Assembly (NCBI GenBank): GCA_964057225.1 | Contig: OZ059896.1 | Span: 15,066,001 to 15,130,000 of the forward strand | DNA length: 64,000 bases | Source of the DNA: Auanema rhodensis | Lineage: Eukaryota; Animalia; Nematoda | Direction of reading: 5' to 3' | Part shown: piece by piece, positions 1 to 64,000 of the stretch | Numbering within the stretch: position 1 is the first letter of the stretch | Layout of the letters: each line of letters begins with the position of its first letter | Position numbers and translations under genes: made by a program | Notes under the pieces: model-generated | What the model was told of the DNA's origin: nothing | Databases searched by the model: none | What the model saw: only the letters and a program-made list of their open reading frames with translations

Positions 1-1065
1 ACAAAAGTACATAAAAATTAAACAAGAGGCGTCGGGCTGGCCAAAGCCAAACATGACAGAGGAAGAAAAGGTATGTTTTAATAAAAGTATTACATTAAAT
101 AGAATTTTACAGGTAATATATCTCCAAGAGCACGAGGAGAACACTGGTGTTGCTCTGGAGAGCAATAAAATTGAGAAGAATGCTGCCATGCGTAGCATTG
201 CCAAACTGCAGCTAAATAGGTTTGTAAACTTTTTAAAACAATACATTACAAATTTGCTTATAGTGTCTGGGGTAAAATGGGTCAAAGACCAGATAAAGCC
301 CAAACCAAGATTATTGGTGTTGAGGACCCAGAAATTGGTAGGATCATTACTGATCCTGCAAGGGAACTCACTGGGTTCAAAATTGTGGATAATGTTGCGT
401 ACTGCACAACAGTACCAGAGGATTCACATTTGGCACCACCGCCTTTTACAAATGTAGCTATTGCGGCCTATACAACCGCTCATGCAAGGCTACTATTGTA
501 TAAGGCAATGGAGAAAATTGGAAAGAATTTGGTGTATACAGGTAATTTTATACTTTGTATTCAATTTAAACTTACATTATTTAGACACGGATTCTCTAAT
601 TTATCAAAGGTGCCTGGATGAGCCAGATCCAATTGAGGATATGAAGGGTGAATGGTTAGGTAAACTAACCTCTGAAATACCCGATGGTTGGTCAATGACC
701 AAGTTTGTGTCACCAGCAGCAAAAGTTTATAGTTATAAACTTGTAAATGCAGCTGGTGATGTGAAATATGTAACAAAGGCAAAGGGAGTGGTAAGTACGA
801 GCTTTGACTTTTCAAATAATTTTATAATTTTCAGACGTTGGACCACACGGCAGCGTCAGTGGTAAACTTTGAAAGTATGGAGCGACTGGTTCGCGGTCTC
901 GTTATGGATGGAGAGAAATTGGTTTTAAAAACCAATACAACCTTGTTAAAGAGGCAACTCGGTGCCATATCCACAATGGATATGACAAAAAGTACTAGAG
1001 TCGTAATGGATAAACTTTGTTATCTACAAGATTATAGTACTTTACCCTACGGTTATTGTGAATAA
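1..1065 (+). CDS. Protein-primed family B DNA polymerase (pPolB), 3' part, spliced; exons <1-70, 113-219, 264-541, 585-790, 835-1065
   Basis: Removing GT-AG introns 71-112, 220-263, 542-584 and 791-834 rebuilds KLQLNSVWGKMGQ (motif B), AAYTTAHARLLLY, YTDTDS (motif C), KAKGVTLD and the C-terminal TLPYGY typical of Polinton pPolB. Confidence 0.93.
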
Positions 1066-1202
1066 TATATTTGAATTTATAAATTTTTATCTTGTATATA
1101 TTTGAATTTATAAAATTTTATCATTGTACATGTATTTATTTTTAAAAATAGTTGTATTAATAAATTTTATTCTTAAATCTTTTAAAGAATTTATTACATA
1201 CA

Positions 1203-2537
1203 TTACAAACTGGTATCAATATATGGAGCACGATTGTTGTCAATTGAAAGAATAGAGTCATACTCTGCATAAACAATTGCATATAAGCCCTCTTGCGGCG
1301 TTTGTTGACCAAATTCCAATTTCAAGGCTACATTACCTTGTCGTATAACATCAAATAACTCTGACGAATGCACAGTAGGAGAAATATCAAATACAAAAAA
1401 TGTGAAACCAGCTTTATACATTGCTGGTGTAATACCATTGGATGAATCTGTACGACCAAGTCCCAAACCTTCCAGCATGTCAATATATGCTGTGGCATAG
1501 GAAGATCGCCATTCTAAATTATAAGGACGGGTAGGTATTACCCTATTGTTGAGCGTCAAGTATATATTTTTCAAATCAAACGGTTTAAAGTTGAATGGCG
1601 AATGTTTAAAAGTACCATTATAAGCGTGTGCGCCAACAAGACCTACTACAACACGTTTTGGTGTGTGAGACGTGAATAATATATTATTAGGTGAATCCAA
1701 GCGGCCTCCTTCTATGAAATAAGAGCGCATTTTCACTGATGTCATGGGGTAGTGTATTCGATCCTTTGCGAGTTTATCTTCTATAGCCATAGCTAATCCA
1801 GCGTTTAGATCAAACTCTTGAATGAGCAAATGTACATCGCTGATATCTACTTTCAAATTTGGAAACTCCTCCTTTAATGTAGTATCCTTGTTTTCATTAT
1901 TCCAGCCTAGAGTGTCAATTAAAAAGTTATCACGGTTTGGATATGCAGTTAGCTCCATTTTTGAATAGTTTACAAACAGTCGCTCTTGATTAAATAGGTC
2001 GATACTGACGGGAGCAGCCATCTCACACAATATGCCATTTTTTACAAGCGCTTGACGCGTTCTAAATCCAGCACTGGATGCATTATCTATATATCTATCA
2101 GCATAATATCCTGATATGGCAAGTTTGCTCTCTTTAACATCGTTGCTATACATTAAAATATTCTCGATATATGTTTTATAGGCATGATTCACGGTAGAGT
2201 CATACACGCTAACATCGCCAATTTTCAAATGATACGAATGTATTAAACTGGCAGCAAATTGTTGACATGGTGCAAAAACAAGGTTGTCTGGTACTGGATC
2301 ACCGTTTGTGGTTACAATTTTAAATTTTACATTCAACCAACATCTTCTCAGATTGAGGAATGATTTGGAATTTTGAGCTATAACAAATTCCCATGGTCCT
2401 TGAGGAAGAAAAGTATTTTTCAAAGGGACTTGTACAGTACGAGTAGACTCTACACCTAATGCCGACGCAGGTATATCACCATAGTTGATATTAGGTAAAA
2501 GGGCTTGTGCTGATTTTGAATCTATCAATTTAGCCAT
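1203..2537 (-). CDS. Polinton major capsid protein (double jelly-roll)
   Basis: 444 aa intact ORF with Polinton MCP-like motifs (PKRVVVGLV, AYNGTFKHSPFNFKPFDL, FFVFDISP, G-x-V-x-L-x-L-E-F, IVYAEYD); typical size and context. Confidence 0.88.
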   Translation of the reverse strand: MAKLIDSKSAQALLPNINYGDIPASALGVESTRTVQVPLKNTFLPQGPWEFVIAQNSKSFLNLRRCWLNVKFKIVTTNGDPVPDNLVFAPCQQFAASLIHSYHLKIGDVSVYDSTVNHAYKTYIENILMYSNDVKESKLAISGYYADRYIDNASSAGFRTRQALVKNGILCEMAAPVSIDLFNQERLFVNYSKMELTAYPNRDNFLIDTLGWNNENKDTTLKEEFPNLKVDISDVHLLIQEFDLNAGLAMAIEDKLAKDRIHYPMTSVKMRSYFIEGGRLDSPNNILFTSHTPKRVVVGLVGAHAYNGTFKHSPFNFKPFDLKNIYLTLNNRVIPTRPYNLEWRSSYATAYIDMLEGLGLGRTDSSNGITPAMYKAGFTFFVFDISPTVHSSELFDVIRQGNVALKLEFGQQTPQEGLYAIVYAEYDSILSIDNNRAPYIDTSL

Positions 2538-2990
2538 TTAAATGTGAAACGACCGCTCACGAGTGATGCACAACCGCTTATGAGGTTTTGTGGTTTTGCG
2601 TCGTCGCCGTTTGCCCAAGCCGGTAAGATCTCGTATAGCTTGTCGGCCGGCTGTTTTAAGAGTTTCCTTGATATTATCGCCTTTCAGCACCCCATCGACA
2701 ATTTCATTACCAGTTTTCAGCAACTGTCCGCCAAGAGGTGAATTTACAACTGGACTATTGCTTACAGCACTGGATAAGGCGTTTCTTCCGGCATTGATGA
2801 GATTTTGGGCTATAGGTGATTGAATGATGCGTGGTAGAAATGATGCCAAAGTTGCCAAAATACCACCCAAACCATGACCCCTCTGCATTCCACGTTGAAA
2901 CATCATTCCGCTAAATGGGGCGCCACCCATTTGTTGATTTAAAAGTGTTGTCCATTGAATAGAGTTGACATCCAAAAGGAGGTGCGGCAT
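2538..2990 (-). CDS. Small basic virion core/membrane-active protein with adenain-type cleavage motifs
   Basis: ATG at 2990; QMGG, QRGHGLGG and LTGLG motifs, amphipathic segment, basic KRRRRK tail; abuts the MCP start as in other Polintons. Confidence 0.65.
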   Translation of the reverse strand: MPHLLLDVNSIQWTTLLNQQMGGAPFSGMMFQRGMQRGHGLGGILATLASFLPRIIQSPIAQNLINAGRNALSSAVSNSPVVNSPLGGQLLKTGNEIVDGVLKGDNIKETLKTAGRQAIRDLTGLGKRRRRKTTKPHKRLCITRERSFHI

Positions 2991-3041
2991 ATCGAACCGC
3001 ACGCGCGCAATACAAAAGTTACACTAGATCATTCTACTAAA

Positions 3042-3497
3042 ATGTATTCGTCTGAAATAGTATCACTATTGCAATCTGTCCCCAGCACTCGGAAACTATT
3101 CCTCGGTGTATATAGCGCTGATACTCTACCCAAAACGCGTCGTAAAAACTTTGCACTTGTCGTAAATACTGACACACATGATAAGCCAGGCACACATTGG
3201 CAGGTCATCTTTGTCCGTAACAAGCAAGCCTATTTTTTCTGTAGCTTGGGATATAAAATGAACAAGTACATTCAAAATTATCTGGCCAAATATAAAAAGG
3301 TAAAAATTAATACTTGCAAACCACAACGTTTAATTGAATACACTTGTGGTGGCTATGTGGTATTTGTAATATTAATGTTGTCGGCTGGTAATTCATTTGA
3401 AAGCATTTGTTCATTTTTTAAACTATTGAAAAATGATGATGTCTTTATTAAAGCGTTTATGCATAAAGTATTCGACTATAAATTGGCTACTATATAA
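3042..3497 (+). CDS. Adenain-like cysteine (maturation) protease
   Basis: FLGVYSAD, VVNTDTHDKPGTHW (catalytic His), Q-x(5)-TCG (catalytic Cys). Confidence 0.9.
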   Translation: MYSSEIVSLLQSVPSTRKLFLGVYSADTLPKTRRKNFALVVNTDTHDKPGTHWQVIFVRNKQAYFFCSLGYKMNKYIQNYLAKYKKVKINTCKPQRLIEYTCGGYVVFVILMLSAGNSFESICSFFKLLKNDDVFIKAFMHKVFDYKLATI

Positions 3498-3538
3498 GAA
3501 ATTTGTCATTAATAACCTGCTACATTACGTGGTCAGTT

Positions 3539-3709
3539 ATGAATATTCCTTGTCACTGTGAATTATGTGTCAAATACACGTTGGAGCAATCTAAACCAGC
3601 GCCTTTATACAGGAGAATGTTGAAATGTATTTCAGTGCCATTTATTAAAGGTATAGCATTGGGATTGGGCTTTTGTACAACACTAGTCATATTATTGCTC
3701 ATTATATAA
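3539..3709 (+). CDS. Small hypothetical protein with Cys cluster and C-terminal hydrophobic segment
   Basis: CHCELC motif and hydrophobic C-terminus; fills the gap between protease and zinc-finger genes. Confidence 0.35.
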   Translation: MNIPCHCELCVKYTLEQSKPAPLYRRMLKCISVPFIKGIALGLGFCTTLVILLLII

Positions 3710-3750
3710 AAGTGGGTTGATTGCGTGTGGTCGTTTTTCATTTTCCTCTA

Positions 3751-4215
3751 ATGGAACTTTTATGTAACAAATATTGTGGTACATGCAAGGAAATATTTTC
3801 TTCAACCAAGCATTTTAGTGATCACGTTTTGAAAAGACATGCAGGGATTCAACCCATATGTAACAATTATATCAGCAATGCTGACTTTATTCAAAAATAT
3901 GGACATTTGGATGGTGTTCGTAGACGTTTGTGCCCTCATTGTAGTGAAACTTTTGGAACAAGATTCAATTGTGAGCGTCATATTCGGCGTATTCATAATA
4001 ATAATGGAACGAATGGTGAAGATGGTGATGGAAATGATACCAGCAAACCCTTTGAAAAAGCTGAGGAGTTTGTACATTCAACCCAATCAAAAAGATGCCG
4101 CAGCAATAGTGACGGAGAACATTCACAACACGAGCCGAGCGACAAACAAAACTGCCCTAAACTATCTTTTAAACCTTCGAAAATAAAAATGTGGTATTGT
4201 ATAACTGTTGAATAA
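3751..4215 (+). CDS. C2H2 zinc-finger protein
   Basis: Two C2H2 fingers: CGTC..F..HVLKRH and CPHC..F..HIRRIH. Confidence 0.75.
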   Translation: MELLCNKYCGTCKEIFSSTKHFSDHVLKRHAGIQPICNNYISNADFIQKYGHLDGVRRRLCPHCSETFGTRFNCERHIRRIHNNNGTNGEDGDGNDTSKPFEKAEEFVHSTQSKRCRSNSDGEHSQHEPSDKQNCPKLSFKPSKIKMWYCITVE

Positions 4216-4220
4216 AACGT

Positions 4221-5078
4221 TTATTTCATATTTTTAACATGCAATGTAACAACTGTAGAACCATAATTAAATTGCATAGGACGACCAAATTCATCTAAAA
4301 TTTCAATACGTATGGTATCGAGTGTTTGTCTAGTGATTGGTACATAACGAATAGGATTAAATGTTTTGGCAATCATTTTACCAAATTCAGTAGGAGGTGG
4401 TACAGGCAAACATGCAAGTAAATTAGCTTTCACATTACCAAGAATGGAATATTCTACAATATCACAATATATATACATTGTATTAATGTTATTTGAAAAA
4501 TCAATGGGACGCCTGGCTATTATTGTATCGTTGATGTTTTTATTTTCAAAACCAAGAAAATATGCAAAATCATCACCAAGCGTTGCATTCATTAATAGTC
4601 GCTTGCTTGTTACAAACTCTATGCGCTGCAATGTTTTGTTAAACTGAAATGTGGCGTCTGCGAGCATTTCCTCCACTAGCTTAGCCTCAGCCTGGCGATT
4701 ATTATACCATTTTTTTACATCTTCATCTTTATCTATTAAACTTTTTATACGTGCTTCTTCCTCAGCTCCAAGAGGCTTTGTATTGTTGGCGATAAATGAT
4801 TCTCTTCCAGCATTGATTCCGCGTATTATTTCATCACCATTTGCATAGTTGCCTTTAGGCAAGTGTAGAATAAATTTTCTATTGGAAAAACGTAGTGTAT
4901 AAGATAAATCTTTTTGAACATTTAATATAGAACAAGGAAAAATGATGTCTGTCAGCCCAATGCAATATCTATTATTGCGTAGCCTTAGTGTTTCAGGTAA
5001 TCTGGTAAGAAACACTGATGATGTATTACTTTTTTCAGAGTCAACTGATGATGGAAGAGTAATGTAAAAATCATCCAT
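4221..5078 (-). CDS. Polinton minor capsid (penton-like) protein
   Basis: N-terminal FYITLPS..N..S.F...LP..L.L; MYIYCDIVE, Y.P......I.I.I.D..GRP..F..G...VTLH C-terminus typical of the family. Confidence 0.82.
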   Translation of the reverse strand: MDDFYITLPSSVDSEKSNTSSVFLTRLPETLRLRNNRYCIGLTDIIFPCSILNVQKDLSYTLRFSNRKFILHLPKGNYANGDEIIRGINAGRESFIANNTKPLGAEEEARIKSLIDKDEDVKKWYNNRQAEAKLVEEMLADATFQFNKTLQRIEFVTSKRLLMNATLGDDFAYFLGFENKNINDTIIARRPIDFSNNINTMYIYCDIVEYSILGNVKANLLACLPVPPPTEFGKMIAKTFNPIRYVPITRQTLDTIRIEILDEFGRPMQFNYGSTVVTLHVKNMK

Positions 5079-5157
5079 GACAAACCACCACTTGATACGT
5101 GTACACTATTGCAAATGAAATCATTTGCATTTTAGGTACATTTACGAGTGGTTGATT

Positions 5158-5805
5158 ATGGTTTACAGCTTCAAACTACCCAGTCAGACAACTGTAATAG
5201 GTGCTACCCAATGCGGTAAAACAACCCTCATAAAGCACATATGTGAAAATACTGAAAAGTTTTTCAACGTCCCCATTGATAGAATATTCTGGTTCAGTCA
5301 ATGTGGGTCATCGTCAGGTGTACCAATAAATGATGAGCGTTTAATAATTATTCAAGGGCCTCCTGATCCTGATTTGATAAAAGAACAAAAGGGAGTAAAT
5401 ACTATACTAGTGCTGGATGATTTGATGAACTTTTTTTCATCGAATAAAGCAGCAAAGGAATTGCTCAACAACATTTTTACAGTATGGGCTCATCACTGGA
5501 ATTTGGCAGTGTTTAATCTTGTGCAAGCGGCATTTCAACTGGACAGGACCAGTCGAATCAATAGTACATATATAATACTGATGAAAAGTCATTCAGATAT
5601 ATTACAAATACGTAATTGTCTGCAGCAATTATTTGGGCCACGTTTCAAAAATGCTCTAGAGGCGTATGATGATGCAATGTCTACTCCCTATAGTCATTTA
5701 CTGATTGACAATCATCCTTTAACAAGTGAGAAGCAGCGTATACTATCTGATATAACAGCGGAGAACCCTATTGTTTATGTTGCCAGAAATGTGTTTAGTG
5801 TTTAA
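5158..5805 (+). CDS. A32/FtsK-like DNA packaging ATPase
   Basis: Walker A GATQCGKTT, Walker B ILVLDDLM, FTVWAHHWN and YSHLLID motifs. Confidence 0.92.
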   Translation: MVYSFKLPSQTTVIGATQCGKTTLIKHICENTEKFFNVPIDRIFWFSQCGSSSGVPINDERLIIIQGPPDPDLIKEQKGVNTILVLDDLMNFFSSNKAAKELLNNIFTVWAHHWNLAVFNLVQAAFQLDRTSRINSTYIILMKSHSDILQIRNCLQQLFGPRFKNALEAYDDAMSTPYSHLLIDNHPLTSEKQRILSDITAENPIVYVARNVFSV

Positions 5806-5817
5806 AGTGCTTGTTCA

Positions 5818-6126
5818 ATGAGTGGTCGTATTTTGTCAAATTTCAACTTTTTGTCTTCTTGCGCCAAAACTCCTTGTTCTGTTTCCTCATTTTCTTTTGC
5901 ACAAATTGAAATTATTGTTGAAATTGTATTTAATATTGTGAAAAATAATAATTTTCTTTTAACTAACAAGGAATATAAAACCCTCTTGCCCATATCGTCA
6001 TTATTACGTCAAATAGCTTTGATACGCACACCGGAAAAGGCTAAATCATTATTGGCAACGCTTTCACACAAACAATTGAAAACAATAGTTACATGTGGTA
6101 TTGCCTATTTTGGTTTTAAATCATGA
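5818..6126 (+). CDS. Hypothetical Polinton protein
   Basis: 102 aa ATG ORF packed between ATPase and next gene, with a 4-bp ATGA overlap. Confidence 0.55.
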   Translation: MSGRILSNFNFLSSCAKTPCSVSSFSFAQIEIIVEIVFNIVKNNNFLLTNKEYKTLLPISSLLRQIALIRTPEKAKSLLATLSHKQLKTIVTCGIAYFGFKS

Positions 6127-6839
6127 AGCTCAACCATAAATATCGACTAATTCCTGTCGACGAGGAAACAATTAATATAGACAAGTTTGATGCAGAGCTC
6201 AAGCTTTTACGAGAAAATAGAGCTATACCCGACTATAAAAAGGCTGAACTATACGAAGACTTGATTGCTCGTCTCAAAAACTATAGAGAAAGTATAGATG
6301 CGCCCATATCAGTACAAGTGGAAAATGTTGATCCACCTCTATTGCCAGAATACAAGTTGCCAAGAAAGTATAACAATTTGTGGGAGAAATTTCCAGAGGT
6401 GCGCACAAACAAGAATAACCAACTTGTGATTAATAATGAGGCTGTACCAAACACGAATATTACAAAAATTTTAGATTTTGTATTGGATAAAACAAAAACG
6501 GAGCCCAATGGATTTTCAGTCTTGTCAAAGTTTTTAGCCAGTAAAGGCGTACCAAGTTCTAACAAGAAACAAACTAGAAGAGAGTCGGCTGACAATGATT
6601 CAGTTGACGTTGTAACTAGAGCTGAACCGGCTGTTACAGACTTGGACTCTACTATATTACCTAGAACGCCTCGTCATCGTAAAGCTGTTATTCGATATTC
6701 ACCATCACCGGTTCGTACACTCAAAAGTAAAAGGTCAAAGACTTTTGATACTGCCGCCGAATCATATTACACACCACAAGAAGGAGACTCACAGAATGGC
6801 CAAGGTCGTAAAAGGTTCTACATTAGATTATGGAAATGA
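6123..6839 (+). CDS. Hypothetical Polinton protein (possible core protein)
   Basis: 238 aa; N-terminal KYRLIP, C-terminal SQNGQG adenain-type motif followed by a basic/W terminus. Confidence 0.6.
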   Translation: MKLNHKYRLIPVDEETINIDKFDAELKLLRENRAIPDYKKAELYEDLIARLKNYRESIDAPISVQVENVDPPLLPEYKLPRKYNNLWEKFPEVRTNKNNQLVINNEAVPNTNITKILDFVLDKTKTEPNGFSVLSKFLASKGVPSSNKKQTRRESADNDSVDVVTRAEPAVTDLDSTILPRTPRHRKAVIRYSPSPVRTLKSKRSKTFDTAAESYYTPQEGDSQNGQGRKRFYIRLWK

Positions 6840-7863
6840 TATTTTGGCGAGCATTTATTACGATATAAAACACCCAGCTTCATATACATCAGCCAAGAAT
6901 TTATTATCGCAAGCACGAAAACATGGCATTTCAAAGGTACAAGTTGATGATTTTTTGCAAGATTCTGAAACTTTTACACGACATAAACCAACCAGAATGC
7001 GTATGCAGACTAGAAAGACTAGAGGATGTGGTCGATTTCTAACAGTGCAAGCAGATTTGGTTGATATGCAAAAATATAAAAAATTAAACGACGGCTATGC
7101 TTACATGTTGACCATGATTGATGTTTATACACGCATGTTATATGTTAGGCCTTTGAAAACTAAAGGTGGTATAGAGGTTGCTAGTGCATTTGAAAGTTTA
7201 TTCAAGAATTTTATACCAATTCAGTTGATTACTGATAATGGCACAGAGTTTTATAATAGTCATTGTGAAAAACTATTCAAAAAGTTTGCCATACTGCACG
7301 GATCTACAAGTTCACCACAAAAGGCTGCAATGGTGGAGCGAGCAAATAGAACTTTAAAAACACGCATGATGAAATATCTCTATTACAAGAATAATCATCG
7401 TTGGATTGATATCCTAGATGATTTGGTTGAAGGAATAAACAAATCTTATAACCGCTCTATAAAAATGCGGCCCATTGATGTTAAAGCAAATATATTCATT
7501 GAAGAATATGCACCAGCTGTTAAAAGCCGCTTTAAAATTGGTGATACTGTTCGCATAAGCAAAAATAGGCGTACTTTTGAAAAAAGCTACGAGTCTGGAT
7601 ATACAATGGAGCTGTTCACAATTGATGAGGTTGTAACCGGAAACCCAACCGTGTATAAACTTGTAGATTATAATGGTGAACGTATAAAGGGAATATTCTA
7701 CGAACCTGAACTTGTCTTGGCTACTAATAAAAGCAACAAGTACTATATAGAAAAAGTTTTAAAAGAGCGTACTCGAAGCGGTAAACGTCAAGTATTTGTA
7801 AAATGGAGTGGATATCCCGACAACTTTAATGAATGGATAGATGCAGAAAATTTAAATGTATAA
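6796..7863 (+). CDS. Retroviral-like (c-int) integrase with C-terminal chromodomain
   Basis: QADLVDM, IDVYTR, ITDNGTEF, KAAMVERANRTLK DDE core; chromodomain YYIEKVLKER...FVKWSGYPDNFNEWI. Confidence 0.93.
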   Translation: MAKVVKGSTLDYGNDILASIYYDIKHPASYTSAKNLLSQARKHGISKVQVDDFLQDSETFTRHKPTRMRMQTRKTRGCGRFLTVQADLVDMQKYKKLNDGYAYMLTMIDVYTRMLYVRPLKTKGGIEVASAFESLFKNFIPIQLITDNGTEFYNSHCEKLFKKFAILHGSTSSPQKAAMVERANRTLKTRMMKYLYYKNNHRWIDILDDLVEGINKSYNRSIKMRPIDVKANIFIEEYAPAVKSRFKIGDTVRISKNRRTFEKSYESGYTMELFTIDEVVTGNPTVYKLVDYNGERIKGIFYEPELVLATNKSNKYYIEKVLKERTRSGKRQVFVKWSGYPDNFNEWIDAENLNV

Positions 7864-8161
7864 TTTTTCAATGTTATAAACAATTGTAATTATAATAAAT
7901 GATTTATTTGATATATCGCATAATGTAACAATAAAAAACCAGCAAAATACAAACAACAATTCAACCTGGAAAAAAAAAAAATGTAGACTATTCAAATTTT
8001 CAAATTCTTACCAGTTGGTTGATCATTCGTCCTCAATTGATGAGCCATTGATGGATATTCGCAAGAGCTGGAAAAAAAAAAATGTTACGGCTGAGAATAT
8101 AAAAATGCCACATAACAAAACAAGAATAAAACGCCAATTGTACTATTTGTGCTTGTTGTAG

Positions 8162-8749
8162 TCAAAATGAAGGATCAAAGCGGATAAACATGTTCAGGTT
8201 GAGTGCTTCAGGACTTAGTTTAAAGTAGAATACATTCTGCTTATAACCAAAAGTCTTTACAGTAGCCTCATCTGCATATATAACAATATAGCCCATATTG
8301 TTCAACAATTGCTTGCACGTCATGGTGTTATAAGAGCGCATCTAAAAAAAAATTATAAAATTGAAAATAAATAAATATGCAAGCTTACATTAATAGAAAA
8401 GTTTTCGGGCTTATAGTGACGAAACTCCTTCAAAAGACCCAACGCATCATTCCTTCCTCTACACTTTATACAGAGGCTGAAACAGTGATACTCGTCTATA
8501 ACCTGCAATGATTCCCTACAAGTTTTGCAGAGACAAATTGGTCTCATTAATACACTCCTTGGTGGAGTGCTCTCTCTCAGAATCTCCATCTGCTTTATTG
8601 GTGAATCTAAATTAAAGATTTAAAAAAGACAAGTTAAGGTTCATACCAAAACTTGTAAAATTTGGTGCTGGTGTGGGTGGTCGTGGTACTTCAGGTTCAG
8701 GCGATTTGCGCACAACATTTGTCACATCAGCAAGTACAGCACGCTTCAT
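8162..8749 (-). CDS. Spliced 166-aa accessory protein with N-terminal D-box, CDK-type sites and CxxC pairs; exons 8749-8647, 8606-8389, 8341-8162
   Basis: Two GT-AG introns (40 and 47 bp) keep the frame (103+218+180=501 nt); TATAAAA box ~150 bp upstream (8902-8908); starts MKRAVLADVTN. Confidence 0.7.
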
Positions 8750-9554
8750 TTCCGCTAAAGATCCAACTTTCTAAAATATAAGGCAAACTTGCAGAGAGGA
8801 GCAGTCTATGGCGATTGGCAAAGAGTGGCAGGAGATGGTGAAACGTCGGATCCTCGGATAGTCGGCAGAGCTGAAATGTAAATGTAGCAACATTGCCAAC
8901 CTTTTATACAAAGATTTTTGTAAAGTACAACCCATTGTGTTACAATCAAGTTTGCTGATGAAATTCTTTTATTAATTAGATTTTACAGCATATTTATGCA
9001 GATATACTCGTTGCCAGCAGTTGGCGCACTCTGAACCTGTAAACAATCTGCATATTAATTAGTTTTTACATCTCTTTAAACATTATTTTTACCGTTTGTA
9101 CCATAAACAACAGCCATCTCTGTAAAACATTTACGCTTTTTAAACTTTGCTTAATAGCTCATATATTAATCATAGTATACTTTTAAACCCATATTGTACC
9201 ACAAAACATATGACTGCCAACGTTTTATATGTAACAAATATTTCATTCTTTAATATTCACCAATGATTATATTACGAAACTAAAACTTTTGAAATGTTAA
9301 AATGATTATCCTATATTTAGACCCCCACAGTGCAGTTATTAGTGTTTATTAACCATCGATGTGCGTTGAGGTCAGCGCAACTGTTTGTTAATCTTATTGT
9401 ATTTACCTTCAATGTGTGCTCTATTTAGTTATTGTATTGTTATATTAGTAAAATAAAGTTTAAAACTAATCTTTTATTATAATTTGAAACTTTTACTTGT
9501 TAGAATAAATATAATTAATAACAATTTGTAATTTCAAAAATTAATAATTTAATG

Positions 9555-9704
9555 TCGTTCTTATCGAATTAACCTTCGATATGTGTTCCATTAAATTTTG
9601 GTATTTCATATCGTTCTTATCGAATTAACCTTCGATATGTGTTCCATTAAATTTTGGTATTTCATATCGTTCTTATCGAATTAACTTTCGATATGTGTTC
9701 CATT
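9555..9704. repeat. 56-bp tandem repeat (~2.7 copies) in Maverick terminal region
   Basis: TCGTTCTTATCGAATTAACCTTCGATATGTGTTCCATT... starts at 9555, 9611 and 9667. Confidence 0.9.
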
Positions 9705-9879
9705 GAATTACCCATAACAAGTACGGTGAACAAAACGATATACATGCAAAAATTTTACTGTTTTTTAAAATAAAAACAATACAAACACAATACAATAAAA
9801 AATAAACAAATCAAGTAAACAAACATTATTAATAAATATAATAAAGAAATAAAGAAATAAATAAAATTTAAAAACAAAT

Positions 9880-10085
9880 TTATATATTTAAAATTTAAAT
9901 ATAATTTATATATAAAATTTAAAGTTTAAATATAATTTATATATATAAAATTTAAATATAATTTAAATATTTAAAGTTTAAATATAATTTATATATATAT
10001 AAAATTTAAATATAATTTAAATATTTAAAGTTTAAATATAATTTATATATATATAAAATTTAAATATAATTTAAATATTTAAAAT
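9880..10085. repeat. Nearly pure-AT tandem repeat in Maverick terminal region
   Basis: Repeated AAAATTTAAATATAATTTAAATATTTAAAGTTTAAATATAATTTATATATAT units. Confidence 0.8.
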
Positions 10086-10237
10086 TAAGATTTTTATTTT
10101 TACTTAATATATTTAAAAATAATTAAAAATATATACATACATTTGAAAACGCATATTTAAATTTGATTTAAAAAAAAAAATCATGCTTTAAATCATGATT
10201 TTTAAATTTAAAAAAGGAAAATCCATGAACCATGATC

Positions 10238-10389
10238 CCAAAATATGATTTTAACAGCTGACGCTCAAAAATATGTTTTTGACAGCTGACGCGCCCCAAA
10301 AGTATGTTTTTAGCAGCTGACGCCCCCAAAAGTATGTTTTTGACAGCTGTTTGGGGGCGTGGTTAGTAAATTTTGCACGGCTCTCTACT
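10238..10389. repeat. Maverick subterminal ~30-bp repeats and terminal end (right TIR tip)
   Basis: Four CAGCTG-containing units (CAAAA.TATGTTTTT..CAGCTGACGC); inverted repeat ACGCCCCCAAA/TTTGGGGGCGT; terminal CTCTCTACT. The matching left TIR is not in the window. Confidence 0.75.
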
Positions 10390-10418
10390 CTCCGCTCTAC
10401 CAACTGAGCTATCGACGG
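10390..10418 (-). pseudogene. 5' fragment (nt 1-29) of a tRNA-Tyr gene disrupted by the Maverick
   Basis: Identical to the 5' 29 nt of the array tRNA and followed by the array spacer (10419-10456). Confidence 0.9.
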
Positions 10419-10892
10419 AACGAATCTGTTGTTTTCCAAAGTGATTGTCAATAACTCACTAGATTATTCACTAGACGAAAAACGACAGATTTATGTCAAT
10501 ATTTCAAAATAGTTAAGAGCAACTCAAATTTCAGCAAATCATTGTTCAGACTGAAAGAACATGCATATTCTTTTCGTCAACACGACTTTTTGATTGTGGC
10601 TCCGAGATACCAGTCTAACGCGGCACTGTCTAGTTTCGAATATCGTAGAATCAAAGATTGGAACCAGCTTCACTCCATTTTGATTAATATTGAAAAAGTT
10701 TCTAATTTTCGTAGTTGTATTATGAACCATAATTCTTCTTCATTGTGACTTTGTTTTTAACTTGTTTTTATTTTTCTTTTTTTTTTTTTTCTTCAATGAG
10801 ATTGTTTTGTTAATCGTTTTGTGTTAATCTGTTGCTCCTTCTTCTTTTGTTCTCTCAGTTTTCCTAGGCATCTGACCTATAGACATGAGTCG

Positions 10893-11273
10893 TGTCACAT
10901 CTGCAAGCACATGGTAAACATGTGCGCGCTATTCAAATAGCGGGAGCCTGAACAAGCCCCGCCTACAACATGGGACACACATGGCACTCTTGCTTCTGGC
11001 CTAACCCAGATAGGTTGTCTTATAGCCATGTGAGTCTCATCTCTATATCATCTATATATATACTCTATTTAATACTTTATTATATCTCTTTATATTCTTT
11101 CTTAATGTAATTCTTATATTGTATTTTCTTGTTATCTGATAATGAATCTTTTTCTCTTTAAGTATTTGTCTTAATAAGGAAATCGGGGCGTTCGGGTCTG
11201 CCTACCTAAGGAACAAGGTAGAAGTACATATATCTTCCGACCATGAAAAGACGGGAAGAAACAATATGTAACG
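10893..11273 (+). repeat. 5' LTR of element 1 (TG...AACG)
   Basis: Direct repeat of 20641-21021. Confidence 0.95.
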
Positions 11274-11286
11274 TGGAGGTTCCACC
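11274..11286 (+). promoter_or_regulatory. Primer-binding site, tRNA-Gln
   Basis: TGGAGGTTCCACC, complementary to the metazoan tRNA-Gln 3' end GGTGGAACCT-CCA. Confidence 0.85.
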
Positions 11287-12426
11287 TTGCTTACTTTACT
11301 GTTAATTTATTGACAGCAAGTTTACGAGACTTTTGGACTTAATTACCCAACAGTGAGGAGTAACCGAGCCGTGCACCATGATTTCCCCAAAAATTATTTT
11401 GGCTACCACTTCTCCTCCGCTCAACGAAAACTGGGAGGTGTCTGAGACGTTTGGGGAAACTATCAGACAATAGTTTTGACGAGCGTTACCTTTTTGTTAT
11501 GCACGCGCGTGCTATTTTGATTCATTACTTTATGATGTGAATGTCCAGTGTGGCAACAGAGCTCACTTTTTAGCTGAGTTGTTTGGAAGCTGGAGGCTGT
11601 TGGGATAATTTTATTTACGATTTTTTGATTTTGATTCACATCCAAGGGTTCATCAGGGTTCTACTCCTGTTAACTCTTTTCTTATTAGTTCAGAGATAAT
11701 AAGAATATTTAAATTCCTACCCACCCAAGTCCACTCTACGTCTGCCAACGTTTCCTTTTTCCTATATTATTGACAGATTACTGAATTTAAATTCCTATAT
11801 CAATCTTAAATTACCTTCTAAATCTTTTGAAATTAAATTAAAAATTATCTTAATTAAGATTTATTTTGAAATTCTTTCTACAAATCTTAATAAACTTTAT
11901 AAAATTGAACTTAATATACGAGATGAGACATTTTTGTTTACTTTAAGCTTACTCACATTCAAATAGTTGGCCCACGCGTACCAGCTGTTCGATATGTGTA
12001 GTCAATAACAGCTGTTAAAATTCAAAAGTTTTCAAACAGGCTTAAGGCACCATCTGTGATTCCTTATTTGTCTCTAAGCTGACATAAGTGATTATAATAT
12101 TCAAATATCACGACAGACGGTCAATGGTTGTTTACCATAAGCGCTAACATCTGGTGTCGTGACACATGGCTGGAGGCGGAGCTTGAAGCTTCAACGATCC
12201 TCCTTCATCAGACGCCATTGTCACAAACGTTTTTACTGGAGTCTAGTTGCTTCCAGTACGCGCTCTTATATTCATCTAACTGTATTCACCAGCCACCCTG
12301 TCGGACTCGGACATCAGCGAGGAAAACAAAGATCAGGAACAAGGATCACCAGAGGTACGCCAAGTTTTTGAATTTAATTCTAAAAACTTAAATACTCCAT
12401 CCACCTACCTCTCTCCTTTTGAATTT

Positions 12427-13317
12427 TTGAGAGAAGAAGGTGATTCCTCTTCTTCTTCTCATTCTTCTTCTCTAACAATTAGAACGAGAAGTAAAAGCAG
12501 AAAGGCCATCACTGAGGAAACACCTCGGGCACCTACTACAGTACGAAATAGATCACCAAGTCGGTGGGCCGCTGCTATAACTAAAGCTTTTGAAAGAAAA
12601 ATGACTCCTACCTCTCCATCTCCTAATTCTAATGTTGCTCCACCCTCTAGAAATATGGCAACTATTTTAAATTGCCATCTCTGTCCCAGGTATGACGGCT
12701 CTCGTAGCTTTCGTTCTTTTGTTGAATCTTTAAATAGATTTTTTAATGTTATGAATCTAAGCTTACCTGAGAGACTATTAATTTTGCCTCTTCTTTTGGA
12801 ATCAAATGAAACAGCTCTCTCCTTGTATAATAGTATTCCTAGTGGCATAAGAACTAATGGCCCATGGATTGTTTTGATGGATCAGCTCACTGAGCTTTTA
12901 GCGCCTAAAACAGATAAAAATTTCACCATAGCGCTTATTCATCGAGTACAACAAGGAGATAAATCTGTTCTTGATTTTAGTATGGAATTAGAGAGAATGG
13001 CAAGCACCATAATGTCACCAATGGATCCCGAGCGGGAACCAATGTTGAAAACGGCATTTTTAAATGGTTTAAAAGAGGAACTGGGTATTGCGGTTTTAAC
13101 TAAAAACCCCGCCACTTATGAACAAGCTAAGAAATTAGCTAGGTTTGAAGAAGGCGTTCGGAATAGCTTCATGAAAAGAAATGAAGACACCAGCACCTTG
13201 AAGGAGCTCATAAATGCTTTACAACATAAATTAAGCTTTAGTGAAGAAAGAGAAAGAAGTAGGAATAATAATAATAATAAAAATTATAAAAATAATAAAA
13301 ATAATAAAAAAAAATAA
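12427..13317 (+). CDS. gag: Element 1 Gag (capsid part); continues in the +1 frame across the A9 run at 13306-13314
   Basis: CPRYDGSRSFRSF, ERLLILPLLL, QQGDKSV..F, FLNGLK, PATYEQA are homologous to the Gag of elements 2 and 3. True start uncertain (first ATG 12601). Confidence 0.85.
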   Translation: MREEGDSSSSSHSSSLTIRTRSKSRKAITEETPRAPTTVRNRSPSRWAAAITKAFERKMTPTSPSPNSNVAPPSRNMATILNCHLCPRYDGSRSFRSFVESLNRFFNVMNLSLPERLLILPLLLESNETALSLYNSIPSGIRTNGPWIVLMDQLTELLAPKTDKNFTIALIHRVQQGDKSVLDFSMELERMASTIMSPMDPEREPMLKTAFLNGLKEELGIAVLTKNPATYEQAKKLARFEEGVRNSFMKRNEDTSTLKELINALQHKLSFSEERERSRNNNNNKNYKNNKNNKKK

Positions 13318-16300
13318 TAACTGGACTCAGCACAATAATGGCTCTAATGATTATGAGCGAGAGAGAGAGCGACCTTCTGCCGTACGTTATAATAATAATA
13401 ACTCGCAGAACGGGAATATGAATAGGCGTCCTAACCCGGGAAACCGCCCATTTGCCAATGGCAGAAATGCCAATAGCTCGTCTTGGAACCCTAGGCCTAG
13501 TTCCCCAAGAAGACAAAGACCATCAGCCAATGGGAATGGTAACTCAAGGGTATACAGCGTAGCGACCCCATTCATGCCACCGGTCACGTTGTGCCTGACT
13601 TTATTGACACTCTCATGCCTTCCCTTTGGGTCGGCAAAATATCAGATTTGCGCTCAATCTGAAGGGGGTATATTAGTAACACCTCCTGTGGTCACAGGCT
13701 GCCATAAGGCAGAAATTGAAAAGGCTCACAGTGTTGAGGTAGAAATATATCTACCAAAGGCTGAGATAGAGTCATGGGAAGCATGGAAATGCTATGTGAA
13801 AAAGTATAAAAGCTGTGTGAGAGATTTCATGTTTTTGAGAGATCGTAACACCACATTCTCTCATATTGAAACAGTAGATAAGAAAGATTGTGTTCGAGCA
13901 CATAGAAATCGTATGTGGAATGATAAAATCATGAATGCCCAACAGCATTCAGTTTTTGAAACACCATTAAACGAGCATAATCCAACTCGCTCTTGGTCCA
14001 CTGAAGAATGTGTAGAAATTGAACAATTTGTATTGAAGCGAGGGATAATAACTAGATTGAAAGAAGATCACATTGTATCAGACTTATTTATAAATACTGA
14101 TAATTGTAAAGGAAATGAAGGGTTTTGTGCAACTGGTGAAGGTGCAGTTATCTGGCAACCACCTATCCCATCAGTTGTCTGTCACTATCAAAAACTTGGC
14201 CCCTTCTCCGCCATGTTGGGTGATCATATTCTTCTAGTTCACTCTATTGAAAGCGCTTTTGTTCTCCAAAATCATTCCACATCCGCTCACGTTCAATCTT
14301 GTTTCGAATTCGCTGTTTTTGAATCATCTTCTGAGGCAATTATCCGATTCACAGCATATCCCCGTGTTTATAATTTGCTTGATCTTTCCAATACTTTGCT
14401 TAATGCTGATAGACGCAGAAATAAACGTAATGCATTACCTCAAAAACATCGCTCTTTCAGTGATGATTATCTTTTTGTTAATGCGAAATCCCAACCATAT
14501 GCGTTTCCATTTCTAAGACCTACTTTCATTTTTGGATCTGCATCTATCACTAAGTTTTACGCAAAATATATGAGATATGCAGCTACATCATCTTATGAGA
14601 GTTTGCTCCAATTCGCGATAGATAATCCACTGTTCATTGACACAATTGTTAGTTTAGGATTGACAAAAGATCATATAACTAACTGGGCAAAGTCTAATAA
14701 TTTCAAAGATCCCAATCTTTTGATTTTACAATGTATGGGTATAGAGGAAATTAAACTGGCTACTAGACAGATGATTAATAGCATGAAATTGGATGATCTT
14801 ATCACTCAAGTAGCTCGTCGTATAGAAGTTCCTCGGTTAAAAAGATCTTTGATGAAATCTACAACATCCATAGAAGATTTCTTTCGAGGAATGGCTCACG
14901 CAGTAGTATATCAAGCCACAATTCTTGATGGTACACAAACAGTTCCATCAATTGAACAGTTGGCAAGAGCCTTATATCCATCTATATTACCACGCAGTGG
15001 AAATATGAATCAATCTGAAATTATTGCAACTGCTCAAGGCATGTTATTCATGATCCAACAACAATCGGGAAAAGAACAAATATCTCGTGACATGCAAGTC
15101 AGTCGACAACAAAAAGCTGATGCTACTGTTAGAAATAACCAAGAGCAAGATTTAGCAATTATATCCAAGCTGCCTGACTATCACAACCTTTATACAAAGA
15201 ATAGTACAGCATATTATGGATTTCCTCCACAGTCCATCGAATACCCACAGGAAAATCCTAAATTCAATAAAACAGAAGTTTTAGAATTCATAAGTTGGGT
15301 TAAAACTCAAATCACAACTGATAAAAATATGGTACAGCATACTACTGTAACCCCAATAACTTCCACCAAAACTACAATTCGTAGTTTAACAACTCCTACC
15401 TCTAATGCGTACGAGAGAGGTCGAGAGTTGTATGTAGCAGAAGTATATGACAATGTTCTCCACAAATCAGAGCATAAAACTAAAACGATAATAGATAATA
15501 AGTTGAATTATGGGTTTGAGAAAGCGCGTCTCTCCATAATTGACGAATTTCATCAACAGTTTCATACCATCTGTAAATCTCAAATGGAAACTGTAAAAAG
15601 CTGGCAAGCTATATTACGTATACATCCTACAATAGGAGTAAGAGCTATGCTTCAGCGGGATGATATCGTTGCCCGATTTGTTGGAAGAAATGTTTTAAAA
15701 ATAACAACTTGTCAGGAAATAGAACCACATTTCATTTATCGTAATCATTCTTACAATGATAAATGTTATGCAGAGACCCCTGTTTTAACACACGATAAAC
15801 AATTATTCTTTGCTCCTATCGATAGCTACGATTTGAGCACTGAAGGACATGAGATCAATTGTGAACACAAAGAGACAGAGATTTGGTATGAAAATGGAAC
15901 ATGGAGAGATTATAAAGGTGACACACATAAAGTAGATAGTATTCATTCAGAAAAACATGATCATTATGCTGAATTGAGTAAACTTCGATTCACAGGGCGG
16001 AATTTGTTTGAAAATTCGACTGAAAAATCCTTAGCCCTATCTATTGGATTAACTTATGGTTATAGTTTATCTACTTCACCTCACCATGATCTTCTCCGCG
16101 TAATTTCTCGTTCACGTGATTGGCCTCAAATTTCCTCTTTCATCTTGAAAGGAAGTAAACTTATAAGAGATGCCAGGAAAATTGTTTTCTCCAATTGGGA
16201 TCTGTTCATTGACTTTTGTATAGGTTCAATTGAACGAACACTCATTACCATCGGTTGTATAACTCTGATATTATGTCTAATGATAGCATTATATTTCACT

Positions 16301-19300
16301 ATAAAATGTTATCTCTCCCCTACTTCTATGTTAAAAATAAACCATATCATGTTGAGCCCAACAGCTCCACCACTTGAGGGAGATGAGATTCATGAAACAG
16401 TTAGTGATGAATTGATGCGGAGCTATTTTCGCACCATCATAACTTACATTCCTTTAGCCATACCTTTTGTATGTCACACAACAACAAAGAAAAATGGACA
16501 CTTGTTACCGTTTGTTCATATTGACATTGAAGGTAGAGGACTGTTAGCATTATGGGATTCTGGAGCTACTGTCTCATATATTCCGTTCTCCACATTGGCA
16601 TATATTGGAAGACAATATTTTACAAAATATTCTAAATCTGCATCCACTGCAAATGGATCAGAGTTTCGCTTTGTGGGAAAATGCAAGTTAGATGTGGGTA
16701 TAGCAGGTTACCAAGTGGAACACGAATTTTTAATATCTGAAGACAATGACTGTCCAGGACAAATGTTACTTGGTACTGATTTTATGCGTACGTTGGAAGA
16801 AAGAGAGATATTTACTACATTAAAACTATGTAAAGGAAAGTTGATTGTTGGTAATATGGAAACACCCTTAGTAAAACCTGGTTGTTTTGCATATAAAACC
16901 ACAACTAAAACAGTAAATATCATAAGTTTGTCCACAGTAACAGTTCCACCACATAGTACCTCCCACATATCTTTGCAAACAGGACCAGAATTAGATTTTG
17001 ATCAATATGCTCTTTTAAAATCTAGCATAGGTCCTATCTCAATTCCAGATGCCGCCATAGGACCTTTTCCTATTACTATGGTAGTATCAAACAATTCTTC
17101 AAAGCCAATTAAAATTAATAAAAATGACCACATTGGTTCAGGACTTATAGCATCTAAAGAAATTATGAACGATTATGTTCCACCTGAAGCTGATTGGGAA
17201 GATAAGTTACCAACTTTTCCTCAGCATCTTTTGGATGATTTGAACTTCAATTCTTGCACTCTGTCCCATAAAATGAAGAAAAATCTGATCACAATCATTA
17301 AGGAAAACCAAACGGCATTTTTCAACCATGATCATAATATTGGTCTCTTTTGCGGACCAGTAGAACATGCCATTCCTATAAGATCCGATATGGATTTCCC
17401 AAAAAGTAGATCTTACAGAGTACCATTGGGTAAGCAAGAAGAAGTAGAACGGCAAGTGAAAGAAATGTTGTCGCAAGGTATAATCGAAAATTCGACGGCT
17501 ACTTTCACTAGTCCAGTTGTTCTTGTGAAAAAGAAAGATAATTCTTTCCGGTTCGTAACTGACTTTAGAGCATTGAATAGTGTTACTAAGAAACAAACAT
17601 ACAGCATCCCACACATTCCTGATATCATAGACTTAGCGGCTGGAGCTCAGTTCTTTTCGAATTTTGATCTCATTTCTGGTTTCTTCCAAATACCGTTGAA
17701 ACGCTCAGATAGACACCTAACTGCTTTTACCACTCCATCAGGTACCTATCAGTATTGCCGAATGCCTATGGGATTGTGTGGAGCGCCACACACTTTTCAA
17801 TCCGCAGTACGATACTTGCAATCTCTTGTTAGATGCAAACTGTTTGTATATCTAGATGATTTGCTAATAATTTCGAACTCAGCTGATGAACATTTAAGAG
17901 ATATACAAGAAGTGCTGAAAAAGGTCACTGAACTAGGGTTAAAAATTAAGTTATCTAAATGTTGCTTTGCAGCCACTGAAGTAAAGTTTTTGGGTTTTGT
18001 AATAGGTAGAAATGGTGTTAAACCAGATCCTGCTAAGATACAGGCTGTTTCCGAATTTCCAAATCCAAGTACAGTTACGGCTGTCAGATCCTTTCTAGGT
18101 ATGACTAACTATTTTCGACGGTTTATTCAAAATTATGCCGGAATAGCTGAGCCATTGTATAAGTTAACACATAAGGATACTCCTTTTGAGTGGAAATCGG
18201 AACATGCAGACGCATTTAAAACTTTAAAAACATCACTGTGTACTGCCCCTGTACTGAAACCTCCTAAAGCAGACCAACCTTTTGTTATAGAAAGTGATGG
18301 CAGTATGATCGCTGTGGGAGCAGTTTTATTGCAATCAGCAGAGAAAAATTCTCCATTACACCCGATTGCGTTCGCTAGTAGAAAGTTGACTCCAGCGGAA
18401 CGGAAATATCCTCCTATTGAAGTTGAAGCACTCGGTTTAGTCTTTGCTCTTCAACAATTCCGTACCTATGTATTAGGAGTACCTACCACAGTTATCACAG
18501 ATCACCGACCATTAACCAGTTTAATGTCGCGTAAAGATCTCATAGGTAGATTAGCCAAGTATCAACTAATGATACAAGATTTCAACATAAAGATTGAATA
18601 TCGTCCTGGCAAATTAAACAGTGTCTGTGATGCTCTCTCCAGGTATATAGGAAACGAAGCAAATGACAGTCGTCCTACTAAACCAAAGGACAAAGTAAAA
18701 CCTGTTGATGCTTTTATTGCTCATATCACAACTATTTCTTCTATTGACCAACTAAATTGTGAAGAAATACGGAAAGTTCAAGCTGGAGTTCCCTGGATTC
18801 GCGAAGCACTTTCTCAAATTAATAATGATAACTGTCCGGCTAATATATCAGACCGGTATGAAGAACGAGAAGGCATATTACATGCAAAACAAACGAAAAA
18901 TTATTTGAAACCATCTATTATTTTGCCTCGAAACGACAAAATAACTGATGTTGTCATCAAATTTTTTCACGAAGATTCCAAAATTGGTGCACACCTAGGT
19001 ATAAATAAAACTACTGATGCGATTCGACGACGATTCTTTTGGACTAATATGGTTCCACAAATAACTGAATTTATTAATCGTTGTACAAAATGTGCAAGTA
19101 GGAAATCTAACCCACACCAATCGTATATTCAACCTATGGGAAGATTTGTTATACCCGAAAAGCCATTTGATCGTATTCATGTAGATATACTAGGTCCTTT
19201 ACCTCGCACTAATGATGGACATCGATACATCTTGAGTATTCAAGATGCTTTTAGTAAATGGGGAACAACTTGCCCATTAATAACACAAACGGCTACTGAA

Positions 19301-20035
19301 ATCACAAAAGCGTTTGTAATTAGATTTGTTTTCATATATGGACCACCAATGAGTATGATAACCGATAATGGTAGTAGCTTTTTGTCATCTGAATTTCAAG
19401 CTATGTGTAAACAATTTGGAATTAAACACACTACTACGCTACCATATCATAAAAATGCTAATGGACAAGTTGAGAGACTTCATAGAACTTTGGAAGAAGC
19501 TCTCTCTTCATTCGTGAATGAACAACAAACTAACTGGGATATACACCTACCCAAAGTTATGTTTGCGATCAATACGTTACCAAACTCATCAACATCTATT
19601 AGTCCATATGTTGTATTATTTGGTCGGGATGCAAGACTTCCTATTGACCATCAATTGCCTGGAAATAATCTTCAAACTGAAGAACCAGCCAATCCTACAG
19701 AAGATTTTGTCAATAGATCGCTAATACAAAATGAAAGCACATCTAATATAGTAAAAGATAGAATTGAAACATGCACAAAGAAGAATGAACAACGGTACAA
19801 TACACGAAATAGAACACAAAATAAAGAAATTCAGGTTAATGACTTAGTTATGATAAAAGTGAATTCTACTCGAAACAAACTAACACCTTCATTCGAAGGG
19901 CCTTATTTAGTTACAGCAGTTCAAAGATCTTTCGTCGTGGTTCAAACAGATAAAGGAAAAAGCAGAAGAGTACACAAGGACTTCGTCAAACCTTACCAAC
20001 GAACAACATCTATTCCGGTTATCACAATTTCTTGA
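13241..20035 (+). CDS. Element 1 Gag C-terminus-Env(gB-like)-PR-RT-RNaseH-IN polyprotein (biologically meaningful from ~13310)
   Basis: Signal peptide ~13574-13636, furin site RRRNKR 14411-14428, TM ~16238-16303, PR LWDSGAT, RT YLDD (17849), RH ESDGS/TDHRPL, IN HHCC-DDE-GPY. Confidence 0.92.
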   Translation: MKKEKEVGIIIIIKIIKIIKIIKKNNNWTQHNNGSNDYERERERPSAVRYNNNNSQNGNMNRRPNPGNRPFANGRNANSSSWNPRPSSPRRQRPSANGNGNSRVYSVATPFMPPVTLCLTLLTLSCLPFGSAKYQICAQSEGGILVTPPVVTGCHKAEIEKAHSVEVEIYLPKAEIESWEAWKCYVKKYKSCVRDFMFLRDRNTTFSHIETVDKKDCVRAHRNRMWNDKIMNAQQHSVFETPLNEHNPTRSWSTEECVEIEQFVLKRGIITRLKEDHIVSDLFINTDNCKGNEGFCATGEGAVIWQPPIPSVVCHYQKLGPFSAMLGDHILLVHSIESAFVLQNHSTSAHVQSCFEFAVFESSSEAIIRFTAYPRVYNLLDLSNTLLNADRRRNKRNALPQKHRSFSDDYLFVNAKSQPYAFPFLRPTFIFGSASITKFYAKYMRYAATSSYESLLQFAIDNPLFIDTIVSLGLTKDHITNWAKSNNFKDPNLLILQCMGIEEIKLATRQMINSMKLDDLITQVARRIEVPRLKRSLMKSTTSIEDFFRGMAHAVVYQATILDGTQTVPSIEQLARALYPSILPRSGNMNQSEIIATAQGMLFMIQQQSGKEQISRDMQVSRQQKADATVRNNQEQDLAIISKLPDYHNLYTKNSTAYYGFPPQSIEYPQENPKFNKTEVLEFISWVKTQITTDKNMVQHTTVTPITSTKTTIRSLTTPTSNAYERGRELYVAEVYDNVLHKSEHKTKTIIDNKLNYGFEKARLSIIDEFHQQFHTICKSQMETVKSWQAILRIHPTIGVRAMLQRDDIVARFVGRNVLKITTCQEIEPHFIYRNHSYNDKCYAETPVLTHDKQLFFAPIDSYDLSTEGHEINCEHKETEIWYENGTWRDYKGDTHKVDSIHSEKHDHYAELSKLRFTGRNLFENSTEKSLALSIGLTYGYSLSTSPHHDLLRVISRSRDWPQISSFILKGSKLIRDARKIVFSNWDLFIDFCIGSIERTLITIGCITLILCLMIALYFTIKCYLSPTSMLKINHIMLSPTAPPLEGDEIHETVSDELMRSYFRTIITYIPLAIPFVCHTTTKKNGHLLPFVHIDIEGRGLLALWDSGATVSYIPFSTLAYIGRQYFTKYSKSASTANGSEFRFVGKCKLDVGIAGYQVEHEFLISEDNDCPGQMLLGTDFMRTLEEREIFTTLKLCKGKLIVGNMETPLVKPGCFAYKTTTKTVNIISLSTVTVPPHSTSHISLQTGPELDFDQYALLKSSIGPISIPDAAIGPFPITMVVSNNSSKPIKINKNDHIGSGLIASKEIMNDYVPPEADWEDKLPTFPQHLLDDLNFNSCTLSHKMKKNLITIIKENQTAFFNHDHNIGLFCGPVEHAIPIRSDMDFPKSRSYRVPLGKQEEVERQVKEMLSQGIIENSTATFTSPVVLVKKKDNSFRFVTDFRALNSVTKKQTYSIPHIPDIIDLAAGAQFFSNFDLISGFFQIPLKRSDRHLTAFTTPSGTYQYCRMPMGLCGAPHTFQSAVRYLQSLVRCKLFVYLDDLLIISNSADEHLRDIQEVLKKVTELGLKIKLSKCCFAATEVKFLGFVIGRNGVKPDPAKIQAVSEFPNPSTVTAVRSFLGMTNYFRRFIQNYAGIAEPLYKLTHKDTPFEWKSEHADAFKTLKTSLCTAPVLKPPKADQPFVIESDGSMIAVGAVLLQSAEKNSPLHPIAFASRKLTPAERKYPPIEVEALGLVFALQQFRTYVLGVPTTVITDHRPLTSLMSRKDLIGRLAKYQLMIQDFNIKIEYRPGKLNSVCDALSRYIGNEANDSRPTKPKDKVKPVDAFIAHITTISSIDQLNCEEIRKVQAGVPWIREALSQINNDNCPANISDRYEEREGILHAKQTKNYLKPSIILPRNDKITDVVIKFFHEDSKIGAHLGINKTTDAIRRRFFWTNMVPQITEFINRCTKCASRKSNPHQSYIQPMGRFVIPEKPFDRIHVDILGPLPRTNDGHRYILSIQDAFSKWGTTCPLITQTATEITKAFVIRFVFIYGPPMSMITDNGSSFLSSEFQAMCKQFGIKHTTTLPYHKNANGQVERLHRTLEEALSSFVNEQQTNWDIHLPKVMFAINTLPNSSTSISPYVVLFGRDARLPIDHQLPGNNLQTEEPANPTEDFVNRSLIQNESTSNIVKDRIETCTKKNEQRYNTRNRTQNKEIQVNDLVMIKVNSTRNKLTPSFEGPYLVTAVQRSFVVVQTDKGKSRRVHKDFVKPYQRTTSIPVITIS

Positions 20036-20628
20036 AGGTAGTTTTTTTTTAACAAAATCAAATTGTTGAAATTTTTTAAATTTTATTTTGTTCCATTTCT
20101 GATTGTAACACTTCTTTGTTCTTGATTGATTTTCTCTGAGAAGTCTGCTATTGTTTTACAAGGTTTTGTTTTATTACTCCAACTCTCATTGAGTAGATTT
20201 TTTTTTTTCAACTCTTGTGAATCTTGCTATTTTTTTTTATGCTTAATCATTACTTGTATTCACCTTATGGACATTAGTCATACGGGTTAAACGAGTTTTC
20301 ATTTTTTTGTACAGAACGGGCTCGACCTATTCTCAGGGTAACACCGTACCTGTACAACTCAAGAAAATGAACGACTATATCACAGTCGAATGGTTTAGAA
20401 GCAAAGCTCTCGTTTGCAAGCATTTCACTACTCAAGTGAATGGAATAGAATCTATTCGATACTACATTTTGAATTCAACAAACTTGAAGAGACAATAGCT
20501 AAACTTTCAAATCGTATTGTATACATTATTTTTTATCGACTACACCATGATTTTTTTTTTCCAACATCCAACTATCTTAAAAAGTGAATTAATTTATTTT
20601 GTTTTTGAACGAGGACTTTCAACTTTTT

Positions 20629-20640
20629 AAGGTGGGGGGA
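20629..20640 (+). promoter_or_regulatory. Polypurine tract of element 1
   Basis: AAGGTGGGGGGA immediately before the 3' LTR. Confidence 0.8.
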
Positions 20641-21021
20641 TGTCACATCTGCAAGCACATGGTAAACATGTGCGCGCTATTCAAATAGCGGGAGCCTGAA
20701 CAAGCCCCGCCTACAACATGGGACACACATGGCACTCTTGCTTCTGGCCTAACCCAGATAGGTTGTCTTATAGCCATGTGAGTCTCATCTCTATATCATC
20801 TATATATATACTCTATTTAATACTTTATTATATCTCTTTATATTCTTTCTTAATGTAATTCTTATATTGTATTTTCTTGTTATCTGATAATGAATCTTTT
20901 TCTCTTTAAGTATTTGTCTTAATAAGGAAATCGGGGCGTTCGGGTCTGCCTACCTAAGGAACAAGGTAGAAGTACATATATCTTCCGACCATGAAAAGAC
21001 GGGAAGAAACAATATGTAACG
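20641..21021 (+). repeat. 3' LTR of element 1
   Basis: Direct repeat of 10893-11273, followed by TSD GTCG. Confidence 0.95.
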
Positions 21022-21338
21022 GTCGTACGGTCTGAGCACGGTAATCACTTATTTGATAGAACGGGTTTGACCTTACTCTTTGTGTCACCGTACCTAGACA
21101 AACCAAGAAGTGATTGGCTTCGAATTGCAATTTTCAAGCTGAAAACTCAAGATCATAACTCTTATAATTGAGCACATTCTTAACTAAAAACCAATTCAAA
21201 GCTAACTCTGGAGTTAAAAGAAAAAAAAAAGCAGCTACCGAAAGGTTAATTTTAATGTTCTTATCTTAATTTAACCTCACACCTTCCTTGTAACCTGTGG
21301 TCAGTTGTGTTGAATAAACTTAAACTTAAACTTAAACT

Positions 21339-24300
21339 ACTATAATCTATATTGAAAATCGAAAAAAGAAAAGAAACTCCGTCGAGCCTAACTTCTACAA
21401 TCCTCCGCTCTACCAACTGAGCTATCGACGGAACGAAGCTGTTGTTTTCAGAGGTTATTGTCAATAACTGCTATAATCAATATTTTAAATGGAACAAAAA
21501 GAAAAGAAACTCCGTTGAGCCGGATTCGAACCAGCGACCTAAGGATATCTACACTTCTACAGTCCTCCGCTCTACCAACTGAGCTATCGACGGAACGAAT
21601 CTGTTGTTTTCCGAAGTGATTGTCAATAACTATTATAATCAATACTGAAAAAAAAAAAAGAAAAGAAACTCCGTCGAGCCGGATTCGAACCAGCGACCTA
21701 AGGATATCTACACTTCTACAGTCCTCCGCTCTACCAACTGAGCTATCGACGGAACGAATCTGTTGTTTTCAGAGGTTATTGTCAATAACTGATATCTACA
21801 CTTCTACAGTCCTCCGCTCTACCAACTGAGCTATCGACGGAACGAATCTGTTGTTTTCCAAAGTGATTGTCAATAACTACTATAATCTATATTGAAAATC
21901 GAAAAAAGAAAAGAAACTCCGTCGAGCCTAACTTCTACAATCCTCCGCTCTACCAACTGAGCTATCGACGGAACGAAGCTGTTGTTTTCAGAGGTTATTG
22001 TCAATAACTGCTATAATCAATATTTTAAATGGAACAAAAAGAAAAGAAACTCCGTCGAGCCGGATTCGAACCAGCGACCTAAGGATATCTCCACTTCTAC
22101 AGTCCTCCGCTCTACCAACTGAGCTATCGACGGAACGAATCTGTTGTTTTCAGAGGTTATTGTCAATAACTGATATCTACACTTCTACAGTCCTCCGCTC
22201 TACCAACTGAGCTATCGACGGAACGAATCTGTTGTTTTCCAAAGTGATTGTCAATAACTACTATAATCTATATTGAAAATCGAAAAAAGAAAAGAAACTC
22301 CGTCGAGCCTAACTTCTACAATCCTCCGCTCTACCAACTGAGCTATCGACGGAACGAAGCTGTTGTTTTCAGAGGTTATTGTCAATAACTGCTATAATCA
22401 ATATTTTAAATGGAACAAAAAGAAAAGAAACTCCGTTGAGCCGGATTCGAACCAGCGACCTAAGGATATCTACACTTCTACAGTCCTCCGCTCTACCAAC
22501 TGAGCTATCGACGGAACGAATCTGTTGTTTTCAGAGGTTATTGTAAATAACTGCTATAATCAATATTTTAAATGGAACAAAAAGAAAAGAAACTCCGTTG
22601 AGCCGGATTCGAACCAGCGACCTAAGGATATCTACACTTCTACAGTCCTCCGCTCTACCAACTGAGCTATCGACGGAACGAATCTGTTGTTTTCCGAAGT
22701 GATTGTCAATAACTACTATAATCTATATTGAAAATCGAAAAAAAAGAAGAAACTCCGTCGAGCCTAACTTCTACAATCCTCCGCTCTACCAACTGAGCTA
22801 TCGACGGAACGAATCTGTTATTTTCAGAGGTTATTGTCAATAACTGCTATAGTCAATATTTTAAATGGAAGAAAAAGAAAAGAAACTCCGTCGAGCCGGA
22901 TTCGAACCAGCGACCTAAGGATATCTACACTTCTACAGTCCTCCGCTCTACCAACTGAGCTATCGACGGAACGAATCTGTTGTTTTCAGAGGTTATTGTC
23001 AATAACTGATATCTACACTTCTACAGTCCTCCGCTCTACCAACTGAGCTATCGACGGAACGAATCTGTTGTTTTCCGAAGTGATTGTCAATAACTACTAT
23101 AATCTATATTGAAAATCGAAAAAAGAGAAGAAACTCCGTCGAGCCTAACTTCTACAATCCTCCGCTCTACCAACTGAGCTATCGACGGAATGAATCTGTT
23201 ATTTTCAGAGGTTATTGTCAATAACTGCTATAGTCAATATTTTAAATGGGAGAAAAAGAAAAGAAACTCCGTCGAGCCGGATTCGAACCAGCGACCTAAG
23301 GATATCTACACTTCTACAGTCCTCCGCTCTACCAACTGAGCTATCGACGGAACGAATCTGTTGTTTTCAGAGGTTATTGTCAATAACTGATATCTACACT
23401 TCTACAGTCCTCCGCTCTACCAACTGAGCTATCGACGGAACGAATCTGTTATTTTCAGAGGTTATTGTCAATAACTGCTATAATCAATATTTTAAATGGA
23501 ACAAAAAGAAAAGAAACTCCGTTGAGCCGGATTCGAACCAGCGACCTAAGGATATCTACACTTCTACAGTCCTCCGCTCTACCAACTGAGCTATCGACGG
23601 AACGAATCTGTTGTTTTCCGAAGTGATTGTCAATAACTATTATAATCAATACTGAAAAAAAAAAAAGAAAAGAAACTCCGTCGAGCCGGACTCGAACCAG
23701 CGACCTAAGGATATCTACACTTCTACAGTCCTCCGCTCTACCAACTGAGCTATCGACGGAACGAATCTGTTGTTTTCAGAGGTTATTGTCAATAACTGAT
23801 ATCTACACTTCTACAGTCCTCCGCTCTACCAACTGAGCTATCGACGGAACGAATCTGTTGTTTTCCAAAGTGATTGTCAATAACTACTATAATCTATATT
23901 GAAAATCGAAAAAAGAAAAGAAACTCCGTCGAGCCTAACTTCTACAATCCTCCGCTCTACCAACTGAGCTATCGACGGAACGAAGCTGTTGTTTTCAGAG
24001 GTTATTGTCAATAACTGCTATAATCAATATTTTAAATGGAACAAAAAGAAAAGAAACTCCGTCGAGCCGGATTCGAACCAGCGACCTAAGGATATCTCCA
24101 CTTCTACAGTCCTCCGCTCTACCAACTGAGCTATCGACGGAACGAATCTGTTGTTTTCAGAGGTTATTGTCAATAACTGATATCTACACTTCTACAGTCC
24201 TCCGCTCTACCAACTGAGCTATCGACGGAACGAATCTGTTGTTTTCCAAAGTGATTGTCAATAACTACTATAATCTATATTGAAAATCGAAAAAAGAAAA

Positions 24301-26613
24301 GAAACTCCGTCGAGCCTAACTTCTACAATCCTCCGCTCTACCAACTGAGCTATCGACGGAACGAAGCTGTTGTTTTCAGAGGTTATTGTCAATAACTGCT
24401 ATAATCAATATTTTAAATGGAACAAAAAGAAAAGAAACTCCGTTGAGCCGGATTCGAACCAGCGACCTAAGGATATCTACACTTCTACAGTCCTCCGCTC
24501 TACCAACTGAGCTATCGACGGAACGAATCTGTTGTTTTCAGAGGTTATTGTAAATAACTGCTATAATCAATATTTTAAATGGAACAAAAAGAAAAGAAAC
24601 TCCGTTGAGCCGGATTCGAACCAGCGACCTAAGGATATCTACACTTCTACAGTCCTCCGCTCTACCAACTGAGCTATCGACGGAACGAATCTGTTGTTTT
24701 CAGAGGTTATTGTCAAGAACTGCTATAATCAATATTTTAAATGGAAGAAAAAGAAAAGAAACTCCGTCGAGCCGGATTCGAACCAGCGACCTAAGGATAT
24801 CTACACTTCTACAGTCCTCCGCTCTACCAACTGAGCTATCGACGGAACGAATCTGTTGTTTTCAGAGGTTATTGTCAATAACTGCTATAATCAATATTTT
24901 AAATGGAAGAAAAAGAAAAGAAACTCCGTCGAGACGGATTGGAATCAGCGACCTAAGGATATCTATACTTCTACAGTCCTCCGCTCTACCAACTGAGCTA
25001 TCGACGGAACGAATCTGTTGTTTTCAGAGGTTATTGTCAAGAACTGCTATAATCAATATTTTAAATGGAAGAAAAAGAAAAGAAACTCCGTCGAGCCGGA
25101 TTCGAACCAGCGACCTAAGGATATCTACACTTCTACAGTCCTCCGCTCTACCAACTGAGCTATCGACGGAACGAATCTGTTGTTTTCAGAGGTTATTGTC
25201 AATAACTGCTATAATCAATATTTTAAATGGAAGAAAAAGAAAAGAAACTCCGTCGAGCCGGATTCGAACCAGCGACCTAAGGATATCTACACTTCTACAG
25301 TCCTCCGCTCTACCAACTGAGCTATCGACGGAACGAATCTGTTGTTTTCAGAGGTTATTGTCAATAACTGCTATAATCAATATTTTAAATGGAAGAAAAA
25401 GAAAAGAAACTCCGTCGAGCCGGATTCGAACCAGCGACCTAAGGATATCTACACTTCTACAGTCCTCCGCTCTACCAACTGAGCTATCGACGGAACGAAT
25501 CTGTTGTTTTCAGAGGTTATTGTCAAGAACTGCTATAATCAATATTTTAAATGGAAGAAAAAGAAAAGAAACTCCGTCGAGCCGGATTCGAACCAGCGAC
25601 CTAAGGATATCTACACTTCTACAGTCCTCCGCTCTACCAACTGAGCTATCGACGGAACGAATCTGTTGTTTTCAGAGGTTATTGTCAATAACTGCTATAA
25701 TCAATATTTTAAATGGAAGAAAAAGAAAAGAAACTCCGTCGAGCCGGATTCGAACCAGCGACCTAAGGATATCTACACTTCTACAGTCCTCCGCTCTACC
25801 AACTGAGCTATCGACGGAACGAATCTGTTGTTTTCAGAGGTTATTGTCAATAACTGCTATAATCAATATTTTAAATGGAAGAAAAAGAAAAGAAACTCCG
25901 TCGAGCCGGATTCGAACCAGCGACCTAAGGATATCTACACTTCTACAGTCCTCCGCTCTACCAACTGAGCTATCGACGGAACGAATCTGTTGTTTTCAGA
26001 GGTTATTGTCAATAACTGCTATAATCAATATTTTAAATGGAAGAAAAAGAAAAGAAACTCCGTCGAGCCGGATTCGAACCAGCGACCTAAGGATATCTAC
26101 ACTTCTACAGTCTTCCGCTCTACCAACTGAGCTATCGACGGAACGAATCTGTTGTTTTCAGAGGTTATTGTCAATAACTGCTATAATCAATATTTTAAAT
26201 GGAAGAAAAAGAAAAGAAACTCCGTCGACCCGGATTCGAACCAGCGACCTAAGGATATCTACACTTCTACAGTCCTCCGCTCTACCAACTGAGCTATCGA
26301 CGGAACGAATCTGTTGTTTTCAGAGGTTATTGTCAAGAACTGCTATAATCAATATTTTAAATGGAAGAAAAAGAAAAGAAACTCCGTCGAGCCGGATTCG
26401 AACCAGCGACCTAAGGATATCTACACTTCTACAGTCCTCCGCTCTACCAACTGAGCTATCGACGGAACGAATCTGTTGTTTTCAGAGGTTATTGTCAATA
26501 ACTGCTATAATCAATATTTTAAATGGAAGAAAAAGAAAAGAAACTCCGTCGAGCCGGATTCGAACCAGCGACCTAAGGATATCTACACTTCTACAGTCCT
26601 CCGCTCTACCAAC
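21339..26613 (-). tRNA. tRNA-Tyr(GTA) tandem array, block A (irregular mix of intact and deleted units to ~24600, then regular 162-bp units)
   Basis: Minus-strand CCGTCGATAGCTCAGTTGGTAGAGCGGAGGACTGTAG-[AAGTGTAGAT]-ATCCTTAGGTCGCTGGTTCGAATCCGGCTCGACGGA followed by a T-rich Pol III terminator. Confidence 0.95.
24763..24845 (-). tRNA. Representative intact tRNA-Tyr(GTA), 83 nt including a 10-nt intron
   Basis: Acceptor stem CCGTCGA/TCGACGG, A box TAGCTCAGTTGG, anticodon GTA, intron at canonical 37/38 position, B box GGTTCGAATCC, downstream GTTTCTTTTCTTTTT. Confidence 0.96.
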
Positions 26614-26958
26614 CGTTCCATTCGGACTCCCCATATATGTAGCTGAAGGGTTAGAGCCAGACGACCAGAGGACCGAGGAATGGCTCCGCCTTCCCTCGTT
26701 CCCTTGGTCGGGAGTTCGCCTCTTAGCAAGCTCATGGACGGCTTGTAGTTTAGTCTTTATACTTATATTTATCTTATTGTAATGTATCTTTATCTTTGTA
26801 TATTATTGTTGTAGTTTCATGCCAATAAATCTTTCTCTCTTTTATCTTATGATTGACCTTATGCTCTTTATTCCTTACCGCTACACCAAGGAATACTATG
26901 CGCGTCATAGTATAAACTACAATGGTTTATATTATCGACGCAGGAGCATAACGGAACG
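26614..26958 (+). repeat. 5' LTR of element 2 (CGTTCC...GGAACG)
   Basis: Direct repeat of 38351-38695; 6-bp perfect terminal inverted repeat; contains AATAAA. Confidence 0.95.
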
Positions 26959-26971
26959 TGGAGGTTCCACC
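26959..26971 (+). promoter_or_regulatory. Primer-binding site, tRNA-Gln
   Basis: TGGAGGTTCCACC directly abutting the LTR. Confidence 0.85.
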
Positions 26972-28720
26972 TCGAACTCATCTTTTGGAAAAAAAAAAAA
27001 AAAATTTTCTTTTATTGTAAAAGTCCATTTTTGCATTCTAAATTATAAATTCCTCCACTTGAAACAACAAAATGAAGGCGCCAATTTGTTTCAAGGTACA
27101 GATACAAGGGATCTCGCTTAAATGCGAGATAGGACCCATAAAATTTTTGCCCGCCGTCCTCAATTTAAAACCGTCTGAATGTCCACCCTTTTCTATATCG
27201 TATCTTGTACCGCTTCTCATGCCATTTTGAGGACGTTTGGATTGAAATAGAGGACACTTTCGCCAAACGAGAAATTATATTTGTTCACATTTTTTTTTGG
27301 GCATAAAGAAGTTTGATTATTGGAACAAAAAGTTATAAGACGCGCGCAATTGATTATAGTTTGTATATTTTGTGGTCAGGACTAGAATTTTGAAAAATTA
27401 TTATATTCAGACGTAAAAGATCATTTTACATATTATTTTGCGGGAAACCAAAAACGGTTACATAAATTGAATATAAAAAGAGACCACACTAGTCCGAAAA
27501 AGCCTGGTAAATCTGCAATAAGACTTCTCAGCTCTTATTTGACAGTCAGGTCAAGTTGGCGGAAACATAACTGCTACGGATTTTATCCCCGTAGATTATG
27601 TCACCTTCCTCAAATCATTTCGTTGTTTCAACTCATAAGATACCCCTTATTTCCTACAGTAATCCTAAGTAAATTGGAAATGTTTAAAAATAGACGTATT
27701 TTTCTCATTTTTAAAAAGAAATTCGCTTAGGAAAACGCACTTTTGCTTATTTTGATCAAGAAAAAGGACAGCCTTTTCAATAACTCTCCTCAAACCTCAT
27801 TAGCATGCACAATGTCGAAAACATTTTGAGCAAAACATGCTATTTAAGGGAAAAGGAATGAGGAAAAGATTGAAAACATAAGTCCGTTTTCTTGACGAAA
27901 ACAGAGCAAAGTGCACAAAAATAAAAACACAGAGTACAAACTTTATTCAGTCAATACCCATATTTGATTTGCAACCGAGTTCGAAACTCAGAGGCAAGAA
28001 ACATAGGAGTTTCGCTCGCAATTAAATCTTCACTATATTCTAAACCTCGCGAAGCCCTAAGTTCCAAACCAAATAATGAGTCATCATAAACAATATAGAT
28101 TTTAAACAATAATCTATATAATAAATAATAATAAAAATGACTCTTTTCCTGGTACCAGGCCCAAGGACGTGCGGTTAATAAACCGGCCCTACCATTATAT
28201 ACATGAGCGCATAGATCAACTAAGCACCTTCGACCAACAAGCTCCACTTCGGGAGCTACATCTACGAAGGTGGCAAAGTTTATATGGCCCTGCCCCAAAT
28301 AATACATTTGGAGATCTTCGATAAACTAAAGTAATCAAATAATCAAACATAAAATGGAGATACACAAACCATCAAAATTATATCAGGATGTGGCCTATAA
28401 GCCAAAACTCCTTCTCCATCGTATTCAACGATGGATTCGTATAATTTCCACAGGACATAAGTCATGCCAGTGGGATTATAACGTTGGAAATCCATTTTTT
28501 TTTTTCTTTCTTTTCTTTTCTTTTGTTTCTAACCTTAAAATAAATGTCCAAAGGCCGCAAAAGTACAAAGGGGACGACATGAATAAAGTTTTTTTTTGAA
28601 GATTCTAGAGCAGTAAGAAAACAAATTTAGAGGAAAGTGCAAGAGCGGATAAAAATAGTTTTTGAGAAGAGATAAACATCATTAACTATAATAAGCTTAC
28701 GGTAGATAGGCGGAGTCAGA

Positions 28721-31700
28721 TTGGTGGCCACGATTTGGAAAACTCCCTCTCATTTACCCTCCGCATCGCCCAGCGAAGCACGACTATCCTATTGCTCCCG
28801 AATCTCTCTCTCTCCCAACACACATCTAAAAGAATCTTACGCACCTTACATCAACATCCCACACGTAGCTCACCATTCTCGGTTTTTCCAAACCAAAAGT
28901 CCTACAAAGGTGGCCAAAAGATTTTCATCGGCTTTCCCAGCCCTTTACCCGTCCGATACCAACAGTGACGCTACTGTCGCAAGTCGTACCCGAAGCCGCA
29001 CCCGACTTCTCAGTGTTCAAATAGAAGAACCGCACCAACCAGACGAGAAGCCGAAGCCGCAAGTCGACAAGTTCTATACTCCCCGAGAAGGTACATATTC
29101 ACCTTCTGACGACACCGACGAAGACCCGGACTTCATCATAGCCGACGACAGCACTCAAACTCCAACTACAAATCCCAAGGTACGCTCAGTTGATACTAAT
29201 AAAAATTTGCGAAAAATTCAAAAGAAAAAGCCGACAACCGCATCTGCCTCACCGGTAACCTCAGACCCAAACGCGTCGAACTTATCAGTTATCACTGATA
29301 ACGCACCTTCCCCATCCTTCGGGTTAACACAAAGCCCGCAAGCGTCTTCCACGCCTATTAATCAACCACATTCGCTAACTTTAGAACCCACCCAACCTAG
29401 TGACAACCCTTCAACCTTATCAAAAATCACTGATAAGATCAAAAAGAATATCCCTAATAAGCGGAAGACAAAAACACCCAGTAAGCGCGCAACAGAAACT
29501 CTGTCAGCAGAAGCCAGCCTCGAAGGCATACAAGAAGCTTCACCCTTATCATTAACAACTGATAAGTTTAAAAACAAAAGATCTTTAACAAATCGACTGA
29601 TAAAGATTTTAAACTTATCCCCAGGCGATAACACAACACCCAGCGGAACAGCAAAACCCCGGTTTTCTTCACATAATCCTAATCTTAACAGATCAGATAG
29701 TGCGATCCCTAGCTCACGATCAACTGATAGAACATCGCCTCAGGCATCTGGTAAAGTCATCCAGGTTCCAAGAGCCCGTTTCGCAACAACTACACCTATA
29801 ATAGGCTCCTCTAGCAGAAACCCTAAGGCAATAGAACACACTCATCAAGATCCAACAAGGAGCGAAGTGATAATATCACCTATCACATACCCTGAGGGCA
29901 TCTCATCCGAAATGACCGAAACATCACGGCTTCCAGGAGCGGGTAAATCTACCATTGCTCAGGCATTAAGCTCCCCATATTGCCCTATATACGACGGAAG
30001 TCGCAACTTTAGAGACTTCGTGGCCAAGTTTAACACCTTTGCAAACGCCTTAGGCTTAGTTATGCCCGAAAGATTAACAATCTTACCATTACTTCTCAAA
30101 AACGAACGAGCTGAAGAAGCTTATACACAGCTTAGCGATACTATCAAGACATCTGGCTCGTGGAATACTCTCATCGAAGAACTTACCTCTAGGCTATGCC
30201 CAGAGTATAATCAAGATCCGGCGCTGATAACGCTACAGAATTCCACCCAAGGCGAGCTATCAGTGGATGGATTCGCACAAACTTTACGAAGCCTAAGCTT
30301 AAACGCTTTCTCCCATACAGACCCACACAAGGACCATATCCTTAGATCCACCTTTCTACGCGGTCTCAAAAACACAATACGCCCGGGGGTAATCAGAGCT
30401 AAACCAAAAACGTTTGCCGAGGCAATTGATAATGCCAGATGGGAGGAATCAATTGCTAACCAAGTATCCGACCCTCAGGCGCTACTGGTTAACGCAATCG
30501 ATAGAACATTCCCTCCCAGGCGCGACACCGGAAGGCGAGGAATCGGTAGAGGCTATCAATCATTTAACAATAGAAACTACCAAAATTATCAAAATTATCA
30601 AAGTTATCAAAATTCATCAAATAATCAGAAACCACAAAATCTGCAAAATTCTTTCGCAAGAAACCGCAATCTTGGTAATCGCGGTAGAAATTTCTCAAAT
30701 CCAAATTGGTATCAAAGAAATAACAACTTATCACGTAATCAGGAGAGTGATAACCGTCAACGCGGTAATAATCCCTTCAGGGGAAACAACAATAATAGAG
30801 GTAGAGGAAGAGGCTCAAGAGTCAATAATTTGACCTTGATATCCCCCTTAACACTAGCAGTAGCTTTATCAGTGATCTTATCACTAATCACTATAACTGA
30901 TGCTTATCAGATGTGCACTAAAGCTACAGGTGGAGCCCTCCTTATACCCCCACCCCTGAGGAAATGCACAATACCACCTACCAAACATGTCCTCCGCACA
31001 AACATACATCTGTATACAAGAAACCAGACGGCTCACGAATGGGATTCATGGCGATGTTCAAAAGAAATACATAAAATATGCATCAGGGATTTGCTATTTT
31101 TAAGAGATCATAACTCCTCCATTGTTCGAATTGAGCCAACAACAGAAAACGAATGTAGACTGGCTGTCCGCGACCGTAAATGGAAATCAGAAGACCTGAT
31201 TAAATTGGATAGCTTGACATACGCGACAACCGAACCTACATTCTCTCCAGCGCGCTCATTCAATTACGAACAATGCGAAGAAAAAGAACGACTGGTTTTG
31301 GAAAGAGGCGTTATGACCAGGATGCCAGACGACACCATATTGACAAATCTATTACTCAATACGGAAGGCTGTCTTGCACATCATGGCCAATGCGCATCCA
31401 ATACTTCAATGATCATCTGGGAAATCCAATCATACGAACAGAGATGCAACTATATAGACATGAGCGAATATGATGCCATCATTGGAGACAGCATAATACT
31501 GATTCCCAATACGCAGTCAGCCCTTGTTATCGACAATAAACAAATTCCAAAACAGATTACATCATGTTTTCCGCAACCTATATTTCAATCAACCACGGGC
31601 AATTATATACTTTTTCCAAAATATCCAAATGACAGTAATATACACAACTTAATTGAAAGAGAATATAAAAAGTTGCCAGCTAAGCGTCAAAAAAGGGCTA

Positions 31701-34700
31701 TAGCGCAATGCGCACTGCAATTGGACGAAAGCTGGATAAAAGAACAAGAAGACTACGAAACTTTAACATTGAACATATGCCCATACCCATTTTTACGTCC
31801 AGTAATGAGTAACCCTGGGATATCACAAATAATTCCTATAATTCGAGCCAGACGGACAATAGATCCAACATATTCTATCGTTAAGTGGATCTCAGCACAT
31901 CCCGAGCAGTTCAAATTCTTCCTACGAAGCACTACTTCGGATAGATCAATAGAAAGATTCTTAAAAATATATGAATTCTACGACCCGGAAGAAGCAATGC
32001 TTCAATTCTTCGCCCAAAAAGAACTGGCAGCTACCACAAGAGGAGCCGTTAAATACCTCACCTCCTTGCAACTTTTAGAGCAGATAGGCGATAGATTAAC
32101 AGCAGAAGAATTTGACGAAAAAATACTCACAAAAGAAGGAAGTTATCGAGAGCGAACCGAAAGTATAGCGCTCGAGTTGGCATTTACACCGACCATTTTC
32201 GCTCAAAATAACATGTCGGTGCCATCAAAACAAGAAGTTTTGAAAGCATTTGTAAACATGCCGCCAATCAGGCCCGTATTATCAACTAATAACGAAAAGG
32301 AACAACTGATTATTAAAGAAACAATTGACCTATATCACCAAGTTCTCAAACTACGTACAATAAAACCCAATCGAACAGCGGCCAGAGCAGACGATGAAAG
32401 ATTTCGACATCTGCCTGTACCAACTATTATCCTGCCAGATATAGAGAAATTATATCGAGATATGGAGAATAATTTTGGTATACCTGTTGGGCCCCATCAA
32501 CAAACAAAAAGTCCTAACAAATATACACGAAATCTTCTCATTCAAACCTTTCTACCGCTACTAGAGGATAAAAGAACACCTCCCTACTCAACCAGACGCC
32601 TGACAGACAAAACTGAATATATAACGACAACAACGGAAGTAACAAAGCTAATCCAGGACCCTCAAACAACGCCAGAGATCGATACAACTCAAACCATAAC
32701 ATCCACGCGCGCGCCAACAACGGTTACATTAATATATGGTGTTCACAAAGAACAGCCTATTACTACGTTTGCAACGGTCACAGATATGTCTTTAAGATCG
32801 CAAAGAAAGCAGAGAACGTCATCACCACCTTTGGAGATTGAAACGAAAGCAGTACAAGCGCAAGCACATTATATAGGCTCCAAAGTAAACAACGAGATAC
32901 AATATAAACAGAATATATCTCAGAGAATAGCGCAAGATCATCTACAATATGCAACCACTCTTATACAGGAAGAATTGCAAAAGCATTTTATGGAATCTTA
33001 CGAATCCATATGCGAGATACAAAATAGATATCTCGAATTGTGGCGTTCAATTCTCCAAATAGAGCCAACCATAGCAATGAGAACAATCCTTGGCAGAGAA
33101 GACATAGCAGCGCGTTTCGTGGGCAGCGAAATAGTTCATGTTCACATATGCCTTCCAATAGAGCCTAAAACCGTTCACCACTCTCATAAAATCAATGAAA
33201 CATGTTACTTAGAGACACCAGTAACAACCGAAGACAACAAATTATATTTCGCAGCACCGGGATCAAGAGATTTACTCTCGTACGGGAAAGAAATCGACTG
33301 CGAACACGTACCAACTGATATTTATGAGAAAAACGGGGAATGGATGAACATTAATGGGTCTGTGGAAGTCAATCCCATCACACTTTTTGATGGAGCTCAC
33401 CAACATAAAGTTACGCCTTTAAAATTTACAGGTGCTCATCTTTATACTAATCTTTCATCAAGAGTCTATTCAATGACTACTGCAATAGCGTATGGAGCTA
33501 GTTTAGCTTCAATACGACAAAATCACGTACTAAATACGATTCACAACGACCCAAAGATAACGTCAGCCTTTATTCTTTTGAAAAAGGGCAGCGATTATAT
33601 TTCGAAAGCAACTGAGTTCACAACTACAGCCGGGAATAGCATAAAACAATTCTTAATGGGGACAATTGAAAGAACCTTAATATTAATAGGATCTACTGTT
33701 CTAATCATTGCAGCAATCATAATTACCATCTTTGCCGGAAAATTTTACTTTTTCAAAGCAATGCCACTACCAGTCATGCATATTCAAAGAGCAGACAACG
33801 AGCCCCCAGGCTACGAGGAAACATTAGAACTCGTTAGCCGCCCAGACCAACCAATGCCAGAAAATATAATGAAGCAGTATTACCCGGCGCTCGTAACATT
33901 CATTCCACTAGCAATACCATTTATTGCTTTTATTAAATCAAAAGAAACAAAGCTACCACTTATCTATATATCAGTAGAAGATAAGCTGATATTAGCTTTA
34001 TGGGATTCAGGCTCGTCAGTCTCATATGTCAGGCTATCGACATTAAAATACCTGAACATGGCTCAACACGTCAAAAAGCGACGATTAGTGGCAATGGCAG
34101 CAAACAAAACAACGTTTACATTATACGGAAAAATAAATTTAAACATCGAAATTGCTGGCTATGAGATAGAACATACCTTTTTGGTCTCAAATGACTGTGA
34201 TTGCCCAGCCCCTGCTCTTATTGGGATGGACTTTATGAGCACGCTCGACAGTGAAAACATTGATGTCAGTTTAAAACCATCGAAAAAGATGCTAGAGATC
34301 GGAAATTACGCACTCCCTTTAATTGAACAGGACGCCATTAAACAAACGGCAATAACAGTAAATATCATCAATTTGAAGAAAAGAATCATACAACCCGATG
34401 AAGAGTCCACTATTCCAATCAAAGCTGATAGACCACTCAAATCAAACGAAGTGGTAATCTTAGGGGACAACGGAAATGCATTAGCTTCAAGTTATCCAAC
34501 AGCTTTCCGTGAGACAAGTGGAGTATATGTAGTTTTCCGTAACAATACGGACAAAACATTAGCTATGGAAGCTAATTCAGTCATAGGGCAGGCAACAATA
34601 GGAGAAGTACCAAGCTGGCAAACAATACAAGAAGACCCTATGCAACCATATATTCCACCAGAAGCAGATTGGGAGAATAAATTACCCCACTTTCCAAGAA

Positions 34701-37654
34701 ATTTTATGAATGACCTTAATCTGGATAAAGCAGATTTGAATAATGAAGACAAGCACGAGCTCACAAACATAGTTAAGAGCCATCGTGAGGCCTTTCTTAA
34801 TGAAGATAGGAAGATAGGTCTATTTAAAGGACCCATTGAGCATACAATCCCACTAAGATCGGATATGGACATGCCAAGGTCAAGAATAACGAGGATTCCA
34901 CTTGGTAAACAGGAAGAAGTAGAAAAGCAAGTAAAAGAAATGCTAGAGCAAGGCATAATCGAACCCTCTACATCCCTCTTCAATAGCCCTGCTGTGCTAG
35001 TGAAGAAGAAGGATGAGACATATAGGTTCGTGACAGATTTTCGAGCCCTCAATAGTGTCACGCGTAAACAAACATACGTTATACCAAGCATATCGGATAT
35101 AGTTGACATGGCAGCTGGAGCTCAATTCTTCTCAAACTTCGATTTAGTATCAGGATTTTTTCAAATATCACTACGTAAATCTGATCGTCCTTTAACAGCA
35201 TTTACAACAACATCAGGCACGTATCAATATAAAAGAATGCCTATGGGTCTCTGCGGAGCCCCTCATACTTTTCAAACAGCAGTAAGATATTTGCAAAGTA
35301 AATGCTCTTGCAAATTATTTGTATACTTGGACGATCTGCTGATAATCTCTGATACAAGAAAGCAACACCTTGAAGATATCGACGAATTATTACATGCGGT
35401 CGAAAGTTTGGGAATGAAAATTAAGCTAAAGAAATGTGCCTTTGCTCAACCAGAAGTAAAATTTCTCGGATTAATTATTGGAAGAGAAGGAATAAAACCG
35501 GACCCTCAAAAAGTGGCTGCGATACAAGAATATCCGGCACCAAAGAACGCAACAGGCGTTCGCGCATTCTTAGGAATGGTTGGATTTTTTCGCAAATTCA
35601 TTAAAGATTTTGCAAGTATCGCAAGCCCATTGTACGATTTGACAAAGACGGATACCGAATTCGCTTGGGAAAAGCAACATCAGGAAGCTGTAGATCGATT
35701 AAAAAGAAGTCTCACCCAAGCGCCCGTATTAAGTCCACCAAAATCTGATCGATTATTCATTATCGAGAGTGACGGCAGCAACATAGCAGTGGGCGCAGTA
35801 TTATTGCAACCAGAAGATCCCACGCAACCATTGAAGCATCTTCATCCTATCGCATTTGCCAGCAGAAAACTGGTAAAAGCGGAACGCAATTACGCACCAA
35901 TCGAAATTGAAGCCTTAGGGTTAGTATACGCACTGAATCAATTTCGCACATACATACTGGGAACGCATACTATATGTATCACTGACCATCGCCCTCTCAC
36001 AAGTTTACTAACTCGCAGAGACCTATTTGGTCGTCTTGCTAAATTTCAGTTAGTAATACAAGAATACGACATTGAGATAAGGTACAGAGAGGGCCAGCTC
36101 AATAAAGTATGTGATGCATTGTCACGTTATATAGGCGATGAAGCAAATGATGCAAAGCCGGAAAAGAAGAAAAAGAAAAACGCAGAATCGATCAGAATAA
36201 ATACTATTGATACACCTGCTATAAAAGAAATTCAACAAAATACTCTATGGATAAAGAAAACAATCGCGGACATCGAATATAGAACGCAAAAGAAAATGGT
36301 CTCTAACGATAGATATTGCGTTATAAATGGATTACTCTACACAAAACCAACAGACAAGAAACCACATCCTGCAATCGTTGTGCCACAAGATCATCCAATC
36401 AAGGACGAGATAATAGAATTATTTCACGAAGATCCTACAATCGCAGCGCATCAAGGAATTAATAAAACTAAAGAAGCTATCCTACGGAGATTTTATTGGA
36501 CCAACATGCAAAATGATATCATGATATATATCAAAAACTGCATTAAATGCGCACAAAGGAAGAAGGACCCACATTCTATGACAGTACAGCCAATAGGTCA
36601 ATTTGAAATACCGACCAAGCCTTTTGAACGAGTTCATATGGATGTAATGGGACCTTTTCCCCCGTCAAAAAGGAATTGTACTTACGTTATTACCATCCAG
36701 GATGCTTTTACTAAATGGTCAACAACGATAGCAGTACCGCAAATTACGACAGAAATAACAATTGACAGATTTCTACGCAACTTTGTATACATATACGGAC
36801 CGCCTCATCGACTGATCACCGATAGAGGATCTAATTTTGTATCTCAAAAGTTTGAAGAAATGTGTACAAAACTGGGAATTCAACATGAACCCACCCTTCC
36901 TCACCAAAAGAACTCAAACGGACAAGTCGAAAGACTACACAGAACTCTTGAGGAAGGATTAACACACTACTTGAAGGAAGATCTAAGCGACTGGGATAGC
37001 GTATTGCCGAAAATTACATTCGCTATCAATAACATTCAGCATGCTACAACAGGCATAGCCCCATACGTAGCACTTTTTGGAAAAGAATGCAGAATGAAAA
37101 TTGATGCCGAATTACCGGGAACCATAACAAAAATCAAAGAGATTTCGGAAGAATTACTCACGAGAAGACCTCAAATGATGAAAATAGACCAAATAATACG
37201 TGAACGTATCGCCCAAAACCAAGAAAACGCCAGAAAGAAGAAGGATAGAACACAAAGGACGCACGAAAGGAACATTCAACCCGGCGACATGGTGATGACA
37301 ACAATAAAGTCACATAAAATTGGTCAGAAACTGAGGAAAAGCTATGACGGACCTTACGAAGTTATTAACGTACAAGGATCCAAGGTGCAGATAAGGAATT
37401 CATCAGGAAAGATACAAGATATCCACAAGGATAATCTCAAACTCTTCTCAAACGCGACTCAAAATATCACTCACAATACCCGCTCTAATACACGCAACAA
37501 TTACGAAGAAGAAGAAGAGGACAGCGATATAGAGATACTAAGAGTGATCAAAAGAAACGAGCAAGATAACACCGATAGCGAACCGGAATCAGAGAACGAA
37601 GATGGAGATGAATTATGGTTACCACGGATGAAAAATCAAAAAGAGAAAGCATGA
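28721..37654 (+). CDS. Element 2 Gag-Env(gB-like)-PR-RT-RNaseH-IN polyprotein (2977-codon open frame; first ATG at 29912)
   Basis: Gag CPIYDGSRNF; signal peptide ending TDA|YQMC (~30905); furin KRQKR 31682-31696; gB-like IEPTIAMRTILGREDIAARFVG..C and CYLETPV; TM ~33674-33750; LWDSGSS; YLDD 35324; IN HHCC/DDE/GPY. Confidence 0.95.
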   Translation: MVATIWKTPSHLPSASPSEARLSYCSRISLSPNTHLKESYAPYINIPHVAHHSRFFQTKSPTKVAKRFSSAFPALYPSDTNSDATVASRTRSRTRLLSVQIEEPHQPDEKPKPQVDKFYTPREGTYSPSDDTDEDPDFIIADDSTQTPTTNPKVRSVDTNKNLRKIQKKKPTTASASPVTSDPNASNLSVITDNAPSPSFGLTQSPQASSTPINQPHSLTLEPTQPSDNPSTLSKITDKIKKNIPNKRKTKTPSKRATETLSAEASLEGIQEASPLSLTTDKFKNKRSLTNRLIKILNLSPGDNTTPSGTAKPRFSSHNPNLNRSDSAIPSSRSTDRTSPQASGKVIQVPRARFATTTPIIGSSSRNPKAIEHTHQDPTRSEVIISPITYPEGISSEMTETSRLPGAGKSTIAQALSSPYCPIYDGSRNFRDFVAKFNTFANALGLVMPERLTILPLLLKNERAEEAYTQLSDTIKTSGSWNTLIEELTSRLCPEYNQDPALITLQNSTQGELSVDGFAQTLRSLSLNAFSHTDPHKDHILRSTFLRGLKNTIRPGVIRAKPKTFAEAIDNARWEESIANQVSDPQALLVNAIDRTFPPRRDTGRRGIGRGYQSFNNRNYQNYQNYQSYQNSSNNQKPQNLQNSFARNRNLGNRGRNFSNPNWYQRNNNLSRNQESDNRQRGNNPFRGNNNNRGRGRGSRVNNLTLISPLTLAVALSVILSLITITDAYQMCTKATGGALLIPPPLRKCTIPPTKHVLRTNIHLYTRNQTAHEWDSWRCSKEIHKICIRDLLFLRDHNSSIVRIEPTTENECRLAVRDRKWKSEDLIKLDSLTYATTEPTFSPARSFNYEQCEEKERLVLERGVMTRMPDDTILTNLLLNTEGCLAHHGQCASNTSMIIWEIQSYEQRCNYIDMSEYDAIIGDSIILIPNTQSALVIDNKQIPKQITSCFPQPIFQSTTGNYILFPKYPNDSNIHNLIEREYKKLPAKRQKRAIAQCALQLDESWIKEQEDYETLTLNICPYPFLRPVMSNPGISQIIPIIRARRTIDPTYSIVKWISAHPEQFKFFLRSTTSDRSIERFLKIYEFYDPEEAMLQFFAQKELAATTRGAVKYLTSLQLLEQIGDRLTAEEFDEKILTKEGSYRERTESIALELAFTPTIFAQNNMSVPSKQEVLKAFVNMPPIRPVLSTNNEKEQLIIKETIDLYHQVLKLRTIKPNRTAARADDERFRHLPVPTIILPDIEKLYRDMENNFGIPVGPHQQTKSPNKYTRNLLIQTFLPLLEDKRTPPYSTRRLTDKTEYITTTTEVTKLIQDPQTTPEIDTTQTITSTRAPTTVTLIYGVHKEQPITTFATVTDMSLRSQRKQRTSSPPLEIETKAVQAQAHYIGSKVNNEIQYKQNISQRIAQDHLQYATTLIQEELQKHFMESYESICEIQNRYLELWRSILQIEPTIAMRTILGREDIAARFVGSEIVHVHICLPIEPKTVHHSHKINETCYLETPVTTEDNKLYFAAPGSRDLLSYGKEIDCEHVPTDIYEKNGEWMNINGSVEVNPITLFDGAHQHKVTPLKFTGAHLYTNLSSRVYSMTTAIAYGASLASIRQNHVLNTIHNDPKITSAFILLKKGSDYISKATEFTTTAGNSIKQFLMGTIERTLILIGSTVLIIAAIIITIFAGKFYFFKAMPLPVMHIQRADNEPPGYEETLELVSRPDQPMPENIMKQYYPALVTFIPLAIPFIAFIKSKETKLPLIYISVEDKLILALWDSGSSVSYVRLSTLKYLNMAQHVKKRRLVAMAANKTTFTLYGKINLNIEIAGYEIEHTFLVSNDCDCPAPALIGMDFMSTLDSENIDVSLKPSKKMLEIGNYALPLIEQDAIKQTAITVNIINLKKRIIQPDEESTIPIKADRPLKSNEVVILGDNGNALASSYPTAFRETSGVYVVFRNNTDKTLAMEANSVIGQATIGEVPSWQTIQEDPMQPYIPPEADWENKLPHFPRNFMNDLNLDKADLNNEDKHELTNIVKSHREAFLNEDRKIGLFKGPIEHTIPLRSDMDMPRSRITRIPLGKQEEVEKQVKEMLEQGIIEPSTSLFNSPAVLVKKKDETYRFVTDFRALNSVTRKQTYVIPSISDIVDMAAGAQFFSNFDLVSGFFQISLRKSDRPLTAFTTTSGTYQYKRMPMGLCGAPHTFQTAVRYLQSKCSCKLFVYLDDLLIISDTRKQHLEDIDELLHAVESLGMKIKLKKCAFAQPEVKFLGLIIGREGIKPDPQKVAAIQEYPAPKNATGVRAFLGMVGFFRKFIKDFASIASPLYDLTKTDTEFAWEKQHQEAVDRLKRSLTQAPVLSPPKSDRLFIIESDGSNIAVGAVLLQPEDPTQPLKHLHPIAFASRKLVKAERNYAPIEIEALGLVYALNQFRTYILGTHTICITDHRPLTSLLTRRDLFGRLAKFQLVIQEYDIEIRYREGQLNKVCDALSRYIGDEANDAKPEKKKKKNAESIRINTIDTPAIKEIQQNTLWIKKTIADIEYRTQKKMVSNDRYCVINGLLYTKPTDKKPHPAIVVPQDHPIKDEIIELFHEDPTIAAHQGINKTKEAILRRFYWTNMQNDIMIYIKNCIKCAQRKKDPHSMTVQPIGQFEIPTKPFERVHMDVMGPFPPSKRNCTYVITIQDAFTKWSTTIAVPQITTEITIDRFLRNFVYIYGPPHRLITDRGSNFVSQKFEEMCTKLGIQHEPTLPHQKNSNGQVERLHRTLEEGLTHYLKEDLSDWDSVLPKITFAINNIQHATTGIAPYVALFGKECRMKIDAELPGTITKIKEISEELLTRRPQMMKIDQIIRERIAQNQENARKKKDRTQRTHERNIQPGDMVMTTIKSHKIGQKLRKSYDGPYEVINVQGSKVQIRNSSGKIQDIHKDNLKLFSNATQNITHNTRSNTRNNYEEEEEDSDIEILRVIKRNEQDNTDSEPESENEDGDELWLPRMKNQKEKA

Positions 37655-38350
37655 AAAGACGACAAGAAATAACTTTATATACATTCTTTTCTTTTCTGTA
37701 AATTGTAAAATGAAAGTAACGGTGAATTAGAAAACTTTTTGATGAGAGATTAAGTGAGTAAACAACCAAAACTAAGGAATAAGTGAGAATATAATAGAAA
37801 TAAATGGCTACCGTAATCCTATACGACCGATAGAGATAATATTTTGCGCTAAACTGAGCTCCACATGTATCTCCAAGAAGAGACGAACATTGGCAGGCGC
37901 CTAAGCCACACCCCATCTGAGTGGTAGCCTCCATTAGTACTCAAGGATTCATTTAGAGAGACATATGGAGACGAGTAAATTATTAACTAAAATTATCCCC
38001 ATCATCATTAGGATACGAGTAACCATGTACGCGAAATGTTTAATAATTCCTTATTGTCTCACATAAATCACACATTCATGAAACAAAGAAAATTTTTTTT
38101 TATTACAGTACTACAGTGACTAAATTTATTTTCTAATCCTCCGTTACAAAATAACGTAAAACCTATTATTGTATTCAAATTCTATCTTAATACCATAAAG
38201 AATCCTATTAAAACTATTTATATATCTTTCTACATGTAGATTTTAAAACTTTTAATTTTATTTGTAAACTCCTAGACTCTAAAACTCAGCTACATATACA
38301 CTAAAAACACTTTATATCGCGCGGACGCGAAAAATCTTTGAAAAAGGGCA

Positions 38351-38695
38351 CGTTCCATTCGGACTCCCCATATATGTAGCTGAAGGGTTAGAGCCAGACG
38401 ACCAGAGGACCGAGGAATGGCTCCGCCTTCCCTCGTTCCCTTGGTCGGGAGTTCGCCTCTTAGCAAGCTCATGGACGGCTTGTAGTTTAGTCTTTATACT
38501 TATATTTATCTTATTGTAATGTATCTTTATCTTTGTATATTATTGTTGTAGTTTCATGCCAATAAATCTTTCTCTCTTTTATCTTATGATTGACCTTATG
38601 CTCTTTATTCCTTACCGCTACACCAAGGAATACTATGCGCGTCATAGTATAAACTACAATGGTTTATATTATCGACGCAGGAGCATAACGGAACG
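38351..38695 (+). repeat. 3' LTR of element 2
   Basis: Direct repeat of 26614-26958; preceded by short purine tract GAAAAAGGGCA. Confidence 0.95.
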
Positions 38696-41600
38696 CAACT
38701 GAGCTATCGACGGAACGAATCTGTTTTTTTCAGAGGTTATTGTCAATAACTGCTATAATCAATATTTTAAATGGAAGAAAAAGAAAAGAAACTCCGTCGA
38801 GACGGATTGGAATCAGCGACCTAAGGATATCTATACTTCTACAGTCCTCCGCTCTACCAACTGAGCTATCGACGGAACGAATCTGTTGTTTTCAGAGGTT
38901 ATTGTCAATAACTGCTATAATCAATATTTTAAATGGAAGAAAAAGAAAAGAAACTCCGTCGAGCCGGATTCGAACCAGCGACCTAAGGATATCTACACTT
39001 CTACAGTCCTCCGCTCTACCAACTGAGCTATCGACGGAACGAATCTGTTGTTTTCAGAGGTTATTGTCAATAACTGCTATAATCAATATTTTAAATGGAA
39101 GAAAAAGAAAAGAAACTCCGTCGAGCCGGATTCGAACCAGCGACCTAAGGATATCTACACTTCTACAGTCCTCCGCTCTACCAACTGAGCTATCGACGGA
39201 ACGAATCTGTTGTTTTCAGAGGTTATTGTCAATAACTGCTATAATCAATATTTTAAATGGAAGAAAAAGAAAAGAAACTCCGTCGAGCCGGATTCGAACC
39301 AGCGACCTAAGGATATCTACACTTCTACAGTCCTCCGCTCTACCAACTGAGCTATCGACGGAACGAATCTGTTGTTTTCAGAGGTTATTGTCAATAACTG
39401 CTATAATCAATATTTTAAATGGAAGAAAAAGAAAAGAAACTCCGTCGAGCCGGATTCGAACCAGCGACCTAAGGATATCTACACTTCTACAGTCCTCCGC
39501 TCTACCAACTGAGCTATCGACGGAACGAATCTGTTGTTTTCAGAGGTTATTGTCAATAACTGCTATAATCAATATTTTAAATGGAAGAAAAAGAAAAGAA
39601 ACTCCGTCGAGCCGGATTCGAACCAGCGACCTAAGGATATCTACACTTCTACAGTCCTCCGCTCTACCAACTGAGCTATCGACGGAACGAATCTGTTGTT
39701 TTCAGAGGTTATTGTCAATAACTGCTATAATCCATATTTTAAATGGAAGAAAAAGAAAAGAAACTCCGTCGAGCCGGATTCGAACCAGCGACCTAAGGAT
39801 ATCTACACTTCTACAGTCCTCCGCTCTACCAACTGAGCTATCGACGGAACGAATCTGTTGTTTTCAGAGGTTATTGTCAAGAACTGCTATAATCAATATT
39901 TTAAATGGAAGAAAAAGAAAAGAAACTCCGTCGAGCCGGATTCGAACCAGCGACCTAAGGATATCTACACTTCTACAGTCCTCCGCTCTACCAACTGAGC
40001 TATCGACGGAACGAATCTGTTGTTTTCAGAGGTTATTGTCAATAACTGCTATAATCAATATTTTAAATGGAAGAAAAAGAAAAGAAACTCCGTCGAGCCG
40101 GATTCGAACCAGCGACCTAAGGATATCTACACTTCTACAGTCCTCCGCTCTACCAACTGAGCTATCGACGGAACGAATCTGTTGTTTTCAGAGGTTATTG
40201 TCAAGAACTGCTATAATCAATATTTTAAATGGAAGAAAAAGAAAAGAAACTCCGTCGAGCCGGATTCGAACCAGCGACCTAAGGATATCTACACTTCTAC
40301 AGTCCTCCGCTCTACCAACTGAGCTATCGACGGAACGAATCTGTTGTTTTCAGAGGTTATTGTCAATAACTGCTATAATCAATATTTTAAATGGAAGAAA
40401 AAGAAAAGAAACTCCGTCGAGACGGATTGGAATCAGCGACCTAAGGATATCTATACTTCTACAGTCCTCCGCTCTACCAACTGAGCTATCGACGGAACGA
40501 ATCTGTTGTTTTCAGAGGTTATTGTCAAGAACTGCTATAATCAATATTTTAAATGGAAGAAAAAGAAAAGAAACTCCGTCGAGCCGGATTCGAACCAGCG
40601 ACCTAAGGATATCTACACTTCTACAGTCCTCCGCTCTACCAACTGAGCTATCGACGGAACGAATCTGTTGTTTTCAGAGGTTATTGTCAATAACTGCTAT
40701 AATCAATATTTTAAATGGAAGAAAAAGAAAAGAAACTCCGTCGAGCCGGATTCGAACCAGCGACCTAAGGATATCTACACTTCTACAGTCCTCCGCTCTA
40801 CCAACTGAGCTATCGACGGAACGAATCTGTTGTTTTCAGAGGTTATTGTCAATAACTGCTATAATCAATATTTTAAATGGAAGAAAAAGAAAAGAAACTC
40901 CGTCGAGCCGGATTCGAACCAGCGACCTAAGGATATCTACACTTCTACAGTCCTCCGCTCTACCAACTGAGCTATCGACGGAACGAATCTGTTGTTTTCA
41001 GAGGTTATTGTCAAGAACTGCTATAATCAATATTTTAAATGGAAGAAAAAGAAAAGAAACTCCGTCGAGCCGGATTCGAACCAGCGACCTAAGGATATCT
41101 ACACTTCTACAGTCCTCCGCTCTACCAACTGAGCTATCGACGGAACGAATCTGTTGTTTTCAGAGGTTATTGTCAATAACTGCTATAATCAATATTTTAA
41201 ATGGAAGAAAAAGAAAAGAAACTCCGTCGAGCCGGATTCGAACCAGCGACCTAAGGATATCTACACTTCTACAGTCCTCCGCTCTACCAACTGAGCTATC
41301 GACGGAACGAATCTGTTGTTTTCAGAGGTTATTGTCAATAACTGCTATAATCAATATTTTAAATGGAAGAAAAAGAAAAGAAACTCCGTCGAGCCGGATT
41401 CGAACCAGCGACCTAAGGATATCTACACTTCTACAGTCCTCCGCTCTACCAACTGAGCTATCGACGGAACGAATCTGTTGTTTTCAGAGGTTATTGTCAA
41501 TAACTGCTATAATCAATATTTTAAATGGAAGAAAAAGAAAAGAAACTCCGTCGAGCCGGATTCGAACCAGCGACCTAAGGATATCTACACTTCTACAGTC

Positions 41601-44011
41601 CTCCGCTCTACCAACTGAGCTATCGACGGAACGAATCTGTTGTTTTCAGAGGTTATTGTCAATAACTGCTATAATCAATATTTTAAATGGAAGAAAAAGA
41701 AAAGAAACTCCGTCGACCCGGATTCGAACCAGCGACCTAAGGATATCTACACTTCTACAGTCCTCCGCTCTACCAACTGAGCTATCGACGGAACGAATCT
41801 GTTGTTTTCAGAGGTTATTGTCAAGAACTGCTATAATCAATATTTTAAATGGAAGAAAAAGAAAAGAAACTCCGTCGAGCCGGATTCGAACCAGCGACCT
41901 AAGGATATCTACACTTCTACAGTCCTCCGCTCTACCAACTGAGCTATCGACGGAACGAATCTGTTGTTTTCAGAGGTTATTGTCAATAACTGCTATAATC
42001 AATATTTTAAATGGAAGAAAAAGAAAAGAAACTCCGTCGAGCCGGATTCGAACCAGCGACCTAAGGATATCTACACTTCTACAGTCCTCCGCTCTACCAA
42101 CTGAGCTATCGACGGAACGAATCTGTTTTTTTCAGAGGTTATTGTCAATAACTGCTATAATCAATATTTTAAATGGAAGAAAAAGAAAAGAAACTCCGTC
42201 GAGACGGATTGGAATCAGCGACCTAAGGATATCTATACTTCTACAGTCCTCCGCTCTACCAACTGAGCTATCGACGGAACGAATCTGTTGTTTTCAGAGG
42301 TTATTGTCAATAACTGCTATAATCAATATTTTAAATGGAAGAAAAAGAAAAGAAACTCCGTCGAGCCGGATTCGAACCAGCGACCTAAGGATATCTACAC
42401 TTCTACAGTCCTCCGCTCTACCAACTGAGCTATCGACGGAACGAATCTGTTGTTTTCAGAGGTTATTGTCAATAACTGCTATAATCAATATTTTAAATGG
42501 AAGAAAAAGAAAAGAAACTCCGTCGAGCCGGATTCGAACCAGCGACCTAAGGATATCTACACTTCTACAGTCCTCCGCTCTACCAACTGAGCTATCGACG
42601 GAACGAATCTGTTGTTTTCAGAGGTTATTGTCAATAACTGCTATAATCAATATTTTAAATGGAAGAAAAAGAAAAGAAACTCCGTCGAGCCGGATTCGAA
42701 CCAGCGACCTAAGGATATCTACACTTCTACAGTCCTCCGCTCTACCAACTGAGCTATCGACGGAACGAATCTGTTGTTTTCAGAGGTTATTGTCAATAAC
42801 TGCTATAATCAATATTTTAAATGGAAGAAAAAGAAAAGAAACTCCGTCGAGCCGGATTCGAACCAGCGACCTAAGGATATCTACACTTCTACAGTCCTCC
42901 GCTCTACCAACTGAGCTATCGACGGAACGAATCTGTTGTTTTCAGAGGTTATTGTCAATAACTGCTATAATCAATATTTTAAATGGAAGAAAAAGAAAAG
43001 AAACTCCGTCGAGCCGGATTCGAACCAGCGACCTAAGGATATCTACACTTCTACAGTCCTCCGCTCTACCAACTGAGCTATCGACGGAACGAATCTGTTG
43101 TTTTCAGAGGTTATTGTCAATAACTGCTATAATCCATATTTTAAATGGAAGAAAAAGAAAAGAAACTCCGTCGAGCCGGATTCGAACCAGCGACCTAAGG
43201 ATATCTACACTTCTACAGTCCTCCGCTCTACCAACTGAGCTATCGACGGAACGAATCTGTTGTTTTCAGAGGTTATTGTCAAGAACTGCTATAATCAATA
43301 TTTTAAATGGAAGAAAAAGAAAAGAAACTCCGTCGAGCCGGATTCGAACCAGCGACCTAAGGATATCTACACTTCTACAGTCCTCCGCTCTACCAACTGA
43401 GCTATCGACGGAACGAATCTGTTGTTTTCAGAGGTTATTGTCAATAACTGCTATAATCAATATTTTAAATGGAAGAAAAAGAAAAGAAACTCCGTCGAGC
43501 CGGATTCGAACCAGCGACCTAAGGATATCTACACTTCTACAGTCCTCCGCTCTACCAACTGAGCTATCGACGGAACGAATCTGTTGTTTTCAGAGGTTAT
43601 TGTCAATAACTGATATCTACACTTCTACAGTCCTCCGCTCTACCAACTGAGCTATCGACGGAACGAATCTGTTGTTTTCAGAGGTTATTGTCAATAACTG
43701 CTATAATCCATATTTTAAATGGAAGAAAAAGAAAAGAAACTCCGTCGAGCCGGATTCGAACCAGCGACCTAAGGATATCTACACTTCTACAGTCCTCCGC
43801 TCTACCAACTGAGCTATCGACGGAACGAATCTGTTGTTTTCAGAGGTTATTGTCAATAACTGCTATAATCAATATTTTAAATGGAAGAAAAAGAAAAGAA
43901 ACTCCGTCGAGCCGGATTCGAACCAGCGACCTAAGGATATCTACACTTCTACAGTCCTCCGCTCTACCAACTGAGCTATCGACGGAACGAATCTGTTGTT
44001 TTCAGAGGTTA
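38696..44011 (-). tRNA. tRNA-Tyr(GTA) tandem array, block B (~33 units of 162 bp)
   Basis: Same unit as block A. Confidence 0.95.
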
Positions 44012-44333
44012 CGTTCCATATTGGTTCCTAGGGTTCCGGCTAGGTAACCATATGGACTTTAATAGTGTGAATGCCATTGTAAAAGTAACAGAGAGTAGAG
44101 AAAAAGAAGTTTATTCAGAATATGGAAATACAATTATAAAAGCAAAATACAATAATCAAATAAATGAAACTACATGTTATGAGAAAGCCAACCTAGTTGC
44201 TTTCTCAGGGGTTTATATAGCAAAATATTAATTACAAATATAATTGAATTTATACAAAAAGTAGTTCAGGTCTAGTTTCTTATTGAATTCTATTAACCAA
44301 AAGTCGCCTTCTTTATAAGACACGTATGGAACA
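44012..44333 (-). repeat. 3' LTR of element 3 (322 bp; lacks a 17-bp hairpin segment)
   Basis: Matches 53858-54196 except for the missing GTTGACGTTGTCAACCG. Confidence 0.93.
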
Positions 44334-44562
44334 TGCCTTATATTGAAAAAGTAGCTGACCTCAGCTATAAGAAATTAGACCTTTTAAGGAAAAGAAACAA
44401 AAGAGAAAAATATATATATAAATGAATTAGAATTAGAATACTAGAATATCAATAATAGTGTAATAGGAATAATATTAAAAAAAATGAAAACAATATAAAA
44501 AGAAAAAGAAAAGAAAAGAAAAGAGAAGAAAAGAAAAACTATGAATTCACCTCGTGCAGCTG

Positions 44563-45198
44563 TTATCCTTCTTCCTCCTCGATTTGTCCCAGCTGGAAGT
44601 CGGTCGCGGGTTGCCGGTCGGCGACCGTCCATATGTGGAACAGGCTGACGTCTGTCAGCAGTTCCGTCGCCTGGCCTGCTATCATCATTTTCTTTCTTTT
44701 CTGGTCCGGAGTGGTGGCGCGCGTCGCCATTAGTATCCTTAAGGCCTGGCTGATCAGGTCTCCCGCCTTCCTAATCGACTGGTTAGTCGATTCCATCATA
44801 CTTTCTTCTGTCCAGCTCTTGTGGATCTCTTCCGCGGCCCATCTTGGGATGAGATCCGCGCTAGCTACATTTTCGGAGGCTGGATAGCCTAGATCTTCGC
44901 GTAGTTTGTTGATGGTGGCCTTGGTGCGGGCAGTGGCCTCGGACCAGTTTTGCGCCATTTTGGCCATCTCTTCTTCATCATTGTTACATGAACATTGTAA
45001 CCTTTCCAGAGTCTCTATTAATAGAGTAACTCTGGCTAAATTCTCCGAAAATGATTAGAGGATTCTTATCTTTTTAGTCCTGTTGTTTGTTGTCTCCAGT
45101 TGTTGTAGTTCTATCTGGAGCGAATGTATCTTGATCCACTTTTCCTTGATCATCGCGATAGGTGTCTCGCAGGCTGGTGGAGGGAAGACGAGTGCCAT
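44563..45198 (-). pseudogene. Element 3 accessory ORF downstream of pol (211 codons, one in-frame TAA at codon 48)
   Basis: ATG at 45198 is in frame with the 44563-44967 ORF; the only interruption is TAA at 45057-45055; TATATAAG box at 45249-45242. Confidence 0.6.
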
Positions 45199-45420
45199 TC
45201 TTGTGGTGCTGGGAGTTTTTCTGCTTGAGGTGAATTTTGAGCTTATATAGGGTGAAAAAAAATAGGTAAGTATATATTTTGTGATACATAGATATTAAGA
45301 TTGATGATTGGGGAAAACATTGTTTTTGTTGTTTGGGTAGCAGATAGAATGAATTATTGTAAATTAATAAAAAAAAATTAATTAATAAAGTTATTTTCCC
45401 AAAAAAGTTTCTATTTTTGA

Positions 45421-48400
45421 TTAAATGGTTGTTGTTGCTCCAATCACTGTTGAAGGTCGTTTCTTTCGTACAACCGGTGTTTTTGGAGAATTGAAATGAG
45501 CATCAGGTATCTGAGAGCGTGTGAGCCTGTTTTTAGACTCTAAGGTGGGTATCACGCTGTTGTACCTTATTGGTACGTGGAATGGTTTTGGAGCGGTTAT
45601 AGGATTTTTGTCTTCTATTCCAAGTGCCAACTTGAGGGCTGAGCTCCATCTTTTGGTTGTGGGTATCTCTTTACGTCTTTCTTCATAGAGCTCTTGCCTT
45701 GTTTCTTCTCCAATTTTATCGACAAGTTGTTGAAATAAGTCTGCCGTATTCGGTCCGGTTTCTGGTTGATAATTGTCCTGTTGTGTTTCCCGCGTAATTT
45801 CCTGTGGTGCTATTGTTTCTTGTGGTGTTATTGAAGGTCGGCTTTGTTCGTAGAATTCGTCCTCGTTGTCGCTTTCTGAATCAGAGATTGATGTTGCGGT
45901 GGGCGTGCTATTTTTAGCGCGCGTATTTTCCGTATCCTGCTGTGAGCCGTCGCTATAAATGGCGGGTGCGGAGTCGTTTCTGTTGTGCTCGCTTTCTTCG
46001 ACGTTGTTATCGTCGGGTGGAAAGTATCTTATATTATTCTTGTGAGCTATAATCGTATTCCCTTCGCTATCTGCTAATATTACGTTATTTCCTTTTATTT
46101 CCTTGATTATATATGGTCCATCGCTTGTTGTTTGTAATTTATTTGCTGGCTTTGCTCGCTTGACGAGTGCTCTATTTTCCACGAAGATCTCTCTTTCCTG
46201 CGTCCTGTGATTTTCGTCGTATTTCTTCTTCATTCTTTCATTATTCAACTCTATCCTTTCATGAATCTTCTCGTGTAAGTCCGGGGCGTTCTTGATTGTG
46301 GCTCCTGGAGTTTCTAAGTCCTTATCTATTGGTAACCGAGCTGTTTGTCCAAACAGACAGTCGTAGGGTGGTGTGCGAGTAGTAGCGTTTGGTAGTCGAT
46401 TCATCGTAAAAACAATTTTTGGTAGAATAATATCCCAATTGTCTTGATCGTCATTAACGTAGGAAGTTAATGCTTCTTCCAGTGTTCTGTGTAGCCGTTC
46501 CACTTGACCATTTGCGTTTTTGTAGTATGGCATAGTTGTGTGATGTTCCGATCCAAGATTATCGCACATGCTTTTGAATTCGTGTGAGACAAAGTTTGAT
46601 CCATTGTCTGTGATGATTTTCTTTGGGGGTCCGAAGACATAGAATAAGTGTGTCATAATAGCTGATACTATTTCTTCTGATGTCTGACGAATTAATGGTA
46701 TCGCTATAATCCATTTGGAAAATGCGTCCTGTATAGATAAAATGTATCTATTATCCTTTGCAGTTCTAGGTAATGGTCCTAGTATGTCCATGTGAACTCG
46801 TTCCCATGGATGTGTCACTGTTGGGAAGTTTCTCATTGGTTCAACTGTGGCTTCATGTGGGTTATTTTTCCTCTTTGCACAGTCGAGACATCTGTTCACA
46901 TATCTTGTGATATCATCCTGTATTCCTGTCCAAGTGTACCGTCGCAAAATGGAGTCTTGAGTCTTATTGATTCCAAGATGTGCTCCGAGAATTGGGTCTT
47001 TATGAAATTTTTCTATAATTGGTATTGTGATTGCTGGATCGTTTGGTAGAATGGCTCGCGGAGTTTGTAAAGCTGTTTTGGGTTTTGCATACAGAGCGTC
47101 GTTCACAACGATATATCGATCCATTAGTTGCCTTCCTGCTGTTTTGTTCCGAATCTTTTCTTTTGTTTCCATGATCCATTCTGTATTGCCTTGAATGGTC
47201 CGAAGGTCCGTAATAGTTGAAATAGTCGAGGTTTTGTGTGTAGGAGTTTCTTTTGGTTTCTTCTTTCTTTCCTTGGCTTCGTTGACTTCGTCTTCAAAAT
47301 ATCGTGAAAGTGCATCACAGACGCTGTTAAGACGTCCTGGGCGATACACTATCTCGATGTCGTATTCTTGTAATACGATTTGAAATTTTGCTAGCCTGCC
47401 AATGAGATCTTTTCTTGTCATGAGGCTAGTAAGAGGCCTGTGATCGGTAATGATTCTTATTGGTGTGCCTAGTATGTAAGTCCGAAATTGATGCACTGCG
47501 AAAGTGAGTGCTAGGGCTTCGATTTCAATTGGCGGGTAATTCCGTTCGGCTTTGTTCAGTTTTCGGCTGGCAAATGCAATTGGGTGAAGTGGTTCCTTGT
47601 CGTCTTTAGCCTGTAATAGTACTGCGCCAACTGCAATTATACTTCCATCGCTTTCAATGACGTAAGGTCGTTTTGCTATAGGTGCTTGTAGTACAGGGGC
47701 TTGACAGAGTATCTGTTTAAGTTGTTGAAATGCTTGTTCTTCTGCATCTCCCCATTTGAAAGCTGTATCCTTTTTCGTGAGCTCATAAAGTGGTGACGCA
47801 ATGCCTGCGGCATTTCTAATAAATCTGCGAAAGTAGTTCACAACTCCCATAAATGCTCGAACTCCTGTTATTGATTTCGGTCTTGGATAATCTTGGATTG
47901 CTTTTACTTTCTGAGGGTCTGGTTTTATTCCTTCGTGTCCAACAATGAATCCTAGGAATTTGACTTCTTGTTGTCCAAAGGTACATTTCTTAAGCTTGAT
48001 TTTTAATCCTAGCTCTGCTGATGCGTTCAGTACTTCGTCGATATCTTGTAAATGTTTCGTCGTTGATTCCGATATGAGAAGTAGATCGTCGAGATAGACG
48101 AAGAGCTTGCATCGTACGTGTTGTTGTAAATATCGTACAGCATTTTGGAATGTGTGTGGAGCTCCGCAGAGTCCCATCGGCATTCTGCAGTATTGATAAG
48201 TTCCGCTCGTAGTAGTGAATGCGGTGAGGTGTCTATCTTCTGATCTAAGAGGGATTTGAAAGAATCCAGATACTAGATCAAAGTTACTGAAGATACGCGC
48301 TCCGGCTGCTAGGTCCAAGATGTCTTGAATGTTAGATATAACGTAGATTTGTTTTTGCGTTATTGCGTTGAGTGCTCGAAAATCAGTCACAAATCTGTAC

Positions 48401-51400
48401 GTTTTATCCTTTTTCTTGACCAATATTACGGGACTGGTAGTCATAGAAAAAGATGGCTCAATTATTCCTTGTTCTAACATTTCCTCCACTTGTTTTTCTA
48501 CTTCTTCTTGTTGTGATAGAGGTATTCTGTACGTGATCTTGAAAGATGGAACTTTTCCTTCGATGATCGGGATGCTATGTTCCACTGGTCCTTTGAAAAG
48601 TCCAATATTGCGATCCTCGTTTAAGAAAGCTTCCTTGTTTCTGAGCACTATTTTCTTTAACTGTTGTCTCTCTAGCTGAGTAAAGATGGTGTTTGTTACA
48701 TCGAGGTCTTTTATAAAGTCCTCTGGGAAGTATGGTAGTTGATCTTCCCATCTTGCTTCTGGTGGCACATATTGTCCTTTTTGCTCCTCCGTGTTTTTCG
48801 GGATAGCGTAAGTTACTTGTACAGGGGTGCATGACATGACGTAAATAAGATGTTCTCCAACAAACTTTGCTGAAATATCCTGTCGACGAAGCATAGTGCG
48901 AATTCCTATAGTCGGATTAATCTGCAGGATTGCCCACCAGGTAAGTAGCTGCTTATTTTGCATTCTGCATACGTTTTTCTTTGTTATTTGGAAAGATTGT
49001 AAGATTTCCTCCTCTAGTTTTGACGTAGAGTATTGGAGGTGGGACCTTGTATCTTGTTGGCGTAGTTGATCGTCGTATTTTTGAATGATATCTGCTCGTG
49101 TTCGTAGGAAATTGAGGTGTGCTTGTGATCCAGTGTGAGATTTGATTTCCTCAATCGGTTGGGTCGTTGTTGCTCGCTTTGTAGTAGTCCGAGTTGTTGG
49201 AAGTGTCCTAGTAGATTCCCTGCGGGATGTGGTGGTGAGAGGACGTGGTGGTGGAGTTACTGGAGTTGTTGTACTCTGGTAATAATAATATCTCCTTGGT
49301 GTAGTTGTAGGTTGAGGTGGAGACGTCCGATGAGTAGTAGTTGTCGGGGCAGTTGTTGTGGTAGTCGATGTAGTGGTTGTGGTGGTTGTAGTAGTGGTGG
49401 TTGTGGGGCTAGCACCAGGTGACTCAATGAGCTGAAGATATGCTTGTTGAAATAATTTGCTGTCTTCATCCGTGATAGGTCTGATTGTAGGTTGACTTTT
49501 GGGCAACCCATAATTTTGTGCGTGTCCGTTGAAGATGAGGGTATAGTTGGGAAAGACGATTGCTGACGAATTTGCCTGTTTTGTGAGATCTGCCCATTTC
49601 TTATTTTCTCTCTCTCTTTGTTCTTTTGATATCCGAGTTAGACGATTGTTTTGCTCTAGATAATTAAGAAACTCCTGTATTTGATCCATCTGGGTGTAGA
49701 ACTGTGTGTCAGTGCGTGATCTAGGCAGTTTTGTCATCCTGGGTGGGTACAGTTGGTACAGATAGTCCTCCATTGATGGAATAGTCTCTCCTGTTGCCAG
49801 AGTGGTAGGTGTGTGAGCTATTTCAATTGCTATTTGTCTTGCTCGGTCGAGATAATCGCCTTCGTAGTTGAGTAGACGTGTGGCAAAGTCGCTGATAGTG
49901 ATTTGCTTGCTGAGTTTTGCCGTGATCTCTGATGGCAGTAGGTGTTCGATGGCAATTTTCGTAGAAAGTCGAATCTCAGCTTCTGCAAGTGTGTGCAGGA
50001 TAACCATGTTGATGTCAGTGTAGTTGTGCCATAAGAGTCGGTTCTTCAGTTTTGATGAATCTAGTTGTAGGAATTTGATGAAACCTATGTGTACGCTAGA
50101 TGTCTTGAGATATTCCATAAGGTTATAAGCGTTGTCCAGTCTTTTCCTATTTCGATATGTCTGGTACATAGGTAGTATACCTGTAGAACTGTCTGTGAGG
50201 CGAAGTGATTTGTAGATAGTGATATTGAAGAATCTCGTAGGGTATTCTTGGGGTGCCATCCTCTTTTGACGTCGGTGTGTTTTTAAGTCCTTGATGGAAA
50301 TGTACGTACCACTATCAGTTGAGTAGATGCTTGTATTCATACATCTTGTAGCTGTAGGGTCTGGCGTGTTGTTTTTGAGAATGAATGCTCCTTGTATTTC
50401 CGAGATTAATACAGTATCATTGTTGATTAGTGCTTCGAATTTCCCTAATGTCGTGTAGTCGCAATTTCGATGAGGGATCCATGTGATAACTGCGTTGGTG
50501 GTGTTGCATACTCCTTGTTGCTTAGTGCATCCTTCAGTGTTGATGAATAAGTCGGAGATTATAGTGTCATCGTGTAGGCTAGTCATCATTCCTCTTTCTA
50601 AGGTGAATCTTGACTTGGTTGTGCAAGAGGATGCCCAAAACGATTTTGGTTGTGTACTAGATGGCATAGGGGCTTTGAATAGTCCTGGTGCTTCGCGATT
50701 GAGGTCGTTATCCATGTGTCGTCTTTCTTGAATGGCTGTTTGGCATTCTTGTGGAGTGGCTGGTTCTATTCGGAGTAATGTAACGTTATTTTCCCTGATG
50801 AAGAATAAGTCGTGGGCGCACGTTTTATAGATTTCCTTGGCGCATTTCCATGCTTCCCATTCCTTGTAATTCATATTTTCTGCGAATAGTTCCACTGTTT
50901 TTATCTCGACTCCGTCCTTGTGTGCATAGTCTGAGCAGGTGGTTGGGCGAGGTGGTTCGAAGAAAATACCTTCTCGTTTGCCAATGCAGAGTTGATAGGT
51001 GTTGTCTGCCTGGCAAGGTATCATAGATAGGGCGATGACGGATAAGAATAGCGGTATGAACGGAAGTGTCTTCTTTGTTTTGATTGTTTCCTTTTCTACT
51101 TTGTTAACGTGAAAACGGACGCTGGGGCTTCTTGTGCGATCTCTGTGCCTGTTATGTGGTCCATATGAAGTGCTGCGATTTCGTTGTTGAAATCCGCGAT
51201 CAGGACAGTTTCCGCGGTTGTATCGGTCGTTTCCTCTGTGCTCCTGTCGATCATTCCTTCTGCTATCATATCGATCGTTTCCTCTGCTGTTGTATCGATC
51301 ATTGTATCTATCGTACCGTTGGGGGCTACGATAATTGTTGTATCCTTGTTGATATCCATTGTTTCTGTTATCCTGTCTGAAGTTGTGACGGTTATTTTGT

Positions 51401-52725
51401 CGATCCTCTTGGTATCTTGGTGAGCGGTATCCTCCTCTTCTTTGATTCCATTGCTCTTGTGGTTGTTGTGGTCTTGATTGATTTCCATAGAATGTTCTTG
51501 ATTGGTGTGTTTGTGATCCGTCATAGATTTTCTCCTGTTGTGATGCTCTCATGTGGTTTATGAGACCATTATTAATCTCTAGTTGTTCCACGTCTTTAAT
51601 CAAGTTGTTGACCAAGAGCGAAGGATCCTCGTCAGCTTCCACAGTTTCGGCAATAGTCACGGCTGCATCAAAGGTGATAGGGCTGCGGTTATTGACATGT
51701 GTTCTTAAAGTCTTTCGTAGTCCTCCTAAGAATGAAACTCGTAGTATTCTTTCATCGGCTGTCGAGTCCATGTTGCATGATTCATAGGCAAGGTTTCTGC
51801 AGCGTTGAGCGAAATTTTGTACCGTTTCGTGCTCTCCTTGTTTCAAATGAGTGAGTTTTGTGAATGCTGCATCTCTCTTTTCTGGAGGTTGTAATTTCTC
51901 CGATAGTATGCGTTTGACGTGGTTCCATCCCTGGCGTAAGTCTTCTGCTGGTATAGTTCGAAGAGCTTCAGCGGCTCTATCCGTTCCGAGAAGTAGATAG
52001 AGATGGGAAAGTCTCTCGGCAATAGGGACTTGAAGGGCATCGAAATATCCTTCTAGTCTTTGCATGTAGAGGTTGAATGGAACCGATCCATCATAAAGCG
52101 TAGGTTTGTGATGGCGAATAGAAACGTTGTGGGCTCTTGCAATAGGAGAGTTGTCTTGCTCCATCTGCTCTGCCATTTGAGGGCGACTTCTCTGCTCTGT
52201 AACATTCGAAGTCAAATTTACGTTATTGTCTGACGAAGAAGAGACAGGAGACAGAGAGTGCCCGTGCAAAGATTGATCAGTGGAAGAGGGAGAGTTTCTA
52301 GGAATAGGAGAGGTGAGGATTTCCGCATTTGCGGTTTGAACAAGGCGTTGAGGAGAAGTGTGATTTGGAGGACAAGTGTTAGTGCCGGTATTAACAACTG
52401 TTTTTGGAGAGTGAGAAGAGCGTTTGGGCGTGGATTTACTGGATGATGCTTTATTCTTATTCAAGCTAATTGCATGCCTAGTAGTTTTAATAGCAGTAGT
52501 ATAAAGTTTCTTAGCAGTTAGCGGTGTACCCGGAATAGGGGGTAATTTCTTTGATTTCGCGTTCGTTTTCGGATATTTCGCATCTGGTCGGAATGCATCC
52601 GGTGGTCCTCTTTTTCTTTGGTTTCTATGCAGTGCTGCTTCCACTGTCTGAGTTTTCTCTGCGCTATTCGTAGCATTTTGGACAATATTTCCCGGCGGAG
52701 GGTTTTGATTCGCTGCGTCAGCCAT
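45421..52725 (-). CDS. Element 3 Gag-Env(truncated)-RT-RNaseH-IN polyprotein lacking Env C-terminus, TM and protease
   Basis: Gag YDGS; signal peptide LPFIPLFLSVIALSMIPCQA|DNTYQLC; furin RRQKR; Thr-rich mucin tract; gB-like INPTIGIRTMLRRQDISAKFVG..C joined almost directly to YVPPEARWEDQLP; YLDD; IN with long C-terminal tail. Confidence 0.92.
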   Translation of the reverse strand: MADAANQNPPPGNIVQNATNSAEKTQTVEAALHRNQRKRGPPDAFRPDAKYPKTNAKSKKLPPIPGTPLTAKKLYTTAIKTTRHAISLNKNKASSSKSTPKRSSHSPKTVVNTGTNTCPPNHTSPQRLVQTANAEILTSPIPRNSPSSTDQSLHGHSLSPVSSSSDNNVNLTSNVTEQRSRPQMAEQMEQDNSPIARAHNVSIRHHKPTLYDGSVPFNLYMQRLEGYFDALQVPIAERLSHLYLLLGTDRAAEALRTIPAEDLRQGWNHVKRILSEKLQPPEKRDAAFTKLTHLKQGEHETVQNFAQRCRNLAYESCNMDSTADERILRVSFLGGLRKTLRTHVNNRSPITFDAAVTIAETVEADEDPSLLVNNLIKDVEQLEINNGLINHMRASQQEKIYDGSQTHQSRTFYGNQSRPQQPQEQWNQRRGGYRSPRYQEDRQNNRHNFRQDNRNNGYQQGYNNYRSPQRYDRYNDRYNSRGNDRYDSRRNDRQEHRGNDRYNRGNCPDRGFQQRNRSTSYGPHNRHRDRTRSPSVRFHVNKVEKETIKTKKTLPFIPLFLSVIALSMIPCQADNTYQLCIGKREGIFFEPPRPTTCSDYAHKDGVEIKTVELFAENMNYKEWEAWKCAKEIYKTCAHDLFFIRENNVTLLRIEPATPQECQTAIQERRHMDNDLNREAPGLFKAPMPSSTQPKSFWASSCTTKSRFTLERGMMTSLHDDTIISDLFINTEGCTKQQGVCNTTNAVITWIPHRNCDYTTLGKFEALINNDTVLISEIQGAFILKNNTPDPTATRCMNTSIYSTDSGTYISIKDLKTHRRQKRMAPQEYPTRFFNITIYKSLRLTDSSTGILPMYQTYRNRKRLDNAYNLMEYLKTSSVHIGFIKFLQLDSSKLKNRLLWHNYTDINMVILHTLAEAEIRLSTKIAIEHLLPSEITAKLSKQITISDFATRLLNYEGDYLDRARQIAIEIAHTPTTLATGETIPSMEDYLYQLYPPRMTKLPRSRTDTQFYTQMDQIQEFLNYLEQNNRLTRISKEQRERENKKWADLTKQANSSAIVFPNYTLIFNGHAQNYGLPKSQPTIRPITDEDSKLFQQAYLQLIESPGASPTTTTTTTTTTTTSTTTTTAPTTTTHRTSPPQPTTTPRRYYYYQSTTTPVTPPPRPLTTTSRRESTRTLPTTRTTTKRATTTQPIEEIKSHTGSQAHLNFLRTRADIIQKYDDQLRQQDTRSHLQYSTSKLEEEILQSFQITKKNVCRMQNKQLLTWWAILQINPTIGIRTMLRRQDISAKFVGEHLIYVMSCTPVQVTYAIPKNTEEQKGQYVPPEARWEDQLPYFPEDFIKDLDVTNTIFTQLERQQLKKIVLRNKEAFLNEDRNIGLFKGPVEHSIPIIEGKVPSFKITYRIPLSQQEEVEKQVEEMLEQGIIEPSFSMTTSPVILVKKKDKTYRFVTDFRALNAITQKQIYVISNIQDILDLAAGARIFSNFDLVSGFFQIPLRSEDRHLTAFTTTSGTYQYCRMPMGLCGAPHTFQNAVRYLQQHVRCKLFVYLDDLLLISESTTKHLQDIDEVLNASAELGLKIKLKKCTFGQQEVKFLGFIVGHEGIKPDPQKVKAIQDYPRPKSITGVRAFMGVVNYFRRFIRNAAGIASPLYELTKKDTAFKWGDAEEQAFQQLKQILCQAPVLQAPIAKRPYVIESDGSIIAVGAVLLQAKDDKEPLHPIAFASRKLNKAERNYPPIEIEALALTFAVHQFRTYILGTPIRIITDHRPLTSLMTRKDLIGRLAKFQIVLQEYDIEIVYRPGRLNSVCDALSRYFEDEVNEAKERKKKPKETPTHKTSTISTITDLRTIQGNTEWIMETKEKIRNKTAGRQLMDRYIVVNDALYAKPKTALQTPRAILPNDPAITIPIIEKFHKDPILGAHLGINKTQDSILRRYTWTGIQDDITRYVNRCLDCAKRKNNPHEATVEPMRNFPTVTHPWERVHMDILGPLPRTAKDNRYILSIQDAFSKWIIAIPLIRQTSEEIVSAIMTHLFYVFGPPKKIITDNGSNFVSHEFKSMCDNLGSEHHTTMPYYKNANGQVERLHRTLEEALTSYVNDDQDNWDIILPKIVFTMNRLPNATTRTPPYDCLFGQTARLPIDKDLETPGATIKNAPDLHEKIHERIELNNERMKKKYDENHRTQEREIFVENRALVKRAKPANKLQTTSDGPYIIKEIKGNNVILADSEGNTIIAHKNNIRYFPPDDNNVEESEHNRNDSAPAIYSDGSQQDTENTRAKNSTPTATSISDSESDNEDEFYEQSRPSITPQETIAPQEITRETQQDNYQPETGPNTADLFQQLVDKIGEETRQELYEERRKEIPTTKRWSSALKLALGIEDKNPITAPKPFHVPIRYNSVIPTLESKNRLTRSQIPDAHFNSPKTPVVRKKRPSTVIGATTTI

Positions 52726-53838
52726 CTTTGTTGGTTTCCTGGAAGGAAATTATTAACCAACGAAGACTGAGCTTATATTATACAAAACGTAAGAGACAAT
52801 ATGGGGTTGGTATGCGCGACTCCTGTTCCTGTCAGGGGGCCAGCCTGCAGCGGGTCTCTAGTCGGAGAATAGCCTGGTCAGGTTCATACACGAGTCCGCA
52901 ACTACGTGTGACCTTTAGCAAAGGACCAAGTTCTTATCTCTCGAAGAGGCATGAGATATGAGACAGTGGTCTGTGTATTGCTCCTTTTCAGTCATGGACA
53001 AGATCAGGTACACAGGCTTCTCATACTCACTTTTCCAGACTTCTCTTACCTAAGCAAACCCCCAAAAGACGTTCCCTTTTAACGTTACTTCTGTTCCCCT
53101 GGGTCTTGCTAGGTGGGACCACTCAATTTCAAAATATTCTTTAATTCTCATATGGGACCAAAAGGGTTAATTTCAAATGATTGCGCGTCTTATATCAAAA
53201 AGTGTACGCCTCCGCGCGATGTCCCGAGAATGTCTGGTATTGTTTCTTACGGGGCTTTCTCATAAAAATGCGTTAGATATCAAGAATAGTGATTTTGTTT
53301 ATGAATCAATGTTTTCAGAATGATTTATGAATAGATATTTTCAAAATTTAGCTTGTGATAAGATGTTTTCAAGATGACTTATGGGTAAGTGTTGCAATAT
53401 GAATAAATGTCTTTAAGATATTTCATGAATTGATAGTTTTTAATATTATTCGTGGTTAAATATTTTGATATGCTTGTTCCAAAAAGAGTTTTTATGCATT
53501 ATATGCCTTTAACATACAGGAAAGTAGAGGAATAAAGTAGGAATATAGATTGTAATAGATAATATGTATAAGACATTTTTTTTTTTCAAATAGATATATC
53601 AGAAATGATGTTAGAAGAATGATATTTAGAGATAAATTCGAATTACTAGATTAAATTAGAGTTTTTGTTTTAGATACAAAATTGACTTGAAAGTTTGAAA
53701 TATAAAATTTAATTAGAATTTTTGGATATGAAATCAAGATAAATTTTTAGAGTAAAAAAGATTTCAAAGAAAGAGAAAGTAATTTAAAGGTGAGAAAAGT
53801 AGCGGCAATGGTCCATAGAGATTCGTCCCTTATAGACG

Positions 53839-53857
53839 AATCTCGGTGGAACCTCCA
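53839..53857 (-). promoter_or_regulatory. Primer-binding site, tRNA-Gln (19 nt)
   Basis: Minus-strand TGGAGGTTCCACCGAGATT, complementary to AATCTCGGTGGAACCT-CCA. Confidence 0.9.
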
Positions 53858-54196
53858 CGTTCCATATTGGTTCCTAGGGTTCCGGCTAGGTAACCATATG
53901 GACTTTAATAGTGTGAATGCCATTGTAAAAGTAACAGAGAGTAGAGAAAAAGAAGTTTATTCAGAATATGGAAATACAATTATAAAAGCAAAATACAATA
54001 ATCAAATAAATGAAACTACATGTTATGAGAAAGCCAACCTAGTTGCTTTCTCAGGGGTTTATATAGCAAAATATTAATTACAAATATAATTGAATTTATA
54101 CAAAAAGTAGTTCAGGTCTAGTTTCTTATTGAATTCTATTAACCAAAAGTCGGTTGACGTTGTCAACCGCCTTCTTTATAAGACACGTATGGAACA
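53858..54196 (-). repeat. 5' LTR of element 3 (339 bp; TGTTCCATA...TATGGAACG)
   Basis: Direct repeat of 44012-44333; 8/9-bp terminal inverted repeat. Confidence 0.95.
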
Positions 54197-57100
54197 GTTA
54201 TTGTCAATAACTGCTATAATCAATATTTTAAATGGAAGAAAAAGAAAAGAAACTCCGTCGAGCCGGATTCGAACCAGCGACCTAAGGATATCTACACTTC
54301 TACAGTCCTCCGCTCTACCAACTGAGCTATCGACGGAACGAATCTGTTGTTTTCAGAGGTTATTGTCAAGAACTGCTATAATCAATATTTTAAATGGAAG
54401 AAAAAGAAAAGAAACTCCGTCGAGCCGGATTCGAACCAGCGACCTAAGGATATCTACACTTCTACAGTCCTCCGCTCTACCAACTGAGCTATCGACGGAA
54501 CGAATCTGTTGTTTTCAGAGGTTATTGTCAATAACTGCTATAATCAATATTTTAAATGGAAGAAAAAGAAAAGAAACTCCGTCGAGCCGGATTCGAACCA
54601 GCGACCTAAGGATATCTACACTTCTACAGTCCTCCGCTCTACCAACTGAGCTATCGACGGAACGAATCTGTTGTTTTCAGAGGTTATTGTCAATAACTGC
54701 TATAATCAATATTTTAAATGGAAGAAAAAGAAAAGAAACTCCGTCGAGCCGGATTCGAACCAGCGACCTAAGGATATCTACACTTCTACAGTCCTCCGCT
54801 CTACCAACTGAGCTATCGACGGAACGAATCTGTTGTTTTCAGAGGTTATTGTCAATAACTGCTATAATCAATATTTTAAATGGAAGAAAAAGAAAAGAAA
54901 CTCCGTCGAGCCGGATTCGAACCAGCGACCTAAGGATATCTACACTTCTACAGTCCTCCGCTCTACCAACTGAGCTATCGACGGAACGAATCTGTTGTTT
55001 TCAGAGGTTATTGTCAAGAACTGCTATAATCAATATTTTAAATGGAAGAAAAAGAAAAGAAACTCCGTCGAGCCGGATTCGAACCAGCGACCTAAGGATA
55101 TCTACACTTCTACAGTCCTCCGCTCTACCAACTGAGCTATCGACGGAACGAATCTGTTGTTTTCAGAGGTTATTGTCAATAACTGCTATAATCAATATTT
55201 TAAATGGAAGAAAAAGAAAAGAAACTCCGTCGAGCCGGATTCGAACCAGCGACCTAAGGATATCTACACTTCTACAGTCCTCCGCTCTACCAACTGAGCT
55301 ATCGACGGAACGAATCTGTTGTTTTCAGAGGTTATTGTCAATAACTGCTATAATCAATATTTTAAATGGAAGAAAAAGAAAAGAAACTCCGTCGAGCCGG
55401 ATTCGAACCAGCGACCTAAGGATATCTACACTTCTACAGTCCTCCGCTCTACCAACTGAGCTATCGACGGAACGAATCTGTTGTTTTCAGAGGTTATTGT
55501 CAATAACTGCTATAATCAATATTTTAAATGGAAGAAAAAGAAAAGAAACTCCGTCGAGCCGGATTCGAACCAGCGACCTAAGGATATCTACACTTCTACA
55601 GTCCTCCGCTCTACCAACTGAGCTATCGACGGAACGAATCTGTTGTTTTCAGAGGTTATTGTCAATAACTGCTATAATCAATATTTTAAATGGAAGAAAA
55701 AGAAAAGAAACTCCGTCGAGCCGGATTCGAACCAGCGACCTAAGGATATCTACACTTCTACAGTCCTCCGCTCTACCAACTGAGCTATCGACGGAACGAA
55801 TCTGTTGTTTTCAGAGGTTATTGTCAATAACTGCTATAATCAATATTTTAAATGGAAGAAAAAGAAAAGAAACTCCGTCGAGACGGATTGGAATCAGCGA
55901 CCTAAGGATATCTATACTTCTACAGTCCTCCGCTCTACCAACTGAGCTATCGACGGAACGAATCTGTTGTTTTCAGAGGTTATTGTCAATAACTGCTATA
56001 ATCAATATTTTAAATGGAAGAAAAAGAAAAGAAACTCCGTCGAGACGGATTGGAATCAGCGACCTAAGGATATCTATACTTCTACAGTCCTCCGCTCTAC
56101 CAACTGAGCTATCGACGGAACGAATCTGTTGTTTTCAGAGGTTATTGTCAATAACTGCTATAATCAATATTTTAAATGGAAGAAAAAGAAAAGAAACTCC
56201 GTCGAGCCGGATTCGAACCAGCGACCTAAGGATATCTACACTTCTACAGTCCTCCGCTCTACCAACTGAGCTATCGACGGAACGAATCTGTTGTTTTCAG
56301 AGGTTATTGTCAATAACTGCTATAATCAATATTTTAAATGGAAGAAAAAGAAAAGAAACTCCGTCGAGACGGATTGGAATCAGCGACCTAAGGATATCTA
56401 TACTTCTACAGTCCTCCGCTCTACCAACTGAGCTATCGACGGAACGAATCTGTTGTTTTCAGAGGTTATTGTCAATAACTGCTATAATCAATATTTTAAA
56501 TGGAAGAAAAAGAAAAGAAACTCCGTCGAGCCGGATTCGAACCAGCGACCTAAGGATATCTACACTTCTACAGTCCTCCGCTCTACCAACTGAGCTATCG
56601 ACGGAACGAATCTGTTGTTTTCAGAGGTTATTGTCAATAACTGCTATAATCAATATTTTAAATGGAAGAAAAAGAAAAGAAACTCCGTCGAGACGGATTG
56701 GAATCAGCGACCTAAGGATATCTATACTTCTACAGTCCTCCGCTCTACCAACTGAGCTATCGACGGAACGAATCTGTTGTTTTCAGAGGTTATTGTCAAT
56801 AACTGCTATAATCAATATTTTAAATGGAAGAAAAAGAAAAGAAACTCCGTCGAGCCGGATTCGAACCAGCGACCTAAGGATATCTACACTTCTACAGTCC
56901 TCCGCTCTACCAACTGAGCTATCGACGGAACGAATCTGTTGTTTTCAGAGGTTATTGTCAATAACTGCTATAATCAATATTTTAAATGGAAGAAAAAGAA
57001 AAGAAACTCCGTCGAGCCGGATTCGAACCAGCGACCTAAGGATATCTACACTTCTACAGTCCTCCGCTCTACCAACTGAGCTATCGACGGAACGAATCTG

Positions 57101-60100
57101 TTGTTTTCAGAGGTTATTGTCAATAACTGCTATAATCCATATTTTAAATGGAAGAAAAAGAAAAGAAACTCCGTCGAGCCGGATTCGAACCAGCGACCTA
57201 AGGATATCTACACTTCTACAGTCCTCCGCTCTACCAACTGAGCTATCGACGGAACGAATCTGTTGTTTTCAGAGGTTATTGTCAAGAACTGCTATAATCA
57301 ATATTTTAAATGGAAGAAAAAGAAAAGAAACTCCGTCGAGACGGATTGGAATCAGCGACCTAAGGATATCTATACTTCTACAGTCCTCCGCTCTACCAAC
57401 TGAGCTATCGACGGAACGAATCTGTTGTTTTCAGAGGTTATTGTCAATAACTGCTATAATCAATATTTTAAATGGAAGAAAAAGAAAAGAAACTCCGTCG
57501 AGCCGGATTCGAACCAGCGACCTAAGGATATCTACACTTCTACAGTCCTCCGCTCTACCAACTGAGCTATCGACGGAACGAATCTGTTGTTTTCAGAGGT
57601 TATTGTCAATAACTGCTATAATCAATATTTTAAATGGAAGAAAAAGAAAAGAAACTCCGTCGAGACGGATTGGAATCAGCGACCTAAGGATATCCATACT
57701 TCTACAGTCCTCCGCTCTACCAACTGAGCTATCGACGGAACGAATCTGTTGTTTTCAGAGGTTATTGTCAATAACTGCTATAATCAATATTTTAAATGGA
57801 AGAAAAAGAAAAGAAACTCCGTCGAGCCGGATTCGAACCAGCGACCTAAGGATATCTACACTTCTACAGTCCTCCGCTCTACCAACTGAGCTATCGACGG
57901 AACGAATCTGTTGTTTTCAGAGGTTATTGTCAATAACTGCTATAATCAATATTTTAAATGGAAGAAAAAGAAAAGAAACTCCGTCGAGCCGGATTCGAAC
58001 CAGCGACCTAAGGATATCTACACTTCTACAGTCCTCCGCTCTACCAACTGAGCTATCGACGGAACGAATCTGTTGTTTTCAGAGGTTATTGTCAATAACT
58101 GCTATAATCAATATTTTAAATGGAAGAAAAAGAAAAGAAACTCCGTCGAGCCGGATTCGAACCAGCGACCTAAGGATATCTACACTTCTACAGTCCTCCG
58201 CTCTACCAACTGAGCTATCGACGGAACGAATCTGTTGTTTTCAGAGGTTATTGTCAATAACTGCTATAATCAATATTTTAAATGGAAGAAAAAGAAAAGA
58301 AACTCCGTCGAGCCGGATTCGAACCAGCGACCTAAGGATATCTACACTTCTACAGTCCTCCGCTCTACCAACTGAGCTATCGACGGAACGAATCTGTTGT
58401 TTTCAGAGGTTATTGTCAATAACTGCTATAATCAATATTTTAAATGGAAGAAAAAGAAAAGAAACTCCGTCGAGCCGGATTCGAACCAGCGACCTAAGGA
58501 TATCTACACTTCTACAGTCCTCCGCTCTACCAACTGAGCTATCGACGGAACGAATCTGTTGTTTTCAGAGGTTATTGTCAATAACTGCTATAATCAATAT
58601 TTTAAATGGAAGAAAAAGAAAAGAAACTCCGTCGAGCCGGATTCGAACCAGCGACCTAAGGATATCTACACTTCTACAGTCCTCCGCTCTACCAACTGAG
58701 CTATCGACGGAACGAATCTGTTGTTTTCAGAGGTTATTGTCAATAACTGCTATAATCAATATTTTAAATGGAAGAAAAAGAAAAGAAACTCCGTCGAGCC
58801 GGATTCGAACCAGCGACCTAAGGATATCTACACTTCTACAGTCCTCCGCTCTACCAACTGAGCTATCGACGGAACGAATCTGTTGTTTTCAGAGGTTATT
58901 GTCAATAACTGCTATAATCAATATTTTAAATGGAAGAAAAAGAAAAGAAACTCCGTCGAGCCGGATTCGAACCAGCGACCTAAGGATATCTACACTTCTA
59001 CAGTCCTCCGCTCTACCAACTGAGCTATCGACGGAACGAATCTGTTGTTTTCAGAGGTTATTGTCAATAACTGCTATAATCAATATTTTAAATGGAAGAA
59101 AAAGAAAAGAAACTCCGTCGAGACGGATTGGAATCAGCGACCTAAGGATATCTATACTTCTACAGTCCTCCGCTCTACCAACTGAGCTATCGACGGAACG
59201 AATCTGTTGTTTTCAGAGGTTATTGTCAATAACTGCTATAATCAATATTTTAAATGGAAGAAAAAGAAAAGAAACTCCGTCGAGACGGATTGGAATCAGC
59301 GACCTAAGGATATCTATACTTCTACAGTCCTCCGCTCTACCAACTGAGCTATCGACGGAACGAATCTGTTGTTTTCAGAGGTTATTGTCAATAACTGCTA
59401 TAATCAATATTTTAAATGGAAGAAAAAGAAAAGAAACTCCGTCGAGCCGGATTCGAACCAGCGACCTAAGGATATCTACACTTCTACAGTCCTCCGCTCT
59501 ACCAACTGAGCTATCGACGGAACGAATCTGTTGTTTTCAGAGGTTATTGTCAATAACTGCTATAATCAATATTTTAAATGGAAGAAAAAGAAAAGAAACT
59601 CCGTCGAGACGGATTGGAATCAGCGACCTAAGGATATCTATACTTCTACAGTCCTCCGCTCTACCAACTGAGCTATCGACGGAACGAATCTGTTGTTTTC
59701 AGAGGTTATTGTCAATAACTGCTATAATCAATATTTTAAATGGAAGAAAAAGAAAAGAAACTCCGTCGAGCCGGATTCGAACCAGCGACCTAAGGATATC
59801 TACACTTCTACAGTCCTCCGCTCTACCAACTGAGCTATCGACGGAACGAATCTGTTGTTTTCAGAGGTTATTGTCAATAACTGCTATAATCAATATTTTA
59901 AATGGAAGAAAAAGAAAAGAAACTCCGTCGAGACGGATTGGAATCAGCGACCTAAGGATATCTATACTTCTACAGTCCTCCGCTCTACCAACTGAGCTAT
60001 CGACGGAACGAATCTGTTGTTTTCAGAGGTTATTGTCAATAACTGCTATAATCAATATTTTAAATGGAAGAAAAAGAAAAGAAACTCCGTCGAGCCGGAT

Positions 60101-62802
60101 TCGAACCAGCGACCTAAGGATATCTACACTTCTACAGTCCTCCGCTCTACCAACTGAGCTATCGACGGAACGAATCTGTTGTTTTCAGAGGTTATTGTCA
60201 ATAACTGCTATAATCAATATTTTAAATGGAAGAAAAAGAAAAGAAACTCCGTCGAGCCGGATTCGAACCAGCGACCTAAGGATATCTACACTTCTACAGT
60301 CCTCCGCTCTACCAACTGAGCTATCGACGGAACGAATCTGTTGTTTTCAGAGGTTATTGTCAATAACTGCTATAATCCATATTTTAAATGGAAGAAAAAG
60401 AAAAGAAACTCCGTCGAGCCGGATTCGAACCAGCGACCTAAGGATATCTACACTTCTACAGTCCTCCGCTCTACCAACTGAGCTATCGACGGAACGAATC
60501 TGTTGTTTTCAGAGGTTATTGTCAAGAACTGCTATAATCAATATTTTAAATGGAAGAAAAAGAAAAGAAACTCCGTCGAGACGGATTGGAATCAGCGACC
60601 TAAGGATATCTATACTTCTACAGTCCTCCGCTCTACCAACTGAGCTATCGACGGAACGAATCTGTTGTTTTCAGAGGTTATTGTCAATAACTGCTATAAT
60701 CAATATTTTAAATGGAAGAAAAAGAAAAGAAACTCCGTCGAGCCGGATTCGAACCAGCGACCTAAGGATATCTACACTTCTACAGTCCTCCGCTCTACCA
60801 ACTGAGCTATCGACGGAACGAATCTGTTGTTTTCAGAGGTTATTGTCAATAACTGCTATAATCAATATTTTAAATGGAAGAAAAAGAAAAGAAACTCCGT
60901 CGAGACGGATTGGAATCAGCGACCTAAGGATATCCATACTTCTACAGTCCTCCGCTCTACCAACTGAGCTATCGACGGAACGAATCTGTTGTTTTCAGAG
61001 GTTATTGTCAATAACTGCTATAATCAATATTTTAAATGGAAGAAAAAGAAAAGAAACTCCGTCGAGCCGGATTCGAACCAGCGACCTAAGGATATCTACA
61101 CTTCTACAGTCCTCCGCTCTACCAACTGAGCTATCGACGGAACGAATCTGTTGTTTTCAGAGGTTATTGTCAATAACTGCTATAATCAATATTTTAAATG
61201 GAAGAAAAAGAAAAGAAACTCCGTCGAGCCGGATTCGAACCAGCGACCTAAGGATATCTACACTTCTACAGTCCTCCGCTCTACCAACTGAGCTATCGAC
61301 GGAACGAATCTGTTGTTTTCAGAGGTTATTGTCAATAACTGCTATAATCCATATTTTAAATGGAAGAAAAAGAAAAGAAACTCCGTCGAGCCGGATTCGA
61401 ACCAGCGACCTAAGGATATCTACACTTCTACAGTCCTCCGCTCTACCAACTGAGCTATCGACGGAACGAATCTGTTGTTTTCAGAGGTTATTGTCAAGAA
61501 CTGCTATAATCAATATTTTAAATGGAAGAAAAAGAAAAGAAACTCCGTCGAGCCGGATTCGAACCAGCGACCTAAGGATATCTACACTTCTACAGTCCTC
61601 CGCTCTACCAACTGAGCTATCGACGGAACGAATCTGTTGTTTTCAGAGGTTATTGTCAATAACTGATATCTACACTTCTACAATCCTCCGCTCTACCAAC
61701 TGAGCTATCGACGGAACGAATCTGTTGTTTTCAGAGGTTATTGTCAATAACTGCTATAATCCATATTTTAAATGGAAGAAAAAGAAAAGAAACTCCGTCG
61801 AGCCGGATTCGAACCAGCGACCTAAGGATATCTACACTTCTACAGTCCTCCGCTCTACCAACTGAGCTATCGACGGAACGAATCTGTTGTTTTCAGAGGT
61901 TATTGTCAAGAACTGCTATAATCAATATTTTAAATGGAAGAAAAAGAAAAGAAACTCCGTCGAGCCGGATTCGAACCAGCGACCTAAGGATATCTACACT
62001 TCTACAGTCCTCCGCTCTACCAACTGAGCTATCGACGGAACGAATCTGTTGTTTTCAGAGGTTATTGTCAATAACTGATATCTACACTTCTACAATCCTC
62101 CGCTCTACCAACTGAGCTATCGACGGAACGAAGCTGTTGTTTTCAGAGGTTATTGTCAATAACTGCTATAATCAATATTTTAAATGGAACAAAAAGAAAA
62201 GAAACTCCGTCGAGCCGGATTCGAACCAGCGACCTAAGGATATCTACACTTCTACAGTCCTCCGCTCTACCAACTGAGCTATCGACGGAACGAATCTGTT
62301 GTTTTCAGAGGTTATTGTCAATAACTGCTATAATCCATATTTTAAATGGAACAAAAAGAAAAGAAACTCCGTCGAGCCGGATTCGAACCAGCGACCTAAG
62401 GATATCTACACTTCTACAGTCTTCCGCTCTACCAACTGAGCTATCGACGGAACGAATCTGTTGTTTTCAGAGGTTATTGTCAATAACTGCTATAATCAAT
62501 ATTTTAAATGGAAGAAAAAGAAAAGAAACTCCGTCGAGCCGGATTCGAACCAGCGACCTAAGGATATCTACACTTCTACAGTCCTCCGCTCTACCAACTG
62601 AGCTATCGACGGAACGAATCTGTTGTTTTCAGAGGTTATTGTCAATAACTGATATCTACACTTCTACAATCCTCCGCTCTACCAACTGAGCTATCGACGG
62701 AACGAAGCTGTTGTTTTCAGAGGTTATTGTCAATAACTGCTATAATCAATATTTTAAACGGAAGAAAAAGAAAAGAAACTCCGTCGAGCCGGATTCGAAC
62801 CA
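54197..62802 (-). tRNA. tRNA-Tyr(GTA) tandem array, block C (~53 units); last unit broken in the T-arm at 62802
   Basis: Same 162-bp unit, with interspersed B-box-mutant and deleted units. Confidence 0.95.
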
Positions 62803-63108
62803 CAGACCCAAACAAGATAGCGATTTATAAAACTTGAATTTCTAGCATGAACGATTTTGGAAGCTGCGGAAGAAAATGACCAACCTGTTGAATTTAGTTC
62901 ACTTGATCATAATAGTCGCATGTTATGATTGTAATTGTTTTGTATACAACTAGTAATAGAAAATCTATTTATAAACAATTAATTATTATTCATCATGATG
63001 TGAATTAAGAACACTAGGTTTCTAATAGAATCACAAGGAAATATTCAAGAATACAACTGAAACAGCCTGATTGTGTTTTAGCAGTTAAGATTAATATTAT
63101 ATTATACA

Positions 63109-64000
63109 TTAAAGAGCTGTCCGCATGCCAGCGTGGGGCAGTCCGATTTCGACATAGAATTCGTCCATTATAGAGGTGTAGATTTTCTGAATATATCGAT
63201 GAATACGGTACCGCTCAGACTCAGATACCTCATTGATTTTAGCCAAATACGCCGCAAGACCTTCAATATAGTATATTCTGTGTATGATCTTCATTAGTTG
63301 AAGTGTAGGAAAGTGTATGAAATGTTCATAAGTATTTTTCAAACTGAAGTCTCTTGTAGAATTAGGAATAATCTTTAAGAATGTTAAACGATCGGAAATA
63401 GAACCCATAGATCGAAACTAACCGTGTTTGGTACTTTCATGGGAGTAACATAATGAGTAAAATCACTTAAGCAATATTCAGAAATTAAATATAATACGTG
63501 AACGAGCTTACATTGTAACTGTGTCTGTATCATCGAAATTCAAGTAACTTACAGTGAAATATTCATTCGTGAGTGCTAAGATATCTTGAGTGAATTCGTG
63601 AAGATTATTCTCCAGCTCAGTTACACTACTCGAGGATCGAGAAATGTGAATGATTTGTTTTGTGATCAATATTTTCACATCTAGTAGGATATGCATACGT
63701 TTGTCAAGGATTTCAACAAGGTTTTCAGTAAAACGTTTCATATACTGAAAATATTATCAGATATTACTCAAATTTCAAAGCTTACATTTTCAATATATTT
63801 ACCACCATTAAATGCTTGACCGGTAGTAGGATCACTTTCTAAATCTCAAAATAAATATTTTGTAAGCTAAAAAATATAAAATTACCTGAACATAATATTG
63901 TTTTATCTAGAGTGACAACTGGAAGGACTTCGCTAAAACATGTGTTACAGTCCATACCTTGCCCATCTACGAATAAAATACGCTAGATAGGTGGAAAGAC
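63109..64000 (-). CDS. Probable 3' part of a spliced gene of unknown function (host or element-borne)
   Basis: Two minus-strand ORF segments (63508-63741, 63109-63408) with nearby GTAAG/TTTTCAG splice signals; exon structure not resolved. Confidence 0.35.

What the first reader, a model, noticed from the sequence alone, without database searches (positions are those of the whole stretch)
30820..34020. Flavivirus-like membrane-threaded processing scheme: internal signal peptide, stop-transfer TM and repeated candidate protease sites
Seen: directly before each signal peptide is a V-[NY]-x-[LV] motif (SRVYSV, SRVNNL, FHVNKV); similar motifs recur after the capsid domain (ELINAL, LLVNAI, LLVNNL), after the TM (KINHI, PVMHI), after PR (TVNII in both) and between RH and IN (FIAHI, RINTI, TISTI). 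Signal peptides end in small residues (GSA|KYQIC, TDA|YQMC, CQA|DNTYQLC). Inference: Gag stays cytosolic, Env enters the ER, Pol re-emerges after the TM; signal peptidase, furin and the element protease release the products, as in flavivirus/alphavirus polyproteins. This would tether Gag and Pol to the membrane at 1:1:1 stoichiometry with Env.
Basis: inference. Interest (0 to 1): 0.8.

Follow-up and report, generated by a model that had tools for sequence, protein, structure and literature searches.

The report
Nematode retrovirus polyprotein threads through membrane
A young retrovirus-like element in a nematode genome encodes capsid, envelope and enzymes in one reading frame (a gene order already published), and conserved signals in dozens of relatives suggest the chain likely threads once through the ER membrane, so that the enzymes would ride as the envelope protein's cytoplasmic tail next to predicted budding motifs.

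Summary
B is a nematode Ty3/gypsy element with one gag-env-pro-pol frame and a gB-type fusogen. That gene order is published (Chary & Hayashi 2026; Sacco 2022, not read; planarian Burro), and the scan saw it on other DNA. The processing scheme holds up on relatives: a signal-like segment before Env in 40 of 41 chains, one TM after Env in 40 of 41, and no second TM in 40 tails. [VI]N-x-[VIL] is 8-9-fold enriched in both cytosolic linkers (0 of 200 shuffles reach it) and not enriched in the lumenal ectodomain. FIPLAIPF is likely not a TM, though it is hydrophobic in B's subclade. Two refinements: signal-peptidase cleavage would leave Pol joined to Env rather than Gag, and Env tails carry late-domain-like motifs (P[ST]AP in 5 of 38 relatives against 0.1 expected; PPGY in B). 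Rubella is a closer analogue than flavivirus. No cleavage, topology or transcript was shown directly.

The parts
26614..26958 (+). 5' LTR of element B (345 nt, CG...CG ends); 4-bp target duplication CAAC; inserted inside a tRNA-Tyr gene of a 162-bp array
   Evidence: 100% identical to 38351-38695; flanks
26959..26971 (+). Primer-binding site, tRNA-Gln type
   Evidence: First 12 nt complement the tRNA-Gln end listed for Caenorhabditis latens and C. tropicalis errantiviruses in eLife 108449 supp. 1
28706..37654 (+). Single open frame gag-env-pro-RT-RH-IN, 2982 codons stop to stop; first in-frame ATG at 29912
29981..30475 (+). Gag capsid domain
   Evidence: Weak Pfam Retrotrans_gag (E 8e-4) and Ty3_capsid (E 0.01) hits; own CA profile
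30482..30499 (+). Candidate element-protease site after CA (LLVN|AI), predicted
   Evidence: Motif within 30 aa after CA in 23 of 41 chains
30500..30814 (+). N/Q/R/G-rich linker without a CCHC knuckle (likely RNA-binding)
30815..30832 (+). Candidate cytosolic-side protease site before the signal (SRVN|NL), predicted
30839..30904 (+). Internal signal peptide / signal-anchor; predicted signal-peptidase cut TDA|Y
   Evidence: KD19 2.29; h-region in 40 of 41 chains; N-side more positive in 31 of 40; no Met excess upstream, 8 of 40 against 7.7 expected
30905..33676 (+). Class III (gB / Monjiviricetes-type) fusogen ectodomain, 10 sequons, 16 Cys, with a helical and Thr-rich insert after the furin site
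   Evidence: PF24664 E 8e-17, PF00606 E 5e-9; PDB gB hits; model pLDDT 70 with Foldseek gB and Nyavirus G hits
31685..31696 (+). Furin-type site RQKR, predicted
   Evidence: Also in A and C; motif enriched 3-fold in ectodomains
33677..33733 (+). Transmembrane helix (stop-transfer), predicted
   Evidence: KD19 2.92; present in 40 of 41 chains; C-side more positive in 34 of 40
33734..33952 (+). Cytosolic tail/spacer: PVMHI site (33770), PPGY late-domain-like motif (33803-33814), YPAL (33881), Pro-rich hydrophobic FIPLAIPF (33899-33922)
33953..34315 (+). Aspartic protease (DSG at 34004)
   Evidence: Pfam Asp_protease_2 and gag-asp_proteas, E 2e-4
34823..36115 (+). Reverse transcriptase (YLDD) and RNase H
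36389..37108 (+). Integrase (H2C2 + rve)
38351..38695 (+). 3' LTR, preceded by a purine tract
10893..21021 (+). Element A, a distinct family of the same layout (39% identity to B); frame break in an A-rich run between gag and signal; PTAP in the Env tail at 16358-16369; TSD GTCG
44012..54196 (-). Element C, a third family; in-frame loss of the end of env, the TM and PR; TSD TAAC; LTRs differ by one 17-nt insertion

Best explanation
Element B is a recently inserted nematode Ty3/gypsy element with one gag-env-pro-pol reading frame, and its polyprotein likely crosses the ER membrane in and out once: Gag would stay cytosolic, an internal signal would send the gB-type Env into the lumen, and a predicted stop-transfer helix would return protease, RT and integrase to the cytosol. 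Shown: the frame, domain order, identical LTRs, and conservation of two hydrophobic segments and of the linker motifs. Inferred: signal peptidase cuts at TDA|Y, giving a Gag held by the retained signal (as in rubella) and an Env whose cytosolic tail is the whole of Pol. Furin would cut RQKR. Env clustering would bring protease domains together; P[ST]AP/PPxY motifs in the tail would recruit ESCRT or Nedd4-type ligases for budding; the protease would then cut [VI]N|x[VIL]-type sites to free CA and the linker, trim the Env tail and release PR, RT and IN.
For: Signal-like h-region just before the conserved Env start in 40 of 41 chains at KD13 >= 1.6 and 37 of 41 at >= 2.0. TM between Env and PR in 40 of 41. 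No further segment with KD19 >= 2.0 in 27 ectodomains, 40 tails, 44 PR, 31 RT, 27 RH or 22 IN regions. Positive-inside bias fits at both segments, 31 of 40 and 34 of 40. No Met excess before the signal. Protease-like motif 8-9-fold enriched in the cytosolic linkers and not in the lumen; it matches the hydrophobic P2/P2', polar P1 preference reported for the retropepsin ASPRV1, whose site is IVFAN|SMGKG (PMC11402058 passages). P[ST]AP in 5 of 38 outside tails against 0.1 and in 3 of 4 further TM-bearing tails found by a Pol search. No strong splice donor in B's ORF and no acceptor-like word in the tails of A or B.
Against: The (-3,-1) cleavage test is weak: 34 of 40 against a 56% control. The FIPLAIPF segment is B's third most hydrophobic stretch (KD19 1.87, highest of 40 chains; 2.14 in close relative P0162). 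The sequon excess in ectodomains (1.4-fold) is matched in PR and IN (1.7-fold), so it is not specific. Late-domain-like motifs occur in only 9 of 40 tails, and PPxY alone is not significant outside the window (2 against 0.4; 11 of 200 shuffles). The signal lies about 310 residues from the likely start, so recognition may be incomplete. An obligatory 1:1:1 synthesis ratio differs from the Gag excess usual in retroelements (own knowledge). Some relatives are gene models that may hide introns.
Confidence: 0.62

Rival explanations
1. Same threading, but the first hydrophobic segment is an uncleaved signal-anchor, so Gag, Env and Pol stay one two-pass membrane protein until the element protease cuts on the cytosolic side.
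For: Chary & Hayashi report gB-type ectodomains flanked either by signal plus TM or by two TMs. In flaviviruses the signal-peptidase cut waits for the cytosolic viral-protease cut (PMC7601889 section 2.2.1). The cleavage-site test is weak.
Against: Signal segments are less hydrophobic (KD19 up to 2.46) than most TMs and are followed by small-residue c-regions in 34 of 40 chains; the conserved Env start lies a near-constant 16-27 aa after the h-region start.
Confidence: 0.13
2. Dual topology: the internal signal is often missed, so much of the polyprotein stays cytosolic, is cut by the protease and supports ordinary intracellular retrotransposition; threading serves a minority of enveloped particles.
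For: The signal is far from the N-terminus; candidate sites flank Env on both sides and could excise it; it would supply membrane-free Gag and Pol.
Against: The h-region and its charge bias are well conserved; an untranslocated 900-aa Cys-rich ectodomain would likely misfold (inference).
Confidence: 0.12
3. Splicing or recoding produces Gag or Gag-Pol without Env, so Env and Pol are seldom in one chain.
For: C. elegans Cer1 uses splicing of its genomic RNA (PMC10309623 passages). Element A has a frame break upstream of the signal that could be programmed.
Against: No strong donor in B's ORF or NC linker and no acceptor-like word in the A or B tail; no stop separates env and pol in 41 chains; B and C are in frame where A is broken.
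Confidence: 0.09
4. FIPLAIPF is a second TM that puts the protease and Pol in the lumen.
For: The segment is conserved and hydrophobic in B's subclade (KD19 1.4-2.1).
Against: Median KD19 of the equivalent segment is 0.44 and only 4 of 40 reach 1.6; it is charged in Ancylostoma P0007; three prolines; Hessa-type sum +4.1 against -4.2 for the true TM. It sits where the PR N-terminal site is expected (P-x-[VI]-x-x-[VI] in 15 of 40 against 2.2). A lumenal RT/IN could not act on the genome.
Confidence: 0.04

Closest known systems
Nematode GAG-ENV-POL errantiviruses (Chary & Hayashi, eLife 2026, PMC13524379); non-canonical nematode ERVs (Sacco et al. 2022, J Gen Virol, not read)
   Same: Ty3/gypsy Pol, HSV/gB-type env between gag and pol, nematode host, tRNA-Gln PBS identical to some listed elements.
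   Different: The passages I read do not discuss one-chain topology, protease sites or tail motifs. No Auanema entry is in supp. 1. That Sacco et al. call the ORF a continuous gag-env-pro-pol is recalled, not read.
Planarian Burro / GYPSM1 retroelements (Arkhipova & Yushenova 2019, PMC6431247)
   Same: Env in frame between gag and pol in one polyprotein.
   Different: Burro is about 4,900 aa with Ubl, Bcl-2, BIR and CCHC knuckles; B has none of these Pfam hits and no CCHC.
Rubella virus structural polyprotein
   Same: A capsid of about 300 aa followed by an internal signal that stays on the capsid as a membrane anchor after signal-peptidase cleavage; a PPAY motif in a glycoprotein tail (PMC11481484 passages).
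   Different: No enzymes follow the glycoproteins; the paper finds the PPAY tyrosine recruits capsid rather than ESCRT, a warning for reading B's PPGY.
Flavivirus polyprotein (anchored C-prM)
   Same: Viral protease site on the cytosolic side and signal-peptidase site on the lumenal side of one signal; enzymes downstream of the envelope in one chain.
   Different: Serine protease with dibasic sites, several membrane passes, class II fusogen (partly own knowledge); unrelated by descent.
Atlas virus (Belpaoviridae, Ancylostoma; PMC9094657)
   Same: Nematode element with a single Gag-Pol-Env polyprotein.
   Different: Env is last, class II, and RT has YVDN; nothing has to return to the cytosol after Env except a short tail.

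Membership tests
Nematode GAG-ENV-POL errantivirus (Ty3/gypsy) | Ty3/gypsy Pol in order PR-RT-RH-IN | tested here: met
   Pfam order; YLDD in RT; nearest named Pol hits are nematode proteins, then gypsy 17.6-type
Nematode GAG-ENV-POL errantivirus (Ty3/gypsy) | HSV/gB-type env between gag and pol | tested here: met
Nematode GAG-ENV-POL errantivirus (Ty3/gypsy) | LTRs and tRNA PBS | tested here: met
   100% identical LTRs, 4-bp TSD, tRNA-Gln PBS
Nematode GAG-ENV-POL errantivirus (Ty3/gypsy) | Nematode host | tested here: inconclusive
Nematode GAG-ENV-POL errantivirus (Ty3/gypsy) | Placement in the published RT tree and cysteine-bridge class | not tested
   No tree with the published sequences was built
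Belpaoviridae (Atlas/Cer13-type) | YVDN RT motif and env after pol | tested here: not met
   YLDD; env precedes PR
Flavi/rubi-like threaded polyprotein (works like) | Internal signal then stop-transfer TM, with matching charge bias | tested here: met
   Hydropathy and charge scans of 40-41 chains; SignalP and DeepTMHMM were not available
Flavi/rubi-like threaded polyprotein (works like) | Actual cleavage by signal peptidase, furin and the element protease | not testable with these tools
   Motif statistics only
Flavi/rubi-like threaded polyprotein (works like) | Translation from an unspliced RNA | tested here: inconclusive
   No strong splice words; no usable RNA run
Viral late domains (PT/SAP, PPxY, YPxL) | Motif enriched in a cytosolic, membrane-proximal region | tested here: met
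   P[ST]AP 5 of 38 against 0.1, plus 3 of 4 in a second set; PPxY and YPxL not significant
Viral late domains (PT/SAP, PPxY, YPxL) | Binding of TSG101, Nedd4 or ALIX and a role in budding | not testable with these tools
   none

The most novel reading that the evidence does not exclude
These elements have inverted retroviral assembly logic: Pol is packaged as the cytosolic tail of the trimeric fusogen instead of as a Gag fusion, the ESCRT late domain has moved from Gag to the Env-PR spacer, and Gag assembles on a membrane through a retained signal anchor. Replication, even within one germ cell, would then require budding and Env-driven re-entry, making them obligately enveloped invertebrate retroviruses.
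Probability: 0.35. Interest if true: 0.75.

Novelty: new member of a known kind. Interest (0 to 1): 0.45.

Why it matters
The gene order is known, but how a single gag-env-pro-pol chain is processed is not addressed in the papers I could read. The comparative signals give testable positions for every cut and point to an assembly route unlike orthoretroviruses: equal synthesis of Gag, Env and Pol, Pol delivered by Env, and budding motifs on the Env tail. If true, it bears on whether nematode errantiviruses spread between cells and on how protease activation can be timed by fusogen oligomerisation.

Tried and rejected
No whole genome is held for the window. Sacco et al. 2022 is not in the library, so it may already state the topology. 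No RNA holder was listed; the three guessed-RNA contig sets covered little of element B. One contig joins 29149 to 37665, but the ends are not GT-AG and share a short repeat, so I read it as an internally deleted relative, not a splice. A single-sequence fold failed (pLDDT 32); the 62-sequence fold worked, though global TM-scores to gB are low (0.15-0.17 by query) because of the insert and domain arrangement. A search for longer homologues found none among 773 candidates. The ESM Atlas gave no usable hit for the Env insert (recognition below threshold). Sequon enrichment was rejected as topology evidence. YPxL and PPxY alone are not significant. Env-less gypsy controls show the protease-like motif only modestly (RH-IN 25 against 14.3, 1 of 200 shuffles; pre-PR 3 against 1.2, 26 of 200), so it is partly generic and stronger in this clade. 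The long ORFs at 38689 and 54111 are by-products of the 162-bp tRNA arrays. The two searches for Ty3 cleavage sites yielded no Ty3 site list in what I read.
Full report
What is there. The window holds three LTR elements among 162-bp tandem arrays of an intron-containing tRNA gene. I read the unit as tRNA-Tyr from its sequence; ARAGORN, run without introns, labels 88 copies Leu. Elements A (10893-21021), B (26614-38695) and C (44012-54196, minus) have LTR cores that are 100% identical, 4-bp target duplications and a tRNA-Gln-type primer site. The finding lies in B, whose single frame (28706-37654; first in-frame ATG 29912) encodes capsid, a fusion glycoprotein, protease, RT, RNase H and integrase in that order. 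The glycoprotein is a class III fusogen: Pfam Monjiviricetes_fusion E 8e-17, PDB gB sequence hits, and a model (pLDDT 70) whose Foldseek hits are herpesvirus gB and mononegavirus G. The nearest named relatives are from nematodes, best Auanema sp. JU1783. A, B and C are different families (about 54-55% identity over RT-IN). A has a frame break between gag and the signal peptide, and C lacks the end of env, the TM and PR.

Observation.

Topology. A profile of the three Env regions found 516 proteins at E <= 0.001, of which the best 150 were returned. I analysed those 150 plus P0001-3, P0006 and P0007. Forty-one chains run from capsid into the Env start and 41 from Env into PR; each set includes two window proteins, and chains with partial profile hits or env after pol were left out. 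A hydrophobic segment precedes the Env start in 40 of 41 (KD13 >= 1.6; 37 at >= 2.0), and a TM lies between Env and PR in 40 of 41. No other segment reaches KD19 2.0 in any ectodomain, tail or enzyme region examined. Flanking charge is more positive before the signal in 31 of 40 and after the TM in 34 of 40. Met is not enriched before the signal (8 of 40, 7.7 expected), so it is internal rather than separately initiated. The small-residue cleavage rule is met in 34 of 40 against a 56% control, which is weak.

The FIPLAIPF segment. It scores KD19 1.87 in B, the highest of 40 chains (median 0.44), and 2.14 in one close C. brenneri relative; it is charged in more distant ones. It occupies the place of the expected PR N-terminal site. 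I read it as a cleavage site or surface-bound segment, not a TM, but B's subclade is the least clear case.

Protease sites. Tested on proteins from outside the window, [VI]N-x-[VIL] is enriched 9-fold in 39 CA-to-signal linkers and 8-fold in 38 tails (0 of 200 shuffles reach either), and not in 25 ectodomains (15 against 22.9). It is modest between RH and IN and not significant after PR. A motif confined to the predicted cytosolic side is what a cytosolic protease predicts, so this supports the topology independently of hydropathy. Relatives share ancestry, though they come from separate 50% clusters. The pattern fits the specificity reported for the retropepsin ASPRV1 (PMC11402058, passages). 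Env-less gypsy controls show it more weakly.

The tail between TM and PR carries PPGY in B and PTAP in A. In 38 outside tails P[ST]AP occurs 5 times against 0.1 expected, and in 3 of 4 further TM-bearing tails found through Pol (one of the three resembles a member of the first set). That these are ESCRT late-domain consensus motifs, normally in retroviral Gag, is my own knowledge. Only 9 of 40 tails have P[ST]AP or PPxY, and the rubella paper shows such a motif can serve capsid recruitment instead. One search for late domains in gypsy Env tails listed no paper on the subject among the 12 of 19 shown.

Mechanism. Shown: frame, domain order, conserved segments and motifs. Inferred: co-translational threading; signal-peptidase cleavage leaving a membrane-anchored Gag and an Env-Pol chain; furin cleavage; budding; protease maturation. 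Because the protease is downstream and needs a dimer, Gag could not be freed during translation. The consequence is that Pol would be joined to Env rather than Gag. In C, loss of the TM would send RT and IN into the lumen, so C is likely non-autonomous. Splicing could not be tested with RNA; sequence scans found no strong donor in B and no acceptor in the tails.

Prior knowledge. Chary & Hayashi (PMC13524379; abstract, word-search passages, 30 of the 36 nematode rows of supp. 1; figures and other supplements not seen) describe GAG-ENV-POL elements with gB-type env in nematodes, bryozoans and flatworms and cite Sacco et al. 2022, which I could not read. Arkhipova & Yushenova (PMC6431247, passages) describe in-frame env between gag and pol in Burro. 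For Cer1 (PMC10309623), Atlas (PMC9094657) and rubella (PMC11481484) I saw passages; for PMC7601889 the abstract and section 2.2.1. Searches found no paper giving this processing scheme, but Sacco 2022 may. An earlier scan note on a planarian element gave the Burro lead.

Verdict. A new member of a known kind. The Env-tail motifs and the Env-linked Pol are the parts I did not find in print. Interest 0.45.

Noticed in passing
window 21300-26613, 38696-44011, 54197-62800: Tandem 162-bp arrays of an intron-containing tRNA-Tyr gene, about 106 near-full copies. B is inserted inside a tRNA gene and C in a spacer, which may reflect tRNA-gene targeting as in Ty3, or simple accumulation in an array.
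   Followed up: partly
window 31697-32900: About 400-aa insert after the furin site: a confidently helical part (pLDDT 70-86) then a Thr-rich mucin-like stretch; many relatives have only about 70 aa here. No family identified.
   Followed up: partly
window 28706-29911: 402 open codons with no ATG upstream of the likely Gag start, Ser/Pro/Thr-rich; a non-AUG start or a spliced leader is possible.
   Followed up: no
window 13300-13317: Frame break in element A in an A-rich run between capsid and signal; sequencing error, mutation or programmed shift not distinguished.
   Followed up: partly
LTR ends of A, B and C: All three LTRs end in AACG rather than the usual CA, with 4-bp duplications.
   Followed up: no
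window 44565-44967, minus strand: 134-codon ORF after pol in element C, a possible accessory gene.
   Followed up: no
P0017, P0027, P0031, P0082: Relatives with two or more protease-like domains in tandem after the TM.
   Followed up: no
window 5119-7863: ATPase-like ORF followed by an integrase with a chromodomain, with other unassigned ORFs at 1203-5105; possibly a Maverick/Polinton-type remnant (the label is recalled).
   Followed up: no
run X1 contig, joint 29149 to 37665: An internally deleted relative of B joined at a short repeat.
   Followed up: yes
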